Shown here: positions 1-64,000 of the stretch, piece after piece
Position numbering within the stretch: the stretch's first letter is position 1
How the letters are laid out: each line of letters starts with the position of its first letter
NCBI GenBank assembly: GCA_000004985.1
Contig: GG738865.1
Source of the DNA: Naegleria gruberi
Taxonomy: Eukaryota
Length of the DNA: 64,000 bases
Reading direction: 5' to 3' (one strand)
Position numbers and translations under genes: made by a program
Notes under the pieces: model-generated
What the model was told of the DNA's origin: nothing
Database searches by the model: none
The model's input: the letters and a program-made list of their open reading frames with translations, nothing else

Positions 1-3000
1 NNNNNNNNNNNNNNNNNNNNNNNNNNNNNNNNNNNNNNNNNNNNNNNNNNNNNNNNNNNNNNNNNNNNNNNNNNNNNNNNNNNNNNNNNNNNNNNNNNNN
101 NNNNNNNNNNNNNNNNNNNNNNNNNNNNNNNNNNNNNNNNNNNNNNNNNNNNNNNNNNNNNNNNNNNNNNNNNNNNNNNNNNNNNNNNNNNNNNNNNNNN
201 NNNNNNNNNNNNNNNNNNNNNNNNNNNNNNNNNNNNNNNNNNNNNNNNNNNNNNNNNNNNNNNNNNNNNNNNNNNNNNNNNNNNNNNNNNNNNNNNNNNN
301 NNNNNNNNNNNNNNNNNNNNNNNNNNNNNNNNNNNNNNNNNNNNNNNNNNNNNNNNNNNNNNNNNNNNNNNNNNNNNNNNNNNNNNNNNNNNNNNNNNNN
401 NNNNNNNNNNNNNNNNNNNNNNNNNNNNNNNNNNNNNNNNNNNNNNNNNNNNNNNNNNNNNNNNNNNNNNNNNNNNNNNNNNNNNNNNNNNNNNNNNNNN
501 NNNNNNNNNNNNNNNNNNNNNNNNNNNNNNNNNNNNNNNNNNNNNNNNNNNNNNNNNNNNNNNNNNNNNNNNNNNNNNNNNNNNNNNNNNNNNNNNNNNN
601 NNNNNNNNNNNNNNNNNNNNNNNNNNNNNNNNNNNNNNNNNNNNNNNNNNNNNNNNNNNNNNNNNNNNNNNNNNNNNNNNNNNNNNNNNNNNNNNNNNNN
701 NNNNNNNNNNNNNNNNNNNNNNNNNNNNNNNNNNNNNNNNNNNNNNNNNNNNNNNNNNNNNNNNNNNNNNNNNNNNNNNNNNNNNNNNNNNNNNNNNNNN
801 NNNNNNNNNNNNNNNNNNNNNNNNNNNNNNNNNNNNNNNNNNNNNNNNNNNNNNNNNNNNNNNNNNNNNNNNNNNNNNNNNNNNNNNNNNNNNNNNNNNN
901 NNNNNNNNNNNNNNNNNNNNNNNNNNNNNNNNNNNNNNNNNNNNNNNNNNNNNNNNNNNNNNNNNNNNNNNNNNNNNNNNNNNNNNNNNNNNNNNNNNNN
1001 NNNNNNNNNNNNNNNNNNNNNNNNNNNNNNNNNNNNNNNNNNNNNNNNNNNNNNNNNNNNNNNNNNNNNNNNNNNNNNNNNNNNNNNNNNNNNNNNNNNN
1101 NNNNNNNNNNNNNNNNNNNNNNNNNNNNNNNNNNNNNNNNNNNNNNNNNNNNNNNNNNNNNNNNNNNNNNNNNNNNNNNNNNNNNNNNNNNNNNNNNNNN
1201 NNNNNNNNNNNNNNNNNNNNNNNNNNNNNNNNNNNNNNNNNNNNNNNNNNNNNNNNNNNNNNNNNNNNNNNNNNNNNNNNNNNNNNNNNNNNNNNNNNNN
1301 NNNNNNNNNNNNNNNNNNNNNNNNNNNNNNNNNNNNNNNNNNNNNNNNNNNNNNNNNNNNNNNNNNNNNNNNNNNNNNNNNNNNNNNNNNNNNNNNNNNN
1401 NNNNNNNNNNNNNNNNNNNNNNNNNNNNNNNNNNNNNNNNNNNNNNNNNNNNNNNNNNNNNNNNNNNNNNNNNNNNNNNNNNNNNNNNNNNNNNNNNNNN
1501 NNNNNNNNNNNNNNNNNNNNNNNNNNNNNNNNNNNNNNNNNNNNNNNNNNNNNNNNNNNNNNNNNNNNNNNNNNNNNNNNNNNNNNNNNNNNNNNNNNNN
1601 NNNNNNNNNNNNNNNNNNNNNNNNNNNNNNNNNNNNNNNNNNNNNNNNNNNNNNNNNNNNNNNNNNNNNNNNNNNNNNNNNNNNNNNNNNNNNNNNNNNN
1701 NNNNNNNNNNNNNNNNNNNNNNNNNNNNNNNNNNNNNNNNNNNNNNNNNNNNNNNNNNNNNNNNNNNNNNNNNNNNNNNNNNNNNNNNNNNNNNNNNNNN
1801 NNNNNNNNNNNNNNNNNNNNNNNNNNNNNNNNNNNNNNNNNNNNNNNNNNNNNNNNNNNNNNNNNNNNNNNNNNNNNNNNNNNNNNNNNNNNNNNNNNNN
1901 NNNNNNNNNNNNNNNNNNNNNNNNNNNNNNNNNNNNNNNNNNNNNNNNNNNNNNNNNNNNNNNNNNNNNNNNNNNNNNNNNNNNNNNNNNNNNNNNNNNN
2001 NNNNNNNNNNNNNNNNNNNNNNNNNNNNNNNNNNNNNNNNNNNNNNNNNNNNNNNNNNNNNNNNNNNNNNNNNNNNNNNNNNNNNNNNNNNNNNNNNNNN
2101 NNNNNNNNNNNNNNNNNNNNNNNNNNNNNNNNNNNNNNNNNNNNNNNNNNNNNNNNNNNNNNNNNNNNNNNNNNNNNNNNNNNNNNNNNNNNNNNNNNNN
2201 NNNNNNNNNNNNNNNNNNNNNNNNNNNNNNNNNNNNNNNNNNNNNNNNNNNNNNNNNNNNNNNNNNNNNNNNNNNNNNNNNNNNNNNNNNNNNNNNNNNN
2301 NNNNNNNNNNNNNNNNNNNNNNNNNNNNNNNNNNNNNNNNNNNNNNNNNNNNNNNNNNNNNNNNNNNNNNNNNNNNNNNNNNNNNNNNNNNNNNNNNNNN
2401 NNNNNNNNNNNNNNNNNNNNNNNNNNNNNNNNNNNNNNNNNNNNNNNNNNNNNNNNNNNNNNNNNNNNNNNNNNNNNNNNNNNNNNNNNNNNNNNNNNNN
2501 NNNNNNNNNNNNNNNNNNNNNNNNNNNNNNNNNNNNNNNNNNNNNNNNNNNNNNNNNNNNNNNNNNNNNNNNNNNNNNNNNNNNNNNNNNNNNNNNNNNN
2601 NNNNNNNNNNNNNNNNNNNNNNNNNNNNNNNNNNNNNNNNNNNNNNNNNNNNNNNNNNNNNNNNNNNNNNNNNNNNNNNNNNNNNNNNNNNNNNNNNNNN
2701 NNNNNNNNNNNNNNNNNNNNNNNNNNNNNNNNNNNNNNNNNNNNNNNNNNNNNNNNNNNNNNNNNNNNNNNNNNNNNNNNNNNNNNNNNNNNNNNNNNNN
2801 NNNNNNNNNNNNNNNNNNNNNNNNNNNNNNNNNNNNNNNNNNNNNNNNNNNNNNNNNNNNNNNNNNNNNNNNNNNNNNNNNNNNNNNNNNNNNNNNNNNN
2901 NNNNNNNNNNNNNNNNNNNNNNNNNNNNNNNNNNNNNNNNNNNNNNNNNNNNNNNNNNNNNNNNNNNNNNNNNNNNNNNNNNNNNNNNNNNNNNNNNNNN

Positions 3001-6000
3001 NNNNNNNNNNNNNNNNNNNNNNNNNNNNNNNNNNNNNNNNNNNNNNNNNNNNNNNNNNNNNNNNNNNNNNNNNNNNNNNNNNNNNNNNNNNNNNNNNNNN
3101 NNNNNNNNNNNNNNNNNNNNNNNNNNNNNNNNNNNNNNNNNNNNNNNNNNNNNNNNNNNNNNNNNNNNNNNNNNNNNNNNNNNNNNNNNNNNNNNNNNNN
3201 NNNNNNNNNNNNNNNNNNNNNNNNNNNNNNNNNNNNNNNNNNNNNNNNNNNNNNNNNNNNNNNNNNNNNNNNNNNNNNNNNNNNNNNNNNNNNNNNNNNN
3301 NNNNNNNNNNNNNNNNNNNNNNNNNNNNNNNNNNNNNNNNNNNNNNNNNNNNNNNNNNNNNNNNNNNNNNNNNNNNNNNNNNNNNNNNNNNNNNNNNNNN
3401 NNNNNNNNNNNNNNNNNNNNNNNNNNNNNNNNNNNNNNNNNNNNNNNNNNNNNNNNNNNNNNNNNNNNNNNNNNNNNNNNNNNNNNNNNNNNNNNNNNNN
3501 NNNNNNNNNNNNNNNNNNNNNNNNNNNNNNNNNNNNNNNNNNNNNNNNNNNNNNNNNNNNNNNNNNNNNNNNNNNNNNNNNNNNNNNNNNNNNNNNNNNN
3601 NNNNNNNNNNNNNNNNNNNNNNNNNNNNNNNNNNNNNNNNNNNNNNNNNNNNNNNNNNNNNNNNNNNNNNNNNNNNNNNNNNNNNNNNNNNNNNNNNNNN
3701 NNNNNNNNNNNNNNNNNNNNNNNNNNNNNNNNNNNNNNNNNNNNNNNNNNNNNNNNNNNNNNNNNNNNNNNNNNNNNNNNNNNNNNNNNNNNNNNNNNNN
3801 NNNNNNNNNNNNNNNNNNNNNNNNNNNNNNNNNNNNNNNNNNNNNNNNNNNNNNNNNNNNNNNNNNNNNNNNNNNNNNNNNNNNNNNNNNNNNNNNNNNN
3901 NNNNNNNNNNNNNNNNNNNNNNNNNNNNNNNNNNNNNNNNNNNNNNNNNNNNNNNNNNNNNNNNNNNNNNNNNNNNNNNNNNNNNNNNNNNNNNNNNNNN
4001 NNNNNNNNNNNNNNNNNNNNNNNNNNNNNNNNNNNNNNNNNNNNNNNNNNNNNNNNNNNNNNNNNNNNNNNNNNNNNNNNNNNNNNNNNNNNNNNNNNNN
4101 NNNNNNNNNNNNNNNNNNNNNNNNNNNNNNNNNNNNNNNNNNNNNNNNNNNNNNNNNNNNNNNNNNNNNNNNNNNNNNNNNNNNNNNNNNNNNNNNNNNN
4201 NNNNNNNNNNNNNNNNNNNNNNNNNNNNNNNNNNNNNNNNNNNNNNNNNNNNNNNNNNNNNNNNNNNNNNNNNNNNNNNNNNNNNNNNNNNNNNNNNNNN
4301 NNNNNNNNNNNNNNNNNNNNNNNNNNNNNNNNNNNNNNNNNNNNNNNNNNNNNNNNNNNNNNNNNNNNNNNNNNNNNNNNNNNNNNNNNNNNNNNNNNNN
4401 NNNNNNNNNNNNNNNNNNNNNNNNNNNNNNNNNNNNNNNNNNNNNNNNNNNNNNNNNNNNNNNNNNNNNNNNNNNNNNNNNNNNNNNNNNNNNNNNNNNN
4501 NNNNNNNNNNNNNNNNNNNNNNNNNNNNNNNNNNNNNNNNNNNNNNNNNNNNNNNNNNNNNNNNNNNNNNNNNNNNNNNNNNNNNNNNNNNNNNNNNNNN
4601 NNNNNNNNNNNNNNNNNNNNNNNNNNNNNNNNNNNNNNNNNNNNNNNNNNNNNNNNNNNNNNNNNNNNNNNNNNNNNNNNNNNNNNNNNNNNNNNNNNNN
4701 NNNNNNNNNNNNNNNNNNNNNNNNNNNNNNNNNNNNNNNNNNNNNNNNNNNNNNNNNNNNNNNNNNNNNNNNNNNNNNNNNNNNNNNNNNNNNNNNNNNN
4801 NNNNNNNNNNNNNNNNNNNNNNNNNNNNNNNNNNNNNNNNNNNNNNNNNNNNNNNNNNNNNNNNNNNNNNNNNNNNNNNNNNNNNNNNNNNNNNNNNNNN
4901 NNNNNNNNNNNNNNNNNNNNNNNNNNNNNNNNNNNNNNNNNNNNNNNNNNNNNNNNNNNNNNNNNNNNNNNNNNNNNNNNNNNNNNNNNNNNNNNNNNNN
5001 NNNNNNNNNNNNNNNNNNNNNNNNNNNNNNNNNNNNNNNNNNNNNNNNNNNNNNNNNNNNNNNNNNNNNNNNNNNNNNNNNNNNNNNNNNNNNNNNNNNN
5101 NNNNNNNNNNNNNNNNNNNNNNNNNNNNNNNNNNNNNNNNNNNNNNNNNNNNNNNNNNNNNNNNNNNNNNNNNNNNNNNNNNNNNNNNNNNNNNNNNNNN
5201 NNNNNNNNNNNNNNNNNNNNNNNNNNNNNNNNNNNNNNNNNNNNNNNNNNNNNNNNNNNNNNNNNNNNNNNNNNNNNNNNNNNNNNNNNNNNNNNNNNNN
5301 NNNNNNNNNNNNNNNNNNNNNNNNNNNNNNNNNNNNNNNNNNNNNNNNNNNNNNNNNNNNNNNNNNNNNNNNNNNNNNNNNNNNNNNNNNNNNNNNNNNN
5401 NNNNNNNNNNNNNNNNNNNNNNNNNNNNNNNNNNNNNNNNNNNNNNNNNNNNNNNNNNNNNNNNNNNNNNNNNNNNNNNNNNNNNNNNNNNNNNNNNNNN
5501 NNNNNNNNNNNNNNNNNNNNNNNNNNNNNNNNNNNNNNNNNNNNNNNNNNNNNNNNNNNNNNNNNNNNNNNNNNNNNNNNNNNNNNNNNNNNNNNNNNNN
5601 NNNNNNNNNNNNNNNNNNNNNNNNNNNNNNNNNNNNNNNNNNNNNNNNNNNNNNNNNNNNNNNNNNNNNNNNNNNNNNNNNNNNNNNNNNNNNNNNNNNN
5701 NNNNNNNNNNNNNNNNNNNNNNNNNNNNNNNNNNNNNNNNNNNNNNNNNNNNNNNNNNNNNNNNNNNNNNNNNNNNNNNNNNNNNNNNNNNNNNNNNNNN
5801 NNNNNNNNNNNNNNNNNNNNNNNNNNNNNNNNNNNNNNNNNNNNNNNNNNNNNNNNNNNNNNNNNNNNNNNNNNNNNNNNNNNNNNNNNNNNNNNNNNNN
5901 NNNNNNNNNNNNNNNNNNNNNNNNNNNNNNNNNNNNNNNNNNNNNNNNNNNNNNNNNNNNNNNNNNNNNNNNNNNNNNNNNNNNNNNNNNNNNNNNNNNN

Positions 6001-9000
6001 NNNNNNNNNNNNNNNNNNNNNNNNNNNNNNNNNNNNNNNNNNNNNNNNNNNNNNNNNNNNNNNNNNNNNNNNNNNNNNNNNNNNNNNNNNNNNNNNNNNN
6101 NNNNNNNNNNNNNNNNNNNNNNNNNNNNNNNNNNNNNNNNNNNNNNNNNNNNNNNNNNNNNNNNNNNNNNNNNNNNNNNNNNNNNNNNNNNNNNNNNNNN
6201 NNNNNNNNNNNNNNNNNNNNNNNNNNNNNNNNNNNNNNNNNNNNNNNNNNNNNNNNNNNNNNNNNNNNNNNNNNNNNNNNNNNNNNNNNNNNNNNNNNNN
6301 NNNNNNNNNNNNNNNNNNNNNNNNNNNNNNNNNNNNNNNNNNNNNNNNNNNNNNNNNNNNNNNNNNNNNNNNNNNNNNNNNNNNNNNNNNNNNNNNNNNN
6401 NNNNNNNNNNNNNNNNNNNNNNNNNNNNNNNNNNNNNNNNNNNNNNNNNNNNNNNNNNNNNNNNNNNNNNNNNNNNNNNNNNNNNNNNNNNNNNNNNNNN
6501 NNNNNNNNNNNNNNNNNNNNNNNNNNNNNNNNNNNNNNNNNNNNNNNNNNNNNNNNNNNNNNNNNNNNNNNNNNNNNNNNNNNNNNNNNNNNNNNNNNNN
6601 NNNNNNNNNNNNNNNNNNNNNNNNNNNNNNNNNNNNNNNNNNNNNNNNNNNNNNNNNNNNNNNNNNNNNNNNNNNNNNNNNNNNNNNNNNNNNNNNNNNN
6701 NNNNNNNNNNNNNNNNNNNNNNNNNNNNNNNNNNNNNNNNNNNNNNNNNNNNNNNNNNNNNNNNNNNNNNNNNNNNNNNNNNNNNNNNNNNNNNNNNNNN
6801 NNNNNNNNNNNNNNNNNNNNNNNNNNNNNNNNNNNNNNNNNNNNNNNNNNNNNNNNNNNNNNNNNNNNNNNNNNNNNNNNNNNNNNNNNNNNNNNNNNNN
6901 NNNNNNNNNNNNNNNNNNNNNNNNNNNNNNNNNNNNNNNNNNNNNNNNNNNNNNNNNNNNNNNNNNNNNNNNNNNNNNNNNNNNNNNNNNNNNNNNNNNN
7001 NNNNNNNNNNNNNNNNNNNNNNNNNNNNNNNNNNNNNNNNNNNNNNNNNNNNNNNNNNNNNNNNNNNNNNNNNNNNNNNNNNNNNNNNNNNNNNNNNNNN
7101 NNNNNNNNNNNNNNNNNNNNNNNNNNNNNNNNNNNNNNNNNNNNNNNNNNNNNNNNNNNNNNNNNNNNNNNNNNNNNNNNNNNNNNNNNNNNNNNNNNNN
7201 NNNNNNNNNNNNNNNNNNNNNNNNNNNNNNNNNNNNNNNNNNNNNNNNNNNNNNNNNNNNNNNNNNNNNNNNNNNNNNNNNNNNNNNNNNNNNNNNNNNN
7301 NNNNNNNNNNNNNNNNNNNNNNNNNNNNNNNNNNNNNNNNNNNNNNNNNNNNNNNNNNNNNNNNNNNNNNNNNNNNNNNNNNNNNNNNNNNNNNNNNNNN
7401 NNNNNNNNNNNNNNNNNNNNNNNNNNNNNNNNNNNNNNNNNNNNNNNNNNNNNNNNNNNNNNNNNNNNNNNNNNNNNNNNNNNNNNNNNNNNNNNNNNNN
7501 NNNNNNNNNNNNNNNNNNNNNNNNNNNNNNNNNNNNNNNNNNNNNNNNNNNNNNNNNNNNNNNNNNNNNNNNNNNNNNNNNNNNNNNNNNNNNNNNNNNN
7601 NNNNNNNNNNNNNNNNNNNNNNNNNNNNNNNNNNNNNNNNNNNNNNNNNNNNNNNNNNNNNNNNNNNNNNNNNNNNNNNNNNNNNNNNNNNNNNNNNNNN
7701 NNNNNNNNNNNNNNNNNNNNNNNNNNNNNNNNNNNNNNNNNNNNNNNNNNNNNNNNNNNNNNNNNNNNNNNNNNNNNNNNNNNNNNNNNNNNNNNNNNNN
7801 NNNNNNNNNNNNNNNNNNNNNNNNNNNNNNNNNNNNNNNNNNNNNNNNNNNNNNNNNNNNNNNNNNNNNNNNNNNNNNNNNNNNNNNNNNNNNNNNNNNN
7901 NNNNNNNNNNNNNNNNNNNNNNNNNNNNNNNNNNNNNNNNNNNNNNNNNNNNNNNNNNNNNNNNNNNNNNNNNNNNNNNNNNNNNNNNNNNNNNNNNNNN
8001 NNNNNNNNNNNNNNNNNNNNNNNNNNNNNNNNNNNNNNNNNNNNNNNNNNNNNNNNNNNNNNNNNNNNNNNNNNNNNNNNNNNNNNNNNNNNNNNNNNNN
8101 NNNNNNNNNNNNNNNNNNNNNNNNNNNNNNNNNNNNNNNNNNNNNNNNNNNNNNNNNNNNNNNNNNNNNNNNNNNNNNNNNNNNNNNNNNNNNNNNNNNN
8201 NNNNNNNNNNNNNNNNNNNNNNNNNNNNNNNNNNNNNNNNNNNNNNNNNNNNNNNNNNNNNNNNNNNNNNNNNNNNNNNNNNNNNNNNNNNNNNNNNNNN
8301 NNNNNNNNNNNNNNNNNNNNNNNNNNNNNNNNNNNNNNNNNNNNNNNNNNNNNNNNNNNNNNNNNNNNNNNNNNNNNNNNNNNNNNNNNNNNNNNNNNNN
8401 NNNNNNNNNNNNNNNNNNNNNNNNNNNNNNNNNNNNNNNNNNNNNNNNNNNNNNNNNNNNNNNNNNNNNNNNNNNNNNNNNNNNNNNNNNNNNNNNNNNN
8501 NNNNNNNNNNNNNNNNNNNNNNNNNNNNNNNNNNNNNNNNNNNNNNNNNNNNNNNNNNNNNNNNNNNNNNNNNNNNNNNNNNNNNNNNNNNNNNNNNNNN
8601 NNNNNNNNNNNNNNNNNNNNNNNNNNNNNNNNNNNNNNNNNNNNNNNNNNNNNNNNNNNNNNNNNNNNNNNNNNNNNNNNNNNNNNNNNNNNNNNNNNNN
8701 NNNNNNNNNNNNNNNNNNNNNNNNNNNNNNNNNNNNNNNNNNNNNNNNNNNNNNNNNNNNNNNNNNNNNNNNNNNNNNNNNNNNNNNNNNNNNNNNNNNN
8801 NNNNNNNNNNNNNNNNNNNNNNNNNNNNNNNNNNNNNNNNNNNNNNNNNNNNNNNNNNNNNNNNNNNNNNNNNNNNNNNNNNNNNNNNNNNNNNNNNNNN
8901 NNNNNNNNNNNNNNNNNNNNNNNNNNNNNNNNNNNNNNNNNNNNNNNNNNNNNNNNNNNNNNNNNNNNNNNNNNNNNNNNNNNNNNNNNNNNNNNNNNNN

Positions 9001-12000
9001 NNNNNNNNNNNNNNNNNNNNNNNNNNNNNNNNNNNNNNNNNNNNNNNNNNNNNNNNNNNNNNNNNNNNNNNNNNNNNNNNNNNNNNNNNNNNNNNNNNNN
9101 NNNNNNNNNNNNNNNNNNNNNNNNNNNNNNNNNNNNNNNNNNNNNNNNNNNNNNNNNNNNNNNNNNNNNNNNNNNNNNNNNNNNNNNNNNNNNNNNNNNN
9201 NNNNNNNNNNNNNNNNNNNNNNNNNNNNNNNNNNNNNNNNNNNNNNNNNNNNNNNNNNNNNNNNNNNNNNNNNNNNNNNNNNNNNNNNNNNNNNNNNNNN
9301 NNNNNNNNNNNNNNNNNNNNNNNNNNNNNNNNNNNNNNNNNNNNNNNNNNNNNNNNNNNNNNNNNNNNNNNNNNNNNNNNNNNNNNNNNNNNNNNNNNNN
9401 NNNNNNNNNNNNNNNNNNNNNNNNNNNNNNNNNNNNNNNNNNNNNNNNNNNNNNNNNNNNNNNNNNNNNNNNNNNNNNNNNNNNNNNNNNNNNNNNNNNN
9501 NNNNNNNNNNNNNNNNNNNNNNNNNNNNNNNNNNNNNNNNNNNNNNNNNNNNNNNNNNNNNNNNNNNNNNNNNNNNNNNNNNNNNNNNNNNNNNNNNNNN
9601 NNNNNNNNNNNNNNNNNNNNNNNNNNNNNNNNNNNNNNNNNNNNNNNNNNNNNNNNNNNNNNNNNNNNNNNNNNNNNNNNNNNNNNNNNNNNNNNNNNNN
9701 NNNNNNNNNNNNNNNNNNNNNNNNNNNNNNNNNNNNNNNNNNNNNNNNNNNNNNNNNNNNNNNNNNNNNNNNNNNNNNNNNNNNNNNNNNNNNNNNNNNN
9801 NNNNNNNNNNNNNNNNNNNNNNNNNNNNNNNNNNNNNNNNNNNNNNNNNNNNNNNNNNNNNNNNNNNNNNNNNNNNNNNNNNNNNNNNNNNNNNNNNNNN
9901 NNNNNNNNNNNNNNNNNNNNNNNNNNNNNNNNNNNNNNNNNNNNNNNNNNNNNNNNNNNNNNNNNNNNNNNNNNNNNNNNNNNNNNNNNNNNNNNNNNNN
10001 NNNNNNNNNNNNNNNNNNNNNNNNNNNNNNNNNNNNNNNNNNNNNNNNNNNNNNNNNNNNNNNNNNNNNNNNNNNNNNNNNNNNNNNNNNNNNNNNNNNN
10101 NNNNNNNNNNNNNNNNNNNNNNNNNNNNNNNNNNNNNNNNNNNNNNNNNNNNNNNNNNNNNNNNNNNNNNNNNNNNNNNNNNNNNNNNNNNNNNNNNNNN
10201 NNNNNNNNNNNNNNNNNNNNNNNNNNNNNNNNNNNNNNNNNNNNNNNNNNNNNNNNNNNNNNNNNNNNNNNNNNNNNNNNNNNNNNNNNNNNNNNNNNNN
10301 NNNNNNNNNNNNNNNNNNNNNNNNNNNNNNNNNNNNNNNNNNNNNNNNNNNNNNNNNNNNNNNNNNNNNNNNNNNNNNNNNNNNNNNNNNNNNNNNNNNN
10401 NNNNNNNNNNNNNNNNNNNNNNNNNNNNNNNNNNNNNNNNNNNNNNNNNNNNNNNNNNNNNNNNNNNNNNNNNNNNNNNNNNNNNNNNNNNNNNNNNNNN
10501 NNNNNNNNNNNNNNNNNNNNNNNNNNNNNNNNNNNNNNNNNNNNNNNNNNNNNNNNNNNNNNNNNNNNNNNNNNNNNNNNNNNNNNNNNNNNNNNNNNNN
10601 NNNNNNNNNNNNNNNNNNNNNNNNNNNNNNNNNNNNNNNNNNNNNNNNNNNNNNNNNNNNNNNNNNNNNNNNNNNNNNNNNNNNNNNNNNNNNNNNNNNN
10701 NNNNNNNNNNNNNNNNNNNNNNNNNNNNNNNNNNNNNNNNNNNNNNNNNNNNNNNNNNNNNNNNNNNNNNNNNNNNNNNNNNNNNNNNNNNNNNNNNNNN
10801 NNNNNNNNNNNNNNNNNNNNNNNNNNNNNNNNNNNNNNNNNNNNNNNNNNNNNNNNNNNNNNNNNNNNNNNNNNNNNNNNNNNNNNNNNNNNNNNNNNNN
10901 NNNNNNNNNNNNNNNNNNNNNNNNNNNNNNNNNNNNNNNNNNNNNNNNNNNNNNNNNNNNNNNNNNNNNNNNNNNNNNNNNNNNNNNNNNNNNNNNNNNN
11001 NNNNNNNNNNNNNNNNNNNNNNNNNNNNNNNNNNNNNNNNNNNNNNNNNNNNNNNNNNNNNNNNNNNNNNNNNNNNNNNNNNNNNNNNNNNNNNNNNNNN
11101 NNNNNNNNNNNNNNNNNNNNNNNNNNNNNNNNNNNNNNNNNNNNNNNNNNNNNNNNNNNNNNNNNNNNNNNNNNNNNNNNNNNNNNNNNNNNNNNNNNNN
11201 NNNNNNNNNNNNNNNNNNNNNNNNNNNNNNNNNNNNNNNNNNNNNNNNNNNNNNNNNNNNNNNNNNNNNNNNNNNNNNNNNNNNNNNNNNNNNNNNNNNN
11301 NNNNNNNNNNNNNNNNNNNNNNNNNNNNNNNNNNNNNNNNNNNNNNNNNNNNNNNNNNNNNNNNNNNNNNNNNNNNNNNNNNNNNNNNNNNNNNNNNNNN
11401 NNNNNNNNNNNNNNNNNNNNNNNNNNNNNNNNNNNNNNNNNNNNNNNNNNNNNNNNNNNNNNNNNNNNNNNNNNNNNNNNNNNNNNNNNNNNNNNNNNNN
11501 NNNNNNNNNNNNNNNNNNNNNNNNNNNNNNNNNNNNNNNNNNNNNNNNNNNNNNNNNNNNNNNNNNNNNNNNNNNNNNNNNNNNNNNNNNNNNNNNNNNN
11601 NNNNNNNNNNNNNNNNNNNNNNNNNNNNNNNNNNNNNNNNNNNNNNNNNNNNNNNNNNNNNNNNNNNNNNNNNNNNNNNNNNNNNNNNNNNNNNNNNNNN
11701 NNNNNNNNNNNNNNNNNNNNNNNNNNNNNNNNNNNNNNNNNNNNNNNNNNNNNNNNNNNNNNNNNNNNNNNNNNNNNNNNNNNNNNNNNNNNNNNNNNNN
11801 NNNNNNNNNNNNNNNNNNNNNNNNNNNNNNNNNNNNNNNNNNNNNNNNNNNNNNNNNNNNNNNNNNNNNNNNNNNNNNNNNNNNNNNNNNNNNNNNNNNN
11901 NNNNNNNNNNNNNNNNNNNNNNNNNNNNNNNNNNNNNNNNNNNNNNNNNNNNNNNNNNNNNNNNNNNNNNNNNNNNNNNNNNNNNNNNNNNNNNNNNNNN

Positions 12001-15000
12001 NNNNNNNNNNNNNNNNNNNNNNNNNNNNNNNNNNNNNNNNNNNNNNNNNNNNNNNNNNNNNNNNNNNNNNNNNNNNNNNNNNNNNNNNNNNNNNNNNNNN
12101 NNNNNNNNNNNNNNNNNNNNNNNNNNNNNNNNNNNNNNNNNNNNNNNNNNNNNNNNNNNNNNNNNNNNNNNNNNNNNNNNNNNNNNNNNNNNNNNNNNNN
12201 NNNNNNNNNNNNNNNNNNNNNNNNNNNNNNNNNNNNNNNNNNNNNNNNNNNNNNNNNNNNNNNNNNNNNNNNNNNNNNNNNNNNNNNNNNNNNNNNNNNN
12301 NNNNNNNNNNNNNNNNNNNNNNNNNNNNNNNNNNNNNNNNNNNNNNNNNNNNNNNNNNNNNNNNNNNNNNNNNNNNNNNNNNNNNNNNNNNNNNNNNNNN
12401 NNNNNNNNNNNNNNNNNNNNNNNNNNNNNNNNNNNNNNNNNNNNNNNNNNNNNNNNNNNNNNNNNNNNNNNNNNNNNNNNNNNNNNNNNNNNNNNNNNNN
12501 NNNNNNNNNNNNNNNNNNNNNNNNNNNNNNNNNNNNNNNNNNNNNNNNNNNNNNNNNNNNNNNNNNNNNNNNNNNNNNNNNNNNNNNNNNNNNNNNNNNN
12601 NNNNNNNNNNNNNNNNNNNNNNNNNNNNNNNNNNNNNNNNNNNNNNNNNNNNNNNNNNNNNNNNNNNNNNNNNNNNNNNNNNNNNNNNNNNNNNNNNNNN
12701 NNNNNNNNNNNNNNNNNNNNNNNNNNNNNNNNNNNNNNNNNNNNNNNNNNNNNNNNNNNNNNNNNNNNNNNNNNNNNNNNNNNNNNNNNNNNNNNNNNNN
12801 NNNNNNNNNNNNNNNNNNNNNNNNNNNNNNNNNNNNNNNNNNNNNNNNNNNNNNNNNNNNNNNNNNNNNNNNNNNNNNNNNNNNNNNNNNNNNNNNNNNN
12901 NNNNNNNNNNNNNNNNNNNNNNNNNNNNNNNNNNNNNNNNNNNNNNNNNNNNNNNNNNNNNNNNNNNNNNNNNNNNNNNNNNNNNNNNNNNNNNNNNNNN
13001 NNNNNNNNNNNNNNNNNNNNNNNNNNNNNNNNNNNNNNNNNNNNNNNNNNNNNNNNNNNNNNNNNNNNNNNNNNNNNNNNNNNNNNNNNNNNNNNNNNNN
13101 NNNNNNNNNNNNNNNNNNNNNNNNNNNNNNNNNNNNNNNNNNNNNNNNNNNNNNNNNNNNNNNNNNNNNNNNNNNNNNNNNNNNNNNNNNNNNNNNNNNN
13201 NNNNNNNNNNNNNNNNNNNNNNNNNNNNNNNNNNNNNNNNNNNNNNNNNNNNNNNNNNNNNNNNNNNNNNNNNNNNNNNNNNNNNNNNNNNNNNNNNNNN
13301 NNNNNNNNNNNNNNNNNNNNNNNNNNNNNNNNNNNNNNNNNNNNNNNNNNNNNNNNNNNNNNNNNNNNNNNNNNNNNNNNNNNNNNNNNNNNNNNNNNNN
13401 NNNNNNNNNNNNNNNNNNNNNNNNNNNNNNNNNNNNNNNNNNNNNNNNNNNNNNNNNNNNNNNNNNNNNNNNNNNNNNNNNNNNNNNNNNNNNNNNNNNN
13501 NNNNNNNNNNNNNNNNNNNNNNNNNNNNNNNNNNNNNNNNNNNNNNNNNNNNNNNNNNNNNNNNNNNNNNNNNNNNNNNNNNNNNNNNNNNNNNNNNNNN
13601 NNNNNNNNNNNNNNNNNNNNNNNNNNNNNNNNNNNNNNNNNNNNNNNNNNNNNNNNNNNNNNNNNNNNNNNNNNNNNNNNNNNNNNNNNNNNNNNNNNNN
13701 NNNNNNNNNNNNNNNNNNNNNNNNNNNNNNNNNNNNNNNNNNNNNNNNNNNNNNNNNNNNNNNNNNNNNNNNNNNNNNNNNNNNNNNNNNNNNNNNNNNN
13801 NNNNNNNNNNNNNNNNNNNNNNNNNNNNNNNNNNNNNNNNNNNNNNNNNNNNNNNNNNNNNNNNNNNNNNNNNNNNNNNNNNNNNNNNNNNNNNNNNNNN
13901 NNNNNNNNNNNNNNNNNNNNNNNNNNNNNNNNNNNNNNNNNNNNNNNNNNNNNNNNNNNNNNNNNNNNNNNNNNNNNNNNNNNNNNNNNNNNNNNNNNNN
14001 NNNNNNNNNNNNNNNNNNNNNNNNNNNNNNNNNNNNNNNNNNNNNNNNNNNNNNNNNNNNNNNNNNNNNNNNNNNNNNNNNNNNNNNNNNNNNNNNNNNN
14101 NNNNNNNNNNNNNNNNNNNNNNNNNNNNNNNNNNNNNNNNNNNNNNNNNNNNNNNNNNNNNNNNNNNNNNNNNNNNNNNNNNNNNNNNNNNNNNNNNNNN
14201 NNNNNNNNNNNNNNNNNNNNNNNNNNNNNNNNNNNNNNNNNNNNNNNNNNNNNNNNNNNNNNNNNNNNNNNNNNNNNNNNNNNNNNNNNNNNNNNNNNNN
14301 NNNNNNNNNNNNNNNNNNNNNNNNNNNNNNNNNNNNNNNNNNNNNNNNNNNNNNNNNNNNNNNNNNNNNNNNNNNNNNNNNNNNNNNNNNNNNNNNNNNN
14401 NNNNNNNNNNNNNNNNNNNNNNNNNNNNNNNNNNNNNNNNNNNNNNNNNNNNNNNNNNNNNNNNNNNNNNNNNNNNNNNNNNNNNNNNNNNNNNNNNNNN
14501 NNNNNNNNNNNNNNNNNNNNNNNNNNNNNNNNNNNNNNNNNNNNNNNNNNNNNNNNNNNNNNNNNNNNNNNNNNNNNNNNNNNNNNNNNNNNNNNNNNNN
14601 NNNNNNNNNNNNNNNNNNNNNNNNNNNNNNNNNNNNNNNNNNNNNNNNNNNNNNNNNNNNNNNNNNNNNNNNNNNNNNNNNNNNNNNNNNNNNNNNNNNN
14701 NNNNNNNNNNNNNNNNNNNNNNNNNNNNNNNNNNNNNNNNNNNNNNNNNNNNNNNNNNNNNNNNNNNNNNNNNNNNNNNNNNNNNNNNNNNNNNNNNNNN
14801 NNNNNNNNNNNNNNNNNNNNNNNNNNNNNNNNNNNNNNNNNNNNNNNNNNNNNNNNNNNNNNNNNNNNNNNNNNNNNNNNNNNNNNNNNNNNNNNNNNNN
14901 NNNNNNNNNNNNNNNNNNNNNNNNNNNNNNNNNNNNNNNNNNNNNNNNNNNNNNNNNNNNNNNNNNNNNNNNNNNNNNNNNNNNNNNNNNNNNNNNNNNN

Positions 15001-18000
15001 NNNNNNNNNNNNNNNNNNNNNNNNNNNNNNNNNNNNNNNNNNNNNNNNNNNNNNNNNNNNNNNNNNNNNNNNNNNNNNNNNNNNNNNNNNNNNNNNNNNN
15101 NNNNNNNNNNNNNNNNNNNNNNNNNNNNNNNNNNNNNNNNNNNNNNNNNNNNNNNNNNNNNNNNNNNNNNNNNNNNNNNNNNNNNNNNNNNNNNNNNNNN
15201 NNNNNNNNNNNNNNNNNNNNNNNNNNNNNNNNNNNNNNNNNNNNNNNNNNNNNNNNNNNNNNNNNNNNNNNNNNNNNNNNNNNNNNNNNNNNNNNNNNNN
15301 NNNNNNNNNNNNNNNNNNNNNNNNNNNNNNNNNNNNNNNNNNNNNNNNNNNNNNNNNNNNNNNNNNNNNNNNNNNNNNNNNNNNNNNNNNNNNNNNNNNN
15401 NNNNNNNNNNNNNNNNNNNNNNNNNNNNNNNNNNNNNNNNNNNNNNNNNNNNNNNNNNNNNNNNNNNNNNNNNNNNNNNNNNNNNNNNNNNNNNNNNNNN
15501 NNNNNNNNNNNNNNNNNNNNNNNNNNNNNNNNNNNNNNNNNNNNNNNNNNNNNNNNNNNNNNNNNNNNNNNNNNNNNNNNNNNNNNNNNNNNNNNNNNNN
15601 NNNNNNNNNNNNNNNNNNNNNNNNNNNNNNNNNNNNNNNNNNNNNNNNNNNNNNNNNNNNNNNNNNNNNNNNNNNNNNNNNNNNNNNNNNNNNNNNNNNN
15701 NNNNNNNNNNNNNNNNNNNNNNNNNNNNNNNNNNNNNNNNNNNNNNNNNNNNNNNNNNNNNNNNNNNNNNNNNNNNNNNNNNNNNNNNNNNNNNNNNNNN
15801 NNNNNNNNNNNNNNNNNNNNNNNNNNNNNNNNNNNNNNNNNNNNNNNNNNNNNNNNNNNNNNNNNNNNNNNNNNNNNNNNNNNNNNNNNNNNNNNNNNNN
15901 NNNNNNNNNNNNNNNNNNNNNNNNNNNNNNNNNNNNNNNNNNNNNNNNNNNNNNNNNNNNNNNNNNNNNNNNNNNNNNNNNNNNNNNNNNNNNNNNNNNN
16001 NNNNNNNNNNNNNNNNNNNNNNNNNNNNNNNNNNNNNNNNNNNNNNNNNNNNNNNNNNNNNNNNNNNNNNNNNNNNNNNNNNNNNNNNNNNNNNNNNNNN
16101 NNNNNNNNNNNNNNNNNNNNNNNNNNNNNNNNNNNNNNNNNNNNNNNNNNNNNNNNNNNNNNNNNNNNNNNNNNNNNNNNNNNNNNNNNNNNNNNNNNNN
16201 NNNNNNNNNNNNNNNNNNNNNNNNNNNNNNNNNNNNNNNNNNNNNNNNNNNNNNNNNNNNNNNNNNNNNNNNNNNNNNNNNNNNNNNNNNNNNNNNNNNN
16301 NNNNNNNNNNNNNNNNNNNNNNNNNNNNNNNNNNNNNNNNNNNNNNNNNNNNNNNNNNNNNNNNNNNNNNNNNNNNNNNNNNNNNNNNNNNNNNNNNNNN
16401 NNNNNNNNNNNNNNNNNNNNNNNNNNNNNNNNNNNNNNNNNNNNNNNNNNNNNNNNNNNNNNNNNNNNNNNNNNNNNNNNNNNNNNNNNNNNNNNNNNNN
16501 NNNNNNNNNNNNNNNNNNNNNNNNNNNNNNNNNNNNNNNNNNNNNNNNNNNNNNNNNNNNNNNNNNNNNNNNNNNNNNNNNNNNNNNNNNNNNNNNNNNN
16601 NNNNNNNNNNNNNNNNNNNNNNNNNNNNNNNNNNNNNNNNNNNNNNNNNNNNNNNNNNNNNNNNNNNNNNNNNNNNNNNNNNNNNNNNNNNNNNNNNNNN
16701 NNNNNNNNNNNNNNNNNNNNNNNNNNNNNNNNNNNNNNNNNNNNNNNNNNNNNNNNNNNNNNNNNNNNNNNNNNNNNNNNNNNNNNNNNNNNNNNNNNNN
16801 NNNNNNNNNNNNNNNNNNNNNNNNNNNNNNNNNNNNNNNNNNNNNNNNNNNNNNNNNNNNNNNNNNNNNNNNNNNNNNNNNNNNNNNNNNNNNNNNNNNN
16901 NNNNNNNNNNNNNNNNNNNNNNNNNNNNNNNNNNNNNNNNNNNNNNNNNNNNNNNNNNNNNNNNNNNNNNNNNNNNNNNNNNNNNNNNNNNNNNNNNNNN
17001 NNNNNNNNNNNNNNNNNNNNNNNNNNNNNNNNNNNNNNNNNNNNNNNNNNNNNNNNNNNNNNNNNNNNNNNNNNNNNNNNNNNNNNNNNNNNNNNNNNNN
17101 NNNNNNNNNNNNNNNNNNNNNNNNNNNNNNNNNNNNNNNNNNNNNNNNNNNNNNNNNNNNNNNNNNNNNNNNNNNNNNNNNNNNNNNNNNNNNNNNNNNN
17201 NNNNNNNNNNNNNNNNNNNNNNNNNNNNNNNNNNNNNNNNNNNNNNNNNNNNNNNNNNNNNNNNNNNNNNNNNNNNNNNNNNNNNNNNNNNNNNNNNNNN
17301 NNNNNNNNNNNNNNNNNNNNNNNNNNNNNNNNNNNNNNNNNNNNNNNNNNNNNNNNNNNNNNNNNNNNNNNNNNNNNNNNNNNNNNNNNNNNNNNNNNNN
17401 NNNNNNNNNNNNNNNNNNNNNNNNNNNNNNNNNNNNNNNNNNNNNNNNNNNNNNNNNNNNNNNNNNNNNNNNNNNNNNNNNNNNNNNNNNNNNNNNNNNN
17501 NNNNNNNNNNNNNNNNNNNNNNNNNNNNNNNNNNNNNNNNNNNNNNNNNNNNNNNNNNNNNNNNNNNNNNNNNNNNNNNNNNNNNNNNNNNNNNNNNNNN
17601 NNNNNNNNNNNNNNNNNNNNNNNNNNNNNNNNNNNNNNNNNNNNNNNNNNNNNNNNNNNNNNNNNNNNNNNNNNNNNNNNNNNNNNNNNNNNNNNNNNNN
17701 NNNNNNNNNNNNNNNNNNNNNNNNNNNNNNNNNNNNNNNNNNNNNNNNNNNNNNNNNNNNNNNNNNNNNNNNNNNNNNNNNNNNNNNNNNNNNNNNNNNN
17801 NNNNNNNNNNNNNNNNNNNNNNNNNNNNNNNNNNNNNNNNNNNNNNNNNNNNNNNNNNNNNNNNNNNNNNNNNNNNNNNNNNNNNNNNNNNNNNNNNNNN
17901 NNNNNNNNNNNNNNNNNNNNNNNNNNNNNNNNNNNNNNNNNNNNNNNNNNNNNNNNNNNNNNNNNNNNNNNNNNNNNNNNNNNNNNNNNNNNNNNNNNNN

Positions 18001-21000
18001 NNNNNNNNNNNNNNNNNNNNNNNNNNNNNNNNNNNNNNNNNNNNNNNNNNNNNNNNNNNNNNNNNNNNNNNNNNNNNNNNNNNNNNNNNNNNNNNNNNNN
18101 NNNNNNNNNNNNNNNNNNNNNNNNNNNNNNNNNNNNNNNNNNNNNNNNNNNNNNNNNNNNNNNNNNNNNNNNNNNNNNNNNNNNNNNNNNNNNNNNNNNN
18201 NNNNNNNNNNNNNNNNNNNNNNNNNNNNNNNNNNNNNNNNNNNNNNNNNNNNNNNNNNNNNNNNNNNNNNNNNNNNNNNNNNNNNNNNNNNNNNNNNNNN
18301 NNNNNNNNNNNNNNNNNNNNNNNNNNNNNNNNNNNNNNNNNNNNNNNNNNNNNNNNNNNNNNNNNNNNNNNNNNNNNNNNNNNNNNNNNNNNNNNNNNNN
18401 NNNNNNNNNNNNNNNNNNNNNNNNNNNNNNNNNNNNNNNNNNNNNNNNNNNNNNNNNNNNNNNNNNNNNNNNNNNNNNNNNNNNNNNNNNNNNNNNNNNN
18501 NNNNNNNNNNNNNNNNNNNNNNNNNNNNNNNNNNNNNNNNNNNNNNNNNNNNNNNNNNNNNNNNNNNNNNNNNNNNNNNNNNNNNNNNNNNNNNNNNNNN
18601 NNNNNNNNNNNNNNNNNNNNNNNNNNNNNNNNNNNNNNNNNNNNNNNNNNNNNNNNNNNNNNNNNNNNNNNNNNNNNNNNNNNNNNNNNNNNNNNNNNNN
18701 NNNNNNNNNNNNNNNNNNNNNNNNNNNNNNNNNNNNNNNNNNNNNNNNNNNNNNNNNNNNNNNNNNNNNNNNNNNNNNNNNNNNNNNNNNNNNNNNNNNN
18801 NNNNNNNNNNNNNNNNNNNNNNNNNNNNNNNNNNNNNNNNNNNNNNNNNNNNNNNNNNNNNNNNNNNNNNNNNNNNNNNNNNNNNNNNNNNNNNNNNNNN
18901 NNNNNNNNNNNNNNNNNNNNNNNNNNNNNNNNNNNNNNNNNNNNNNNNNNNNNNNNNNNNNNNNNNNNNNNNNNNNNNNNNNNNNNNNNNNNNNNNNNNN
19001 NNNNNNNNNNNNNNNNNNNNNNNNNNNNNNNNNNNNNNNNNNNNNNNNNNNNNNNNNNNNNNNNNNNNNNNNNNNNNNNNNNNNNNNNNNNNNNNNNNNN
19101 NNNNNNNNNNNNNNNNNNNNNNNNNNNNNNNNNNNNNNNNNNNNNNNNNNNNNNNNNNNNNNNNNNNNNNNNNNNNNNNNNNNNNNNNNNNNNNNNNNNN
19201 NNNNNNNNNNNNNNNNNNNNNNNNNNNNNNNNNNNNNNNNNNNNNNNNNNNNNNNNNNNNNNNNNNNNNNNNNNNNNNNNNNNNNNNNNNNNNNNNNNNN
19301 NNNNNNNNNNNNNNNNNNNNNNNNNNNNNNNNNNNNNNNNNNNNNNNNNNNNNNNNNNNNNNNNNNNNNNNNNNNNNNNNNNNNNNNNNNNNNNNNNNNN
19401 NNNNNNNNNNNNNNNNNNNNNNNNNNNNNNNNNNNNNNNNNNNNNNNNNNNNNNNNNNNNNNNNNNNNNNNNNNNNNNNNNNNNNNNNNNNNNNNNNNNN
19501 NNNNNNNNNNNNNNNNNNNNNNNNNNNNNNNNNNNNNNNNNNNNNNNNNNNNNNNNNNNNNNNNNNNNNNNNNNNNNNNNNNNNNNNNNNNNNNNNNNNN
19601 NNNNNNNNNNNNNNNNNNNNNNNNNNNNNNNNNNNNNNNNNNNNNNNNNNNNNNNNNNNNNNNNNNNNNNNNNNNNNNNNNNNNNNNNNNNNNNNNNNNN
19701 NNNNNNNNNNNNNNNNNNNNNNNNNNNNNNNNNNNNNNNNNNNNNNNNNNNNNNNNNNNNNNNNNNNNNNNNNNNNNNNNNNNNNNNNNNNNNNNNNNNN
19801 NNNNNNNNNNNNNNNNNNNNNNNNNNNNNNNNNNNNNNNNNNNNNNNNNNNNNNNNNNNNNNNNNNNNNNNNNNNNNNNNNNNNNNNNNNNNNNNNNNNN
19901 NNNNNNNNNNNNNNNNNNNNNNNNNNNNNNNNNNNNNNNNNNNNNNNNNNNNNNNNNNNNNNNNNNNNNNNNNNNNNNNNNNNNNNNNNNNNNNNNNNNN
20001 NNNNNNNNNNNNNNNNNNNNNNNNNNNNNNNNNNNNNNNNNNNNNNNNNNNNNNNNNNNNNNNNNNNNNNNNNNNNNNNNNNNNNNNNNNNNNNNNNNNN
20101 NNNNNNNNNNNNNNNNNNNNNNNNNNNNNNNNNNNNNNNNNNNNNNNNNNNNNNNNNNNNNNNNNNNNNNNNNNNNNNNNNNNNNNNNNNNNNNNNNNNN
20201 NNNNNNNNNNNNNNNNNNNNNNNNNNNNNNNNNNNNNNNNNNNNNNNNNNNNNNNNNNNNNNNNNNNNNNNNNNNNNNNNNNNNNNNNNNNNNNNNNNNN
20301 NNNNNNNNNNNNNNNNNNNNNNNNNNNNNNNNNNNNNNNNNNNNNNNNNNNNNNNNNNNNNNNNNNNNNNNNNNNNNNNNNNNNNNNNNNNNNNNNNNNN
20401 NNNNNNNNNNNNNNNNNNNNNNNNNNNNNNNNNNNNNNNNNNNNNNNNNNNNNNNNNNNNNNNNNNNNNNNNNNNNNNNNNNNNNNNNNNNNNNNNNNNN
20501 NNNNNNNNNNNNNNNNNNNNNNNNNNNNNNNNNNNNNNNNNNNNNNNNNNNNNNNNNNNNNNNNNNNNNNNNNNNNNNNNNNNNNNNNNNNNNNNNNNNN
20601 NNNNNNNNNNNNNNNNNNNNNNNNNNNNNNNNNNNNNNNNNNNNNNNNNNNNNNNNNNNNNNNNNNNNNNNNNNNNNNNNNNNNNNNNNNNNNNNNNNNN
20701 NNNNNNNNNNNNNNNNNNNNNNNNNNNNNNNNNNNNNNNNNNNNNNNNNNNNNNNNNNNNNNNNNNNNNNNNNNNNNNNNNNNNNNNNNNNNNNNNNNNN
20801 NNNNNNNNNNNNNNNNNNNNNNNNNNNNNNNNNNNNNNNNNNNNNNNNNNNNNNNNNNNNNNNNNNNNNNNNNNNNNNNNNNNNNNNNNNNNNNNNNNNN
20901 NNNNNNNNNNNNNNNNNNNNNNNNNNNNNNNNNNNNNNNNNNNNNNNNNNNNNNNNNNNNNNNNNNNNNNNNNNNNNNNNNNNNNNNNNNNNNNNNNNNN

Positions 21001-24000
21001 NNNNNNNNNNNNNNNNNNNNNNNNNNNNNNNNNNNNNNNNNNNNNNNNNNNNNNNNNNNNNNNNNNNNNNNNNNNNNNNNNNNNNNNNNNNNNNNNNNNN
21101 NNNNNNNNNNNNNNNNNNNNNNNNNNNNNNNNNNNNNNNNNNNNNNNNNNNNNNNNNNNNNNNNNNNNNNNNNNNNNNNNNNNNNNNNNNNNNNNNNNNN
21201 NNNNNNNNNNNNNNNNNNNNNNNNNNNNNNNNNNNNNNNNNNNNNNNNNNNNNNNNNNNNNNNNNNNNNNNNNNNNNNNNNNNNNNNNNNNNNNNNNNNN
21301 NNNNNNNNNNNNNNNNNNNNNNNNNNNNNNNNNNNNNNNNNNNNNNNNNNNNNNNNNNNNNNNNNNNNNNNNNNNNNNNNNNNNNNNNNNNNNNNNNNNN
21401 NNNNNNNNNNNNNNNNNNNNNNNNNNNNNNNNNNNNNNNNNNNNNNNNNNNNNNNNNNNNNNNNNNNNNNNNNNNNNNNNNNNNNNNNNNNNNNNNNNNN
21501 NNNNNNNNNNNNNNNNNNNNNNNNNNNNNNNNNNNNNNNNNNNNNNNNNNNNNNNNNNNNNNNNNNNNNNNNNNNNNNNNNNNNNNNNNNNNNNNNNNNN
21601 NNNNNNNNNNNNNNNNNNNNNNNNNNNNNNNNNNNNNNNNNNNNNNNNNNNNNNNNNNNNNNNNNNNNNNNNNNNNNNNNNNNNNNNNNNNNNNNNNNNN
21701 NNNNNNNNNNNNNNNNNNNNNNNNNNNNNNNNNNNNNNNNNNNNNNNNNNNNNNNNNNNNNNNNNNNNNNNNNNNNNNNNNNNNNNNNNNNNNNNNNNNN
21801 NNNNNNNNNNNNNNNNNNNNNNNNNNNNNNNNNNNNNNNNNNNNNNNNNNNNNNNNNNNNNNNNNNNNNNNNNNNNNNNNNNNNNNNNNNNNNNNNNNNN
21901 NNNNNNNNNNNNNNNNNNNNNNNNNNNNNNNNNNNNNNNNNNNNNNNNNNNNNNNNNNNNNNNNNNNNNNNNNNNNNNNNNNNNNNNNNNNNNNNNNNNN
22001 NNNNNNNNNNNNNNNNNNNNNNNNNNNNNNNNNNNNNNNNNNNNNNNNNNNNNNNNNNNNNNNNNNNNNNNNNNNNNNNNNNNNNNNNNNNNNNNNNNNN
22101 NNNNNNNNNNNNNNNNNNNNNNNNNNNNNNNNNNNNNNNNNNNNNNNNNNNNNNNNNNNNNNNNNNNNNNNNNNNNNNNNNNNNNNNNNNNNNNNNNNNN
22201 NNNNNNNNNNNNNNNNNNNNNNNNNNNNNNNNNNNNNNNNNNNNNNNNNNNNNNNNNNNNNNNNNNNNNNNNNNNNNNNNNNNNNNNNNNNNNNNNNNNN
22301 NNNNNNNNNNNNNNNNNNNNNNNNNNNNNNNNNNNNNNNNNNNNNNNNNNNNNNNNNNNNNNNNNNNNNNNNNNNNNNNNNNNNNNNNNNNNNNNNNNNN
22401 NNNNNNNNNNNNNNNNNNNNNNNNNNNNNNNNNNNNNNNNNNNNNNNNNNNNNNNNNNNNNNNNNNNNNNNNNNNNNNNNNNNNNNNNNNNNNNNNNNNN
22501 NNNNNNNNNNNNNNNNNNNNNNNNNNNNNNNNNNNNNNNNNNNNNNNNNNNNNNNNNNNNNNNNNNNNNNNNNNNNNNNNNNNNNNNNNNNNNNNNNNNN
22601 NNNNNNNNNNNNNNNNNNNNNNNNNNNNNNNNNNNNNNNNNNNNNNNNNNNNNNNNNNNNNNNNNNNNNNNNNNNNNNNNNNNNNNNNNNNNNNNNNNNN
22701 NNNNNNNNNNNNNNNNNNNNNNNNNNNNNNNNNNNNNNNNNNNNNNNNNNNNNNNNNNNNNNNNNNNNNNNNNNNNNNNNNNNNNNNNNNNNNNNNNNNN
22801 NNNNNNNNNNNNNNNNNNNNNNNNNNNNNNNNNNNNNNNNNNNNNNNNNNNNNNNNNNNNNNNNNNNNNNNNNNNNNNNNNNNNNNNNNNNNNNNNNNNN
22901 NNNNNNNNNNNNNNNNNNNNNNNNNNNNNNNNNNNNNNNNNNNNNNNNNNNNNNNNNNNNNNNNNNNNNNNNNNNNNNNNNNNNNNNNNNNNNNNNNNNN
23001 NNNNNNNNNNNNNNNNNNNNNNNNNNNNNNNNNNNNNNNNNNNNNNNNNNNNNNNNNNNNNNNNNNNNNNNNNNNNNNNNNNNNNNNNNNNNNNNNNNNN
23101 NNNNNNNNNNNNNNNNNNNNNNNNNNNNNNNNNNNNNNNNNNNNNNNNNNNNNNNNNNNNNNNNNNNNNNNNNNNNNNNNNNNNNNNNNNNNNNNNNNNN
23201 NNNNNNNNNNNNNNNNNNNNNNNNNNNNNNNNNNNNNNNNNNNNNNNNNNNNNNNNNNNNNNNNNNNNNNNNNNNNNNNNNNNNNNNNNNNNNNNNNNNN
23301 NNNNNNNNNNNNNNNNNNNNNNNNNNNNNNNNNNNNNNNNNNNNNNNNNNNNNNNNNNNNNNNNNNNNNNNNNNNNNNNNNNNNNNNNNNNNNNNNNNNN
23401 NNNNNNNNNNNNNNNNNNNNNNNNNNNNNNNNNNNNNNNNNNNNNNNNNNNNNNNNNNNNNNNNNNNNNNNNNNNNNNNNNNNNNNNNNNNNNNNNNNNN
23501 NNNNNNNNNNNNNNNNNNNNNNNNNNNNNNNNNNNNNNNNNNNNNNNNNNNNNNNNNNNNNNNNNNNNNNNNNNNNNNNNNNNNNNNNNNNNNNNNNNNN
23601 NNNNNNNNNNNNNNNNNNNNNNNNNNNNNNNNNNNNNNNNNNNNNNNNNNNNNNNNNNNNNNNNNNNNNNNNNNNNNNNNNNNNNNNNNNNNNNNNNNNN
23701 NNNNNNNNNNNNNNNNNNNNNNNNNNNNNNNNNNNNNNNNNNNNNNNNNNNNNNNNNNNNNNNNNNNNNNNNNNNNNNNNNNNNNNNNNNNNNNNNNNNN
23801 NNNNNNNNNNNNNNNNNNNNNNNNNNNNNNNNNNNNNNNNNNNNNNNNNNNNNNNNNNNNNNNNNNNNNNNNNNNNNNNNNNNNNNNNNNNNNNNNNNNN
23901 NNNNNNNNNNNNNNNNNNNNNNNNNNNNNNNNNNNNNNNNNNNNNNNNNNNNNNNNNNNNNNNNNNNNNNNNNNNNNNNNNNNNNNNNNNNNNNNNNNNN

Positions 24001-27000
24001 NNNNNNNNNNNNNNNNNNNNNNNNNNNNNNNNNNNNNNNNNNNNNNNNNNNNNNNNNNNNNNNNNNNNNNNNNNNNNNNNNNNNNNNNNNNNNNNNNNNN
24101 NNNNNNNNNNNNNNNNNNNNNNNNNNNNNNNNNNNNNNNNNNNNNNNNNNNNNNNNNNNNNNNNNNNNNNNNNNNNNNNNNNNNNNNNNNNNNNNNNNNN
24201 NNNNNNNNNNNNNNNNNNNNNNNNNNNNNNNNNNNNNNNNNNNNNNNNNNNNNNNNNNNNNNNNNNNNNNNNNNNNNNNNNNNNNNNNNNNNNNNNNNNN
24301 NNNNNNNNNNNNNNNNNNNNNNNNNNNNNNNNNNNNNNNNNNNNNNNNNNNNNNNNNNNNNNNNNNNNNNNNNNNNNNNNNNNNNNNNNNNNNNNNNNNN
24401 NNNNNNNNNNNNNNNNNNNNNNNNNNNNNNNNNNNNNNNNNNNNNNNNNNNNNNNNNNNNNNNNNNNNNNNNNNNNNNNNNNNNNNNNNNNNNNNNNNNN
24501 NNNNNNNNNNNNNNNNNNNNNNNNNNNNNNNNNNNNNNNNNNNNNNNNNNNNNNNNNNNNNNNNNNNNNNNNNNNNNNNNNNNNNNNNNNNNNNNNNNNN
24601 NNNNNNNNNNNNNNNNNNNNNNNNNNNNNNNNNNNNNNNNNNNNNNNNNNNNNNNNNNNNNNNNNNNNNNNNNNNNNNNNNNNNNNNNNNNNNNNNNNNN
24701 NNNNNNNNNNNNNNNNNNNNNNNNNNNNNNNNNNNNNNNNNNNNNNNNNNNNNNNNNNNNNNNNNNNNNNNNNNNNNNNNNNNNNNNNNNNNNNNNNNNN
24801 NNNNNNNNNNNNNNNNNNNNNNNNNNNNNNNNNNNNNNNNNNNNNNNNNNNNNNNNNNNNNNNNNNNNNNNNNNNNNNNNNNNNNNNNNNNNNNNNNNNN
24901 NNNNNNNNNNNNNNNNNNNNNNNNNNNNNNNNNNNNNNNNNNNNNNNNNNNNNNNNNNNNNNNNNNNNNNNNNNNNNNNNNNNNNNNNNNNNNNNNNNNN
25001 NNNNNNNNNNNNNNNNNNNNNNNNNNNNNNNNNNNNNNNNNNNNNNNNNNNNNNNNNNNNNNNNNNNNNNNNNNNNNNNNNNNNNNNNNNNNNNNNNNNN
25101 NNNNNNNNNNNNNNNNNNNNNNNNNNNNNNNNNNNNNNNNNNNNNNNNNNNNNNNNNNNNNNNNNNNNNNNNNNNNNNNNNNNNNNNNNNNNNNNNNNNN
25201 NNNNNNNNNNNNNNNNNNNNNNNNNNNNNNNNNNNNNNNNNNNNNNNNNNNNNNNNNNNNNNNNNNNNNNNNNNNNNNNNNNNNNNNNNNNNNNNNNNNN
25301 NNNNNNNNNNNNNNNNNNNNNNNNNNNNNNNNNNNNNNNNNNNNNNNNNNNNNNNNNNNNNNNNNNNNNNNNNNNNNNNNNNNNNNNNNNNNNNNNNNNN
25401 NNNNNNNNNNNNNNNNNNNNNNNNNNNNNNNNNNNNNNNNNNNNNNNNNNNNNNNNNNNNNNNNNNNNNNNNNNNNNNNNNNNNNNNNNNNNNNNNNNNN
25501 NNNNNNNNNNNNNNNNNNNNNNNNNNNNNNNNNNNNNNNNNNNNNNNNNNNNNNNNNNNNNNNNNNNNNNNNNNNNNNNNNNNNNNNNNNNNNNNNNNNN
25601 NNNNNNNNNNNNNNNNNNNNNNNNNNNNNNNNNNNNNNNNNNNNNNNNNNNNNNNNNNNNNNNNNNNNNNNNNNNNNNNNNNNNNNNNNNNNNNNNNNNN
25701 NNNNNNNNNNNNNNNNNNNNNNNNNNNNNNNNNNNNNNNNNNNNNNNNNNNNNNNNNNNNNNNNNNNNNNNNNNNNNNNNNNNNNNNNNNNNNNNNNNNN
25801 NNNNNNNNNNNNNNNNNNNNNNNNNNNNNNNNNNNNNNNNNNNNNNNNNNNNNNNNNNNNNNNNNNNNNNNNNNNNNNNNNNNNNNNNNNNNNNNNNNNN
25901 NNNNNNNNNNNNNNNNNNNNNNNNNNNNNNNNNNNNNNNNNNNNNNNNNNNNNNNNNNNNNNNNNNNNNNNNNNNNNNNNNNNNNNNNNNNNNNNNNNNN
26001 NNNNNNNNNNNNNNNNNNNNNNNNNNNNNNNNNNNNNNNNNNNNNNNNNNNNNNNNNNNNNNNNNNNNNNNNNNNNNNNNNNNNNNNNNNNNNNNNNNNN
26101 NNNNNNNNNNNNNNNNNNNNNNNNNNNNNNNNNNNNNNNNNNNNNNNNNNNNNNNNNNNNNNNNNNNNNNNNNNNNNNNNNNNNNNNNNNNNNNNNNNNN
26201 NNNNNNNNNNNNNNNNNNNNNNNNNNNNNNNNNNNNNNNNNNNNNNNNNNNNNNNNNNNNNNNNNNNNNNNNNNNNNNNNNNNNNNNNNNNNNNNNNNNN
26301 NNNNNNNNNNNNNNNNNNNNNNNNNNNNNNNNNNNNNNNNNNNNNNNNNNNNNNNNNNNNNNNNNNNNNNNNNNNNNNNNNNNNNNNNNNNNNNNNNNNN
26401 NNNNNNNNNNNNNNNNNNNNNNNNNNNNNNNNNNNNNNNNNNNNNNNNNNNNNNNNNNNNNNNNNNNNNNNNNNNNNNNNNNNNNNNNNNNNNNNNNNNN
26501 NNNNNNNNNNNNNNNNNNNNNNNNNNNNNNNNNNNNNNNNNNNNNNNNNNNNNNNNNNNNNNNNNNNNNNNNNNNNNNNNNNNNNNNNNNNNNNNNNNNN
26601 NNNNNNNNNNNNNNNNNNNNNNNNNNNNNNNNNNNNNNNNNNNNNNNNNNNNNNNNNNNNNNNNNNNNNNNNNNNNNNNNNNNNNNNNNNNNNNNNNNNN
26701 NNNNNNNNNNNNNNNNNNNNNNNNNNNNNNNNNNNNNNNNNNNNNNNNNNNNNNNNNNNNNNNNNNNNNNNNNNNNNNNNNNNNNNNNNNNNNNNNNNNN
26801 NNNNNNNNNNNNNNNNNNNNNNNNNNNNNNNNNNNNNNNNNNNNNNNNNNNNNNNNNNNNNNNNNNNNNNNNNNNNNNNNNNNNNNNNNNNNNNNNNNNN
26901 NNNNNNNNNNNNNNNNNNNNNNNNNNNNNNNNNNNNNNNNNNNNNNNNNNNNNNNNNNNNNNNNNNNNNNNNNNNNNNNNNNNNNNNNNNNNNNNNNNNN

Positions 27001-30000
27001 NNNNNNNNNNNNNNNNNNNNNNNNNNNNNNNNNNNNNNNNNNNNNNNNNNNNNNNNNNNNNNNNNNNNNNNNNNNNNNNNNNNNNNNNNNNNNNNNNNNN
27101 NNNNNNNNNNNNNNNNNNNNNNNNNNNNNNNNNNNNNNNNNNNNNNNNNNNNNNNNNNNNNNNNNNNNNNNNNNNNNNNNNNNNNNNNNNNNNNNNNNNN
27201 NNNNNNNNNNNNNNNNNNNNNNNNNNNNNNNNNNNNNNNNNNNNNNNNNNNNNNNNNNNNNNNNNNNNNNNNNNNNNNNNNNNNNNNNNNNNNNNNNNNN
27301 NNNNNNNNNNNNNNNNNNNNNNNNNNNNNNNNNNNNNNNNNNNNNNNNNNNNNNNNNNNNNNNNNNNNNNNNNNNNNNNNNNNNNNNNNNNNNNNNNNNN
27401 NNNNNNNNNNNNNNNNNNNNNNNNNNNNNNNNNNNNNNNNNNNNNNNNNNNNNNNNNNNNNNNNNNNNNNNNNNNNNNNNNNNNNNNNNNNNNNNNNNNN
27501 NNNNNNNNNNNNNNNNNNNNNNNNNNNNNNNNNNNNNNNNNNNNNNNNNNNNNNNNNNNNNNNNNNNNNNNNNNNNNNNNNNNNNNNNNNNNNNNNNNNN
27601 NNNNNNNNNNNNNNNNNNNNNNNNNNNNNNNNNNNNNNNNNNNNNNNNNNNNNNNNNNNNNNNNNNNNNNNNNNNNNNNNNNNNNNNNNNNNNNNNNNNN
27701 NNNNNNNNNNNNNNNNNNNNNNNNNNNNNNNNNNNNNNNNNNNNNNNNNNNNNNNNNNNNNNNNNNNNNNNNNNNNNNNNNNNNNNNNNNNNNNNNNNNN
27801 NNNNNNNNNNNNNNNNNNNNNNNNNNNNNNNNNNNNNNNNNNNNNNNNNNNNNNNNNNNNNNNNNNNNNNNNNNNNNNNNNNNNNNNNNNNNNNNNNNNN
27901 NNNNNNNNNNNNNNNNNNNNNNNNNNNNNNNNNNNNNNNNNNNNNNNNNNNNNNNNNNNNNNNNNNNNNNNNNNNNNNNNNNNNNNNNNNNNNNNNNNNN
28001 NNNNNNNNNNNNNNNNNNNNNNNNNNNNNNNNNNNNNNNNNNNNNNNNNNNNNNNNNNNNNNNNNNNNNNNNNNNNNNNNNNNNNNNNNNNNNNNNNNNN
28101 NNNNNNNNNNNNNNNNNNNNNNNNNNNNNNNNNNNNNNNNNNNNNNNNNNNNNNNNNNNNNNNNNNNNNNNNNNNNNNNNNNNNNNNNNNNNNNNNNNNN
28201 NNNNNNNNNNNNNNNNNNNNNNNNNNNNNNNNNNNNNNNNNNNNNNNNNNNNNNNNNNNNNNNNNNNNNNNNNNNNNNNNNNNNNNNNNNNNNNNNNNNN
28301 NNNNNNNNNNNNNNNNNNNNNNNNNNNNNNNNNNNNNNNNNNNNNNNNNNNNNNNNNNNNNNNNNNNNNNNNNNNNNNNNNNNNNNNNNNNNNNNNNNNN
28401 NNNNNNNNNNNNNNNNNNNNNNNNNNNNNNNNNNNNNNNNNNNNNNNNNNNNNNNNNNNNNNNNNNNNNNNNNNNNNNNNNNNNNNNNNNNNNNNNNNNN
28501 NNNNNNNNNNNNNNNNNNNNNNNNNNNNNNNNNNNNNNNNNNNNNNNNNNNNNNNNNNNNNNNNNNNNNNNNNNNNNNNNNNNNNNNNNNNNNNNNNNNN
28601 NNNNNNNNNNNNNNNNNNNNNNNNNNNNNNNNNNNNNNNNNNNNNNNNNNNNNNNNNNNNNNNNNNNNNNNNNNNNNNNNNNNNNNNNNNNNNNNNNNNN
28701 NNNNNNNNNNNNNNNNNNNNNNNNNNNNNNNNNNNNNNNNNNNNNNNNNNNNNNNNNNNNNNNNNNNNNNNNNNNNNNNNNNNNNNNNNNNNNNNNNNNN
28801 NNNNNNNNNNNNNNNNNNNNNNNNNNNNNNNNNNNNNNNNNNNNNNNNNNNNNNNNNNNNNNNNNNNNNNNNNNNNNNNNNNNNNNNNNNNNNNNNNNNN
28901 NNNNNNNNNNNNNNNNNNNNNNNNNNNNNNNNNNNNNNNNNNNNNNNNNNNNNNNNNNNNNNNNNNNNNNNNNNNNNNNNNNNNNNNNNNNNNNNNNNNN
29001 NNNNNNNNNNNNNNNNNNNNNNNNNNNNNNNNNNNNNNNNNNNNNNNNNNNNNNNNNNNNNNNNNNNNNNNNNNNNNNNNNNNNNNNNNNNNNNNNNNNN
29101 NNNNNNNNNNNNNNNNNNNNNNNNNNNNNNNNNNNNNNNNNNNNNNNNNNNNNNNNNNNNNNNNNNNNNNNNNNNNNNNNNNNNNNNNNNNNNNNNNNNN
29201 NNNNNNNNNNNNNNNNNNNNNNNNNNNNNNNNNNNNNNNNNNNNNNNNNNNNNNNNNNNNNNNNNNNNNNNNNNNNNNNNNNNNNNNNNNNNNNNNNNNN
29301 NNNNNNNNNNNNNNNNNNNNNNNNNNNNNNNNNNNNNNNNNNNNNNNNNNNNNNNNNNNNNNNNNNNNNNNNNNNNNNNNNNNNNNNNNNNNNNNNNNNN
29401 NNNNNNNNNNNNNNNNNNNNNNNNNNNNNNNNNNNNNNNNNNNNNNNNNNNNNNNNNNNNNNNNNNNNNNNNNNNNNNNNNNNNNNNNNNNNNNNNNNNN
29501 NNNNNNNNNNNNNNNNNNNNNNNNNNNNNNNNNNNNNNNNNNNNNNNNNNNNNNNNNNNNNNNNNNNNNNNNNNNNNNNNNNNNNNNNNNNNNNNNNNNN
29601 NNNNNNNNNNNNNNNNNNNNNNNNNNNNNNNNNNNNNNNNNNNNNNNNNNNNNNNNNNNNNNNNNNNNNNNNNNNNNNNNNNNNNNNNNNNNNNNNNNNN
29701 NNNNNNNNNNNNNNNNNNNNNNNNNNNNNNNNNNNNNNNNNNNNNNNNNNNNNNNNNNNNNNNNNNNNNNNNNNNNNNNNNNNNNNNNNNNNNNNNNNNN
29801 NNNNNNNNNNNNNNNNNNNNNNNNNNNNNNNNNNNNNNNNNNNNNNNNNNNNNNNNNNNNNNNNNNNNNNNNNNNNNNNNNNNNNNNNNNNNNNNNNNNN
29901 NNNNNNNNNNNNNNNNNNNNNNNNNNNNNNNNNNNNNNNNNNNNNNNNNNNNNNNNNNNNNNNNNNNNNNNNNNNNNNNNNNNNNNNNNNNNNNNNNNNN

Positions 30001-33000
30001 NNNNNNNNNNNNNNNNNNNNNNNNNNNNNNNNNNNNNNNNNNNNNNNNNNNNNNNNNNNNNNNNNNNNNNNNNNNNNNNNNNNNNNNNNNNNNNNNNNNN
30101 NNNNNNNNNNNNNNNNNNNNNNNNNNNNNNNNNNNNNNNNNNNNNNNNNNNNNNNNNNNNNNNNNNNNNNNNNNNNNNNNNNNNNNNNNNNNNNNNNNNN
30201 NNNNNNNNNNNNNNNNNNNNNNNNNNNNNNNNNNNNNNNNNNNNNNNNNNNNNNNNNNNNNNNNNNNNNNNNNNNNNNNNNNNNNNNNNNNNNNNNNNNN
30301 NNNNNNNNNNNNNNNNNNNNNNNNNNNNNNNNNNNNNNNNNNNNNNNNNNNNNNNNNNNNNNNNNNNNNNNNNNNNNNNNNNNNNNNNNNNNNNNNNNNN
30401 NNNNNNNNNNNNNNNNNNNNNNNNNNNNNNNNNNNNNNNNNNNNNNNNNNNNNNNNNNNNNNNNNNNNNNNNNNNNNNNNNNNNNNNNNNNNNNNNNNNN
30501 NNNNNNNNNNNNNNNNNNNNNNNNNNNNNNNNNNNNNNNNNNNNNNNNNNNNNNNNNNNNNNNNNNNNNNNNNNNNNNNNNNNNNNNNNNNNNNNNNNNN
30601 NNNNNNNNNNNNNNNNNNNNNNNNNNNNNNNNNNNNNNNNNNNNNNNNNNNNNNNNNNNNNNNNNNNNNNNNNNNNNNNNNNNNNNNNNNNNNNNNNNNN
30701 NNNNNNNNNNNNNNNNNNNNNNNNNNNNNNNNNNNNNNNNNNNNNNNNNNNNNNNNNNNNNNNNNNNNNNNNNNNNNNNNNNNNNNNNNNNNNNNNNNNN
30801 NNNNNNNNNNNNNNNNNNNNNNNNNNNNNNNNNNNNNNNNNNNNNNNNNNNNNNNNNNNNNNNNNNNNNNNNNNNNNNNNNNNNNNNNNNNNNNNNNNNN
30901 NNNNNNNNNNNNNNNNNNNNNNNNNNNNNNNNNNNNNNNNNNNNNNNNNNNNNNNNNNNNNNNNNNNNNNNNNNNNNNNNNNNNNNNNNNNNNNNNNNNN
31001 NNNNNNNNNNNNNNNNNNNNNNNNNNNNNNNNNNNNNNNNNNNNNNNNNNNNNNNNNNNNNNNNNNNNNNNNNNNNNNNNNNNNNNNNNNNNNNNNNNNN
31101 NNNNNNNNNNNNNNNNNNNNNNNNNNNNNNNNNNNNNNNNNNNNNNNNNNNNNNNNNNNNNNNNNNNNNNNNNNNNNNNNNNNNNNNNNNNNNNNNNNNN
31201 NNNNNNNNNNNNNNNNNNNNNNNNNNNNNNNNNNNNNNNNNNNNNNNNNNNNNNNNNNNNNNNNNNNNNNNNNNNNNNNNNNNNNNNNNNNNNNNNNNNN
31301 NNNNNNNNNNNNNNNNNNNNNNNNNNNNNNNNNNNNNNNNNNNNNNNNNNNNNNNNNNNNNNNNNNNNNNNNNNNNNNNNNNNNNNNNNNNNNNNNNNNN
31401 NNNNNNNNNNNNNNNNNNNNNNNNNNNNNNNNNNNNNNNNNNNNNNNNNNNNNNNNNNNNNNNNNNNNNNNNNNNNNNNNNNNNNNNNNNNNNNNNNNNN
31501 NNNNNNNNNNNNNNNNNNNNNNNNNNNNNNNNNNNNNNNNNNNNNNNNNNNNNNNNNNNNNNNNNNNNNNNNNNNNNNNNNNNNNNNNNNNNNNNNNNNN
31601 NNNNNNNNNNNNNNNNNNNNNNNNNNNNNNNNNNNNNNNNNNNNNNNNNNNNNNNNNNNNNNNNNNNNNNNNNNNNNNNNNNNNNNNNNNNNNNNNNNNN
31701 NNNNNNNNNNNNNNNNNNNNNNNNNNNNNNNNNNNNNNNNNNNNNNNNNNNNNNNNNNNNNNNNNNNNNNNNNNNNNNNNNNNNNNNNNNNNNNNNNNNN
31801 NNNNNNNNNNNNNNNNNNNNNNNNNNNNNNNNNNNNNNNNNNNNNNNNNNNNNNNNNNNNNNNNNNNNNNNNNNNNNNNNNNNNNNNNNNNNNNNNNNNN
31901 NNNNNNNNNNNNNNNNNNNNNNNNNNNNNNNNNNNNNNNNNNNNNNNNNNNNNNNNNNNNNNNNNNNNNNNNNNNNNNNNNNNNNNNNNNNNNNNNNNNN
32001 NNNNNNNNNNNNNNNNNNNNNNNNNNNNNNNNNNNNNNNNNNNNNNNNNNNNNNNNNNNNNNNNNNNNNNNNNNNNNNNNNNNNNNNNNNNNNNNNNNNN
32101 NNNNNNNNNNNNNNNNNNNNNNNNNNNNNNNNNNNNNNNNNNNNNNNNNNNNNNNNNNNNNNNNNNNNNNNNNNNNNNNNNNNNNNNNNNNNNNNNNNNN
32201 NNNNNNNNNNNNNNNNNNNNNNNNNNNNNNNNNNNNNNNNNNNNNNNNNNNNNNNNNNNNNNNNNNNNNNNNNNNNNNNNNNNNNNNNNNNNNNNNNNNN
32301 NNNNNNNNNNNNNNNNNNNNNNNNNNNNNNNNNNNNNNNNNNNNNNNNNNNNNNNNNNNNNNNNNNNNNNNNNNNNNNNNNNNNNNNNNNNNNNNNNNNN
32401 NNNNNNNNNNNNNNNNNNNNNNNNNNNNNNNNNNNNNNNNNNNNNNNNNNNNNNNNNNNNNNNNNNNNNNNNNNNNNNNNNNNNNNNNNNNNNNNNNNNN
32501 NNNNNNNNNNNNNNNNNNNNNNNNNNNNNNNNNNNNNNNNNNNNNNNNNNNNNNNNNNNNNNNNNNNNNNNNNNNNNNNNNNNNNNNNNNNNNNNNNNNN
32601 NNNNNNNNNNNNNNNNNNNNNNNNNNNNNNNNNNNNNNNNNNNNNNNNNNNNNNNNNNNNNNNNNNNNNNNNNNNNNNNNNNNNNNNNNNNNNNNNNNNN
32701 NNNNNNNNNNNNNNNNNNNNNNNNNNNNNNNNNNNNNNNNNNNNNNNNNNNNNNNNNNNNNNNNNNNNNNNNNNNNNNNNNNNNNNNNNNNNNNNNNNNN
32801 NNNNNNNNNNNNNNNNNNNNNNNNNNNNNNNNNNNNNNNNNNNNNNNNNNNNNNNNNNNNNNNNNNNNNNNNNNNNNNNNNNNNNNNNNNNNNNNNNNNN
32901 NNNNNNNNNNNNNNNNNNNNNNNNNNNNNNNNNNNNNNNNNNNNNNNNNNNNNNNNNNNNNNNNNNNNNNNNNNNNNNNNNNNNNNNNNNNNNNNNNNNN

Positions 33001-36000
33001 NNNNNNNNNNNNNNNNNNNNNNNNNNNNNNNNNNNNNNNNNNNNNNNNNNNNNNNNNNNNNNNNNNNNNNNNNNNNNNNNNNNNNNNNNNNNNNNNNNNN
33101 NNNNNNNNNNNNNNNNNNNNNNNNNNNNNNNNNNNNNNNNNNNNNNNNNNNNNNNNNNNNNNNNNNNNNNNNNNNNNNNNNNNNNNNNNNNNNNNNNNNN
33201 NNNNNNNNNNNNNNNNNNNNNNNNNNNNNNNNNNNNNNNNNNNNNNNNNNNNNNNNNNNNNNNNNNNNNNNNNNNNNNNNNNNNNNNNNNNNNNNNNNNN
33301 NNNNNNNNNNNNNNNNNNNNNNNNNNNNNNNNNNNNNNNNNNNNNNNNNNNNNNNNNNNNNNNNNNNNNNNNNNNNNNNNNNNNNNNNNNNNNNNNNNNN
33401 NNNNNNNNNNNNNNNNNNNNNNNNNNNNNNNNNNNNNNNNNNNNNNNNNNNNNNNNNNNNNNNNNNNNNNNNNNNNNNNNNNNNNNNNNNNNNNNNNNNN
33501 NNNNNNNNNNNNNNNNNNNNNNNNNNNNNNNNNNNNNNNNNNNNNNNNNNNNNNNNNNNNNNNNNNNNNNNNNNNNNNNNNNNNNNNNNNNNNNNNNNNN
33601 NNNNNNNNNNNNNNNNNNNNNNNNNNNNNNNNNNNNNNNNNNNNNNNNNNNNNNNNNNNNNNNNNNNNNNNNNNNNNNNNNNNNNNNNNNNNNNNNNNNN
33701 NNNNNNNNNNNNNNNNNNNNNNNNNNNNNNNNNNNNNNNNNNNNNNNNNNNNNNNNNNNNNNNNNNNNNNNNNNNNNNNNNNNNNNNNNNNNNNNNNNNN
33801 NNNNNNNNNNNNNNNNNNNNNNNNNNNNNNNNNNNNNNNNNNNNNNNNNNNNNNNNNNNNNNNNNNNNNNNNNNNNNNNNNNNNNNNNNNNNNNNNNNNN
33901 NNNNNNNNNNNNNNNNNNNNNNNNNNNNNNNNNNNNNNNNNNNNNNNNNNNNNNNNNNNNNNNNNNNNNNNNNNNNNNNNNNNNNNNNNNNNNNNNNNNN
34001 NNNNNNNNNNNNNNNNNNNNNNNNNNNNNNNNNNNNNNNNNNNNNNNNNNNNNNNNNNNNNNNNNNNNNNNNNNNNNNNNNNNNNNNNNNNNNNNNNNNN
34101 NNNNNNNNNNNNNNNNNNNNNNNNNNNNNNNNNNNNNNNNNNNNNNNNNNNNNNNNNNNNNNNNNNNNNNNNNNNNNNNNNNNNNNNNNNNNNNNNNNNN
34201 NNNNNNNNNNNNNNNNNNNNNNNNNNNNNNNNNNNNNNNNNNNNNNNNNNNNNNNNNNNNNNNNNNNNNNNNNNNNNNNNNNNNNNNNNNNNNNNNNNNN
34301 NNNNNNNNNNNNNNNNNNNNNNNNNNNNNNNNNNNNNNNNNNNNNNNNNNNNNNNNNNNNNNNNNNNNNNNNNNNNNNNNNNNNNNNNNNNNNNNNNNNN
34401 NNNNNNNNNNNNNNNNNNNNNNNNNNNNNNNNNNNNNNNNNNNNNNNNNNNNNNNNNNNNNNNNNNNNNNNNNNNNNNNNNNNNNNNNNNNNNNNNNNNN
34501 NNNNNNNNNNNNNNNNNNNNNNNNNNNNNNNNNNNNNNNNNNNNNNNNNNNNNNNNNNNNNNNNNNNNNNNNNNNNNNNNNNNNNNNNNNNNNNNNNNNN
34601 NNNNNNNNNNNNNNNNNNNNNNNNNNNNNNNNNNNNNNNNNNNNNNNNNNNNNNNNNNNNNNNNNNNNNNNNNNNNNNNNNNNNNNNNNNNNNNNNNNNN
34701 NNNNNNNNNNNNNNNNNNNNNNNNNNNNNNNNNNNNNNNNNNNNNNNNNNNNNNNNNNNNNNNNNNNNNNNNNNNNNNNNNNNNNNNNNNNNNNNNNNNN
34801 NNNNNNNNNNNNNNNNNNNNNNNNNNNNNNNNNNNNNNNNNNNNNNNNNNNNNNNNNNNNNNNNNNNNNNNNNNNNNNNNNNNNNNNNNNNNNNNNNNNN
34901 NNNNNNNNNNNNNNNNNNNNNNNNNNNNNNNNNNNNNNNNNNNNNNNNNNNNNNNNNNNNNNNNNNNNNNNNNNNNNNNNNNNNNNNNNNNNNNNNNNNN
35001 NNNNNNNNNNNNNNNNNNNNNNNNNNNNNNNNNNNNNNNNNNNNNNNNNNNNNNNNNNNNNNNNNNNNNNNNNNNNNNNNNNNNNNNNNNNNNNNNNNNN
35101 NNNNNNNNNNNNNNNNNNNNNNNNNNNNNNNNNNNNNNNNNNNNNNNNNNNNNNNNNNNNNNNNNNNNNNNNNNNNNNNNNNNNNNNNNNNNNNNNNNNN
35201 NNNNNNNNNNNNNNNNNNNNNNNNNNNNNNNNNNNNNNNNNNNNNNNNNNNNNNNNNNNNNNNNNNNNNNNNNNNNNNNNNNNNNNNNNNNNNNNNNNNN
35301 NNNNNNNNNNNNNNNNNNNNNNNNNNNNNNNNNNNNNNNNNNNNNNNNNNNNNNNNNNNNNNNNNNNNNNNNNNNNNNNNNNNNNNNNNNNNNNNNNNNN
35401 NNNNNNNNNNNNNNNNNNNNNNNNNNNNNNNNNNNNNNNNNNNNNNNNNNNNNNNNNNNNNNNNNNNNNNNNNNNNNNNNNNNNNNNNNNNNNNNNNNNN
35501 NNNNNNNNNNNNNNNNNNNNNNNNNNNNNNNNNNNNNNNNNNNNNNNNNNNNNNNNNNNNNNNNNNNNNNNNNNNNNNNNNNNNNNNNNNNNNNNNNNNN
35601 NNNNNNNNNNNNNNNNNNNNNNNNNNNNNNNNNNNNNNNNNNNNNNNNNNNNNNNNNNNNNNNNNNNNNNNNNNNNNNNNNNNNNNNNNNNNNNNNNNNN
35701 NNNNNNNNNNNNNNNNNNNNNNNNNNNNNNNNNNNNNNNNNNNNNNNNNNNNNNNNNNNNNNNNNNNNNNNNNNNNNNNNNNNNNNNNNNNNNNNNNNNN
35801 NNNNNNNNNNNNNNNNNNNNNNNNNNNNNNNNNNNNNNNNNNNNNNNNNNNNNNNNNNNNNNNNNNNNNNNNNNNNNNNNNNNNNNNNNNNNNNNNNNNN
35901 NNNNNNNNNNNNNNNNNNNNNNNNNNNNNNNNNNNNNNNNNNNNNNNNNNNNNNNNNNNNNNNNNNNNNNNNNNNNNNNNNNNNNNNNNNNNNNNNNNNN

Positions 36001-39000
36001 NNNNNNNNNNNNNNNNNNNNNNNNNNNNNNNNNNNNNNNNNNNNNNNNNNNNNNNNNNNNNNNNNNNNNNNNNNNNNNNNNNNNNNNNNNNNNNNNNNNN
36101 NNNNNNNNNNNNNNNNNNNNNNNNNNNNNNNNNNNNNNNNNNNNNNNNNNNNNNNNNNNNNNNNNNNNNNNNNNNNNNNNNNNNNNNNNNNNNNNNNNNN
36201 NNNNNNNNNNNNNNNNNNNNNNNNNNNNNNNNNNNNNNNNNNNNNNNNNNNNNNNNNNNNNNNNNNNNNNNNNNNNNNNNNNNNNNNNNNNNNNNNNNNN
36301 NNNNNNNNNNNNNNNNNNNNNNNNNNNNNNNNNNNNNNNNNNNNNNNNNNNNNNNNNNNNNNNNNNNNNNNNNNNNNNNNNNNNNNNNNNNNNNNNNNNN
36401 NNNNNNNNNNNNNNNNNNNNNNNNNNNNNNNNNNNNNNNNNNNNNNNNNNNNNNNNNNNNNNNNNNNNNNNNNNNNNNNNNNNNNNNNNNNNNNNNNNNN
36501 NNNNNNNNNNNNNNNNNNNNNNNNNNNNNNNNNNNNNNNNNNNNNNNNNNNNNNNNNNNNNNNNNNNNNNNNNNNNNNNNNNNNNNNNNNNNNNNNNNNN
36601 NNNNNNNNNNNNNNNNNNNNNNNNNNNNNNNNNNNNNNNNNNNNNNNNNNNNNNNNNNNNNNNNNNNNNNNNNNNNNNNNNNNNNNNNNNNNNNNNNNNN
36701 NNNNNNNNNNNNNNNNNNNNNNNNNNNNNNNNNNNNNNNNNNNNNNNNNNNNNNNNNNNNNNNNNNNNNNNNNNNNNNNNNNNNNNNNNNNNNNNNNNNN
36801 NNNNNNNNNNNNNNNNNNNNNNNNNNNNNNNNNNNNNNNNNNNNNNNNNNNNNNNNNNNNNNNNNNNNNNNNNNNNNNNNNNNNNNNNNNNNNNNNNNNN
36901 NNNNNNNNNNNNNNNNNNNNNNNNNNNNNNNNNNNNNNNNNNNNNNNNNNNNNNNNNNNNNNNNNNNNNNNNNNNNNNNNNNNNNNNNNNNNNNNNNNNN
37001 NNNNNNNNNNNNNNNNNNNNNNNNNNNNNNNNNNNNNNNNNNNNNNNNNNNNNNNNNNNNNNNNNNNNNNNNNNNNNNNNNNNNNNNNNNNNNNNNNNNN
37101 NNNNNNNNNNNNNNNNNNNNNNNNNNNNNNNNNNNNNNNNNNNNNNNNNNNNNNNNNNNNNNNNNNNNNNNNNNNNNNNNNNNNNNNNNNNNNNNNNNNN
37201 NNNNNNNNNNNNNNNNNNNNNNNNNNNNNNNNNNNNNNNNNNNNNNNNNNNNNNNNNNNNNNNNNNNNNNNNNNNNNNNNNNNNNNNNNNNNNNNNNNNN
37301 NNNNNNNNNNNNNNNNNNNNNNNNNNNNNNNNNNNNNNNNNNNNNNNNNNNNNNNNNNNNNNNNNNNNNNNNNNNNNNNNNNNNNNNNNNNNNNNNNNNN
37401 NNNNNNNNNNNNNNNNNNNNNNNNNNNNNNNNNNNNNNNNNNNNNNNNNNNNNNNNNNNNNNNNNNNNNNNNNNNNNNNNNNNNNNNNNNNNNNNNNNNN
37501 NNNNNNNNNNNNNNNNNNNNNNNNNNNNNNNNNNNNNNNNNNNNNNNNNNNNNNNNNNNNNNNNNNNNNNNNNNNNNNNNNNNNNNNNNNNNNNNNNNNN
37601 NNNNNNNNNNNNNNNNNNNNNNNNNNNNNNNNNNNNNNNNNNNNNNNNNNNNNNNNNNNNNNNNNNNNNNNNNNNNNNNNNNNNNNNNNNNNNNNNNNNN
37701 NNNNNNNNNNNNNNNNNNNNNNNNNNNNNNNNNNNNNNNNNNNNNNNNNNNNNNNNNNNNNNNNNNNNNNNNNNNNNNNNNNNNNNNNNNNNNNNNNNNN
37801 NNNNNNNNNNNNNNNNNNNNNNNNNNNNNNNNNNNNNNNNNNNNNNNNNNNNNNNNNNNNNNNNNNNNNNNNNNNNNNNNNNNNNNNNNNNNNNNNNNNN
37901 NNNNNNNNNNNNNNNNNNNNNNNNNNNNNNNNNNNNNNNNNNNNNNNNNNNNNNNNNNNNNNNNNNNNNNNNNNNNNNNNNNNNNNNNNNNNNNNNNNNN
38001 NNNNNNNNNNNNNNNNNNNNNNNNNNNNNNNNNNNNNNNNNNNNNNNNNNNNNNNNNNNNNNNNNNNNNNNNNNNNNNNNNNNNNNNNNNNNNNNNNNNN
38101 NNNNNNNNNNNNNNNNNNNNNNNNNNNNNNNNNNNNNNNNNNNNNNNNNNNNNNNNNNNNNNNNNNNNNNNNNNNNNNNNNNNNNNNNNNNNNNNNNNNN
38201 NNNNNNNNNNNNNNNNNNNNNNNNNNNNNNNNNNNNNNNNNNNNNNNNNNNNNNNNNNNNNNNNNNNNNNNNNNNNNNNNNNNNNNNNNNNNNNNNNNNN
38301 NNNNNNNNNNNNNNNNNNNNNNNNNNNNNNNNNNNNNNNNNNNNNNNNNNNNNNNNNNNNNNNNNNNNNNNNNNNNNNNNNNNNNNNNNNNNNNNNNNNN
38401 NNNNNNNNNNNNNNNNNNNNNNNNNNNNNNNNNNNNNNNNNNNNNNNNNNNNNNNNNNNNNNNNNNNNNNNNNNNNNNNNNNNNNNNNNNNNNNNNNNNN
38501 NNNNNNNNNNNNNNNNNNNNNNNNNNNNNNNNNNNNNNNNNNNNNNNNNNNNNNNNNNNNNNNNNNNNNNNNNNNNNNNNNNNNNNNNNNNNNNNNNNNN
38601 NNNNNNNNNNNNNNNNNNNNNNNNNNNNNNNNNNNNNNNNNNNNNNNNNNNNNNNNNNNNNNNNNNNNNNNNNNNNNNNNNNNNNNNNNNNNNNNNNNNN
38701 NNNNNNNNNNNNNNNNNNNNNNNNNNNNNNNNNNNNNNNNNNNNNNNNNNNNNNNNNNNNNNNNNNNNNNNNNNNNNNNNNNNNNNNNNNNNNNNNNNNN
38801 NNNNNNNNNNNNNNNNNNNNNNNNNNNNNNNNNNNNNNNNNNNNNNNNNNNNNNNNNNNNNNNNNNNNNNNNNNNNNNNNNNNNNNNNNNNNNNNNNNNN
38901 NNNNNNNNNNNNNNNNNNNNNNNNNNNNNNNNNNNNNNNNNNNNNNNNNNNNNNNNNNNNNNNNNNNNNNNNNNNNNNNNNNNNNNNNNNNNNNNNNNNN

Positions 39001-42000
39001 NNNNNNNNNNNNNNNNNNNNNNNNNNNNNNNNNNNNNNNNNNNNNNNNNNNNNNNNNNNNNNNNNNNNNNNNNNNNNNNNNNNNNNNNNNNNNNNNNNNN
39101 NNNNNNNNNNNNNNNNNNNNNNNNNNNNNNNNNNNNNNNNNNNNNNNNNNNNNNNNNNNNNNNNNNNNNNNNNNNNNNNNNNNNNNNNNNNNNNNNNNNN
39201 NNNNNNNNNNNNNNNNNNNNNNNNNNNNNNNNNNNNNNNNNNNNNNNNNNNNNNNNNNNNNNNNNNNNNNNNNNNNNNNNNNNNNNNNNNNNNNNNNNNN
39301 NNNNNNNNNNNNNNNNNNNNNNNNNNNNNNNNNNNNNNNNNNNNNNNNNNNNNNNNNNNNNNNNNNNNNNNNNNNNNNNNNNNNNNNNNNNNNNNNNNNN
39401 NNNNNNNNNNNNNNNNNNNNNNNNNNNNNNNNNNNNNNNNNNNNNNNNNNNNNNNNNNNNNNNNNNNNNNNNNNNNNNNNNNNNNNNNNNNNNNNNNNNN
39501 NNNNNNNNNNNNNNNNNNNNNNNNNNNNNNNNNNNNNNNNNNNNNNNNNNNNNNNNNNNNNNNNNNNNNNNNNNNNNNNNNNNNNNNNNNNNNNNNNNNN
39601 NNNNNNNNNNNNNNNNNNNNNNNNNNNNNNNNNNNNNNNNNNNNNNNNNNNNNNNNNNNNNNNNNNNNNNNNNNNNNNNNNNNNNNNNNNNNNNNNNNNN
39701 NNNNNNNNNNNNNNNNNNNNNNNNNNNNNNNNNNNNNNNNNNNNNNNNNNNNNNNNNNNNNNNNNNNNNNNNNNNNNNNNNNNNNNNNNNNNNNNNNNNN
39801 NNNNNNNNNNNNNNNNNNNNNNNNNNNNNNNNNNNNNNNNNNNNNNNNNNNNNNNNNNNNNNNNNNNNNNNNNNNNNNNNNNNNNNNNNNNNNNNNNNNN
39901 NNNNNNNNNNNNNNNNNNNNNNNNNNNNNNNNNNNNNNNNNNNNNNNNNNNNNNNNNNNNNNNNNNNNNNNNNNNNNNNNNNNNNNNNNNNNNNNNNNNN
40001 NNNNNNNNNNNNNNNNNNNNNNNNNNNNNNNNNNNNNNNNNNNNNNNNNNNNNNNNNNNNNNNNNNNNNNNNNNNNNNNNNNNNNNNNNNNNNNNNNNNN
40101 NNNNNNNNNNNNNNNNNNNNNNNNNNNNNNNNNNNNNNNNNNNNNNNNNNNNNNNNNNNNNNNNNNNNNNNNNNNNNNNNNNNNNNNNNNNNNNNNNNNN
40201 NNNNNNNNNNNNNNNNNNNNNNNNNNNNNNNNNNNNNNNNNNNNNNNNNNNNNNNNNNNNNNNNNNNNNNNNNNNNNNNNNNNNNNNNNNNNNNNNNNNN
40301 NNNNNNNNNNNNNNNNNNNNNNNNNNNNNNNNNNNNNNNNNNNNNNNNNNNNNNNNNNNNNNNNNNNNNNNNNNNNNNNNNNNNNNNNNNNNNNNNNNNN
40401 NNNNNNNNNNNNNNNNNNNNNNNNNNNNNNNNNNNNNNNNNNNNNNNNNNNNNNNNNNNNNNNNNNNNNNNNNNNNNNNNNNNNNNNNNNNNNNNNNNNN
40501 NNNNNNNNNNNNNNNNNNNNNNNNNNNNNNNNNNNNNNNNNNNNNNNNNNNNNNNNNNNNNNNNNNNNNNNNNNNNNNNNNNNNNNNNNNNNNNNNNNNN
40601 NNNNNNNNNNNNNNNNNNNNNNNNNNNNNNNNNNNNNNNNNNNNNNNNNNNNNNNNNNNNNNNNNNNNNNNNNNNNNNNNNNNNNNNNNNNNNNNNNNNN
40701 NNNNNNNNNNNNNNNNNNNNNNNNNNNNNNNNNNNNNNNNNNNNNNNNNNNNNNNNNNNNNNNNNNNNNNNNNNNNNNNNNNNNNNNNNNNNNNNNNNNN
40801 NNNNNNNNNNNNNNNNNNNNNNNNNNNNNNNNNNNNNNNNNNNNNNNNNNNNNNNNNNNNNNNNNNNNNNNNNNNNNNNNNNNNNNNNNNNNNNNNNNNN
40901 NNNNNNNNNNNNNNNNNNNNNNNNNNNNNNNNNNNNNNNNNNNNNNNNNNNNNNNNNNNNNNNNNNNNNNNNNNNNNNNNNNNNNNNNNNNNNNNNNNNN
41001 NNNNNNNNNNNNNNNNNNNNNNNNNNNNNNNNNNNNNNNNNNNNNNNNNNNNNNNNNNNNNNNNNNNNNNNNNNNNNNNNNNNNNNNNNNNNNNNNNNNN
41101 NNNNNNNNNNNNNNNNNNNNNNNNNNNNNNNNNNNNNNNNNNNNNNNNNNNNNNNNNNNNNNNNNNNNNNNNNNNNNNNNNNNNNNNNNNNNNNNNNNNN
41201 NNNNNNNNNNNNNNNNNNNNNNNNNNNNNNNNNNNNNNNNNNNNNNNNNNNNNNNNNNNNNNNNNNNNNNNNNNNNNNNNNNNNNNNNNNNNNNNNNNNN
41301 NNNNNNNNNNNNNNNNNNNNNNNNNNNNNNNNNNNNNNNNNNNNNNNNNNNNNNNNNNNNNNNNNNNNNNNNNNNNNNNNNNNNNNNNNNNNNNNNNNNN
41401 NNNNNNNNNNNNNNNNNNNNNNNNNNNNNNNNNNNNNNNNNNNNNNNNNNNNNNNNNNNNNNNNNNNNNNNNNNNNNNNNNNNNNNNNNNNNNNNNNNNN
41501 NNNNNNNNNNNNNNNNNNNNNNNNNNNNNNNNNNNNNNNNNNNNNNNNNNNNNNNNNNNNNNNNNNNNNNNNNNNNNNNNNNNNNNNNNNNNNNNNNNNN
41601 NNNNNNNNNNNNNNNNNNNNNNNNNNNNNNNNNNNNNNNNNNNNNNNNNNNNNNNNNNNNNNNNNNNNNNNNNNNNNNNNNNNNNNNNNNNNNNNNNNNN
41701 NNNNNNNNNNNNNNNNNNNNNNNNNNNNNNNNNNNNNNNNNNNNNNNNNNNNNNNNNNNNNNNNNNNNNNNNNNNNNNNNNNNNNNNNNNNNNNNNNNNN
41801 NNNNNNNNNNNNNNNNNNNNNNNNNNNNNNNNNNNNNNNNNNNNNNNNNNNNNNNNNNNNNNNNNNNNNNNNNNNNNNNNNNNNNNNNNNNNNNNNNNNN
41901 NNNNNNNNNNNNNNNNNNNNNNNNNNNNNNNNNNNNNNNNNNNNNNNNNNNNNNNNNNNNNNNNNNNNNNNNNNNNNNNNNNNNNNNNNNNNNNNNNNNN

Positions 42001-45000
42001 NNNNNNNNNNNNNNNNNNNNNNNNNNNNNNNNNNNNNNNNNNNNNNNNNNNNNNNNNNNNNNNNNNNNNNNNNNNNNNNNNNNNNNNNNNNNNNNNNNNN
42101 NNNNNNNNNNNNNNNNNNNNNNNNNNNNNNNNNNNNNNNNNNNNNNNNNNNNNNNNNNNNNNNNNNNNNNNNNNNNNNNNNNNNNNNNNNNNNNNNNNNN
42201 NNNNNNNNNNNNNNNNNNNNNNNNNNNNNNNNNNNNNNNNNNNNNNNNNNNNNNNNNNNNNNNNNNNNNNNNNNNNNNNNNNNNNNNNNNNNNNNNNNNN
42301 NNNNNNNNNNNNNNNNNNNNNNNNNNNNNNNNNNNNNNNNNNNNNNNNNNNNNNNNNNNNNNNNNNNNNNNNNNNNNNNNNNNNNNNNNNNNNNNNNNNN
42401 NNNNNNNNNNNNNNNNNNNNNNNNNNNNNNNNNNNNNNNNNNNNNNNNNNNNNNNNNNNNNNNNNNNNNNNNNNNNNNNNNNNNNNNNNNNNNNNNNNNN
42501 NNNNNNNNNNNNNNNNNNNNNNNNNNNNNNNNNNNNNNNNNNNNNNNNNNNNNNNNNNNNNNNNNNNNNNNNNNNNNNNNNNNNNNNNNNNNNNNNNNNN
42601 NNNNNNNNNNNNNNNNNNNNNNNNNNNNNNNNNNNNNNNNNNNNNNNNNNNNNNNNNNNNNNNNNNNNNNNNNNNNNNNNNNNNNNNNNNNNNNNNNNNN
42701 NNNNNNNNNNNNNNNNNNNNNNNNNNNNNNNNNNNNNNNNNNNNNNNNNNNNNNNNNNNNNNNNNNNNNNNNNNNNNNNNNNNNNNNNNNNNNNNNNNNN
42801 NNNNNNNNNNNNNNNNNNNNNNNNNNNNNNNNNNNNNNNNNNNNNNNNNNNNNNNNNNNNNNNNNNNNNNNNNNNNNNNNNNNNNNNNNNNNNNNNNNNN
42901 NNNNNNNNNNNNNNNNNNNNNNNNNNNNNNNNNNNNNNNNNNNNNNNNNNNNNNNNNNNNNNNNNNNNNNNNNNNNNNNNNNNNNNNNNNNNNNNNNNNN
43001 NNNNNNNNNNNNNNNNNNNNNNNNNNNNNNNNNNNNNNNNNNNNNNNNNNNNNNNNNNNNNNNNNNNNNNNNNNNNNNNNNNNNNNNNNNNNNNNNNNNN
43101 NNNNNNNNNNNNNNNNNNNNNNNNNNNNNNNNNNNNNNNNNNNNNNNNNNNNNNNNNNNNNNNNNNNNNNNNNNNNNNNNNNNNNNNNNNNNNNNNNNNN
43201 NNNNNNNNNNNNNNNNNNNNNNNNNNNNNNNNNNNNNNNNNNNNNNNNNNNNNNNNNNNNNNNNNNNNNNNNNNNNNNNNNNNNNNNNNNNNNNNNNNNN
43301 NNNNNNNNNNNNNNNNNNNNNNNNNNNNNNNNNNNNNNNNNNNNNNNNNNNNNNNNNNNNNNNNNNNNNNNNNNNNNNNNNNNNNNNNNNNNNNNNNNNN
43401 NNNNNNNNNNNNNNNNNNNNNNNNNNNNNNNNNNNNNNNNNNNNNNNNNNNNNNNNNNNNNNNNNNNNNNNNNNNNNNNNNNNNNNNNNNNNNNNNNNNN
43501 NNNNNNNNNNNNNNNNNNNNNNNNNNNNNNNNNNNNNNNNNNNNNNNNNNNNNNNNNNNNNNNNNNNNNNNNNNNNNNNNNNNNNNNNNNNNNNNNNNNN
43601 NNNNNNNNNNNNNNNNNNNNNNNNNNNNNNNNNNNNNNNNNNNNNNNNNNNNNNNNNNNNNNNNNNNNNNNNNNNNNNNNNNNNNNNNNNNNNNNNNNNN
43701 NNNNNNNNNNNNNNNNNNNNNNNNNNNNNNNNNNNNNNNNNNNNNNNNNNNNNNNNNNNNNNNNNNNNNNNNNNNNNNNNNNNNNNNNNNNNNNNNNNNN
43801 NNNNNNNNNNNNNNNNNNNNNNNNNNNNNNNNNNNNNNNNNNNNNNNNNNNNNNNNNNNNNNNNNNNNNNNNNNNNNNNNNNNNNNNNNNNNNNNNNNNN
43901 NNNNNNNNNNNNNNNNNNNNNNNNNNNNNNNNNNNNNNNNNNNNNNNNNNNNNNNNNNNNNNNNNNNNNNNNNNNNNNNNNNNNNNNNNNNNNNNNNNNN
44001 NNNNNNNNNNNNNNNNNNNNNNNNNNNNNNNNNNNNNNNNNNNNNNNNNNNNNNNNNNNNNNNNNNNNNNNNNNNNNNNNNNNNNNNNNNNNNNNNNNNN
44101 NNNNNNNNNNNNNNNNNNNNNNNNNNNNNNNNNNNNNNNNNNNNNNNNNNNNNNNNNNNNNNNNNNNNNNNNNNNNNNNNNNNNNNNNNNNNNNNNNNNN
44201 NNNNNNNNNNNNNNNNNNNNNNNNNNNNNNNNNNNNNNNNNNNNNNNNNNNNNNNNNNNNNNNNNNNNNNNNNNNNNNNNNNNNNNNNNNNNNNNNNNNN
44301 NNNNNNNNNNNNNNNNNNNNNNNNNNNNNNNNNNNNNNNNNNNNNNNNNNNNNNNNNNNNNNNNNNNNNNNNNNNNNNNNNNNNNNNNNNNNNNNNNNNN
44401 NNNNNNNNNNNNNNNNNNNNNNNNNNNNNNNNNNNNNNNNNNNNNNNNNNNNNNNNNNNNNNNNNNNNNNNNNNNNNNNNNNNNNNNNNNNNNNNNNNNN
44501 NNNNNNNNNNNNNNNNNNNNNNNNNNNNNNNNNNNNNNNNNNNNNNNNNNNNNNNNNNNNNNNNNNNNNNNNNNNNNNNNNNNNNNNNNNNNNNNNNNNN
44601 NNNNNNNNNNNNNNNNNNNNNNNNNNNNNNNNNNNNNNNNNNNNNNNNNNNNNNNNNNNNNNNNNNNNNNNNNNNNNNNNNNNNNNNNNNNNNNNNNNNN
44701 NNNNNNNNNNNNNNNNNNNNNNNNNNNNNNNNNNNNNNNNNNNNNNNNNNNNNNNNNNNNNNNNNNNNNNNNNNNNNNNNNNNNNNNNNNNNNNNNNNNN
44801 NNNNNNNNNNNNNNNNNNNNNNNNNNNNNNNNNNNNNNNNNNNNNNNNNNNNNNNNNNNNNNNNNNNNNNNNNNNNNNNNNNNNNNNNNNNNNNNNNNNN
44901 NNNNNNNNNNNNNNNNNNNNNNNNNNNNNNNNNNNNNNNNNNNNNNNNNNNNNNNNNNNNNNNNNNNNNNNNNNNNNNNNNNNNNNNNNNNNNNNNNNNN

Positions 45001-48000
45001 NNNNNNNNNNNNNNNNNNNNNNNNNNNNNNNNNNNNNNNNNNNNNNNNNNNNNNNNNNNNNNNNNNNNNNNNNNNNNNNNNNNNNNNNNNNNNNNNNNNN
45101 NNNNNNNNNNNNNNNNNNNNNNNNNNNNNNNNNNNNNNNNNNNNNNNNNNNNNNNNNNNNNNNNNNNNNNNNNNNNNNNNNNNNNNNNNNNNNNNNNNNN
45201 NNNNNNNNNNNNNNNNNNNNNNNNNNNNNNNNNNNNNNNNNNNNNNNNNNNNNNNNNNNNNNNNNNNNNNNNNNNNNNNNNNNNNNNNNNNNNNNNNNNN
45301 NNNNNNNNNNNNNNNNNNNNNNNNNNNNNNNNNNNNNNNNNNNNNNNNNNNNNNNNNNNNNNNNNNNNNNNNNNNNNNNNNNNNNNNNNNNNNNNNNNNN
45401 NNNNNNNNNNNNNNNNNNNNNNNNNNNNNNNNNNNNNNNNNNNNNNNNNNNNNNNNNNNNNNNNNNNNNNNNNNNNNNNNNNNNNNNNNNNNNNNNNNNN
45501 NNNNNNNNNNNNNNNNNNNNNNNNNNNNNNNNNNNNNNNNNNNNNNNNNNNNNNNNNNNNNNNNNNNNNNNNNNNNNNNNNNNNNNNNNNNNNNNNNNNN
45601 NNNNNNNNNNNNNNNNNNNNNNNNNNNNNNNNNNNNNNNNNNNNNNNNNNNNNNNNNNNNNNNNNNNNNNNNNNNNNNNNNNNNNNNNNNNNNNNNNNNN
45701 NNNNNNNNNNNNNNNNNNNNNNNNNNNNNNNNNNNNNNNNNNNNNNNNNNNNNNNNNNNNNNNNNNNNNNNNNNNNNNNNNNNNNNNNNNNNNNNNNNNN
45801 NNNNNNNNNNNNNNNNNNNNNNNNNNNNNNNNNNNNNNNNNNNNNNNNNNNNNNNNNNNNNNNNNNNNNNNNNNNNNNNNNNNNNNNNNNNNNNNNNNNN
45901 NNNNNNNNNNNNNNNNNNNNNNNNNNNNNNNNNNNNNNNNNNNNNNNNNNNNNNNNNNNNNNNNNNNNNNNNNNNNNNNNNNNNNNNNNNNNNNNNNNNN
46001 NNNNNNNNNNNNNNNNNNNNNNNNNNNNNNNNNNNNNNNNNNNNNNNNNNNNNNNNNNNNNNNNNNNNNNNNNNNNNNNNNNNNNNNNNNNNNNNNNNNN
46101 NNNNNNNNNNNNNNNNNNNNNNNNNNNNNNNNNNNNNNNNNNNNNNNNNNNNNNNNNNNNNNNNNNNNNNNNNNNNNNNNNNNNNNNNNNNNNNNNNNNN
46201 NNNNNNNNNNNNNNNNNNNNNNNNNNNNNNNNNNNNNNNNNNNNNNNNNNNNNNNNNNNNNNNNNNNNNNNNNNNNNNNNNNNNNNNNNNNNNNNNNNNN
46301 NNNNNNNNNNNNNNNNNNNNNNNNNNNNNNNNNNNNNNNNNNNNNNNNNNNNNNNNNNNNNNNNNNNNNNNNNNNNNNNNNNNNNNNNNNNNNNNNNNNN
46401 NNNNNNNNNNNNNNNNNNNNNNNNNNNNNNNNNNNNNNNNNNNNNNNNNNNNNNNNNNNNNNNNNNNNNNNNNNNNNNNNNNNNNNNNNNNNNNNNNNNN
46501 NNNNNNNNNNNNNNNNNNNNNNNNNNNNNNNNNNNNNNNNNNNNNNNNNNNNNNNNNNNNNNNNNNNNNNNNNNNNNNNNNNNNNNNNNNNNNNNNNNNN
46601 NNNNNNNNNNNNNNNNNNNNNNNNNNNNNNNNNNNNNNNNNNNNNNNNNNNNNNNNNNNNNNNNNNNNNNNNNNNNNNNNNNNNNNNNNNNNNNNNNNNN
46701 NNNNNNNNNNNNNNNNNNNNNNNNNNNNNNNNNNNNNNNNNNNNNNNNNNNNNNNNNNNNNNNNNNNNNNNNNNNNNNNNNNNNNNNNNNNNNNNNNNNN
46801 NNNNNNNNNNNNNNNNNNNNNNNNNNNNNNNNNNNNNNNNNNNNNNNNNNNNNNNNNNNNNNNNNNNNNNNNNNNNNNNNNNNNNNNNNNNNNNNNNNNN
46901 NNNNNNNNNNNNNNNNNNNNNNNNNNNNNNNNNNNNNNNNNNNNNNNNNNNNNNNNNNNNNNNNNNNNNNNNNNNNNNNNNNNNNNNNNNNNNNNNNNNN
47001 NNNNNNNNNNNNNNNNNNNNNNNNNNNNNNNNNNNNNNNNNNNNNNNNNNNNNNNNNNNNNNNNNNNNNNNNNNNNNNNNNNNNNNNNNNNNNNNNNNNN
47101 NNNNNNNNNNNNNNNNNNNNNNNNNNNNNNNNNNNNNNNNNNNNNNNNNNNNNNNNNNNNNNNNNNNNNNNNNNNNNNNNNNNNNNNNNNNNNNNNNNNN
47201 NNNNNNNNNNNNNNNNNNNNNNNNNNNNNNNNNNNNNNNNNNNNNNNNNNNNNNNNNNNNNNNNNNNNNNNNNNNNNNNNNNNNNNNNNNNNNNNNNNNN
47301 NNNNNNNNNNNNNNNNNNNNNNNNNNNNNNNNNNNNNNNNNNNNNNNNNNNNNNNNNNNNNNNNNNNNNNNNNNNNNNNNNNNNNNNNNNNNNNNNNNNN
47401 NNNNNNNNNNNNNNNNNNNNNNNNNNNNNNNNNNNNNNNNNNNNNNNNNNNNNNNNNNNNNNNNNNNNNNNNNNNNNNNNNNNNNNNNNNNNNNNNNNNN
47501 NNNNNNNNNNNNNNNNNNNNNNNNNNNNNNNNNNNNNNNNNNNNNNNNNNNNNNNNNNNNNNNNNNNNNNNNNNNNNNNNNNNNNNNNNNNNNNNNNNNN
47601 NNNNNNNNNNNNNNNNNNNNNNNNNNNNNNNNNNNNNNNNNNNNNNNNNNNNNNNNNNNNNNNNNNNNNNNNNNNNNNNNNNNNNNNNNNNNNNNNNNNN
47701 NNNNNNNNNNNNNNNNNNNNNNNNNNNNNNNNNNNNNNNNNNNNNNNNNNNNNNNNNNNNNNNNNNNNNNNNNNNNNNNNNNNNNNNNNNNNNNNNNNNN
47801 NNNNNNNNNNNNNNNNNNNNNNNNNNNNNNNNNNNNNNNNNNNNNNNNNNNNNNNNNNNNNNNNNNNNNNNNNNNNNNNNNNNNNNNNNNNNNNNNNNNN
47901 NNNNNNNNNNNNNNNNNNNNNNNNNNNNNNNNNNNNNNNNNNNNNNNNNNNNNNNNNNNNNNNNNNNNNNNNNNNNNNNNNNNNNNNNNNNNNNNNNNNN

Positions 48001-51000
48001 NNNNNNNNNNNNNNNNNNNNNNNNNNNNNNNNNNNNNNNNNNNNNNNNNNNNNNNNNNNNNNNNNNNNNNNNNNNNNNNNNNNNNNNNNNNNNNNNNNNN
48101 NNNNNNNNNNNNNNNNNNNNNNNNNNNNNNNNNNNNNNNNNNNNNNNNNNNNNNNNNNNNNNNNNNNNNNNNNNNNNNNNNNNNNNNNNNNNNNNNNNNN
48201 NNNNNNNNNNNNNNNNNNNNNNNNNNNNNNNNNNNNNNNNNNNNNNNNNNNNNNNNNNNNNNNNNNNNNNNNNNNNNNNNNNNNNNNNNNNNNNNNNNNN
48301 NNNNNNNNNNNNNNNNNNNNNNNNNNNNNNNNNNNNNNNNNNNNNNNNNNNNNNNNNNNNNNNNNNNNNNNNNNNNNNNNNNNNNNNNNNNNNNNNNNNN
48401 NNNNNNNNNNNNNNNNNNNNNNNNNNNNNNNNNNNNNNNNNNNNNNNNNNNNNNNNNNNNNNNNNNNNNNNNNNNNNNNNNNNNNNNNNNNNNNNNNNNN
48501 NNNNNNNNNNNNNNNNNNNNNNNNNNNNNNNNNNNNNNNNNNNNNNNNNNNNNNNNNNNNNNNNNNNNNNNNNNNNNNNNNNNNNNNNNNNNNNNNNNNN
48601 NNNNNNNNNNNNNNNNNNNNNNNNNNNNNNNNNNNNNNNNNNNNNNNNNNNNNNNNNNNNNNNNNNNNNNNNNNNNNNNNNNNNNNNNNNNNNNNNNNNN
48701 NNNNNNNNNNNNNNNNNNNNNNNNNNNNNNNNNNNNNNNNNNNNNNNNNNNNNNNNNNNNNNNNNNNNNNNNNNNNNNNNNNNNNNNNNNNNNNNNNNNN
48801 NNNNNNNNNNNNNNNNNNNNNNNNNNNNNNNNNNNNNNNNNNNNNNNNNNNNNNNNNNNNNNNNNNNNNNNNNNNNNNNNNNNNNNNNNNNNNNNNNNNN
48901 NNNNNNNNNNNNNNNNNNNNNNNNNNNNNNNNNNNNNNNNNNNNNNNNNNNNNNNNNNNNNNNNNNNNNNNNNNNNNNNNNNNNNNNNNNNNNNNNNNNN
49001 NNNNNNNNNNNNNNNNNNNNNNNNNNNNNNNNNNNNNNNNNNNNNNNNNNNNNNNNNNNNNNNNNNNNNNNNNNNNNNNNNNNNNNNNNNNNNNNNNNNN
49101 NNNNNNNNNNNNNNNNNNNNNNNNNNNNNNNNNNNNNNNNNNNNNNNNNNNNNNNNNNNNNNNNNNNNNNNNNNNNNNNNNNNNNNNNNNNNNNNNNNNN
49201 NNNNNNNNNNNNNNNNNNNNNNNNNNNNNNNNNNNNNNNNNNNNNNNNNNNNNNNNNNNNNNNNNNNNNNNNNNNNNNNNNNNNNNNNNNNNNNNNNNNN
49301 NNNNNNNNNNNNNNNNNNNNNNNNNNNNNNNNNNNNNNNNNNNNNNNNNNNNNNNNNNNNNNNNNNNNNNNNNNNNNNNNNNNNNNNNNNNNNNNNNNNN
49401 NNNNNNNNNNNNNNNNNNNNNNNNNNNNNNNNNNNNNNNNNNNNNNNNNNNNNNNNNNNNNNNNNNNNNNNNNNNNNNNNNNNNNNNNNNNNNNNNNNNN
49501 NNNNNNNNNNNNNNNNNNNNNNNNNNNNNNNNNNNNNNNNNNNNNNNNNNNNNNNNNNNNNNNNNNNNNNNNNNNNNNNNNNNNNNNNNNNNNNNNNNNN
49601 NNNNNNNNNNNNNNNNNNNNNNNNNNNNNNNNNNNNNNNNNNNNNNNNNNNNNNNNNNNNNNNNNNNNNNNNNNNNNNNNNNNNNNNNNNNNNNNNNNNN
49701 NNNNNNNNNNNNNNNNNNNNNNNNNNNNNNNNNNNNNNNNNNNNNNNNNNNNNNNNNNNNNNNNNNNNNNNNNNNNNNNNNNNNNNNNNNNNNNNNNNNN
49801 NNNNNNNNNNNNNNNNNNNNNNNNNNNNNNNNNNNNNNNNNNNNNNNNNNNNNNNNNNNNNNNNNNNNNNNNNNNNNNNNNNNNNNNNNNNNNNNNNNNN
49901 NNNNNNNNNNNNNNNNNNNNNNNNNNNNNNNNNNNNNNNNNNNNNNNNNNNNNNNNNNNNNNNNNNNNNNNNNNNNNNNNNNNNNNNNNNNNNNNNNNNN
50001 NNNNNNNNNNNNNNNNNNNNNNNNNNNNNNNNNNNNNNNNNNNNNNNNNNNNNNNNNNNNNNNNNNNNNNNNNNNNNNNNNNNNNNNNNNNNNNNNNNNN
50101 NNNNNNNNNNNNNNNNNNNNNNNNNNNNNNNNNNNNNNNNNNNNNNNNNNNNNNNNNNNNNNNNNNNNNNNNNNNNNNNNNNNNNNNNNNNNNNNNNNNN
50201 NNNNNNNNNNNNNNNNNNNNNNNNNNNNNNNNNNNNNNNNNNNNNNNNNNNNNNNNNNNNNNNNNNNNNNNNNNNNNNNNNNNNNNNNNNNNNNNNNNNN
50301 NNNNNNNNNNNNNNNNNNNNNNNNNNNNNNNNNNNNNNNNNNNNNNNNNNNNNNNNNNNNNNNNNNNNNNNNNNNNNNNNNNNNNNNNNNNNNNNNNNNN
50401 NNNNNNNNNNNNNNNNNNNNNNNNNNNNNNNNNNNNNNNNNNNNNNNNNNNNNNNNNNNNNNNNNNNNNNNNNNNNNNNNNNNNNNNNNNNNNNNNNNNN
50501 NNNNNNNNNNNNNNNNNNNNNNNNNNNNNNNNNNNNNNNNNNNNNNNNNNNNNNNNNNNNNNNNNNNNNNNNNNNNNNNNNNNNNNNNNNNNNNNNNNNN
50601 NNNNNNNNNNNNNNNNNNNNNNNNNNNNNNNNNNNNNNNNNNNNNNNNNNNNNNNNNNNNNNNNNNNNNNNNNNNNNNNNNNNNNNNNNNNNNNNNNNNN
50701 NNNNNNNNNNNNNNNNNNNNNNNNNNNNNNNNNNNNNNNNNNNNNNNNNNNNNNNNNNNNNNNNNNNNNNNNNNNNNNNNNNNNNNNNNNNNNNNNNNNN
50801 NNNNNNNNNNNNNNNNNNNNNNNNNNNNNNNNNNNNNNNNNNNNNNNNNNNNNNNNNNNNNNNNNNNNNNNNNNNNNNNNNNNNNNNNNNNNNNNNNNNN
50901 NNNNNNNNNNNNNNNNNNNNNNNNNNNNNNNNNNNNNNNNNNNNNNNNNNNNNNNNNNNNNNNNNNNNNNNNNNNNNNNNNNNNNNNNNNNNNNNNNNNN

Positions 51001-54000
51001 NNNNNNNNNNNNNNNNNNNNNNNNNNNNNNNNNNNNNNNNNNNNNNNNNNNNNNNNNNNNNNNNNNNNNNNNNNNNNNNNNNNNNNNNNNNNNNNNNNNN
51101 NNNNNNNNNNNNNNNNNNNNNNNNNNNNNNNNNNNNNNNNNNNNNNNNNNNNNNNNNNNNNNNNNNNNNNNNNNNNNNNNNNNNNNNNNNNNNNNNNNNN
51201 NNNNNNNNNNNNNNNNNNNNNNNNNNNNNNNNNNNNNNNNNNNNNNNNNNNNNNNNNNNNNNNNNNNNNNNNNNNNNNNNNNNNNNNNNNNNNNNNNNNN
51301 NNNNNNNNNNNNNNNNNNNNNNNNNNNNNNNNNNNNNNNNNNNNNNNNNNNNNNNNNNNNNNNNNNNNNNNNNNNNNNNNNNNNNNNNNNNNNNNNNNNN
51401 NNNNNNNNNNNNNNNNNNNNNNNNNNNNNNNNNNNNNNNNNNNNNNNNNNNNNNNNNNNNNNNNNNNNNNNNNNNNNNNNNNNNNNNNNNNNNNNNNNNN
51501 NNNNNNNNNNNNNNNNNNNNNNNNNNNNNNNNNNNNNNNNNNNNNNNNNNNNNNNNNNNNNNNNNNNNNNNNNNNNNNNNNNNNNNNNNNNNNNNNNNNN
51601 NNNNNNNNNNNNNNNNNNNNNNNNNNNNNNNNNNNNNNNNNNNNNNNNNNNNNNNNNNNNNNNNNNNNNNNNNNNNNNNNNNNNNNNNNNNNNNNNNNNN
51701 NNNNNNNNNNNNNNNNNNNNNNNNNNNNNNNNNNNNNNNNNNNNNNNNNNNNNNNNNNNNNNNNNNNNNNNNNNNNNNNNNNNNNNNNNNNNNNNNNNNN
51801 NNNNNNNNNNNNNNNNNNNNNNNNNNNNNNNNNNNNNNNNNNNNNNNNNNNNNNNNNNNNNNNNNNNNNNNNNNNNNNNNNNNNNNNNNNNNNNNNNNNN
51901 NNNNNNNNNNNNNNNNNNNNNNNNNNNNNNNNNNNNNNNNNNNNNNNNNNNNNNNNNNNNNNNNNNNNNNNNNNNNNNNNNNNNNNNNNNNNNNNNNNNN
52001 NNNNNNNNNNNNNNNNNNNNNNNNNNNNNNNNNNNNNNNNNNNNNNNNNNNNNNNNNNNNNNNNNNNNNNNNNNNNNNNNNNNNNNNNNNNNNNNNNNNN
52101 NNNNNNNNNNNNNNNNNNNNNNNNNNNNNNNNNNNNNNNNNNNNNNNNNNNNNNNNNNNNNNNNNNNNNNNNNNNNNNNNNNNNNNNNNNNNNNNNNNNN
52201 NNNNNNNNNNNNNNNNNNNNNNNNNNNNNNNNNNNNNNNNNNNNNNNNNNNNNNNNNNNNNNNNNNNNNNNNNNNNNNNNNNNNNNNNNNNNNNNNNNNN
52301 NNNNNNNNNNNNNNNNNNNNNNNNNNNNNNNNNNNNNNNNNNNNNNNNNNNNNNNNNNNNNNNNNNNNNNNNNNNNNNNNNNNNNNNNNNNNNNNNNNNN
52401 NNNNNNNNNNNNNNNNNNNNNNNNNNNNNNNNNNNNNNNNNNNNNNNNNNNNNNNNNNNNNNNNNNNNNNNNNNNNNNNNNNNNNNNNNNNNNNNNNNNN
52501 NNNNNNNNNNNNNNNNNNNNNNNNNNNNNNNNNNNNNNNNNNNNNNNNNNNNNNNNNNNNNNNNNNNNNNNNNNNNNNNNNNNNNNNNNNNNNNNNNNNN
52601 NNNNNNNNNNNNNNNNNNNNNNNNNNNNNNNNNNNNNNNNNNNNNNNNNNNNNNNNNNNNNNNNNNNNNNNNNNNNNNNNNNNNNNNNNNNNNNNNNNNN
52701 NNNNNNNNNNNNNNNNNNNNNNNNNNNNNNNNNNNNNNNNNNNNNNNNNNNNNNNNNNNNNNNNNNNNNNNNNNNNNNNNNNNNNNNNNNNNNNNNNNNN
52801 NNNNNNNNNNNNNNNNNNNNNNNNNNNNNNNNNNNNNNNNNNNNNNNNNNNNNNNNNNNNNNNNNNNNNNNNNNNNNNNNNNNNNNNNNNNNNNNNNNNN
52901 NNNNNNNNNNNNNNNNNNNNNNNNNNNNNNNNNNNNNNNNNNNNNNNNNNNNNNNNNNNNNNNNNNNNNNNNNNNNNNNNNNNNNNNNNNNNNNNNNNNN
53001 NNNNNNNNNNNNNNNNNNNNNNNNNNNNNNNNNNNNNNNNNNNNNNNNNNNNNNNNNNNNNNNNNNNNNNNNNNNNNNNNNNNNNNNNNNNNNNNNNNNN
53101 NNNNNNNNNNNNNNNNNNNNNNNNNNNNNNNNNNNNNNNNNNNNNNNNNNNNNNNNNNNNNNNNNNNNNNNNNNNNNNNNNNNNNNNNNNNNNNNNNNNN
53201 NNNNNNNNNNNNNNNNNNNNNNNNNNNNNNNNNNNNNNNNNNNNNNNNNNNNNNNNNNNNNNNNNNNNNNNNNNNNNNNNNNNNNNNNNNNNNNNNNNNN
53301 NNNNNNNNNNNNNNNNNNNNNNNNNNNNNNNNNNNNNNNNNNNNNNNNNNNNNNNNNNNNNNNNNNNNNNNNNNNNNNNNNNNNNNNNNNNNNNNNNNNN
53401 NNNNNNNNNNNNNNNNNNNNNNNNNNNNNNNNNNNNNNNNNNNNNNNNNNNNNNNNNNNNNNNNNNNNNNNNNNNNNNNNNNNNNNNNNNNNNNNNNNNN
53501 NNNNNNNNNNNNNNNNNNNNNNNNNNNNNNNNNNNNNNNNNNNNNNNNNNNNNNNNNNNNNNNNNNNNNNNNNNNNNNNNNNNNNNNNNNNNNNNNNNNN
53601 NNNNNNNNNNNNNNNNNNNNNNNNNNNNNNNNNNNNNNNNNNNNNNNNNNNNNNNNNNNNNNNNNNNNNNNNNNNNNNNNNNNNNNNNNNNNNNNNNNNN
53701 NNNNNNNNNNNNNNNNNNNNNNNNNNNNNNNNNNNNNNNNNNNNNNNNNNNNNNNNNNNNNNNNNNNNNNNNNNNNNNNNNNNNNNNNNNNNNNNNNNNN
53801 NNNNNNNNNNNNNNNNNNNNNNNNNNNNNNNNNNNNNNNNNNNNNNNNNNNNNNNNNNNNNNNNNNNNNNNNNNNNNNNNNNNNNNNNNNNNNNNNNNNN
53901 NNNNNNNNNNNNNNNNNNNNNNNNNNNNNNNNNNNNNNNNNNNNNNNNNNNNNNNNNNNNNNNNNNNNNNNNNNNNNNNNNNNNNNNNNNNNNNNNNNNN

Positions 54001-57000
54001 NNNNNNNNNNNNNNNNNNNNNNNNNNNNNNNNNNNNNNNNNNNNNNNNNNNNNNNNNNNNNNNNNNNNNNNNNNNNNNNNNNNNNNNNNNNNNNNNNNNN
54101 NNNNNNNNNNNNNNNNNNNNNNNNNNNNNNNNNNNNNNNNNNNNNNNNNNNNNNNNNNNNNNNNNNNNNNNNNNNNNNNNNNNNNNNNNNNNNNNNNNNN
54201 NNNNNNNNNNNNNNNNNNNNNNNNNNNNNNNNNNNNNNNNNNNNNNNNNNNNNNNNNNNNNNNNNNNNNNNNNNNNNNNNNNNNNNNNNNNNNNNNNNNN
54301 NNNNNNNNNNNNNNNNNNNNNNNNNNNNNNNNNNNNNNNNNNNNNNNNNNNNNNNNNNNNNNNNNNNNNNNNNNNNNNNNNNNNNNNNNNNNNNNNNNNN
54401 NNNNNNNNNNNNNNNNNNNNNNNNNNNNNNNNNNNNNNNNNNNNNNNNNNNNNNNNNNNNNNNNNNNNNNNNNNNNNNNNNNNNNNNNNNNNNNNNNNNN
54501 NNNNNNNNNNNNNNNNNNNNNNNNNNNNNNNNNNNNNNNNNNNNNNNNNNNNNNNNNNNNNNNNNNNNNNNNNNNNNNNNNNNNNNNNNNNNNNNNNNNN
54601 NNNNNNNNNNNNNNNNNNNNNNNNNNNNNNNNNNNNNNNNNNNNNNNNNNNNNNNNNNNNNNNNNNNNNNNNNNNNNNNNNNNNNNNNNNNNNNNNNNNN
54701 NNNNNNNNNNNNNNNNNNNNNNNNNNNNNNNNNNNNNNNNNNNNNNNNNNNNNNNNNNNNNNNNNNNNNNNNNNNNNNNNNNNNNNNNNNNNNNNNNNNN
54801 NNNNNNNNNNNNNNNNNNNNNNNNNNNNNNNNNNNNNNNNNNNNNNNNNNNNNNNNNNNNNNNNNNNNNNNNNNNNNNNNNNNNNNNNNNNNNNNNNNNN
54901 NNNNNNNNNNNNNNNNNNNNNNNNNNNNNNNNNNNNNNNNNNNNNNNNNNNNNNNNNNNNNNNNNNNNNNNNNNNNNNNNNNNNNNNNNNNNNNNNNNNN
55001 NNNNNNNNNNNNNNNNNNNNNNNNNNNNNNNNNNNNNNNNNNNNNNNNNNNNNNNNNNNNNNNNNNNNNNNNNNNNNNNNNNNNNNNNNNNNNNNNNNNN
55101 NNNNNNNNNNNNNNNNNNNNNNNNNNNNNNNNNNNNNNNNNNNNNNNNNNNNNNNNNNNNNNNNNNNNNNNNNNNNNNNNNNNNNNNNNNNNNNNNNNNN
55201 NNNNNNNNNNNNNNNNNNNNNNNNNNNNNNNNNNNNNNNNNNNNNNNNNNNNNNNNNNNNNNNNNNNNNNNNNNNNNNNNNNNNNNNNNNNNNNNNNNNN
55301 NNNNNNNNNNNNNNNNNNNNNNNNNNNNNNNNNNNNNNNNNNNNNNNNNNNNNNNNNNNNNNNNNNNNNNNNNNNNNNNNNNNNNNNNNNNNNNNNNNNN
55401 NNNNNNNNNNNNNNNNNNNNNNNNNNNNNNNNNNNNNNNNNNNNNNNNNNNNNNNNNNNNNNNNNNNNNNNNNNNNNNNNNNNNNNNNNNNNNNNNNNNN
55501 NNNNNNNNNNNNNNNNNNNNNNNNNNNNNNNNNNNNNNNNNNNNNNNNNNNNNNNNNNNNNNNNNNNNNNNNNNNNNNNNNNNNNNNNNNNNNNNNNNNN
55601 NNNNNNNNNNNNNNNNNNNNNNNNNNNNNNNNNNNNNNNNNNNNNNNNNNNNNNNNNNNNNNNNNNNNNNNNNNNNNNNNNNNNNNNNNNNNNNNNNNNN
55701 NNNNNNNNNNNNNNNNNNNNNNNNNNNNNNNNNNNNNNNNNNNNNNNNNNNNNNNNNNNNNNNNNNNNNNNNNNNNNNNNNNNNNNNNNNNNNNNNNNNN
55801 NNNNNNNNNNNNNNNNNNNNNNNNNNNNNNNNNNNNNNNNNNNNNNNNNNNNNNNNNNNNNNNNNNNNNNNNNNNNNNNNNNNNNNNNNNNNNNNNNNNN
55901 NNNNNNNNNNNNNNNNNNNNNNNNNNNNNNNNNNNNNNNNNNNNNNNNNNNNNNNNNNNNNNNNNNNNNNNNNNNNNNNNNNNNNNNNNNNNNNNNNNNN
56001 NNNNNNNNNNNNNNNNNNNNNNNNNNNNNNNNNNNNNNNNNNNNNNNNNNNNNNNNNNNNNNNNNNNNNNNNNNNNNNNNNNNNNNNNNNNNNNNNNNNN
56101 NNNNNNNNNNNNNNNNNNNNNNNNNNNNNNNNNNNNNNNNNNNNNNNNNNNNNNNNNNNNNNNNNNNNNNNNNNNNNNNNNNNNNNNNNNNNNNNNNNNN
56201 NNNNNNNNNNNNNNNNNNNNNNNNNNNNNNNNNNNNNNNNNNNNNNNNNNNNNNNNNNNNNNNNNNNNNNNNNNNNNNNNNNNNNNNNNNNNNNNNNNNN
56301 NNNNNNNNNNNNNNNNNNNNNNNNNNNNNNNNNNNNNNNNNNNNNNNNNNNNNNNNNNNNNNNNNNNNNNNNNNNNNNNNNNNNNNNNNNNNNNNNNNNN
56401 NNNNNNNNNNNNNNNNNNNNNNNNNNNNNNNNNNNNNNNNNNNNNNNNNNNNNNNNNNNNNNNNNNNNNNNNNNNNNNNNNNNNNNNNNNNNNNNNNNNN
56501 NNNNNNNNNNNNNNNNNNNNNNNNNNNNNNNNNNNNNNNNNNNNNNNNNNNNNNNNNNNNNNNNNNNNNNNNNNNNNNNNNNNNNNNNNNNNNNNNNNNN
56601 NNNNNNNNNNNNNNNNNNNNNNNNNNNNNNNNNNNNNNNNNNNNNNNNNNNNNNNNNNNNNNNNNNNNNNNNNNNNNNNNNNNNNNNNNNNNNNNNNNNN
56701 NNNNNNNNNNNNNNNNNNNNNNNNNNNNNNNNNNNNNNNNNNNNNNNNNNNNNNNNNNNNNNNNNNNNNNNNNNNNNNNNNNNNNNNNNNNNNNNNNNNN
56801 NNNNNNNNNNNNNNNNNNNNNNNNNNNNNNNNNNNNNNNNNNNNNNNNNNNNNNNNNNNNNNNNNNNNNNNNNNNNNNNNNNNNNNNNNNNNNNNNNNNN
56901 NNNNNNNNNNNNNNNNNNNNNNNNNNNNNNNNNNNNNNNNNNNNNNNNNNNNNNNNNNNNNNNNNNNNNNNNNNNNNNNNNNNNNNNNNNNNNNNNNNNN

Positions 57001-60000
57001 NNNNNNNNNNNNNNNNNNNNNNNNNNNNNNNNNNNNNNNNNNNNNNNNNNNNNNNNNNNNNNNNNNNNNNNNNNNNNNNNNNNNNNNNNNNNNNNNNNNN
57101 NNNNNNNNNNNNNNNNNNNNNNNNNNNNNNNNNNNNNNNNNNNNNNNNNNNNNNNNNNNNNNNNNNNNNNNNNNNNNNNNNNNNNNNNNNNNNNNNNNNN
57201 NNNNNNNNNNNNNNNNNNNNNNNNNNNNNNNNNNNNNNNNNNNNNNNNNNNNNNNNNNNNNNNNNNNNNNNNNNNNNNNNNNNNNNNNNNNNNNNNNNNN
57301 NNNNNNNNNNNNNNNNNNNNNNNNNNNNNNNNNNNNNNNNNNNNNNNNNNNNNNNNNNNNNNNNNNNNNNNNNNNNNNNNNNNNNNNNNNNNNNNNNNNN
57401 NNNNNNNNNNNNNNNNNNNNNNNNNNNNNNNNNNNNNNNNNNNNNNNNNNNNNNNNNNNNNNNNNNNNNNNNNNNNNNNNNNNNNNNNNNNNNNNNNNNN
57501 NNNNNNNNNNNNNNNNNNNNNNNNNNNNNNNNNNNNNNNNNNNNNNNNNNNNNNNNNNNNNNNNNNNNNNNNNNNNNNNNNNNNNNNNNNNNNNNNNNNN
57601 NNNNNNNNNNNNNNNNNNNNNNNNNNNNNNNNNNNNNNNNNNNNNNNNNNNNNNNNNNNNNNNNNNNNNNNNNNNNNNNNNNNNNNNNNNNNNNNNNNNN
57701 NNNNNNNNNNNNNNNNNNNNNNNNNNNNNNNNNNNNNNNNNNNNNNNNNNNNNNNNNNNNNNNNNNNNNNNNNNNNNNNNNNNNNNNNNNNNNNNNNNNN
57801 NNNNNNNNNNNNNNNNNNNNNNNNNNNNNNNNNNNNNNNNNNNNNNNNNNNNNNNNNNNNNNNNNNNNNNNNNNNNNNNNNNNNNNNNNNNNNNNNNNNN
57901 NNNNNNNNNNNNNNNNNNNNNNNNNNNNNNNNNNNNNNNNNNNNNNNNNNNNNNNNNNNNNNNNNNNNNNNNNNNNNNNNNNNNNNNNNNNNNNNNNNNN
58001 NNNNNNNNNNNNNNNNNNNNNNNNNNNNNNNNNNNNNNNNNNNNNNNNNNNNNNNNNNNNNNNNNNNNNNNNNNNNNNNNNNNNNNNNNNNNNNNNNNNN
58101 NNNNNNNNNNNNNNNNNNNNNNNNNNNNNNNNNNNNNNNNNNNNNNNNNNNNNNNNNNNNNNNNNNNNNNNNNNNNNNNNNNNNNNNNNNNNNNNNNNNN
58201 NNNNNNNNNNNNNNNNNNNNNNNNNNNNNNNNNNNNNNNNNNNNNNNNNNNNNNNNNNNNNNNNNNNNNNNNNNNNNNNNNNNNNNNNNNNNNNNNNNNN
58301 NNNNNNNNNNNNNNNNNNNNNNNNNNNNNNNNNNNNNNNNNNNNNNNNNNNNNNNNNNNNNNNNNNNNNNNNNNNNNNNNNNNNNNNNNNNNNNNNNNNN
58401 NNNNNNNNNNNNNNNNNNNNNNNNNNNNNNNNNNNNNNNNNNNNNNNNNNNNNNNNNNNNNNNNNNNNNNNNNNNNNNNNNNNNNNNNNNNNNNNNNNNN
58501 NNNNNNNNNNNNNNNNNNNNNNNNNNNNNNNNNNNNNNNNNNNNNNNNNNNNNNNNNNNNNNNNNNNNNNNNNNNNNNNNNNNNNNNNNNNNNNNNNNNN
58601 NNNNNNNNNNNNNNNNNNNNNNNNNNNNNNNNNNNNNNNNNNNNNNNNNNNNNNNNNNNNNNNNNNNNNNNNNNNNNNNNNNNNNNNNNNNNNNNNNNNN
58701 NNNNNNNNNNNNNNNNNNNNNNNNNNNNNNNNNNNNNNNNNNNNNNNNNNNNNNNNNNNNNNNNNNNNNNNNNNNNNNNNNNNNNNNNNNNNNNNNNNNN
58801 NNNNNNNNNNNNNNNNNNNNNNNNNNNNNNNNNNNNNNNNNNNNNNNNNNNNNNNNNNNNNNNNNNNNNNNNNNNNNNNNNNNNNNNNNNNNNNNNNNNN
58901 NNNNNNNNNNNNNNNNNNNNNNNNNNNNNNNNNNNNNNNNNNNNNNNNNNNNNNNNNNNNNNNNNNNNNNNNNNNNNNNNNNNNNNNNNNNNNNNNNNNN
59001 NNNNNNNNNNNNNNNNNNNNNNNNNNNNNNNNNNNNNNNNNNNNNNNNNNNNNNNNNNNNNNNNNNNNNNNNNNNNNNNNNNNNNNNNNNNNNNNNNNNN
59101 NNNNNNNNNNNNNNNNNNNNNNNNNNNNNNNNNNNNNNNNNNNNNNNNNNNNNNNNNNNNNNNNNNNNNNNNNNNNNNNNNNNNNNNNNNNNNNNNNNNN
59201 NNNNNNNNNNNNNNNNNNNNNNNNNNNNNNNNNNNNNNNNNNNNNNNNNNNNNNNNNNNNNNNNNNNNNNNNNNNNNNNNNNNNNNNNNNNNNNNNNNNN
59301 NNNNNNNNNNNNNNNNNNNNNNNNNNNNNNNNNNNNNNNNNNNNNNNNNNNNNNNNNNNNNNNNNNNNNNNNNNNNNNNNNNNNNNNNNNNNNNNNNNNN
59401 NNNNNNNNNNNNNNNNNNNNNNNNNNNNNNNNNNNNNNNNNNNNNNNNNNNNNNNNNNNNNNNNNNNNNNNNNNNNNNNNNNNNNNNNNNNNNNNNNNNN
59501 NNNNNNNNNNNNNNNNNNNNNNNNNNNNNNNNNNNNNNNNNNNNNNNNNNNNNNNNNNNNNNNNNNNNNNNNNNNNNNNNNNNNNNNNNNNNNNNNNNNN
59601 NNNNNNNNNNNNNNNNNNNNNNNNNNNNNNNNNNNNNNNNNNNNNNNNNNNNNNNNNNNNNNNNNNNNNNNNNNNNNNNNNNNNNNNNNNNNNNNNNNNN
59701 NNNNNNNNNNNNNNNNNNNNNNNNNNNNNNNNNNNNNNNNNNNNNNNNNNNNNNNNNNNNNNNNNNNNNNNNNNNNNNNNNNNNNNNNNNNNNNNNNNNN
59801 NNNNNNNNNNNNNNNNNNNNNNNNNNNNNNNNNNNNNNNNNNNNNNNNNNNNNNNNNNNNNNNNNNNNNNNNNNNNNNNNNNNNNNNNNNNNNNNNNNNN
59901 NNNNNNNNNNNNNNNNNNNNNNNNNNNNNNNNNNNNNNNNNNNNNNNNNNNNNNNNNNNNNNNNNNNNNNNNNNNNNNNNNNNNNNNNNNNNNNNNNNNN

Positions 60001-60218
60001 NNNNNNNNNNNNNNNNNNNNNNNNNNNNNNNNNNNNNNNNNNNNNNNNNNNNNNNNNNNNNNNNNNNNNNNNNNNNNNNNNNNNNNNNNNNNNNNNNNNN
60101 NNNNNNNNNNNNNNNNNNNNNNNNNNNNNNNNNNNNNNNNNNNNNNNNNNNNNNNNNNNNNNNNNNNNNNNNNNNNNNNNNNNNNNNNNNNNNNNNNNNN
60201 NNNNNNNNNNNNNNNNNN
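1..60218. other. Unresolved sequence (run of N): assembly gap or hard-masked region
   Basis: Every base from 1 to 60218 is 'n'. The first called base is 60219. No annotation is possible in this span. Confidence 0.99.
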
Positions 60219-60219
60219 A

Positions 60220-61798
60220 TCAATTATACTATTTATTATCGCAATGATCATTAGTAATCACCATCATCAGTATGTAAATTGTGAATCATCATCATCATCT
60301 GTAACATCTACATCTTCATCAAATGATTCACAACAACAACAACAATATTTAGAAGAATTTAATATATTAAAAACATTAGATTCTAAAAATACAATTTTTC
60401 ATTATAAATTTACAATGAATAACATGACAAGTATGAATAATATTCAATATTTAACAAATAAATATAATTTAAATGAATTAAAATTAACATTTACAAGAGG
60501 AAGATATAATTATAAAGATTGGGGAATTTATGATAAAATTTCACCAAATGGTTTAACTTTACAAGTTAATTTTAAAAATATTCAAAATTTCCAAATATGG
60601 GATAATTTAGTAAATGAATTAAGTGGAATATTTTGTGCAAGTATTAATTTTTTAACTCAATATGAACAACGTAGAGTTTATAATAGTGGTATTGTAAATT
60701 ATTTAAATAATAATACTATATATGGTACTTTAAGTGAAGAAACAATTTGTACTGAAAATTTAACTCCTTTTAAATCAATTTTACCTTTTAGAGGTAATAT
60801 GGGATTAAGTTATTTATTAAATCCTAAATTTTTATTTAATAGTTTATATTTTAGTATGGATATTACTATTAATAGTAATAATAATATTATTTTAAATTTT
60901 TATAAAATTTCTAAAATTAATCAAGAAGATTTTAAATTTATTTTAAATAAGAAATTTAAATTAATTATTCCATATGGTAAAATAATTATAAATGATTATA
61001 TTAATCAATTAAATAATTTAAATGAATTAAAATCTAATTTTACTATTTATAATAATTATATTGAAAATAAAAAAATTAAAAAATCAACTATTTTAATTAA
61101 AAGATATCAATTAAATAATAAATTAATTACAGATTTAGAAATATTAAATAATAATATAAATGAAATTTGTTATTATGATGTAATACCATGGTATTTTAAA
61201 TCATTTATTCATACCTTAAAAGTAAATGATATTTCAATTCAAAATTTAAATTATTTAAATTTTATTAAAATTTTACCTCAAAAAGATAGAACAAATCCTT
61301 TAATTTTAAATTTATGTTTTAATTATTTAAAATTTATTAAAAATAATAATTTAAATAATACTATTACTAATAAATAATAATAATAATATTAAAATTAGTA
61401 TTGAATTTGAAAAGACATATTTAAAATATACAGAACATGCACCTGATGCCAATAGAGGTTTTGATTTAAGTAGTGCAATTATTACCACTAGAATTAATTC
61501 TAATATTAATTCTAATAATGAAATAATAGATTACAATGATTACAATGATTACAATGATAATAATGAACAAATATTATATAGTGATAGTTTATTAATTAGT
61601 TTACCTACACCTGATTTTAGTATGCCATATAATGTTATTACATTAACATGTACAATTATTGTTTTATTCTTTGGATCAATGTTTAATTTATTAATTAGAA
61701 GATTTAATTCACGTTATGAATCCGATCAATCAAAATCTTTATTAGAACGTTTAATTTCTTTTATTAGTAAGATTTTTAAAAAGAATAAACAAGATTAA
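60220..61798 (+). CDS. pigT: GPI transamidase component PIG-T/Gpi16 orthologue. It is 5'-partial because it runs into the N gap. The frame is interrupted by a 1-nt indel in an (AAT)n run: segment A is 60220-61377 in frame 1, segment B is 61355-61798 in the +1 frame, and the stop is TAA at 61796-61798.
   Basis: Seen in sequence: the ORF at 60244-61377 stays open upstream to 60220, the first readable codon after the gap. There it encodes SIILFIIAMIIS, the hydrophobic core of a signal peptide, so the true start lies inside the gap. The translation carries motifs I recognise from human PIG-T: LSGIFCAS(I/L)NF; (V/I)CTENLTP(W/F)K..LP...GLS.LL, including the conserved Cys that I recall as Cys182 of human PIG-T, the partner of the PIG-K disulfide; and (V/I)PWY(L/F)..(Y/F)(V/I)HTL. 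Downstream, the +1 frame at 61355-61798 encodes NNNNNIKISIEFEKTYLKYTEHAPDANRGF...[43 protein letters not shown]...KNKQD*. This matches the human C-terminus ..[24 protein letters not shown]...[38 protein letters not shown], including the single C-terminal transmembrane helix. The two frames overlap across 61355-61377. Deleting one A from 'aaa' at 61372-61374 joins them as ...TITNNNNNNIKISIEFEK. Confidence 0.85.
60286..60345 (+). repeat. Low-complexity coding repeats near the PIG-T N-terminus: a (TCA)n Ser run at 60286-60300 and a (CAA)5 Gln run at 60331-60345
   Basis: Direct reading: 'tcatcatcatcatct' and 'caacaacaacaacaa'. They encode SSSSS and QQQQQ within the insert ...NHHHQYVNCESSSSSVTSTSSSNDSQQQQQYLEEF that sits between the signal peptide and the conserved domain. 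Confidence 0.8.
61369..61387 (+). repeat. (AAT)n trinucleotide microsatellite, imperfect ('aataaataataataataat'), containing the apparent frameshift within pigT
   Basis: Direct reading: aat aaa taa taa taa taa t. It would be a perfect (aat)6-7 run if one A were removed. It would encode poly-Asn in the restored frame. Confidence 0.8.
61529..61564 (+). repeat. In-frame 9-bp tandem repeat (gattacaat) x3 plus a degenerate fourth unit (gataataat). It encodes DYNDYNDYNDNN in the PIG-T lumenal tail.
   Basis: Direct reading of 'gattacaatgattacaatgattacaatgataataat', in the frame of pigT segment B. Confidence 0.8.
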
Positions 61799-62012
61799 AT
61801 TTTATAAAATTTCAATGTATATATTTATAGTATTTAAAAATAATACAAGAATACAAGAATAACATATACCTAGTAGTAATGGTAATGGTAGTAAGAAATA
61901 TAAAGCCTTTACCACAAAATGTGCGAGAAGCCAATGTTGGTTTGTGTTGGTTGGAGGGAAAATGATATTGTACTTTTTGGCGCCAAATTTAAATTCAACC
62001 ACTACAAAAAAA
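61799..62012 (+). promoter_or_regulatory. Intergenic spacer of about 215 bp. It must hold both the pigT 3'UTR/polyadenylation region and the IFT140 promoter and 5'UTR. There is an A-run at 62005-62012 immediately before the ATG.
   Basis: The spacer lies between the pigT stop (61796-61798) and the IFT140 ATG (62013). It is very AT-rich apart from a comparatively GC-richer block at about 61915-61990 (aatgtgcgagaagccaatgttggtttgtgttggttggagggaaaatg...ggcgccaaa). Short direct repeats are present: 'tacaagaatacaagaat' and 'taatggtaatggta'. The A-run-then-ATG start context ('acaaaaaaaatg') is typical of AT-rich eukaryotes. I cannot map any specific motif. Confidence 0.3.
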
Positions 62013-62456
62013 ATGTCTTCTACACTTCCACCTTCTGCCAGTTCTTCATCTTTATACAATATTGGATTAGTCACTGGAACATTTGGAAATAGTGTAATAT
62101 ATGAAAATTTTACATTACAAGGAACAACCAATAACAAGTTCCATTCTCCTGTTTGTAGTCAGTGGCATCGTAAATATCCACTATTGGCTATTTCTAAGGC
62201 TAATGGTGTAGTTTCAGTGTATGACGATCACGGAGAAAAAAACGAAAGAGTTAATTTATCTAGATCATCTAATTGTACAGCTATCGGGTGGCATCCTACA
62301 AAATTTATTCTTTGTACAGGTTGGAAAGATGGTGCCATTCTTTTATACAATGATAAAGACCCTCATAATCAAAAGGAAATTGAATTGGAAGAACATGGTA
62401 AAATTTGTGCTATTAAATGGTCTCCTGATGGTGAGAGATTAATAACTGCTCATCAA
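62013..62456 (+). CDS. IFT140: IFT140-like intraflagellar transport protein (IFT-A complex WD40/TPR subunit), exon 1 of 148 codons. An alternative in-frame ATG at 61962 cannot be excluded.
   Basis: The translation is MSSTLPPSASSSSLYNIGLVTGTFGNSVIYENF...FHSPVCSQWHRKYPLLAISKANGVVSVYDDHGE...CTAIGWHPTKFILCTGWKDGAILLYNDKDPHNQ...ICAIKWSPDGERLITAHQ. These are WD repeats whose spacing and residues match what I recall of the human IFT140 N-terminus (..FISWHPVHPFLAVAY.., ..[31 protein letters not shown].., ..ITVLRWSPSGNCLLSGD..). The exon ends with a complete codon, CAA (Q), immediately before 'gtaagt'. The track's listed ORF start at 61944 is a GTG, not an ATG. Confidence 0.75.
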
Positions 62457-62542
62457 GTAAGTTGTTTCTTCTTCCTCAATAATAATAATTCTAATCGTTT
62501 CTTTAATACAAAAATATGAACAATTATTCTTAATAATAATAG
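62457..62542 (+). other. Spliceosomal intron, 86 bp, GT-AG, phase 0, within the IFT140-like gene
   Basis: The 5' end is 'gtaagt' at 62457-62462. The 3' end is 'ttcttaataataatag' with AG at 62541-62542. The intron is extremely AT-rich. Reading through it gives TGA at 62517-62519, which is exactly where the track's 191-aa ORF ends. Downstream frame is closed by TAG at 62540-62542 and opens at 62543. Joining the exons gives ...LITAHQ|DGNIGIWKFEGG, a canonical WD-repeat continuation. Confidence 0.8.
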
Positions 62543-64000
62543 GATGGTAATATTGGTATTTGGAAATTTGAAGGAGGAAAACTCAAACACATTTTGAACT
62601 ATGAAAATCCTGGAAATGTTGTGGAAACACCAGAACAAATTGTATTTAAAACTAATAGAGATCCATCAACAGAATTGTCTTGGATTTTCTTTGTTGGTGT
62701 TTCTACAGGACAAGGTTCTAAAATTGTTGTAGGTGTTGCCGATGATTTGGCAGAAAATTTACAAAAATCACAAAATGGTACTGTTAGATATGAATCACTT
62801 AATGATACTGGTATTCAATTTAATGGATCTCAAATTATGAGTGTATTATTCCATAGAGAAAAATCTCAATTAGTTTTATTGACAGATACAGCTTTATTAG
62901 TTGTTTATAAAATCAATGCTTCGATTAGTAAGCCTAATGAAATTGGAATGAAACAAGTAATGAGAACTAAAATTAGTATTTCTAATAGTACAGGTGCAAC
63001 AATTAAAACATTATGGGTTGGATCAGGTGTTATTGCAACCATTACAAGTAATGAGAGTATGGTAAGAGTTTGGAATTTAGAAACAGATGAAAATACAACA
63101 CTCATGTTGAACTCTCCTCTAGAACATGAAGTTGTCATTTCATTTTCATTCAATCCTCAAAAGAGAGCCATTGTTGCTGGTACAAGTACAGGTAGATTAG
63201 TATTTTGGGTTTTTACTGGTAATCAAAAGACAAGAGATCAATGGGAAAAGTATGGAGAATATTCTTTACCAAGTAGAGCTTCTGTTAATATGGTTAGTTG
63301 GGGATGTGGTGAAAAGGTTTTATGTTATGGTAGTGGAGAGAATAATGATATTGAAATTTTACAAGAAACAAGTTTCAAGAAGAGAATGAAGAATAATACC
63401 ATTGCCATTCAAAATTCTTTAAACACAGTAGTAATTGGAAAACCAAACTTTGCACCAGGAGAAGATAAAATTCCACCAAGAACAATCAAAACAGGTATTA
63501 ATATTAGAGATTTTGATCATACAGATACTCATATCATTGTTTCAAATAATAGCGTTTTAGAATTATTTGAAACTAGAGGTACAGAATTAATTAGAAAAGC
63601 AGAAGCATTTGAAATTCCATCAATTTGTGTTGGTTTACACTCTGAAAGTATCTTTGTTCCAACTAATGGATCAGTTAATTCTAATCCAAGAATTGAAGTA
63701 TACAGTTTCAAAGGTATTAAGAAACAAACTTTACAATTAAGTGAAGAAGAAGGAGTTCCAATTTGTATTGATGTCCAAAGTGATTTTATTACAATTGCAA
63801 CAAATACTAATCATGTTAGAATGTGGCATGTTTTGGGAAGAGAAGCAAAACCAGTTTCAGTTTCAAAGAGAGTTTTTGATAATAATGAATCAGATTCATC
63901 TGAAAAGACTTATATTTCAAGTGTAAAATGTAATTGTAATGGTACAATGTTAGCTTTACTTGGTAAATTGAAGAATGAAGGTGAAATGGATTTACTTACA
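62543..64000 (+). CDS. IFT140: IFT140-like protein, exon 2. It is 3'-partial: 486 codons are open to the end of the window and the CDS continues beyond it.
   Basis: The frame is open from 62543 to 64000 with no stop codon. The translation is DGNIGIWKFEGGKLKHILNYENPGNVVETPEQIVFKTNRDPSTELSWIFFVGVSTGQGSKIVVGVADDLAENLQKSQNGTVRYESLNDTGIQFNGSQIMSVLFHREKSQLVLLTDTALLVVYKINASISKPNEIGMKQVMRTKISISNSTGATIKTLWVGSGVIATITSNESMVRVWNLETDENTTL...SFNPQKRAIVAGTSTGRLVFWVFTGNQ... These blocks align with human IFT140 as I recall it: [48 protein letters not shown]..., ...[29 protein letters not shown], ...[24 protein letters not shown]. All overlapping ORFs in the track (62453-62638 minus, 62905-63153 minus, 63529-63711 minus, 63741-63926 plus) fall in other frames of this exon. 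Confidence 0.8.

Follow-up and report, generated by a model that had tools for sequence, protein, structure and literature searches.

Does the gene for PIG-T, a subunit of the GPI transamidase, carry a real frameshift in Naegleria gruberi NEG-M, or is its reading frame interrupted only in the published sequence? The question arises at the end of a window of 64,000 nt (contig GG738865.1), in which positions 1-60218 are all N and the readable part, 60219-64000 (24.8% GC), harbours two genes on the + strand, PIG-T followed by IFT140. An earlier note, made from the letters of the window, described a PIG-T frame broken within an (AAT)n microsatellite and favoured a base-calling error in the assembly.

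Two open frames and the region where they meet

Roughly the N-terminal two-thirds of PIG-T/Gpi16 are encoded by 385 codons on the + strand (60220..61374) in frame 0, the frame of the ATG at 60244, which is already open at the first readable codon (60220). This frame ends at a premature TAA (61375..61377), followed in the same frame by TAA TAA TAA TAT TAA; across the break it reads ACT ATT ACT AAT AAA TAA TAA TAA TAA TAT TAA. The C-terminal third of the protein lies on the same strand in the +1 frame (61355..61798, with the stop codon TAA at 61796-98), which from 61355 specifies 147 residues (product NNNNNIKISIEFEKTYLKY...), including the ISIEFEK...HAPDANRGFD block, a 16-residue motif and the C-terminal transmembrane segment. 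The coordinates of both frames agree with those of the earlier note. Its identification of the gene is equally borne out: against a cut-off of 27 bits, the Pfam profile Gpi16 (PF04113) scores 141.5 bits with the N-terminal part (E 4e-41) and 139.6 bits with the C-terminal part (E 1.6e-40), the latter covering positions 453-566 of the 571-position profile.

The gene is extremely AT-rich (16.9% GC, versus 30-34% for the neighbouring IFT140). Stop codons are absent from the 385 + 139 correct-frame codons and number 9-76 in the wrong frames; for the N-terminal part, there are none in frame 0 versus 47 and 76 in the remaining two frames. With a random-codon stop probability of 0.105 at 16.9% GC, the chance of an open frame is about 8e-8 for 147 codons and about 3e-19 for 385 codons, and both frames are thus open far beyond what the local composition would give by chance.

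The two open frames overlap by 25 nt (61353..61377, + strand). Deletion of any single base within this overlap restores a full-length ORF and, therefore, the frame shift must lie there, inside a period-3 TAA/AAT array that Tandem Repeats Finder (TRF) delimits at 61338-61392 (3% indels). The extra base is most parsimoniously placed in the AAA at 61372..61374 (+ strand), where dropping one A makes AAT-A-(AAT)5 a perfect (AAT)6, spanning 61369-61387 in the current numbering, and yields a protein with the junction ...TITNNNNNNIKISIEFEK... (in fuller form, ...NLCFNYLKFIKNNNLNNTITNNNNNNIKISIEFEKTYLKY...), precisely the repair put forward in the earlier note. The score of the repaired protein with PF04113 rises to 273.6 bits (E 4e-81), in a single aligned stretch (residues 284-510) that runs across the junction. 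As deposited, PIG-T does not form one continuous frame; it does so only when one base is removed.

At its 5' end, the frame is open up to base 60220, where it reads SIILFIIAMIIS..., resembling the core of a signal peptide, and everything upstream is N. The true start codon and the signal peptide are probably missing from the readable sequence.

Orthologues and constraint

The PIG-T gene in the window occupies the orthologous, ancestral locus and is not a stray copy, given that N. lovaniensis has PIG-T, UCH and IFT140 linked within 8 kb and that PIG-T adjoins IFT140 here. IFT140 begins 206 bp 3' of PIG-T, and the section in the window covers its two N-terminal beta-propellers (PF23383, 1.6e-52; PF23385, 1.6e-29). 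It is interrupted by one intron (62457-62542, 86 nt, GTAAGT...TAG), and its frame is otherwise clean to the end of the window. The IFT140 proteins of N. gruberi and N. lovaniensis are 78-79% identical and the intron occurs at the same place in both (tblastn, locus L004).

Single uninterrupted PIG-T ORFs occur in N. lovaniensis (1749 nt), in Willaertia magna (1281 nt) and in the metagenomic heterolobosean P0001 (1440 nt), and the frameshift is thus retained in none of these three orthologues. The identity with the Willaertia protein is only 58%, and in a protein homology search that evidently leaves out close relatives of the window, and that returned neither the N. gruberi model nor the 78%-identical IFT140 of N. 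lovaniensis, heterolobosean matches reached at most 49% identity. As sources of the DNA, Dictyostelium was rejected, since the best matches are from Heterolobosea and IFT140 is present, and so were Tetramitus jugosus, whose GC content is 41%, and Willaertia, given the 58% identity. Human PIG-T (from the GPI-transamidase structures 7WLD, 7W72 and 8IMY) could be aligned with the repaired protein (E 1e-49), and in an alignment of 10 species, the latter keeps all of the invariant columns (60/60), 24 of which are downstream of the break. Among these 60 are the cysteine of CTENL, the HAPDANRGFD block and the 16-residue motif mentioned above. A PDFSMPYNV motif is followed by a hydrophobic stretch of 20 residues, as expected for the C-terminal transmembrane helix. 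As the family is understood, the sequence downstream of the break would be required for PIG-T function.

The junction itself falls in a linker of variable length between LNLCFN and I-x-ISIEFEK in the same alignment, and the Naegleria orthologues of N. fowleri and N. lovaniensis have linkers about as long as the repaired one (NLCFNLTSFISDKNSGAKNGLSTSIQVSIKFEK). After repair, the protein is a full-length match to the PIG-T/Gpi16 family as known from human (7WLD, 7W72, 8IMX, 8IMY) and yeast (9UB7) structures; it differs from the family in that the frame is broken as deposited, in that the N-terminus is hidden by the run of Ns, and in low-complexity inserts in the linker, Asn-rich and (DYN)3, that are specific to its lineage. 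At positions where the other nine sequences agree, N. gruberi shows one private change (V176I, conservative), as compared to eight in W. magna and three in P0001. The gene is not decaying and shows no relaxed constraint. With a single lesion, no relaxation of constraint and intact orthologues, the break is either an artefact or very recent.

The deposited gene model

The locus is represented in public databases by NAEGRDRAFT_67130 (EFC45008.1; XP_002677752.1; UniProt D2VE30), a "predicted protein" of 249 aa whose scaffold is 820,293 bp long; it came up in a search of 1.84 billion representative sequences. On the + strand, the model consists of exon 1 (60424..60808; MTSMNN...RGNMGL), which begins at an internal Met, a fake intron (60809..61433; GTTATT...ATACAG) of 625 nt (1 mod 3) with a GC content of 10%, and exon 2 (61434..61798; K-HAPDANRG...KNKQD). 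Splicing 60424-60808 to 61434-61798 gives the deposited 249-aa protein exactly. Along with the frameshift, the fake intron discards 208 conserved Gpi16 codons, and the columns inside it that are invariant amongst the 10 PIG-T sequences include P251, P323, Y325, H331, T332, L333, R357, F396 and L401. The model is wrong, and the 249-aa chimera has entered RefSeq and UniProt. The earlier note had foreseen that automated annotation would mis-model the gene, either as two ORFs or with a fake mini-intron; a fake intron there is, but with 625 nt, it is not a mini-intron.

The start of the model at an internal Met fits poor coverage and hints that the sequence truly ends near 60219. We found no mention of NAEGRDRAFT_67130 or of a Naegleria GPI transamidase in the literature.

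Look-ups for a further version of the locus gave no match. The 377-aa ORF was not found by exact look-up, nor were 10 conjectured products (ORFs and repaired proteins, among them variants with (AAT)5 and (AAT)7). A contig look-up for the deposited protein P0124 (EFC45008.1) and two metagenome scans, one by protein patterns and one by a DNA pattern that covered the tract, returned no independent copy of the locus. Abundant RNA-seq data for NEG-M are on record, more than 829 million 75-bp paired reads (Kennard et al. 2025, as cited in bioRxiv 10.64898/2026.08.18.745565).

Origin of the extra base

The most likely cause of the extra A in the reference is, in our judgement, an indel error in the sequencing or assembly consensus, and we infer that the base is an error rather than a real allele. 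The lesion is a change of one nt, not of a whole unit, in a trinucleotide repeat within DNA of 16.9% GC; conservation is strong in both halves of the gene, and the alignment of the repaired protein continues in one stretch over the junction. Furthermore, readable sequence starts merely 1.15 kb upstream of the break, inside PIG-T, although the argument from low coverage near a contig end is weak because the 60-kb run of Ns may mark a real boundary or gap in the scaffold or else reflect masking of the window. Against an error speaks the adjoining 1.9 kb of IFT140 coding sequence, which contains no frame error. Moreover, indels are far rarer in a Sanger consensus than in those from 454, nanopore or CLR reads. 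An argument from homopolymer errors is, therefore, weaker than the earlier note implied, since the NEG-M assembly (JGI; 40.9 Mb, 35% GC) is a Sanger assembly (PMC9928731, Table 1). It is well documented that consensus indels and collapsed alleles in draft assemblies give rise to apparent frameshifts (PMC12007338, PMC8445201). The present case resembles those reports in the single-base indel in low-complexity sequence, the splitting of a conserved gene, the split genes or introns invented by the predictor and the intact orthologues; it differs in that the reports mainly concern long-read or mosaic diploid assemblies, whereas N. gruberi was sequenced in the 8x Sanger era and the error is here presumed.

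If so, the locus would be the single-exon orthologous PIG-T gene of NEG-M, into whose Sanger consensus one spurious base was introduced, most simply an A in the AAT-A-(AAT)5 at 61372-74, in a low-complexity linker of 17% GC that varies in length between species. Such a base could have arisen where bases were miscounted in AT-rich reads of low coverage, or where two alleles with different repeats were merged into one mosaic consensus. The living cell would then carry (AAT)6 and make a normal, full-length PIG-T (...TITNNNNNNIKISIEFEK...), whose luminal domain runs uninterrupted into the C-terminal transmembrane helix, and the gene predictor would have hidden the artefact behind the 625-nt pseudo-intron, giving the 249-aa chimera.

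A genuine defective allele is a serious rival to a consensus error, possible but clearly the less likely of the two. The extra A would be real, present on one haplotype of a heterozygous NEG-M or arisen in axenic culture over decades; the defective allele would be the one captured in the haploid consensus, and cells would stay alive through an intact allele or by tolerating the loss of GPI anchors. This is plausible since Naegleria is reported to be mainly diploid and heterozygous, with some variation in ploidy (PMC9928731), and it would account for the clean IFT140 coding sequence next to the gene and be in line with the usual accuracy of a Sanger consensus. Microsatellite tracts are generally mutation hotspots, and a lone, very recent lesion in a constrained gene is what a recessive loss-of-function allele would look like. 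However, slippage normally extends a repeat by entire 3-nt units and not by one base, and we estimate the prior for capturing a heterozygous loss-of-function allele in any one gene at only ~1%. It is very unlikely that the locus is an old or redundant pseudogene, with the function supplied by another copy or dispensable. The deposited sequence indeed cannot be translated as one ORF, and its GC content is far below that of its neighbour, but there is only one lesion, both frames are kept open against the odds calculated above, conserved sites show no surplus of private substitutions and the ancestral neighbourhood has been retained; the functional orthologue of W. magna is just as AT-rich (16.0% GC). 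A second, diverged N. gruberi-like PIG-T was not found among 1.84 billion representative sequences, where a near-identical copy would share the same cluster.

Mechanisms that would leave the extra A in place and bypass it in expression fare no better. Programmed +1 frameshifting appears highly improbable. Naegleria ribosomes, with the extra A in the mRNA, would pass AAA-UAA by slipping one base while the P site is occupied by the Lys codon AAA and the A site by UAA, then continue with AAU AAU and produce a full-length PIG-T (...TITNK-NNNN-IKISIEFEK...), as at the AAA-TAR sites of Euplotes. To our knowledge, +1 recoding at AAA-TAR is unreported outside the euplotid ciliates. The shift that is needed is indeed +1, the predicted product is as long as the repaired protein, and frame 0 ends in AAA-TAA (AAT AAA TAA, 61369-77), with the downstream ORF in +1, which matches the 5'-AAA-TAR-3' of Euplotes (PMC4759687, PMC10235951). 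Nonetheless, this motif carries no independent information, since any A put into an (AAT)n read in the AAT phase makes AAT-AAA-TAA: in the heterolobosean N. gruberi, it is a by-product of one A in the repeat, and unlike a conserved recoding site, it has no counterpart in the relatives (3/3). Four tandem in-frame TAA codons at and after the site would favour termination, and the altered termination of euplotids is linked to UGA reassignment. Even less credence, next to none, can be given to an unconventional or very short intron that removes 1 (mod 3) bases near the junction. Genes of N. gruberi do have introns, such as the one in IFT140. We enumerated every GT/GC-AG and AT-AC pair that leaves an open frame in 61200-61470 and found no acceptable intron of the GT-AG, GC-AG or AT-AC type joining the frames. 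The frame is restored by just two GT-AG pairs, 61222-61414 and 61316-61457, each at the cost of the invariant ISIEFEKTYLKYTEHAPDANRG block, so that the claim of the earlier note that no GT...AG splice repairs the break holds. No GC-AG pair restores the frame. AT-AC pairs are plentiful, as expected in DNA of 17% GC, but they have no U12 donor consensus, would cost conserved residues or are implausibly short (22-58 nt). Moreover, PIG-T orthologues are intronless at the junction. Two further ideas were set aside. Transcriptional slippage was discounted as improbable, the run of As being only 3 nt long. A PIG-T made of two polypeptides is, in our view, not credible: no ATG occurs in the +1 ORF before that of MPYNV, immediately ahead of the transmembrane helix, and a signal peptide would be absent from the C-terminal fragment.

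The finding is ordinary: the published reference genome most likely contains a one-base artefact or else records a single null allele. Obligatory frameshifting in the style of Euplotes, if true, would occur in a heterolobosean with the standard genetic code. If the extra A were real and homozygous, which is unlikely, the axenic strain would lack a functional GPI-transamidase subunit or would have to recode it. The main value lies in curation, as the public N. gruberi PIG-T record should be corrected: a one-base correction, or a frameshift annotation, would give a normal PIG-T (at least 525 aa). Reconstructions of early eukaryotic gene content draw on N. gruberi NEG-M as their heterolobosean reference genome, and with a chimera that lacks 208 conserved residues standing for its PIG-T (XP_002677752.1/D2VE30), surveys of GPI-transamidase presence, absence and orthology will score the subunit as partial or odd in this organism.

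Readable sequence and the PIG-T termini

The window consists of N throughout positions 1-60218 (60,218 bases), and only 3,782 bases are readable; the N run may be a scaffold start, a gap or masking. The PIG-T gene (60220-61798, plus strand), encoding the PIG-T/Gpi16 subunit of the GPI transamidase, has a reading frame that stays open to the very edge of this N run, so that the readable part probably lacks both the start codon and the signal peptide. Two segments of the window agree exactly with the deposited N. gruberi protein (NAEGRDRAFT_67130), which the representative search recovered. A separate homologous-protein search recovered neither this protein nor N. lovaniensis IFT140 (78% identical), and a lack of close hits in that search is thus no sign of novelty.

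The W. magna PIG-T model (ABK040_013333; P0004; 426 amino acids), located at 6001-7281 of the W. magna locus L003, starts with the residues MESINTYK and does not include the signal-peptide region present in its relatives. It carries eight private changes at columns of the 10-sequence PIG-T alignment that are invariant among the other nine sequences. This model may be 5′-truncated, or it may be a divergent or low-quality model.

A 9-bp tandem repeat, GATTACAAT (4.2 copies; 93% matches), lies in-frame within the N. gruberi PIG-T gene at 61529-61566. Its product, (DYN)3-4, is located within a lineage-specific insertion of a variable PIG-T loop; this insertion is absent from the compared PIG-T sequences of N. 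lovaniensis, W. magna and a metagenomic heterolobosean (P0001).

The neighbouring IFT140 gene and local gene order

The N-terminal part of IFT140 occupies 62004-64000 on the plus strand. Exon 1 (62004-62456) is separated from exon 2 (62543 to the end of the window) by an 86-nt phase-zero intron (62457-62542; GTAAGT...TAG), and the N. lovaniensis gene has an intron at the homologous position. This part is 78-79% identical to N. lovaniensis IFT140 (N. lovaniensis locus L004, 3394-1461, minus strand) and has no frame errors.

Microsynteny around PIG-T is kept but rearranged. The order is IFT140(-), UCH(-), PIG-T(+) in N. lovaniensis (L004 1-7749) and PIG-T(+), UCH(+) in W. magna (L003 6001-9443). 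In the N. gruberi window, IFT140(+) comes immediately after PIG-T(+), and UCH does not intervene.

Base composition

The neighbouring PIG-T and IFT140 genes contrast strongly in GC content. PIG-T has 16.9% GC and is thus poorer in GC than even the non-coding DNA beside it, with 19.8% in the intron of IFT140 and 27.8% in the intergenic spacer. The IFT140 exons have 30-34%. The PIG-T gene of W. magna is comparably extreme (16.0%), unlike that of N. lovaniensis, where the GC content is 35%.

Follow-up and report, generated by a model that had tools for sequence, protein, structure and literature searches.

The 5' part of an IFT140 gene in AT-rich DNA of probable Naegleria-lineage origin

The window analyzed here, a stretch of 64,000 nucleotides, carries sequence letters only over its last 3,782 bases (positions 60219 to 64000), and these hold the 3' part of a Gpi16/PIG-T gene followed in tandem by the beginning of an IFT140 gene (Table 1). 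The 214 bp that separate them bear out the tight gene spacing noted in the original prediction. The gene model for IFT140 has two exons and covers the 5' 40 % of the gene; when joined, the exons give 634 codons free of stops, in agreement with the earlier proposal of two coding segments interrupted by a short, AT-rich GT-AG intron. That intron (GTAAGT...AATAG) has a GC content of 20 %, the unspliced frame meets a stop inside it, and the N terminus of the spliced product aligns with the annotated start of Naegleria lovaniensis IFT140. Because a random frame at the local composition would be expected to contain roughly 8 % stop codons, by our estimate, 634 open codons lie far beyond chance (about 1e-22, also an estimate). 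The gene continues past the end of the window, beyond which lie about 870 codons, including those for the TPR solenoid; since the N-terminal 634 residues are the part visible, a full-length, intact IFT140 is what we infer. The standard genetic code is in use, as had been claimed: no TAA or TAG occurs in frame over the 634 codons, 20 of which specify Gln, and TAA serves as the stop of the upstream gene. The accompanying statement that Gln is always encoded by CAA was not quite accurate, as there are 19 CAA codons and a single CAG (62160 to 62162). On the same evidence, a ciliate with a reassigned code was rejected as the source; readthrough of the TAA of Gpi16 would, moreover, collide with IFT140.

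Table 1. Features of the window, with coordinates counted from its first nucleotide
Feature	Coordinates	Strand	Basis or remark
Run of N (gap, padding or masking)	1..60218	none	Carries no sequence information
Gpi16/PIG-T (GPI transamidase subunit T), 5' end cut by the N-run, stop TAA at 61796-61798	60219..61798	+	PF04113
(AAT)n tract with one extra A (within AAA 61372-61374), causing a +1 shift in Gpi16 and a TAA at 61375-61377	61369..61387	+	Three-frame translation
Intergenic region, 214 bp, 27 % GC, presumed IFT140 promoter and 5' UTR	61799..62012	+	
Palindromic E2F-consensus-like element TTTGGCGCCAAA, 26-37 nt upstream of the IFT140 ATG	61976..61987	none	Motif match
IFT140 exon 1, codons 1-148, in which the first beta-propeller begins	62013..62456	+	Profile and orthologue alignment
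Intron, 86 nt, phase 0, GTAAGTTGT...AATAG, between HQ and DG	62457..62542	+	Position conserved in Naegleria
IFT140 exon 2, codons 149-634, completing the first propeller and spanning most of the second	62543..64000	+	

The upstream gene was assigned through the Pfam model PF04113 (141.7 bits). It is very AT rich, with a GC content of 17 %, and contains poly-Ser, poly-Gln, and poly-Asn tracts; the homopolymeric protein inserts described in the original prediction are thus real but are located in Gpi16. Alignment with five heterolobosean orthologues revealed conservation over its whole length, including the C-terminal motifs PDANRGFD and PTPDFSMPYNVIT and a transmembrane anchor, and the closest named relatives are those of N. 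fowleri, N. lovaniensis, and Willaertia magna (E values of 1e-94 to 1e-115). The reading frame is broken once by an additional A, probably an indel introduced during assembly or sequencing and less likely a real frameshift; because Gpi16 is an essential housekeeping gene, one base too many within an (AAT)n run looks like a fault of assembly and not like decay. An intron was considered as the cause of the break and discarded: both GT..AG candidates that restore the frame (61222 to 61414 and 61316 to 61433) remove residues conserved in the five orthologues, and the N. lovaniensis gene is intronless. A scan of positions 60219 to 64000 against Rfam gave only a below-threshold match to SNORD69 (25.9 bits, cut-off 37; E = 0.13), which lies on the opposite strand inside the Gpi16 coding sequence and was treated as chance.

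The IFT-A complex counts IFT140 among its core subunits. With two beta-propellers at its N terminus and a TPR solenoid at its C terminus, the protein contributes to the coat-like polymer that IFT-A makes in intraflagellar transport trains, which bring cargo back from the flagellar tip and import membrane proteins. By homology, the fragment is an IFT140 orthologue, as originally predicted. The Pfam models of the first and second IFT140 propellers (PF23383 and PF23385) reach 179 and 103.5 bits (cut-off, 27), and the best four PDB matches are all IFT140 (Tetrahymena, 1e-43; Chlamydomonas, 7e-40; two human entries, 4e-33); the first other match, the generic WD40 protein ATG16L1 (2e-13), trails by about 20 orders of magnitude. 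The tandem N-terminal propellers of these solved structures (8hme for Tetrahymena, 8bda for Chlamydomonas, and 8bbf and 8fgw for the human protein) align over about 550 residues, but at an identity of only about 25 to 30 %, and function is assigned through orthology; the TPR part of the gene falls outside the window. The full-length N. lovaniensis orthologue displays the complete IFT140 architecture, with two propellers and matches to PF24762 (568 bits) and PF24760 (104 bits), and orthology with the annotated IFT140 genes is also positional, in that the intron and the linkage to Gpi16 are common, with order and orientation differing. An exhaustive HMMER search with exon 2 alone as the query gave W. 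magna IFT140 as the closest representative (8.9e-174); beyond the Heterolobosea, the next named relative was that of the euglenid Keelungia, consistent with an origin in Discoba. An indexed protein search with the 634-residue product returned mostly bacterial WD40 proteins and overlooked the known Naegleria and Willaertia IFT140 orthologues, the top match being a 36 % identical relative from Logan run SRR15686337, and a metagenome scan for relatives returned nothing. Two open reading frames of the window, looked up as exact sequences, likewise matched no record.

Over 626 residues, the product is 78.6 % identical to N. lovaniensis IFT140 and 78 to 79 % identical to that of N. fowleri. Its identity to the W. 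magna protein (57.2 %) equals that between N. lovaniensis and W. magna (57.1 %), and the fragment is therefore grouped with Naegleria; this placement nearer to Naegleria than to Willaertia comes from one gene, IFT140, as Gpi16, at 45 to 49 % identity to all of them, is uninformative. Both Naegleria genes are likewise interrupted by an intron at the same codon and in the same phase, 68 nt long in N. lovaniensis and 86 nt long in N. fowleri. The N. lovaniensis gene (1504 amino acids; GCA_003324165.2, PYSW02000037.1) resembles the fragment in its start, the position of its single intron, its GTAAGTTGT donor, and its linkage to Gpi16, and the N. fowleri gene (1504 amino acids; GCA_008403515.1, VFQX01000006.1) does so in its start, the position of its single intron, and the same linkage. 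In both of these species, however, Gpi16 and IFT140 point away from each other on either side of a UCH gene, whereas here they are adjacent and in tandem. The W. magna orthologue (KAL9643912.1, ABK040_013321, 1482 amino acids) shares the AT codon bias of the fragment but is much more divergent as a protein, is annotated as intronless (4449 nt, corresponding to 1482 codons and a stop), and lies about 60 kb from Gpi16. We consider it very probable that the DNA comes from an amoeboflagellate of the Heterolobosea that belongs to the Naegleria lineage; once Willaertia had split off, it would share a branch with N. fowleri and N. lovaniensis while standing outside that pair.

At 24.8 %, the GC content of positions 60219 to 64000 lies below the range of 33 to 37 % found in the Naegleria genomes published so far (PMC12482156). 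The GC content at third codon positions is 15 % in IFT140 and about 4 % in Gpi16, compared with 15 % and 3 % in W. magna and about 35 % in N. lovaniensis and N. fowleri, a comparison that covers two genes only and a property that does not define a genus. Such low values point to an unusually AT-rich Naegleria, to an AT-rich region, or to an unsampled sister lineage, and the genome in question may belong to the Naegleria lineage and yet lie about 10 GC points under any published for the genus. That a protein resembling those of Naegleria is encoded with a codon bias resembling that of Willaertia suggests either that composition is strongly heterogeneous or that an AT-rich lineage of Naegleria has gone unsampled. 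The DNA also resembles that of Dictyostelium discoideum, with its very low GC content, its preference for TTA, AAT, CAA, and AGA codons, its poly-Asn, poly-Gln, and poly-Ser tracts, its short AT-rich GT-AG introns, and its compact spacing; this resemblance is compositional only, and to our knowledge dictyostelids lack IFT genes. The main consequence of the analysis is the correction of a taxonomic misattribution, from a Dictyostelium-like composition to a heterolobosean source.

Naegleria is a classic model of de novo basal-body and flagellum assembly, and the IFT complement of N. gruberi was reportedly described by Fritz-Laylin et al. in 2010; IFT140 is already annotated in Naegleria genomes, so that as a gene finding the present one carries little weight. 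Published accounts present these organisms as amoeboflagellates in which transcription is induced as flagella are assembled de novo (PMC4819266, PMC6125883, PMC12183034), and IFT140 is to be expected in them because they build basal bodies and flagella in this way. Growing amoebae are without cilia, stress leads to the transcription of basal-body and flagellar genes and to the formation of two flagella within about an hour, and IFT140 would be needed at the flagellate stage. The IFT-A function of the product and its induction during differentiation are likely on the strength of family knowledge and the literature; the gene model, the orthology, the placement among the Heterolobosea, the shared intron, and the linkage of the two genes were read from the sequences compared. 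The original view that the DNA came from a flagellated, AT-rich organism other than a dictyostelid has thus held, the nearest relatives being amoeboflagellates of the genus Naegleria (PMC6125883, PMC4819266), and since these relatives build flagella, the scenario of a remarkable retention of IFT140 in a nonciliated organism does not apply.

Several other readings of the locus deserve consideration. That the gene encodes a different WD40/TPR coat-like scaffold, such as a COPI, VPS, or nucleoporin component or one of IFT122, WDR19, and WDR35, might be entertained because its N-terminal WD40 repeats match many generic WD40 models, but these matches fall under the curated cut-offs with the exception of ANAPC4_WD40 (50.0 against 22.9 bits) and the WD40 repeat (33.4 against 27 bits), and the best matches are to IFT140. 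The paralogue profiles are far weaker than those of IFT140: WDR19 (WDR19_1st), at 58.8 bits, exceeds its cut-off of 27 yet is three-fold under IFT140, and WDR35, at 38.2 bits, is short of its cut-off of 80. The IFT122 profile is absent among the best 25 Pfam matches listed, none of the IFT-A paralogue chains of the same PDB entries occurs among the best 60 PDB matches, and the syntenic orthologue has the IFT140-specific C-terminal TPR part, all of which makes such a scaffold vanishingly improbable. The anaerobic gut fungi (Neocallimastigomycota) and flagellated amoebozoans that had been put forward as candidate sources share with this DNA a likeness that is compositional only, residing in very low GC content, Asn-rich proteins, short AT-rich introns, and tight spacing. 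Against them stand the Gpi16 matches, which are best in the Heterolobosea (1e-115 for Naegleria, about 1e-63 for the best fungal protein, and about 1e-47 for Dictyostelium), the 78 to 79 % identity of IFT140 to Naegleria, the conserved intron and common linkage, and the relationship to Keelungia described above, and an origin of this kind can be regarded as effectively refuted.

An unsampled, very AT-rich genus resembling Willaertia and sister to Naegleria, in which IFT140 would still be functional, is a closer competitor, in keeping with third-position GC contents that match those of W. magna and no Naegleria examined, with a Gpi16 protein whose identity to those of Naegleria, of Willaertia, and of an environmental relative is about the same (45 to 49 %), and with a local gene order found in neither Naegleria genome. 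The identity of IFT140 to the N. lovaniensis protein, set against a distance from W. magna that is the Naegleria-Willaertia distance itself, together with an intron that is common to Naegleria and absent from the annotated W. magna gene, nevertheless renders a separate genus improbable. Even less credence can be given to the idea that IFT140 is a decaying relic in a species of the Naegleria lineage that no longer forms flagellates. Transformation has been reported for "some species" of Naegleria and not for all (PMC9928731), the neighboring Gpi16 has a frameshift, and just 40 % of IFT140 is visible; however, 634 codons have stayed open despite the expected density of stops, amino acid identity to functional orthologues is 78 % under an extreme synonymous AT bias, the start and the splice site are intact, the promoter element is conserved, and the break in Gpi16, for the reasons given above, looks like an error of assembly. 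A relic is on this evidence highly improbable, and a functional IFT140 in an organism of the Naegleria lineage is the reading that we prefer.

The presumed promoter contains a box, TTTGGCGCCAAA, that fits TTTSGCGCSAAA, which we take to be the E2F/DP consensus. IFT140 is preceded by a related GGCGSS box in N. lovaniensis, N. fowleri, and W. magna as well, so that each of the four heteroloboseans examined has such a site; the motif, which was defined post hoc, occurs in 4/4 IFT140 promoters and in 1/28 other promoters. The elements of the four genes lie 26 to 58 nt from the ATG in AT-rich DNA that is otherwise unalignable. The box described here is a perfect palindrome, whereas TTCCCGCC or TTCCCCGCC is found in the genes of N. 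lovaniensis and N. fowleri, the elements of which read GGCGGGAA and GGCGGGGAA; W. magna has TTTGGCGGGAAA 34 to 37 nt upstream of its ATG. With a regulon in mind, a second ciliary gene was sought in the compared loci, where two unannotated WD40 neighbors proved to be DCAF8-like and generic, and a homology search with the sole other motif-bearing gene (W. magna, 497 amino acids) found nothing. E2F, DP, and pRb are present in Excavata generally (PMC4862756), and in animals E2F4/5 acts with multicilin in centriole amplification (PMC4083089). That the box is a conserved E2F-type element upstream of heterolobosean IFT140 genes, possibly belonging to a flagellar-gene regulon, is a tentative proposal drawn from motif comparison, with a small chance of being correct. 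Naegleria has none of RFX, FOXJ1, and XAP5, and the regulators of its cilia genes are described as unknown (PMC12183034). As a candidate, the element nonetheless offers a concrete lead on how such genes are controlled where these three factors are missing.

Readable sequence in the window is confined to 3,782 bases (60219-64000; 24.8% GC) carrying two genes on the plus strand, Gpi16/PIG-T and, 214 bp downstream, the 5' part of IFT140. The spliced IFT140 frame comprises 634 codons with no stops, and the unspliced frame ends within the intron. The first legible stretch of Gpi16, SIILFIIAMII, resembles a signal peptide. An Rfam match to SNORD69 lies within the Gpi16 coding sequence on the opposite, minus strand (60278-60334); it scores 25.9 bits where the gathering threshold is 37 (E = 0.13) and is most likely due to chance.

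Coordinates of the window's features and of the boxes upstream of IFT140 in related loci
Feature	Position	Strand	Details
N run	1-60218		60,218 bases, 5' of readable sequence; cuts off Gpi16 5' end; may be scaffold gap, padding, or masking
Gpi16 gene	60219-61798	+	Pfam PF04113, 141.7 bits; 5' end lost to N run
E2F-like box, window	61976-61987		TTTGGCGCCAAA; 26-37 nt upstream of IFT140 ATG
IFT140 exon 1	62013-62456	+	ATG at 62013
IFT140 intron	between 62456 and 62543	+	86 nt; GTAAGTTGT...AATAG; 20% GC
IFT140 exon 2	62543-64000	+	runs to window end
IFT140 box, W. magna	L006 2962-2975		TTTGGCGGGAAA; -34 to -37
IFT140 box, N. lovaniensis	L004 about 7481-7488	gene on -	GGCGGGAA; -54
IFT140 box, N. 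fowleri	L008 about 4225-4235		GGCGGGGAA; about -55

The original prediction, that the second gene is an orthologue of IFT140, is borne out by three kinds of search. Both IFT140-specific propeller models of Pfam match the window product (179 and 103.5 bits; cut-off, 27). Matches to the WDR19 and WDR35 models, which represent paralogues within IFT-A, are far weaker (58.8 and 38.2 bits), and generic WD40 models, with the exceptions of ANAPC4_WD40 and WD40-repeat, fall below their curated cut-offs. In a search of all PDB chains, the best four matches were IFT140 from solved IFT-A complexes (Tetrahymena 8hme, 1e-43; Chlamydomonas 8bda, 7e-40; human 8fgw/8bbf, 4e-33; approximately 550 residues aligned in each), followed at 2e-13 by a generic WD40 protein. 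When exon 2 was compared exhaustively by HMMER with 1.84 billion representatives, one match stood out, the annotated Willaertia magna protein KAL9643912.1 (8.9e-174; 59% identity). Because the best matches in Pfam, PDB, and HMMER were all IFT140, a non-IFT WD40/TPR scaffold is not the closest family and, judged by these comparisons, the assignment is correct and the observation real. The full-length N. lovaniensis orthologue has the complete IFT140 architecture, with two propellers, an IF140/IFT172 TPR domain (568 bits), and an IF140 C-terminal TPR domain (104 bits), and the 3' part of the gene beyond the window end is expected to encode the same TPR domains. The closest relative in an indexed search was a 662-amino-acid IFT140-like protein, 36% identical to that of the window and encoded by an intron-less, transcript-like contig of Logan run SRR15686337 (2,035 nt; 30% GC); its reading frame stops at a TAA where orthologues go on (VPNFYF* versus VPNLFFVKND), 14 nt from the contig end.

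Gpi16 belongs to a much less crowded family than WD40 and for this reason served as the probe for taxonomic placement, its protein being used after frame correction. The frame breaks (+1) at 61372-61377, and an (AAT)n tract spans 61369-61387; an extra A (61372-61374) in this run turns ...TNNNNNNIKISIEFEK... into a TAA stop at 61375-61377, and past the break the coding sequence goes on in the +1 frame (IEFEKTYLKYTEHAPDANRGFD...). Both flanks align to conserved residues of five heterolobosean orthologues, and an intron was rejected as the cause, as the only frame-restoring GT..AG candidates would remove conserved residues; on the simplest reading, the break is probably an assembly or sequencing indel.

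The best named matches of the corrected protein were all heterolobosean (Naegleria fowleri, 6e-115; N. lovaniensis, 1e-114; W. magna, 7e-94; Acrasis kona, 1e-63), with matches outside Heterolobosea beginning at approximately 1e-63 in fungi and at approximately 1e-47 in Dictyostelium. The N. lovaniensis locus around Gpi16 carries, two genes off, a gene for a 1,504-amino-acid IFT140, to which the window product showed 79.3% (exon 1) and 78.4% (exon 2) identity by tblastn, with the segments split precisely at the proposed splice junction (residue 148/149); the intron in N. lovaniensis (68 nt, phase 0) lies at the same codon boundary (HQ|DG) and starts with the same bases as that of the window, and N. 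fowleri IFT140, 78 to 79% identical, has an 86-nt intron at this site. IFT140 identities were 78.6% between the window and N. lovaniensis, 57.2% between the window and W. magna, and 57.1% between N. lovaniensis and W. magna, and the window therefore sides with Naegleria to the exclusion of the sister genus Willaertia. N. fowleri and N. lovaniensis themselves are ruled out as the source, their Gpi16 proteins being 83% identical to each other and approximately 45% identical to that of the window. The reasoning from an IFT140 gene and the standard code to a flagellated source, neither dictyostelid nor ciliate, was sound, but the lineages named as candidates, anaerobic gut fungi and a flagellated amoebozoan, are excluded. 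The standard code holds, with no in-frame TAA or TAG and with Gpi16 ending in TAA; glutamine, said always to be encoded by CAA, is encoded by 19 CAA and 1 CAG. The resemblance to Dictyostelium is compositional convergence.

Composition and IFT140 protein identity point in opposite directions. GC at third codon positions (GC3) in IFT140 is 15% in the window, 15% in W. magna, and about 35% in N. lovaniensis and N. fowleri; for Gpi16, the respective values are 4%, 3%, and about 35%. The codon bias of the window genes is thus that of W. magna, whereas the identity of the IFT140 protein favors N. lovaniensis and N. fowleri. A uS7 gene whose product is identical to the N. gruberi NEG-M protein (L007) has a GC3 of 48%, similar to the other Naegleria species (45%) and unlike W. 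magna (19%), and published Naegleria genomes are 33 to 37% GC (PMC12482156). Given this mismatch and the published range, three sources come into consideration: the two genes may belong to a gruberi-group Naegleria, either as part of an AT-rich region or as a weakly expressed pair, or they may come from an unsampled, more AT-rich Naegleria lineage; an unsampled sister lineage of Naegleria, which would suit the codon bias but sits less well with the IFT140 identities, is less likely.

Linkage of Gpi16 and IFT140 is kept across the species compared, and the local order is rearranged. In N. fowleri (L008 1-8884) and N. lovaniensis (L004 2845-11749), the order is Gpi16(-), UCH(+), IFT140(+), F5/8C(-), uS7(+); the window has IFT140(+) immediately after Gpi16(+), without UCH; and in W. 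magna (L005 and L006), UCH adjoins Gpi16, with IFT140, F5/8C, and uS7 approximately 60 kb off on the same contig.

N. gruberi is a long-standing model of de novo flagellum assembly. Naegleria species are amoeboflagellates whose growing amoebae are without centrioles or cilia; under stress, basal-body and flagellar genes are transcribed and two flagella are built de novo in about an hour (PMC4819266, PMC6125883, PMC12183034). An IFT-A core subunit is therefore to be expected there, and with IFT140 already annotated in N. fowleri, N. lovaniensis, and W. magna, the window gene is of a known kind in an organism where it belongs. By analogy with its family, its product would join IFT122, IFT144, IFT121, IFT139, and IFT43 in IFT-A, a coat-like complex that polymerizes on intraflagellar transport trains and is required both for retrograde transport and for bringing membrane proteins into the cilium. 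Its propellers, readable in the window, would be the part making lateral IFT-A polymer contacts in the matched PDB structures.

The only mildly novel thread is an E2F-like promoter element, which in the window perfectly matches the E2F consensus palindrome. All four heteroloboseans have such a box 26 to 58 nt upstream of the start codon of IFT140, in AT-rich DNA that does not otherwise align. Counting GGCGSS cores no more than 100 nt from the ATG gave 4/4 for IFT140 promoters and 1/28 for other promoters of the same loci (Fisher p = 1.4e-4, for a motif set after it had been seen and with two of the four species, N. fowleri and N. lovaniensis, close relatives); shuffles yield the core with a probability of 0.0015 to 0.019 per region. 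The compared loci offered no second ciliary gene for a regulon test. The box gains some interest because Naegleria is without RFX, FOXJ1, and XAP5, its cilia-gene regulators being stated as unknown (PMC12183034), because E2F/DP/pRb is ancestral to eukaryotes and occurs in excavates (PMC4862756), and because E2F4/5 acts with multicilin in animal centriole amplification (PMC4083089). Even so, it seems unlikely that the conserved element marks a mechanism of flagellar-gene control. Among the compared loci, the sole non-IFT140 promoter with the same palindromic box, TTGGCGCCAA, belongs to a W. magna gene (L005 7226-8719, minus strand) whose 497-amino-acid product gave no Pfam or PDB match and is rich in Asn, Leu, and Ile; the box lies approximately 36 nt upstream of its ATG.
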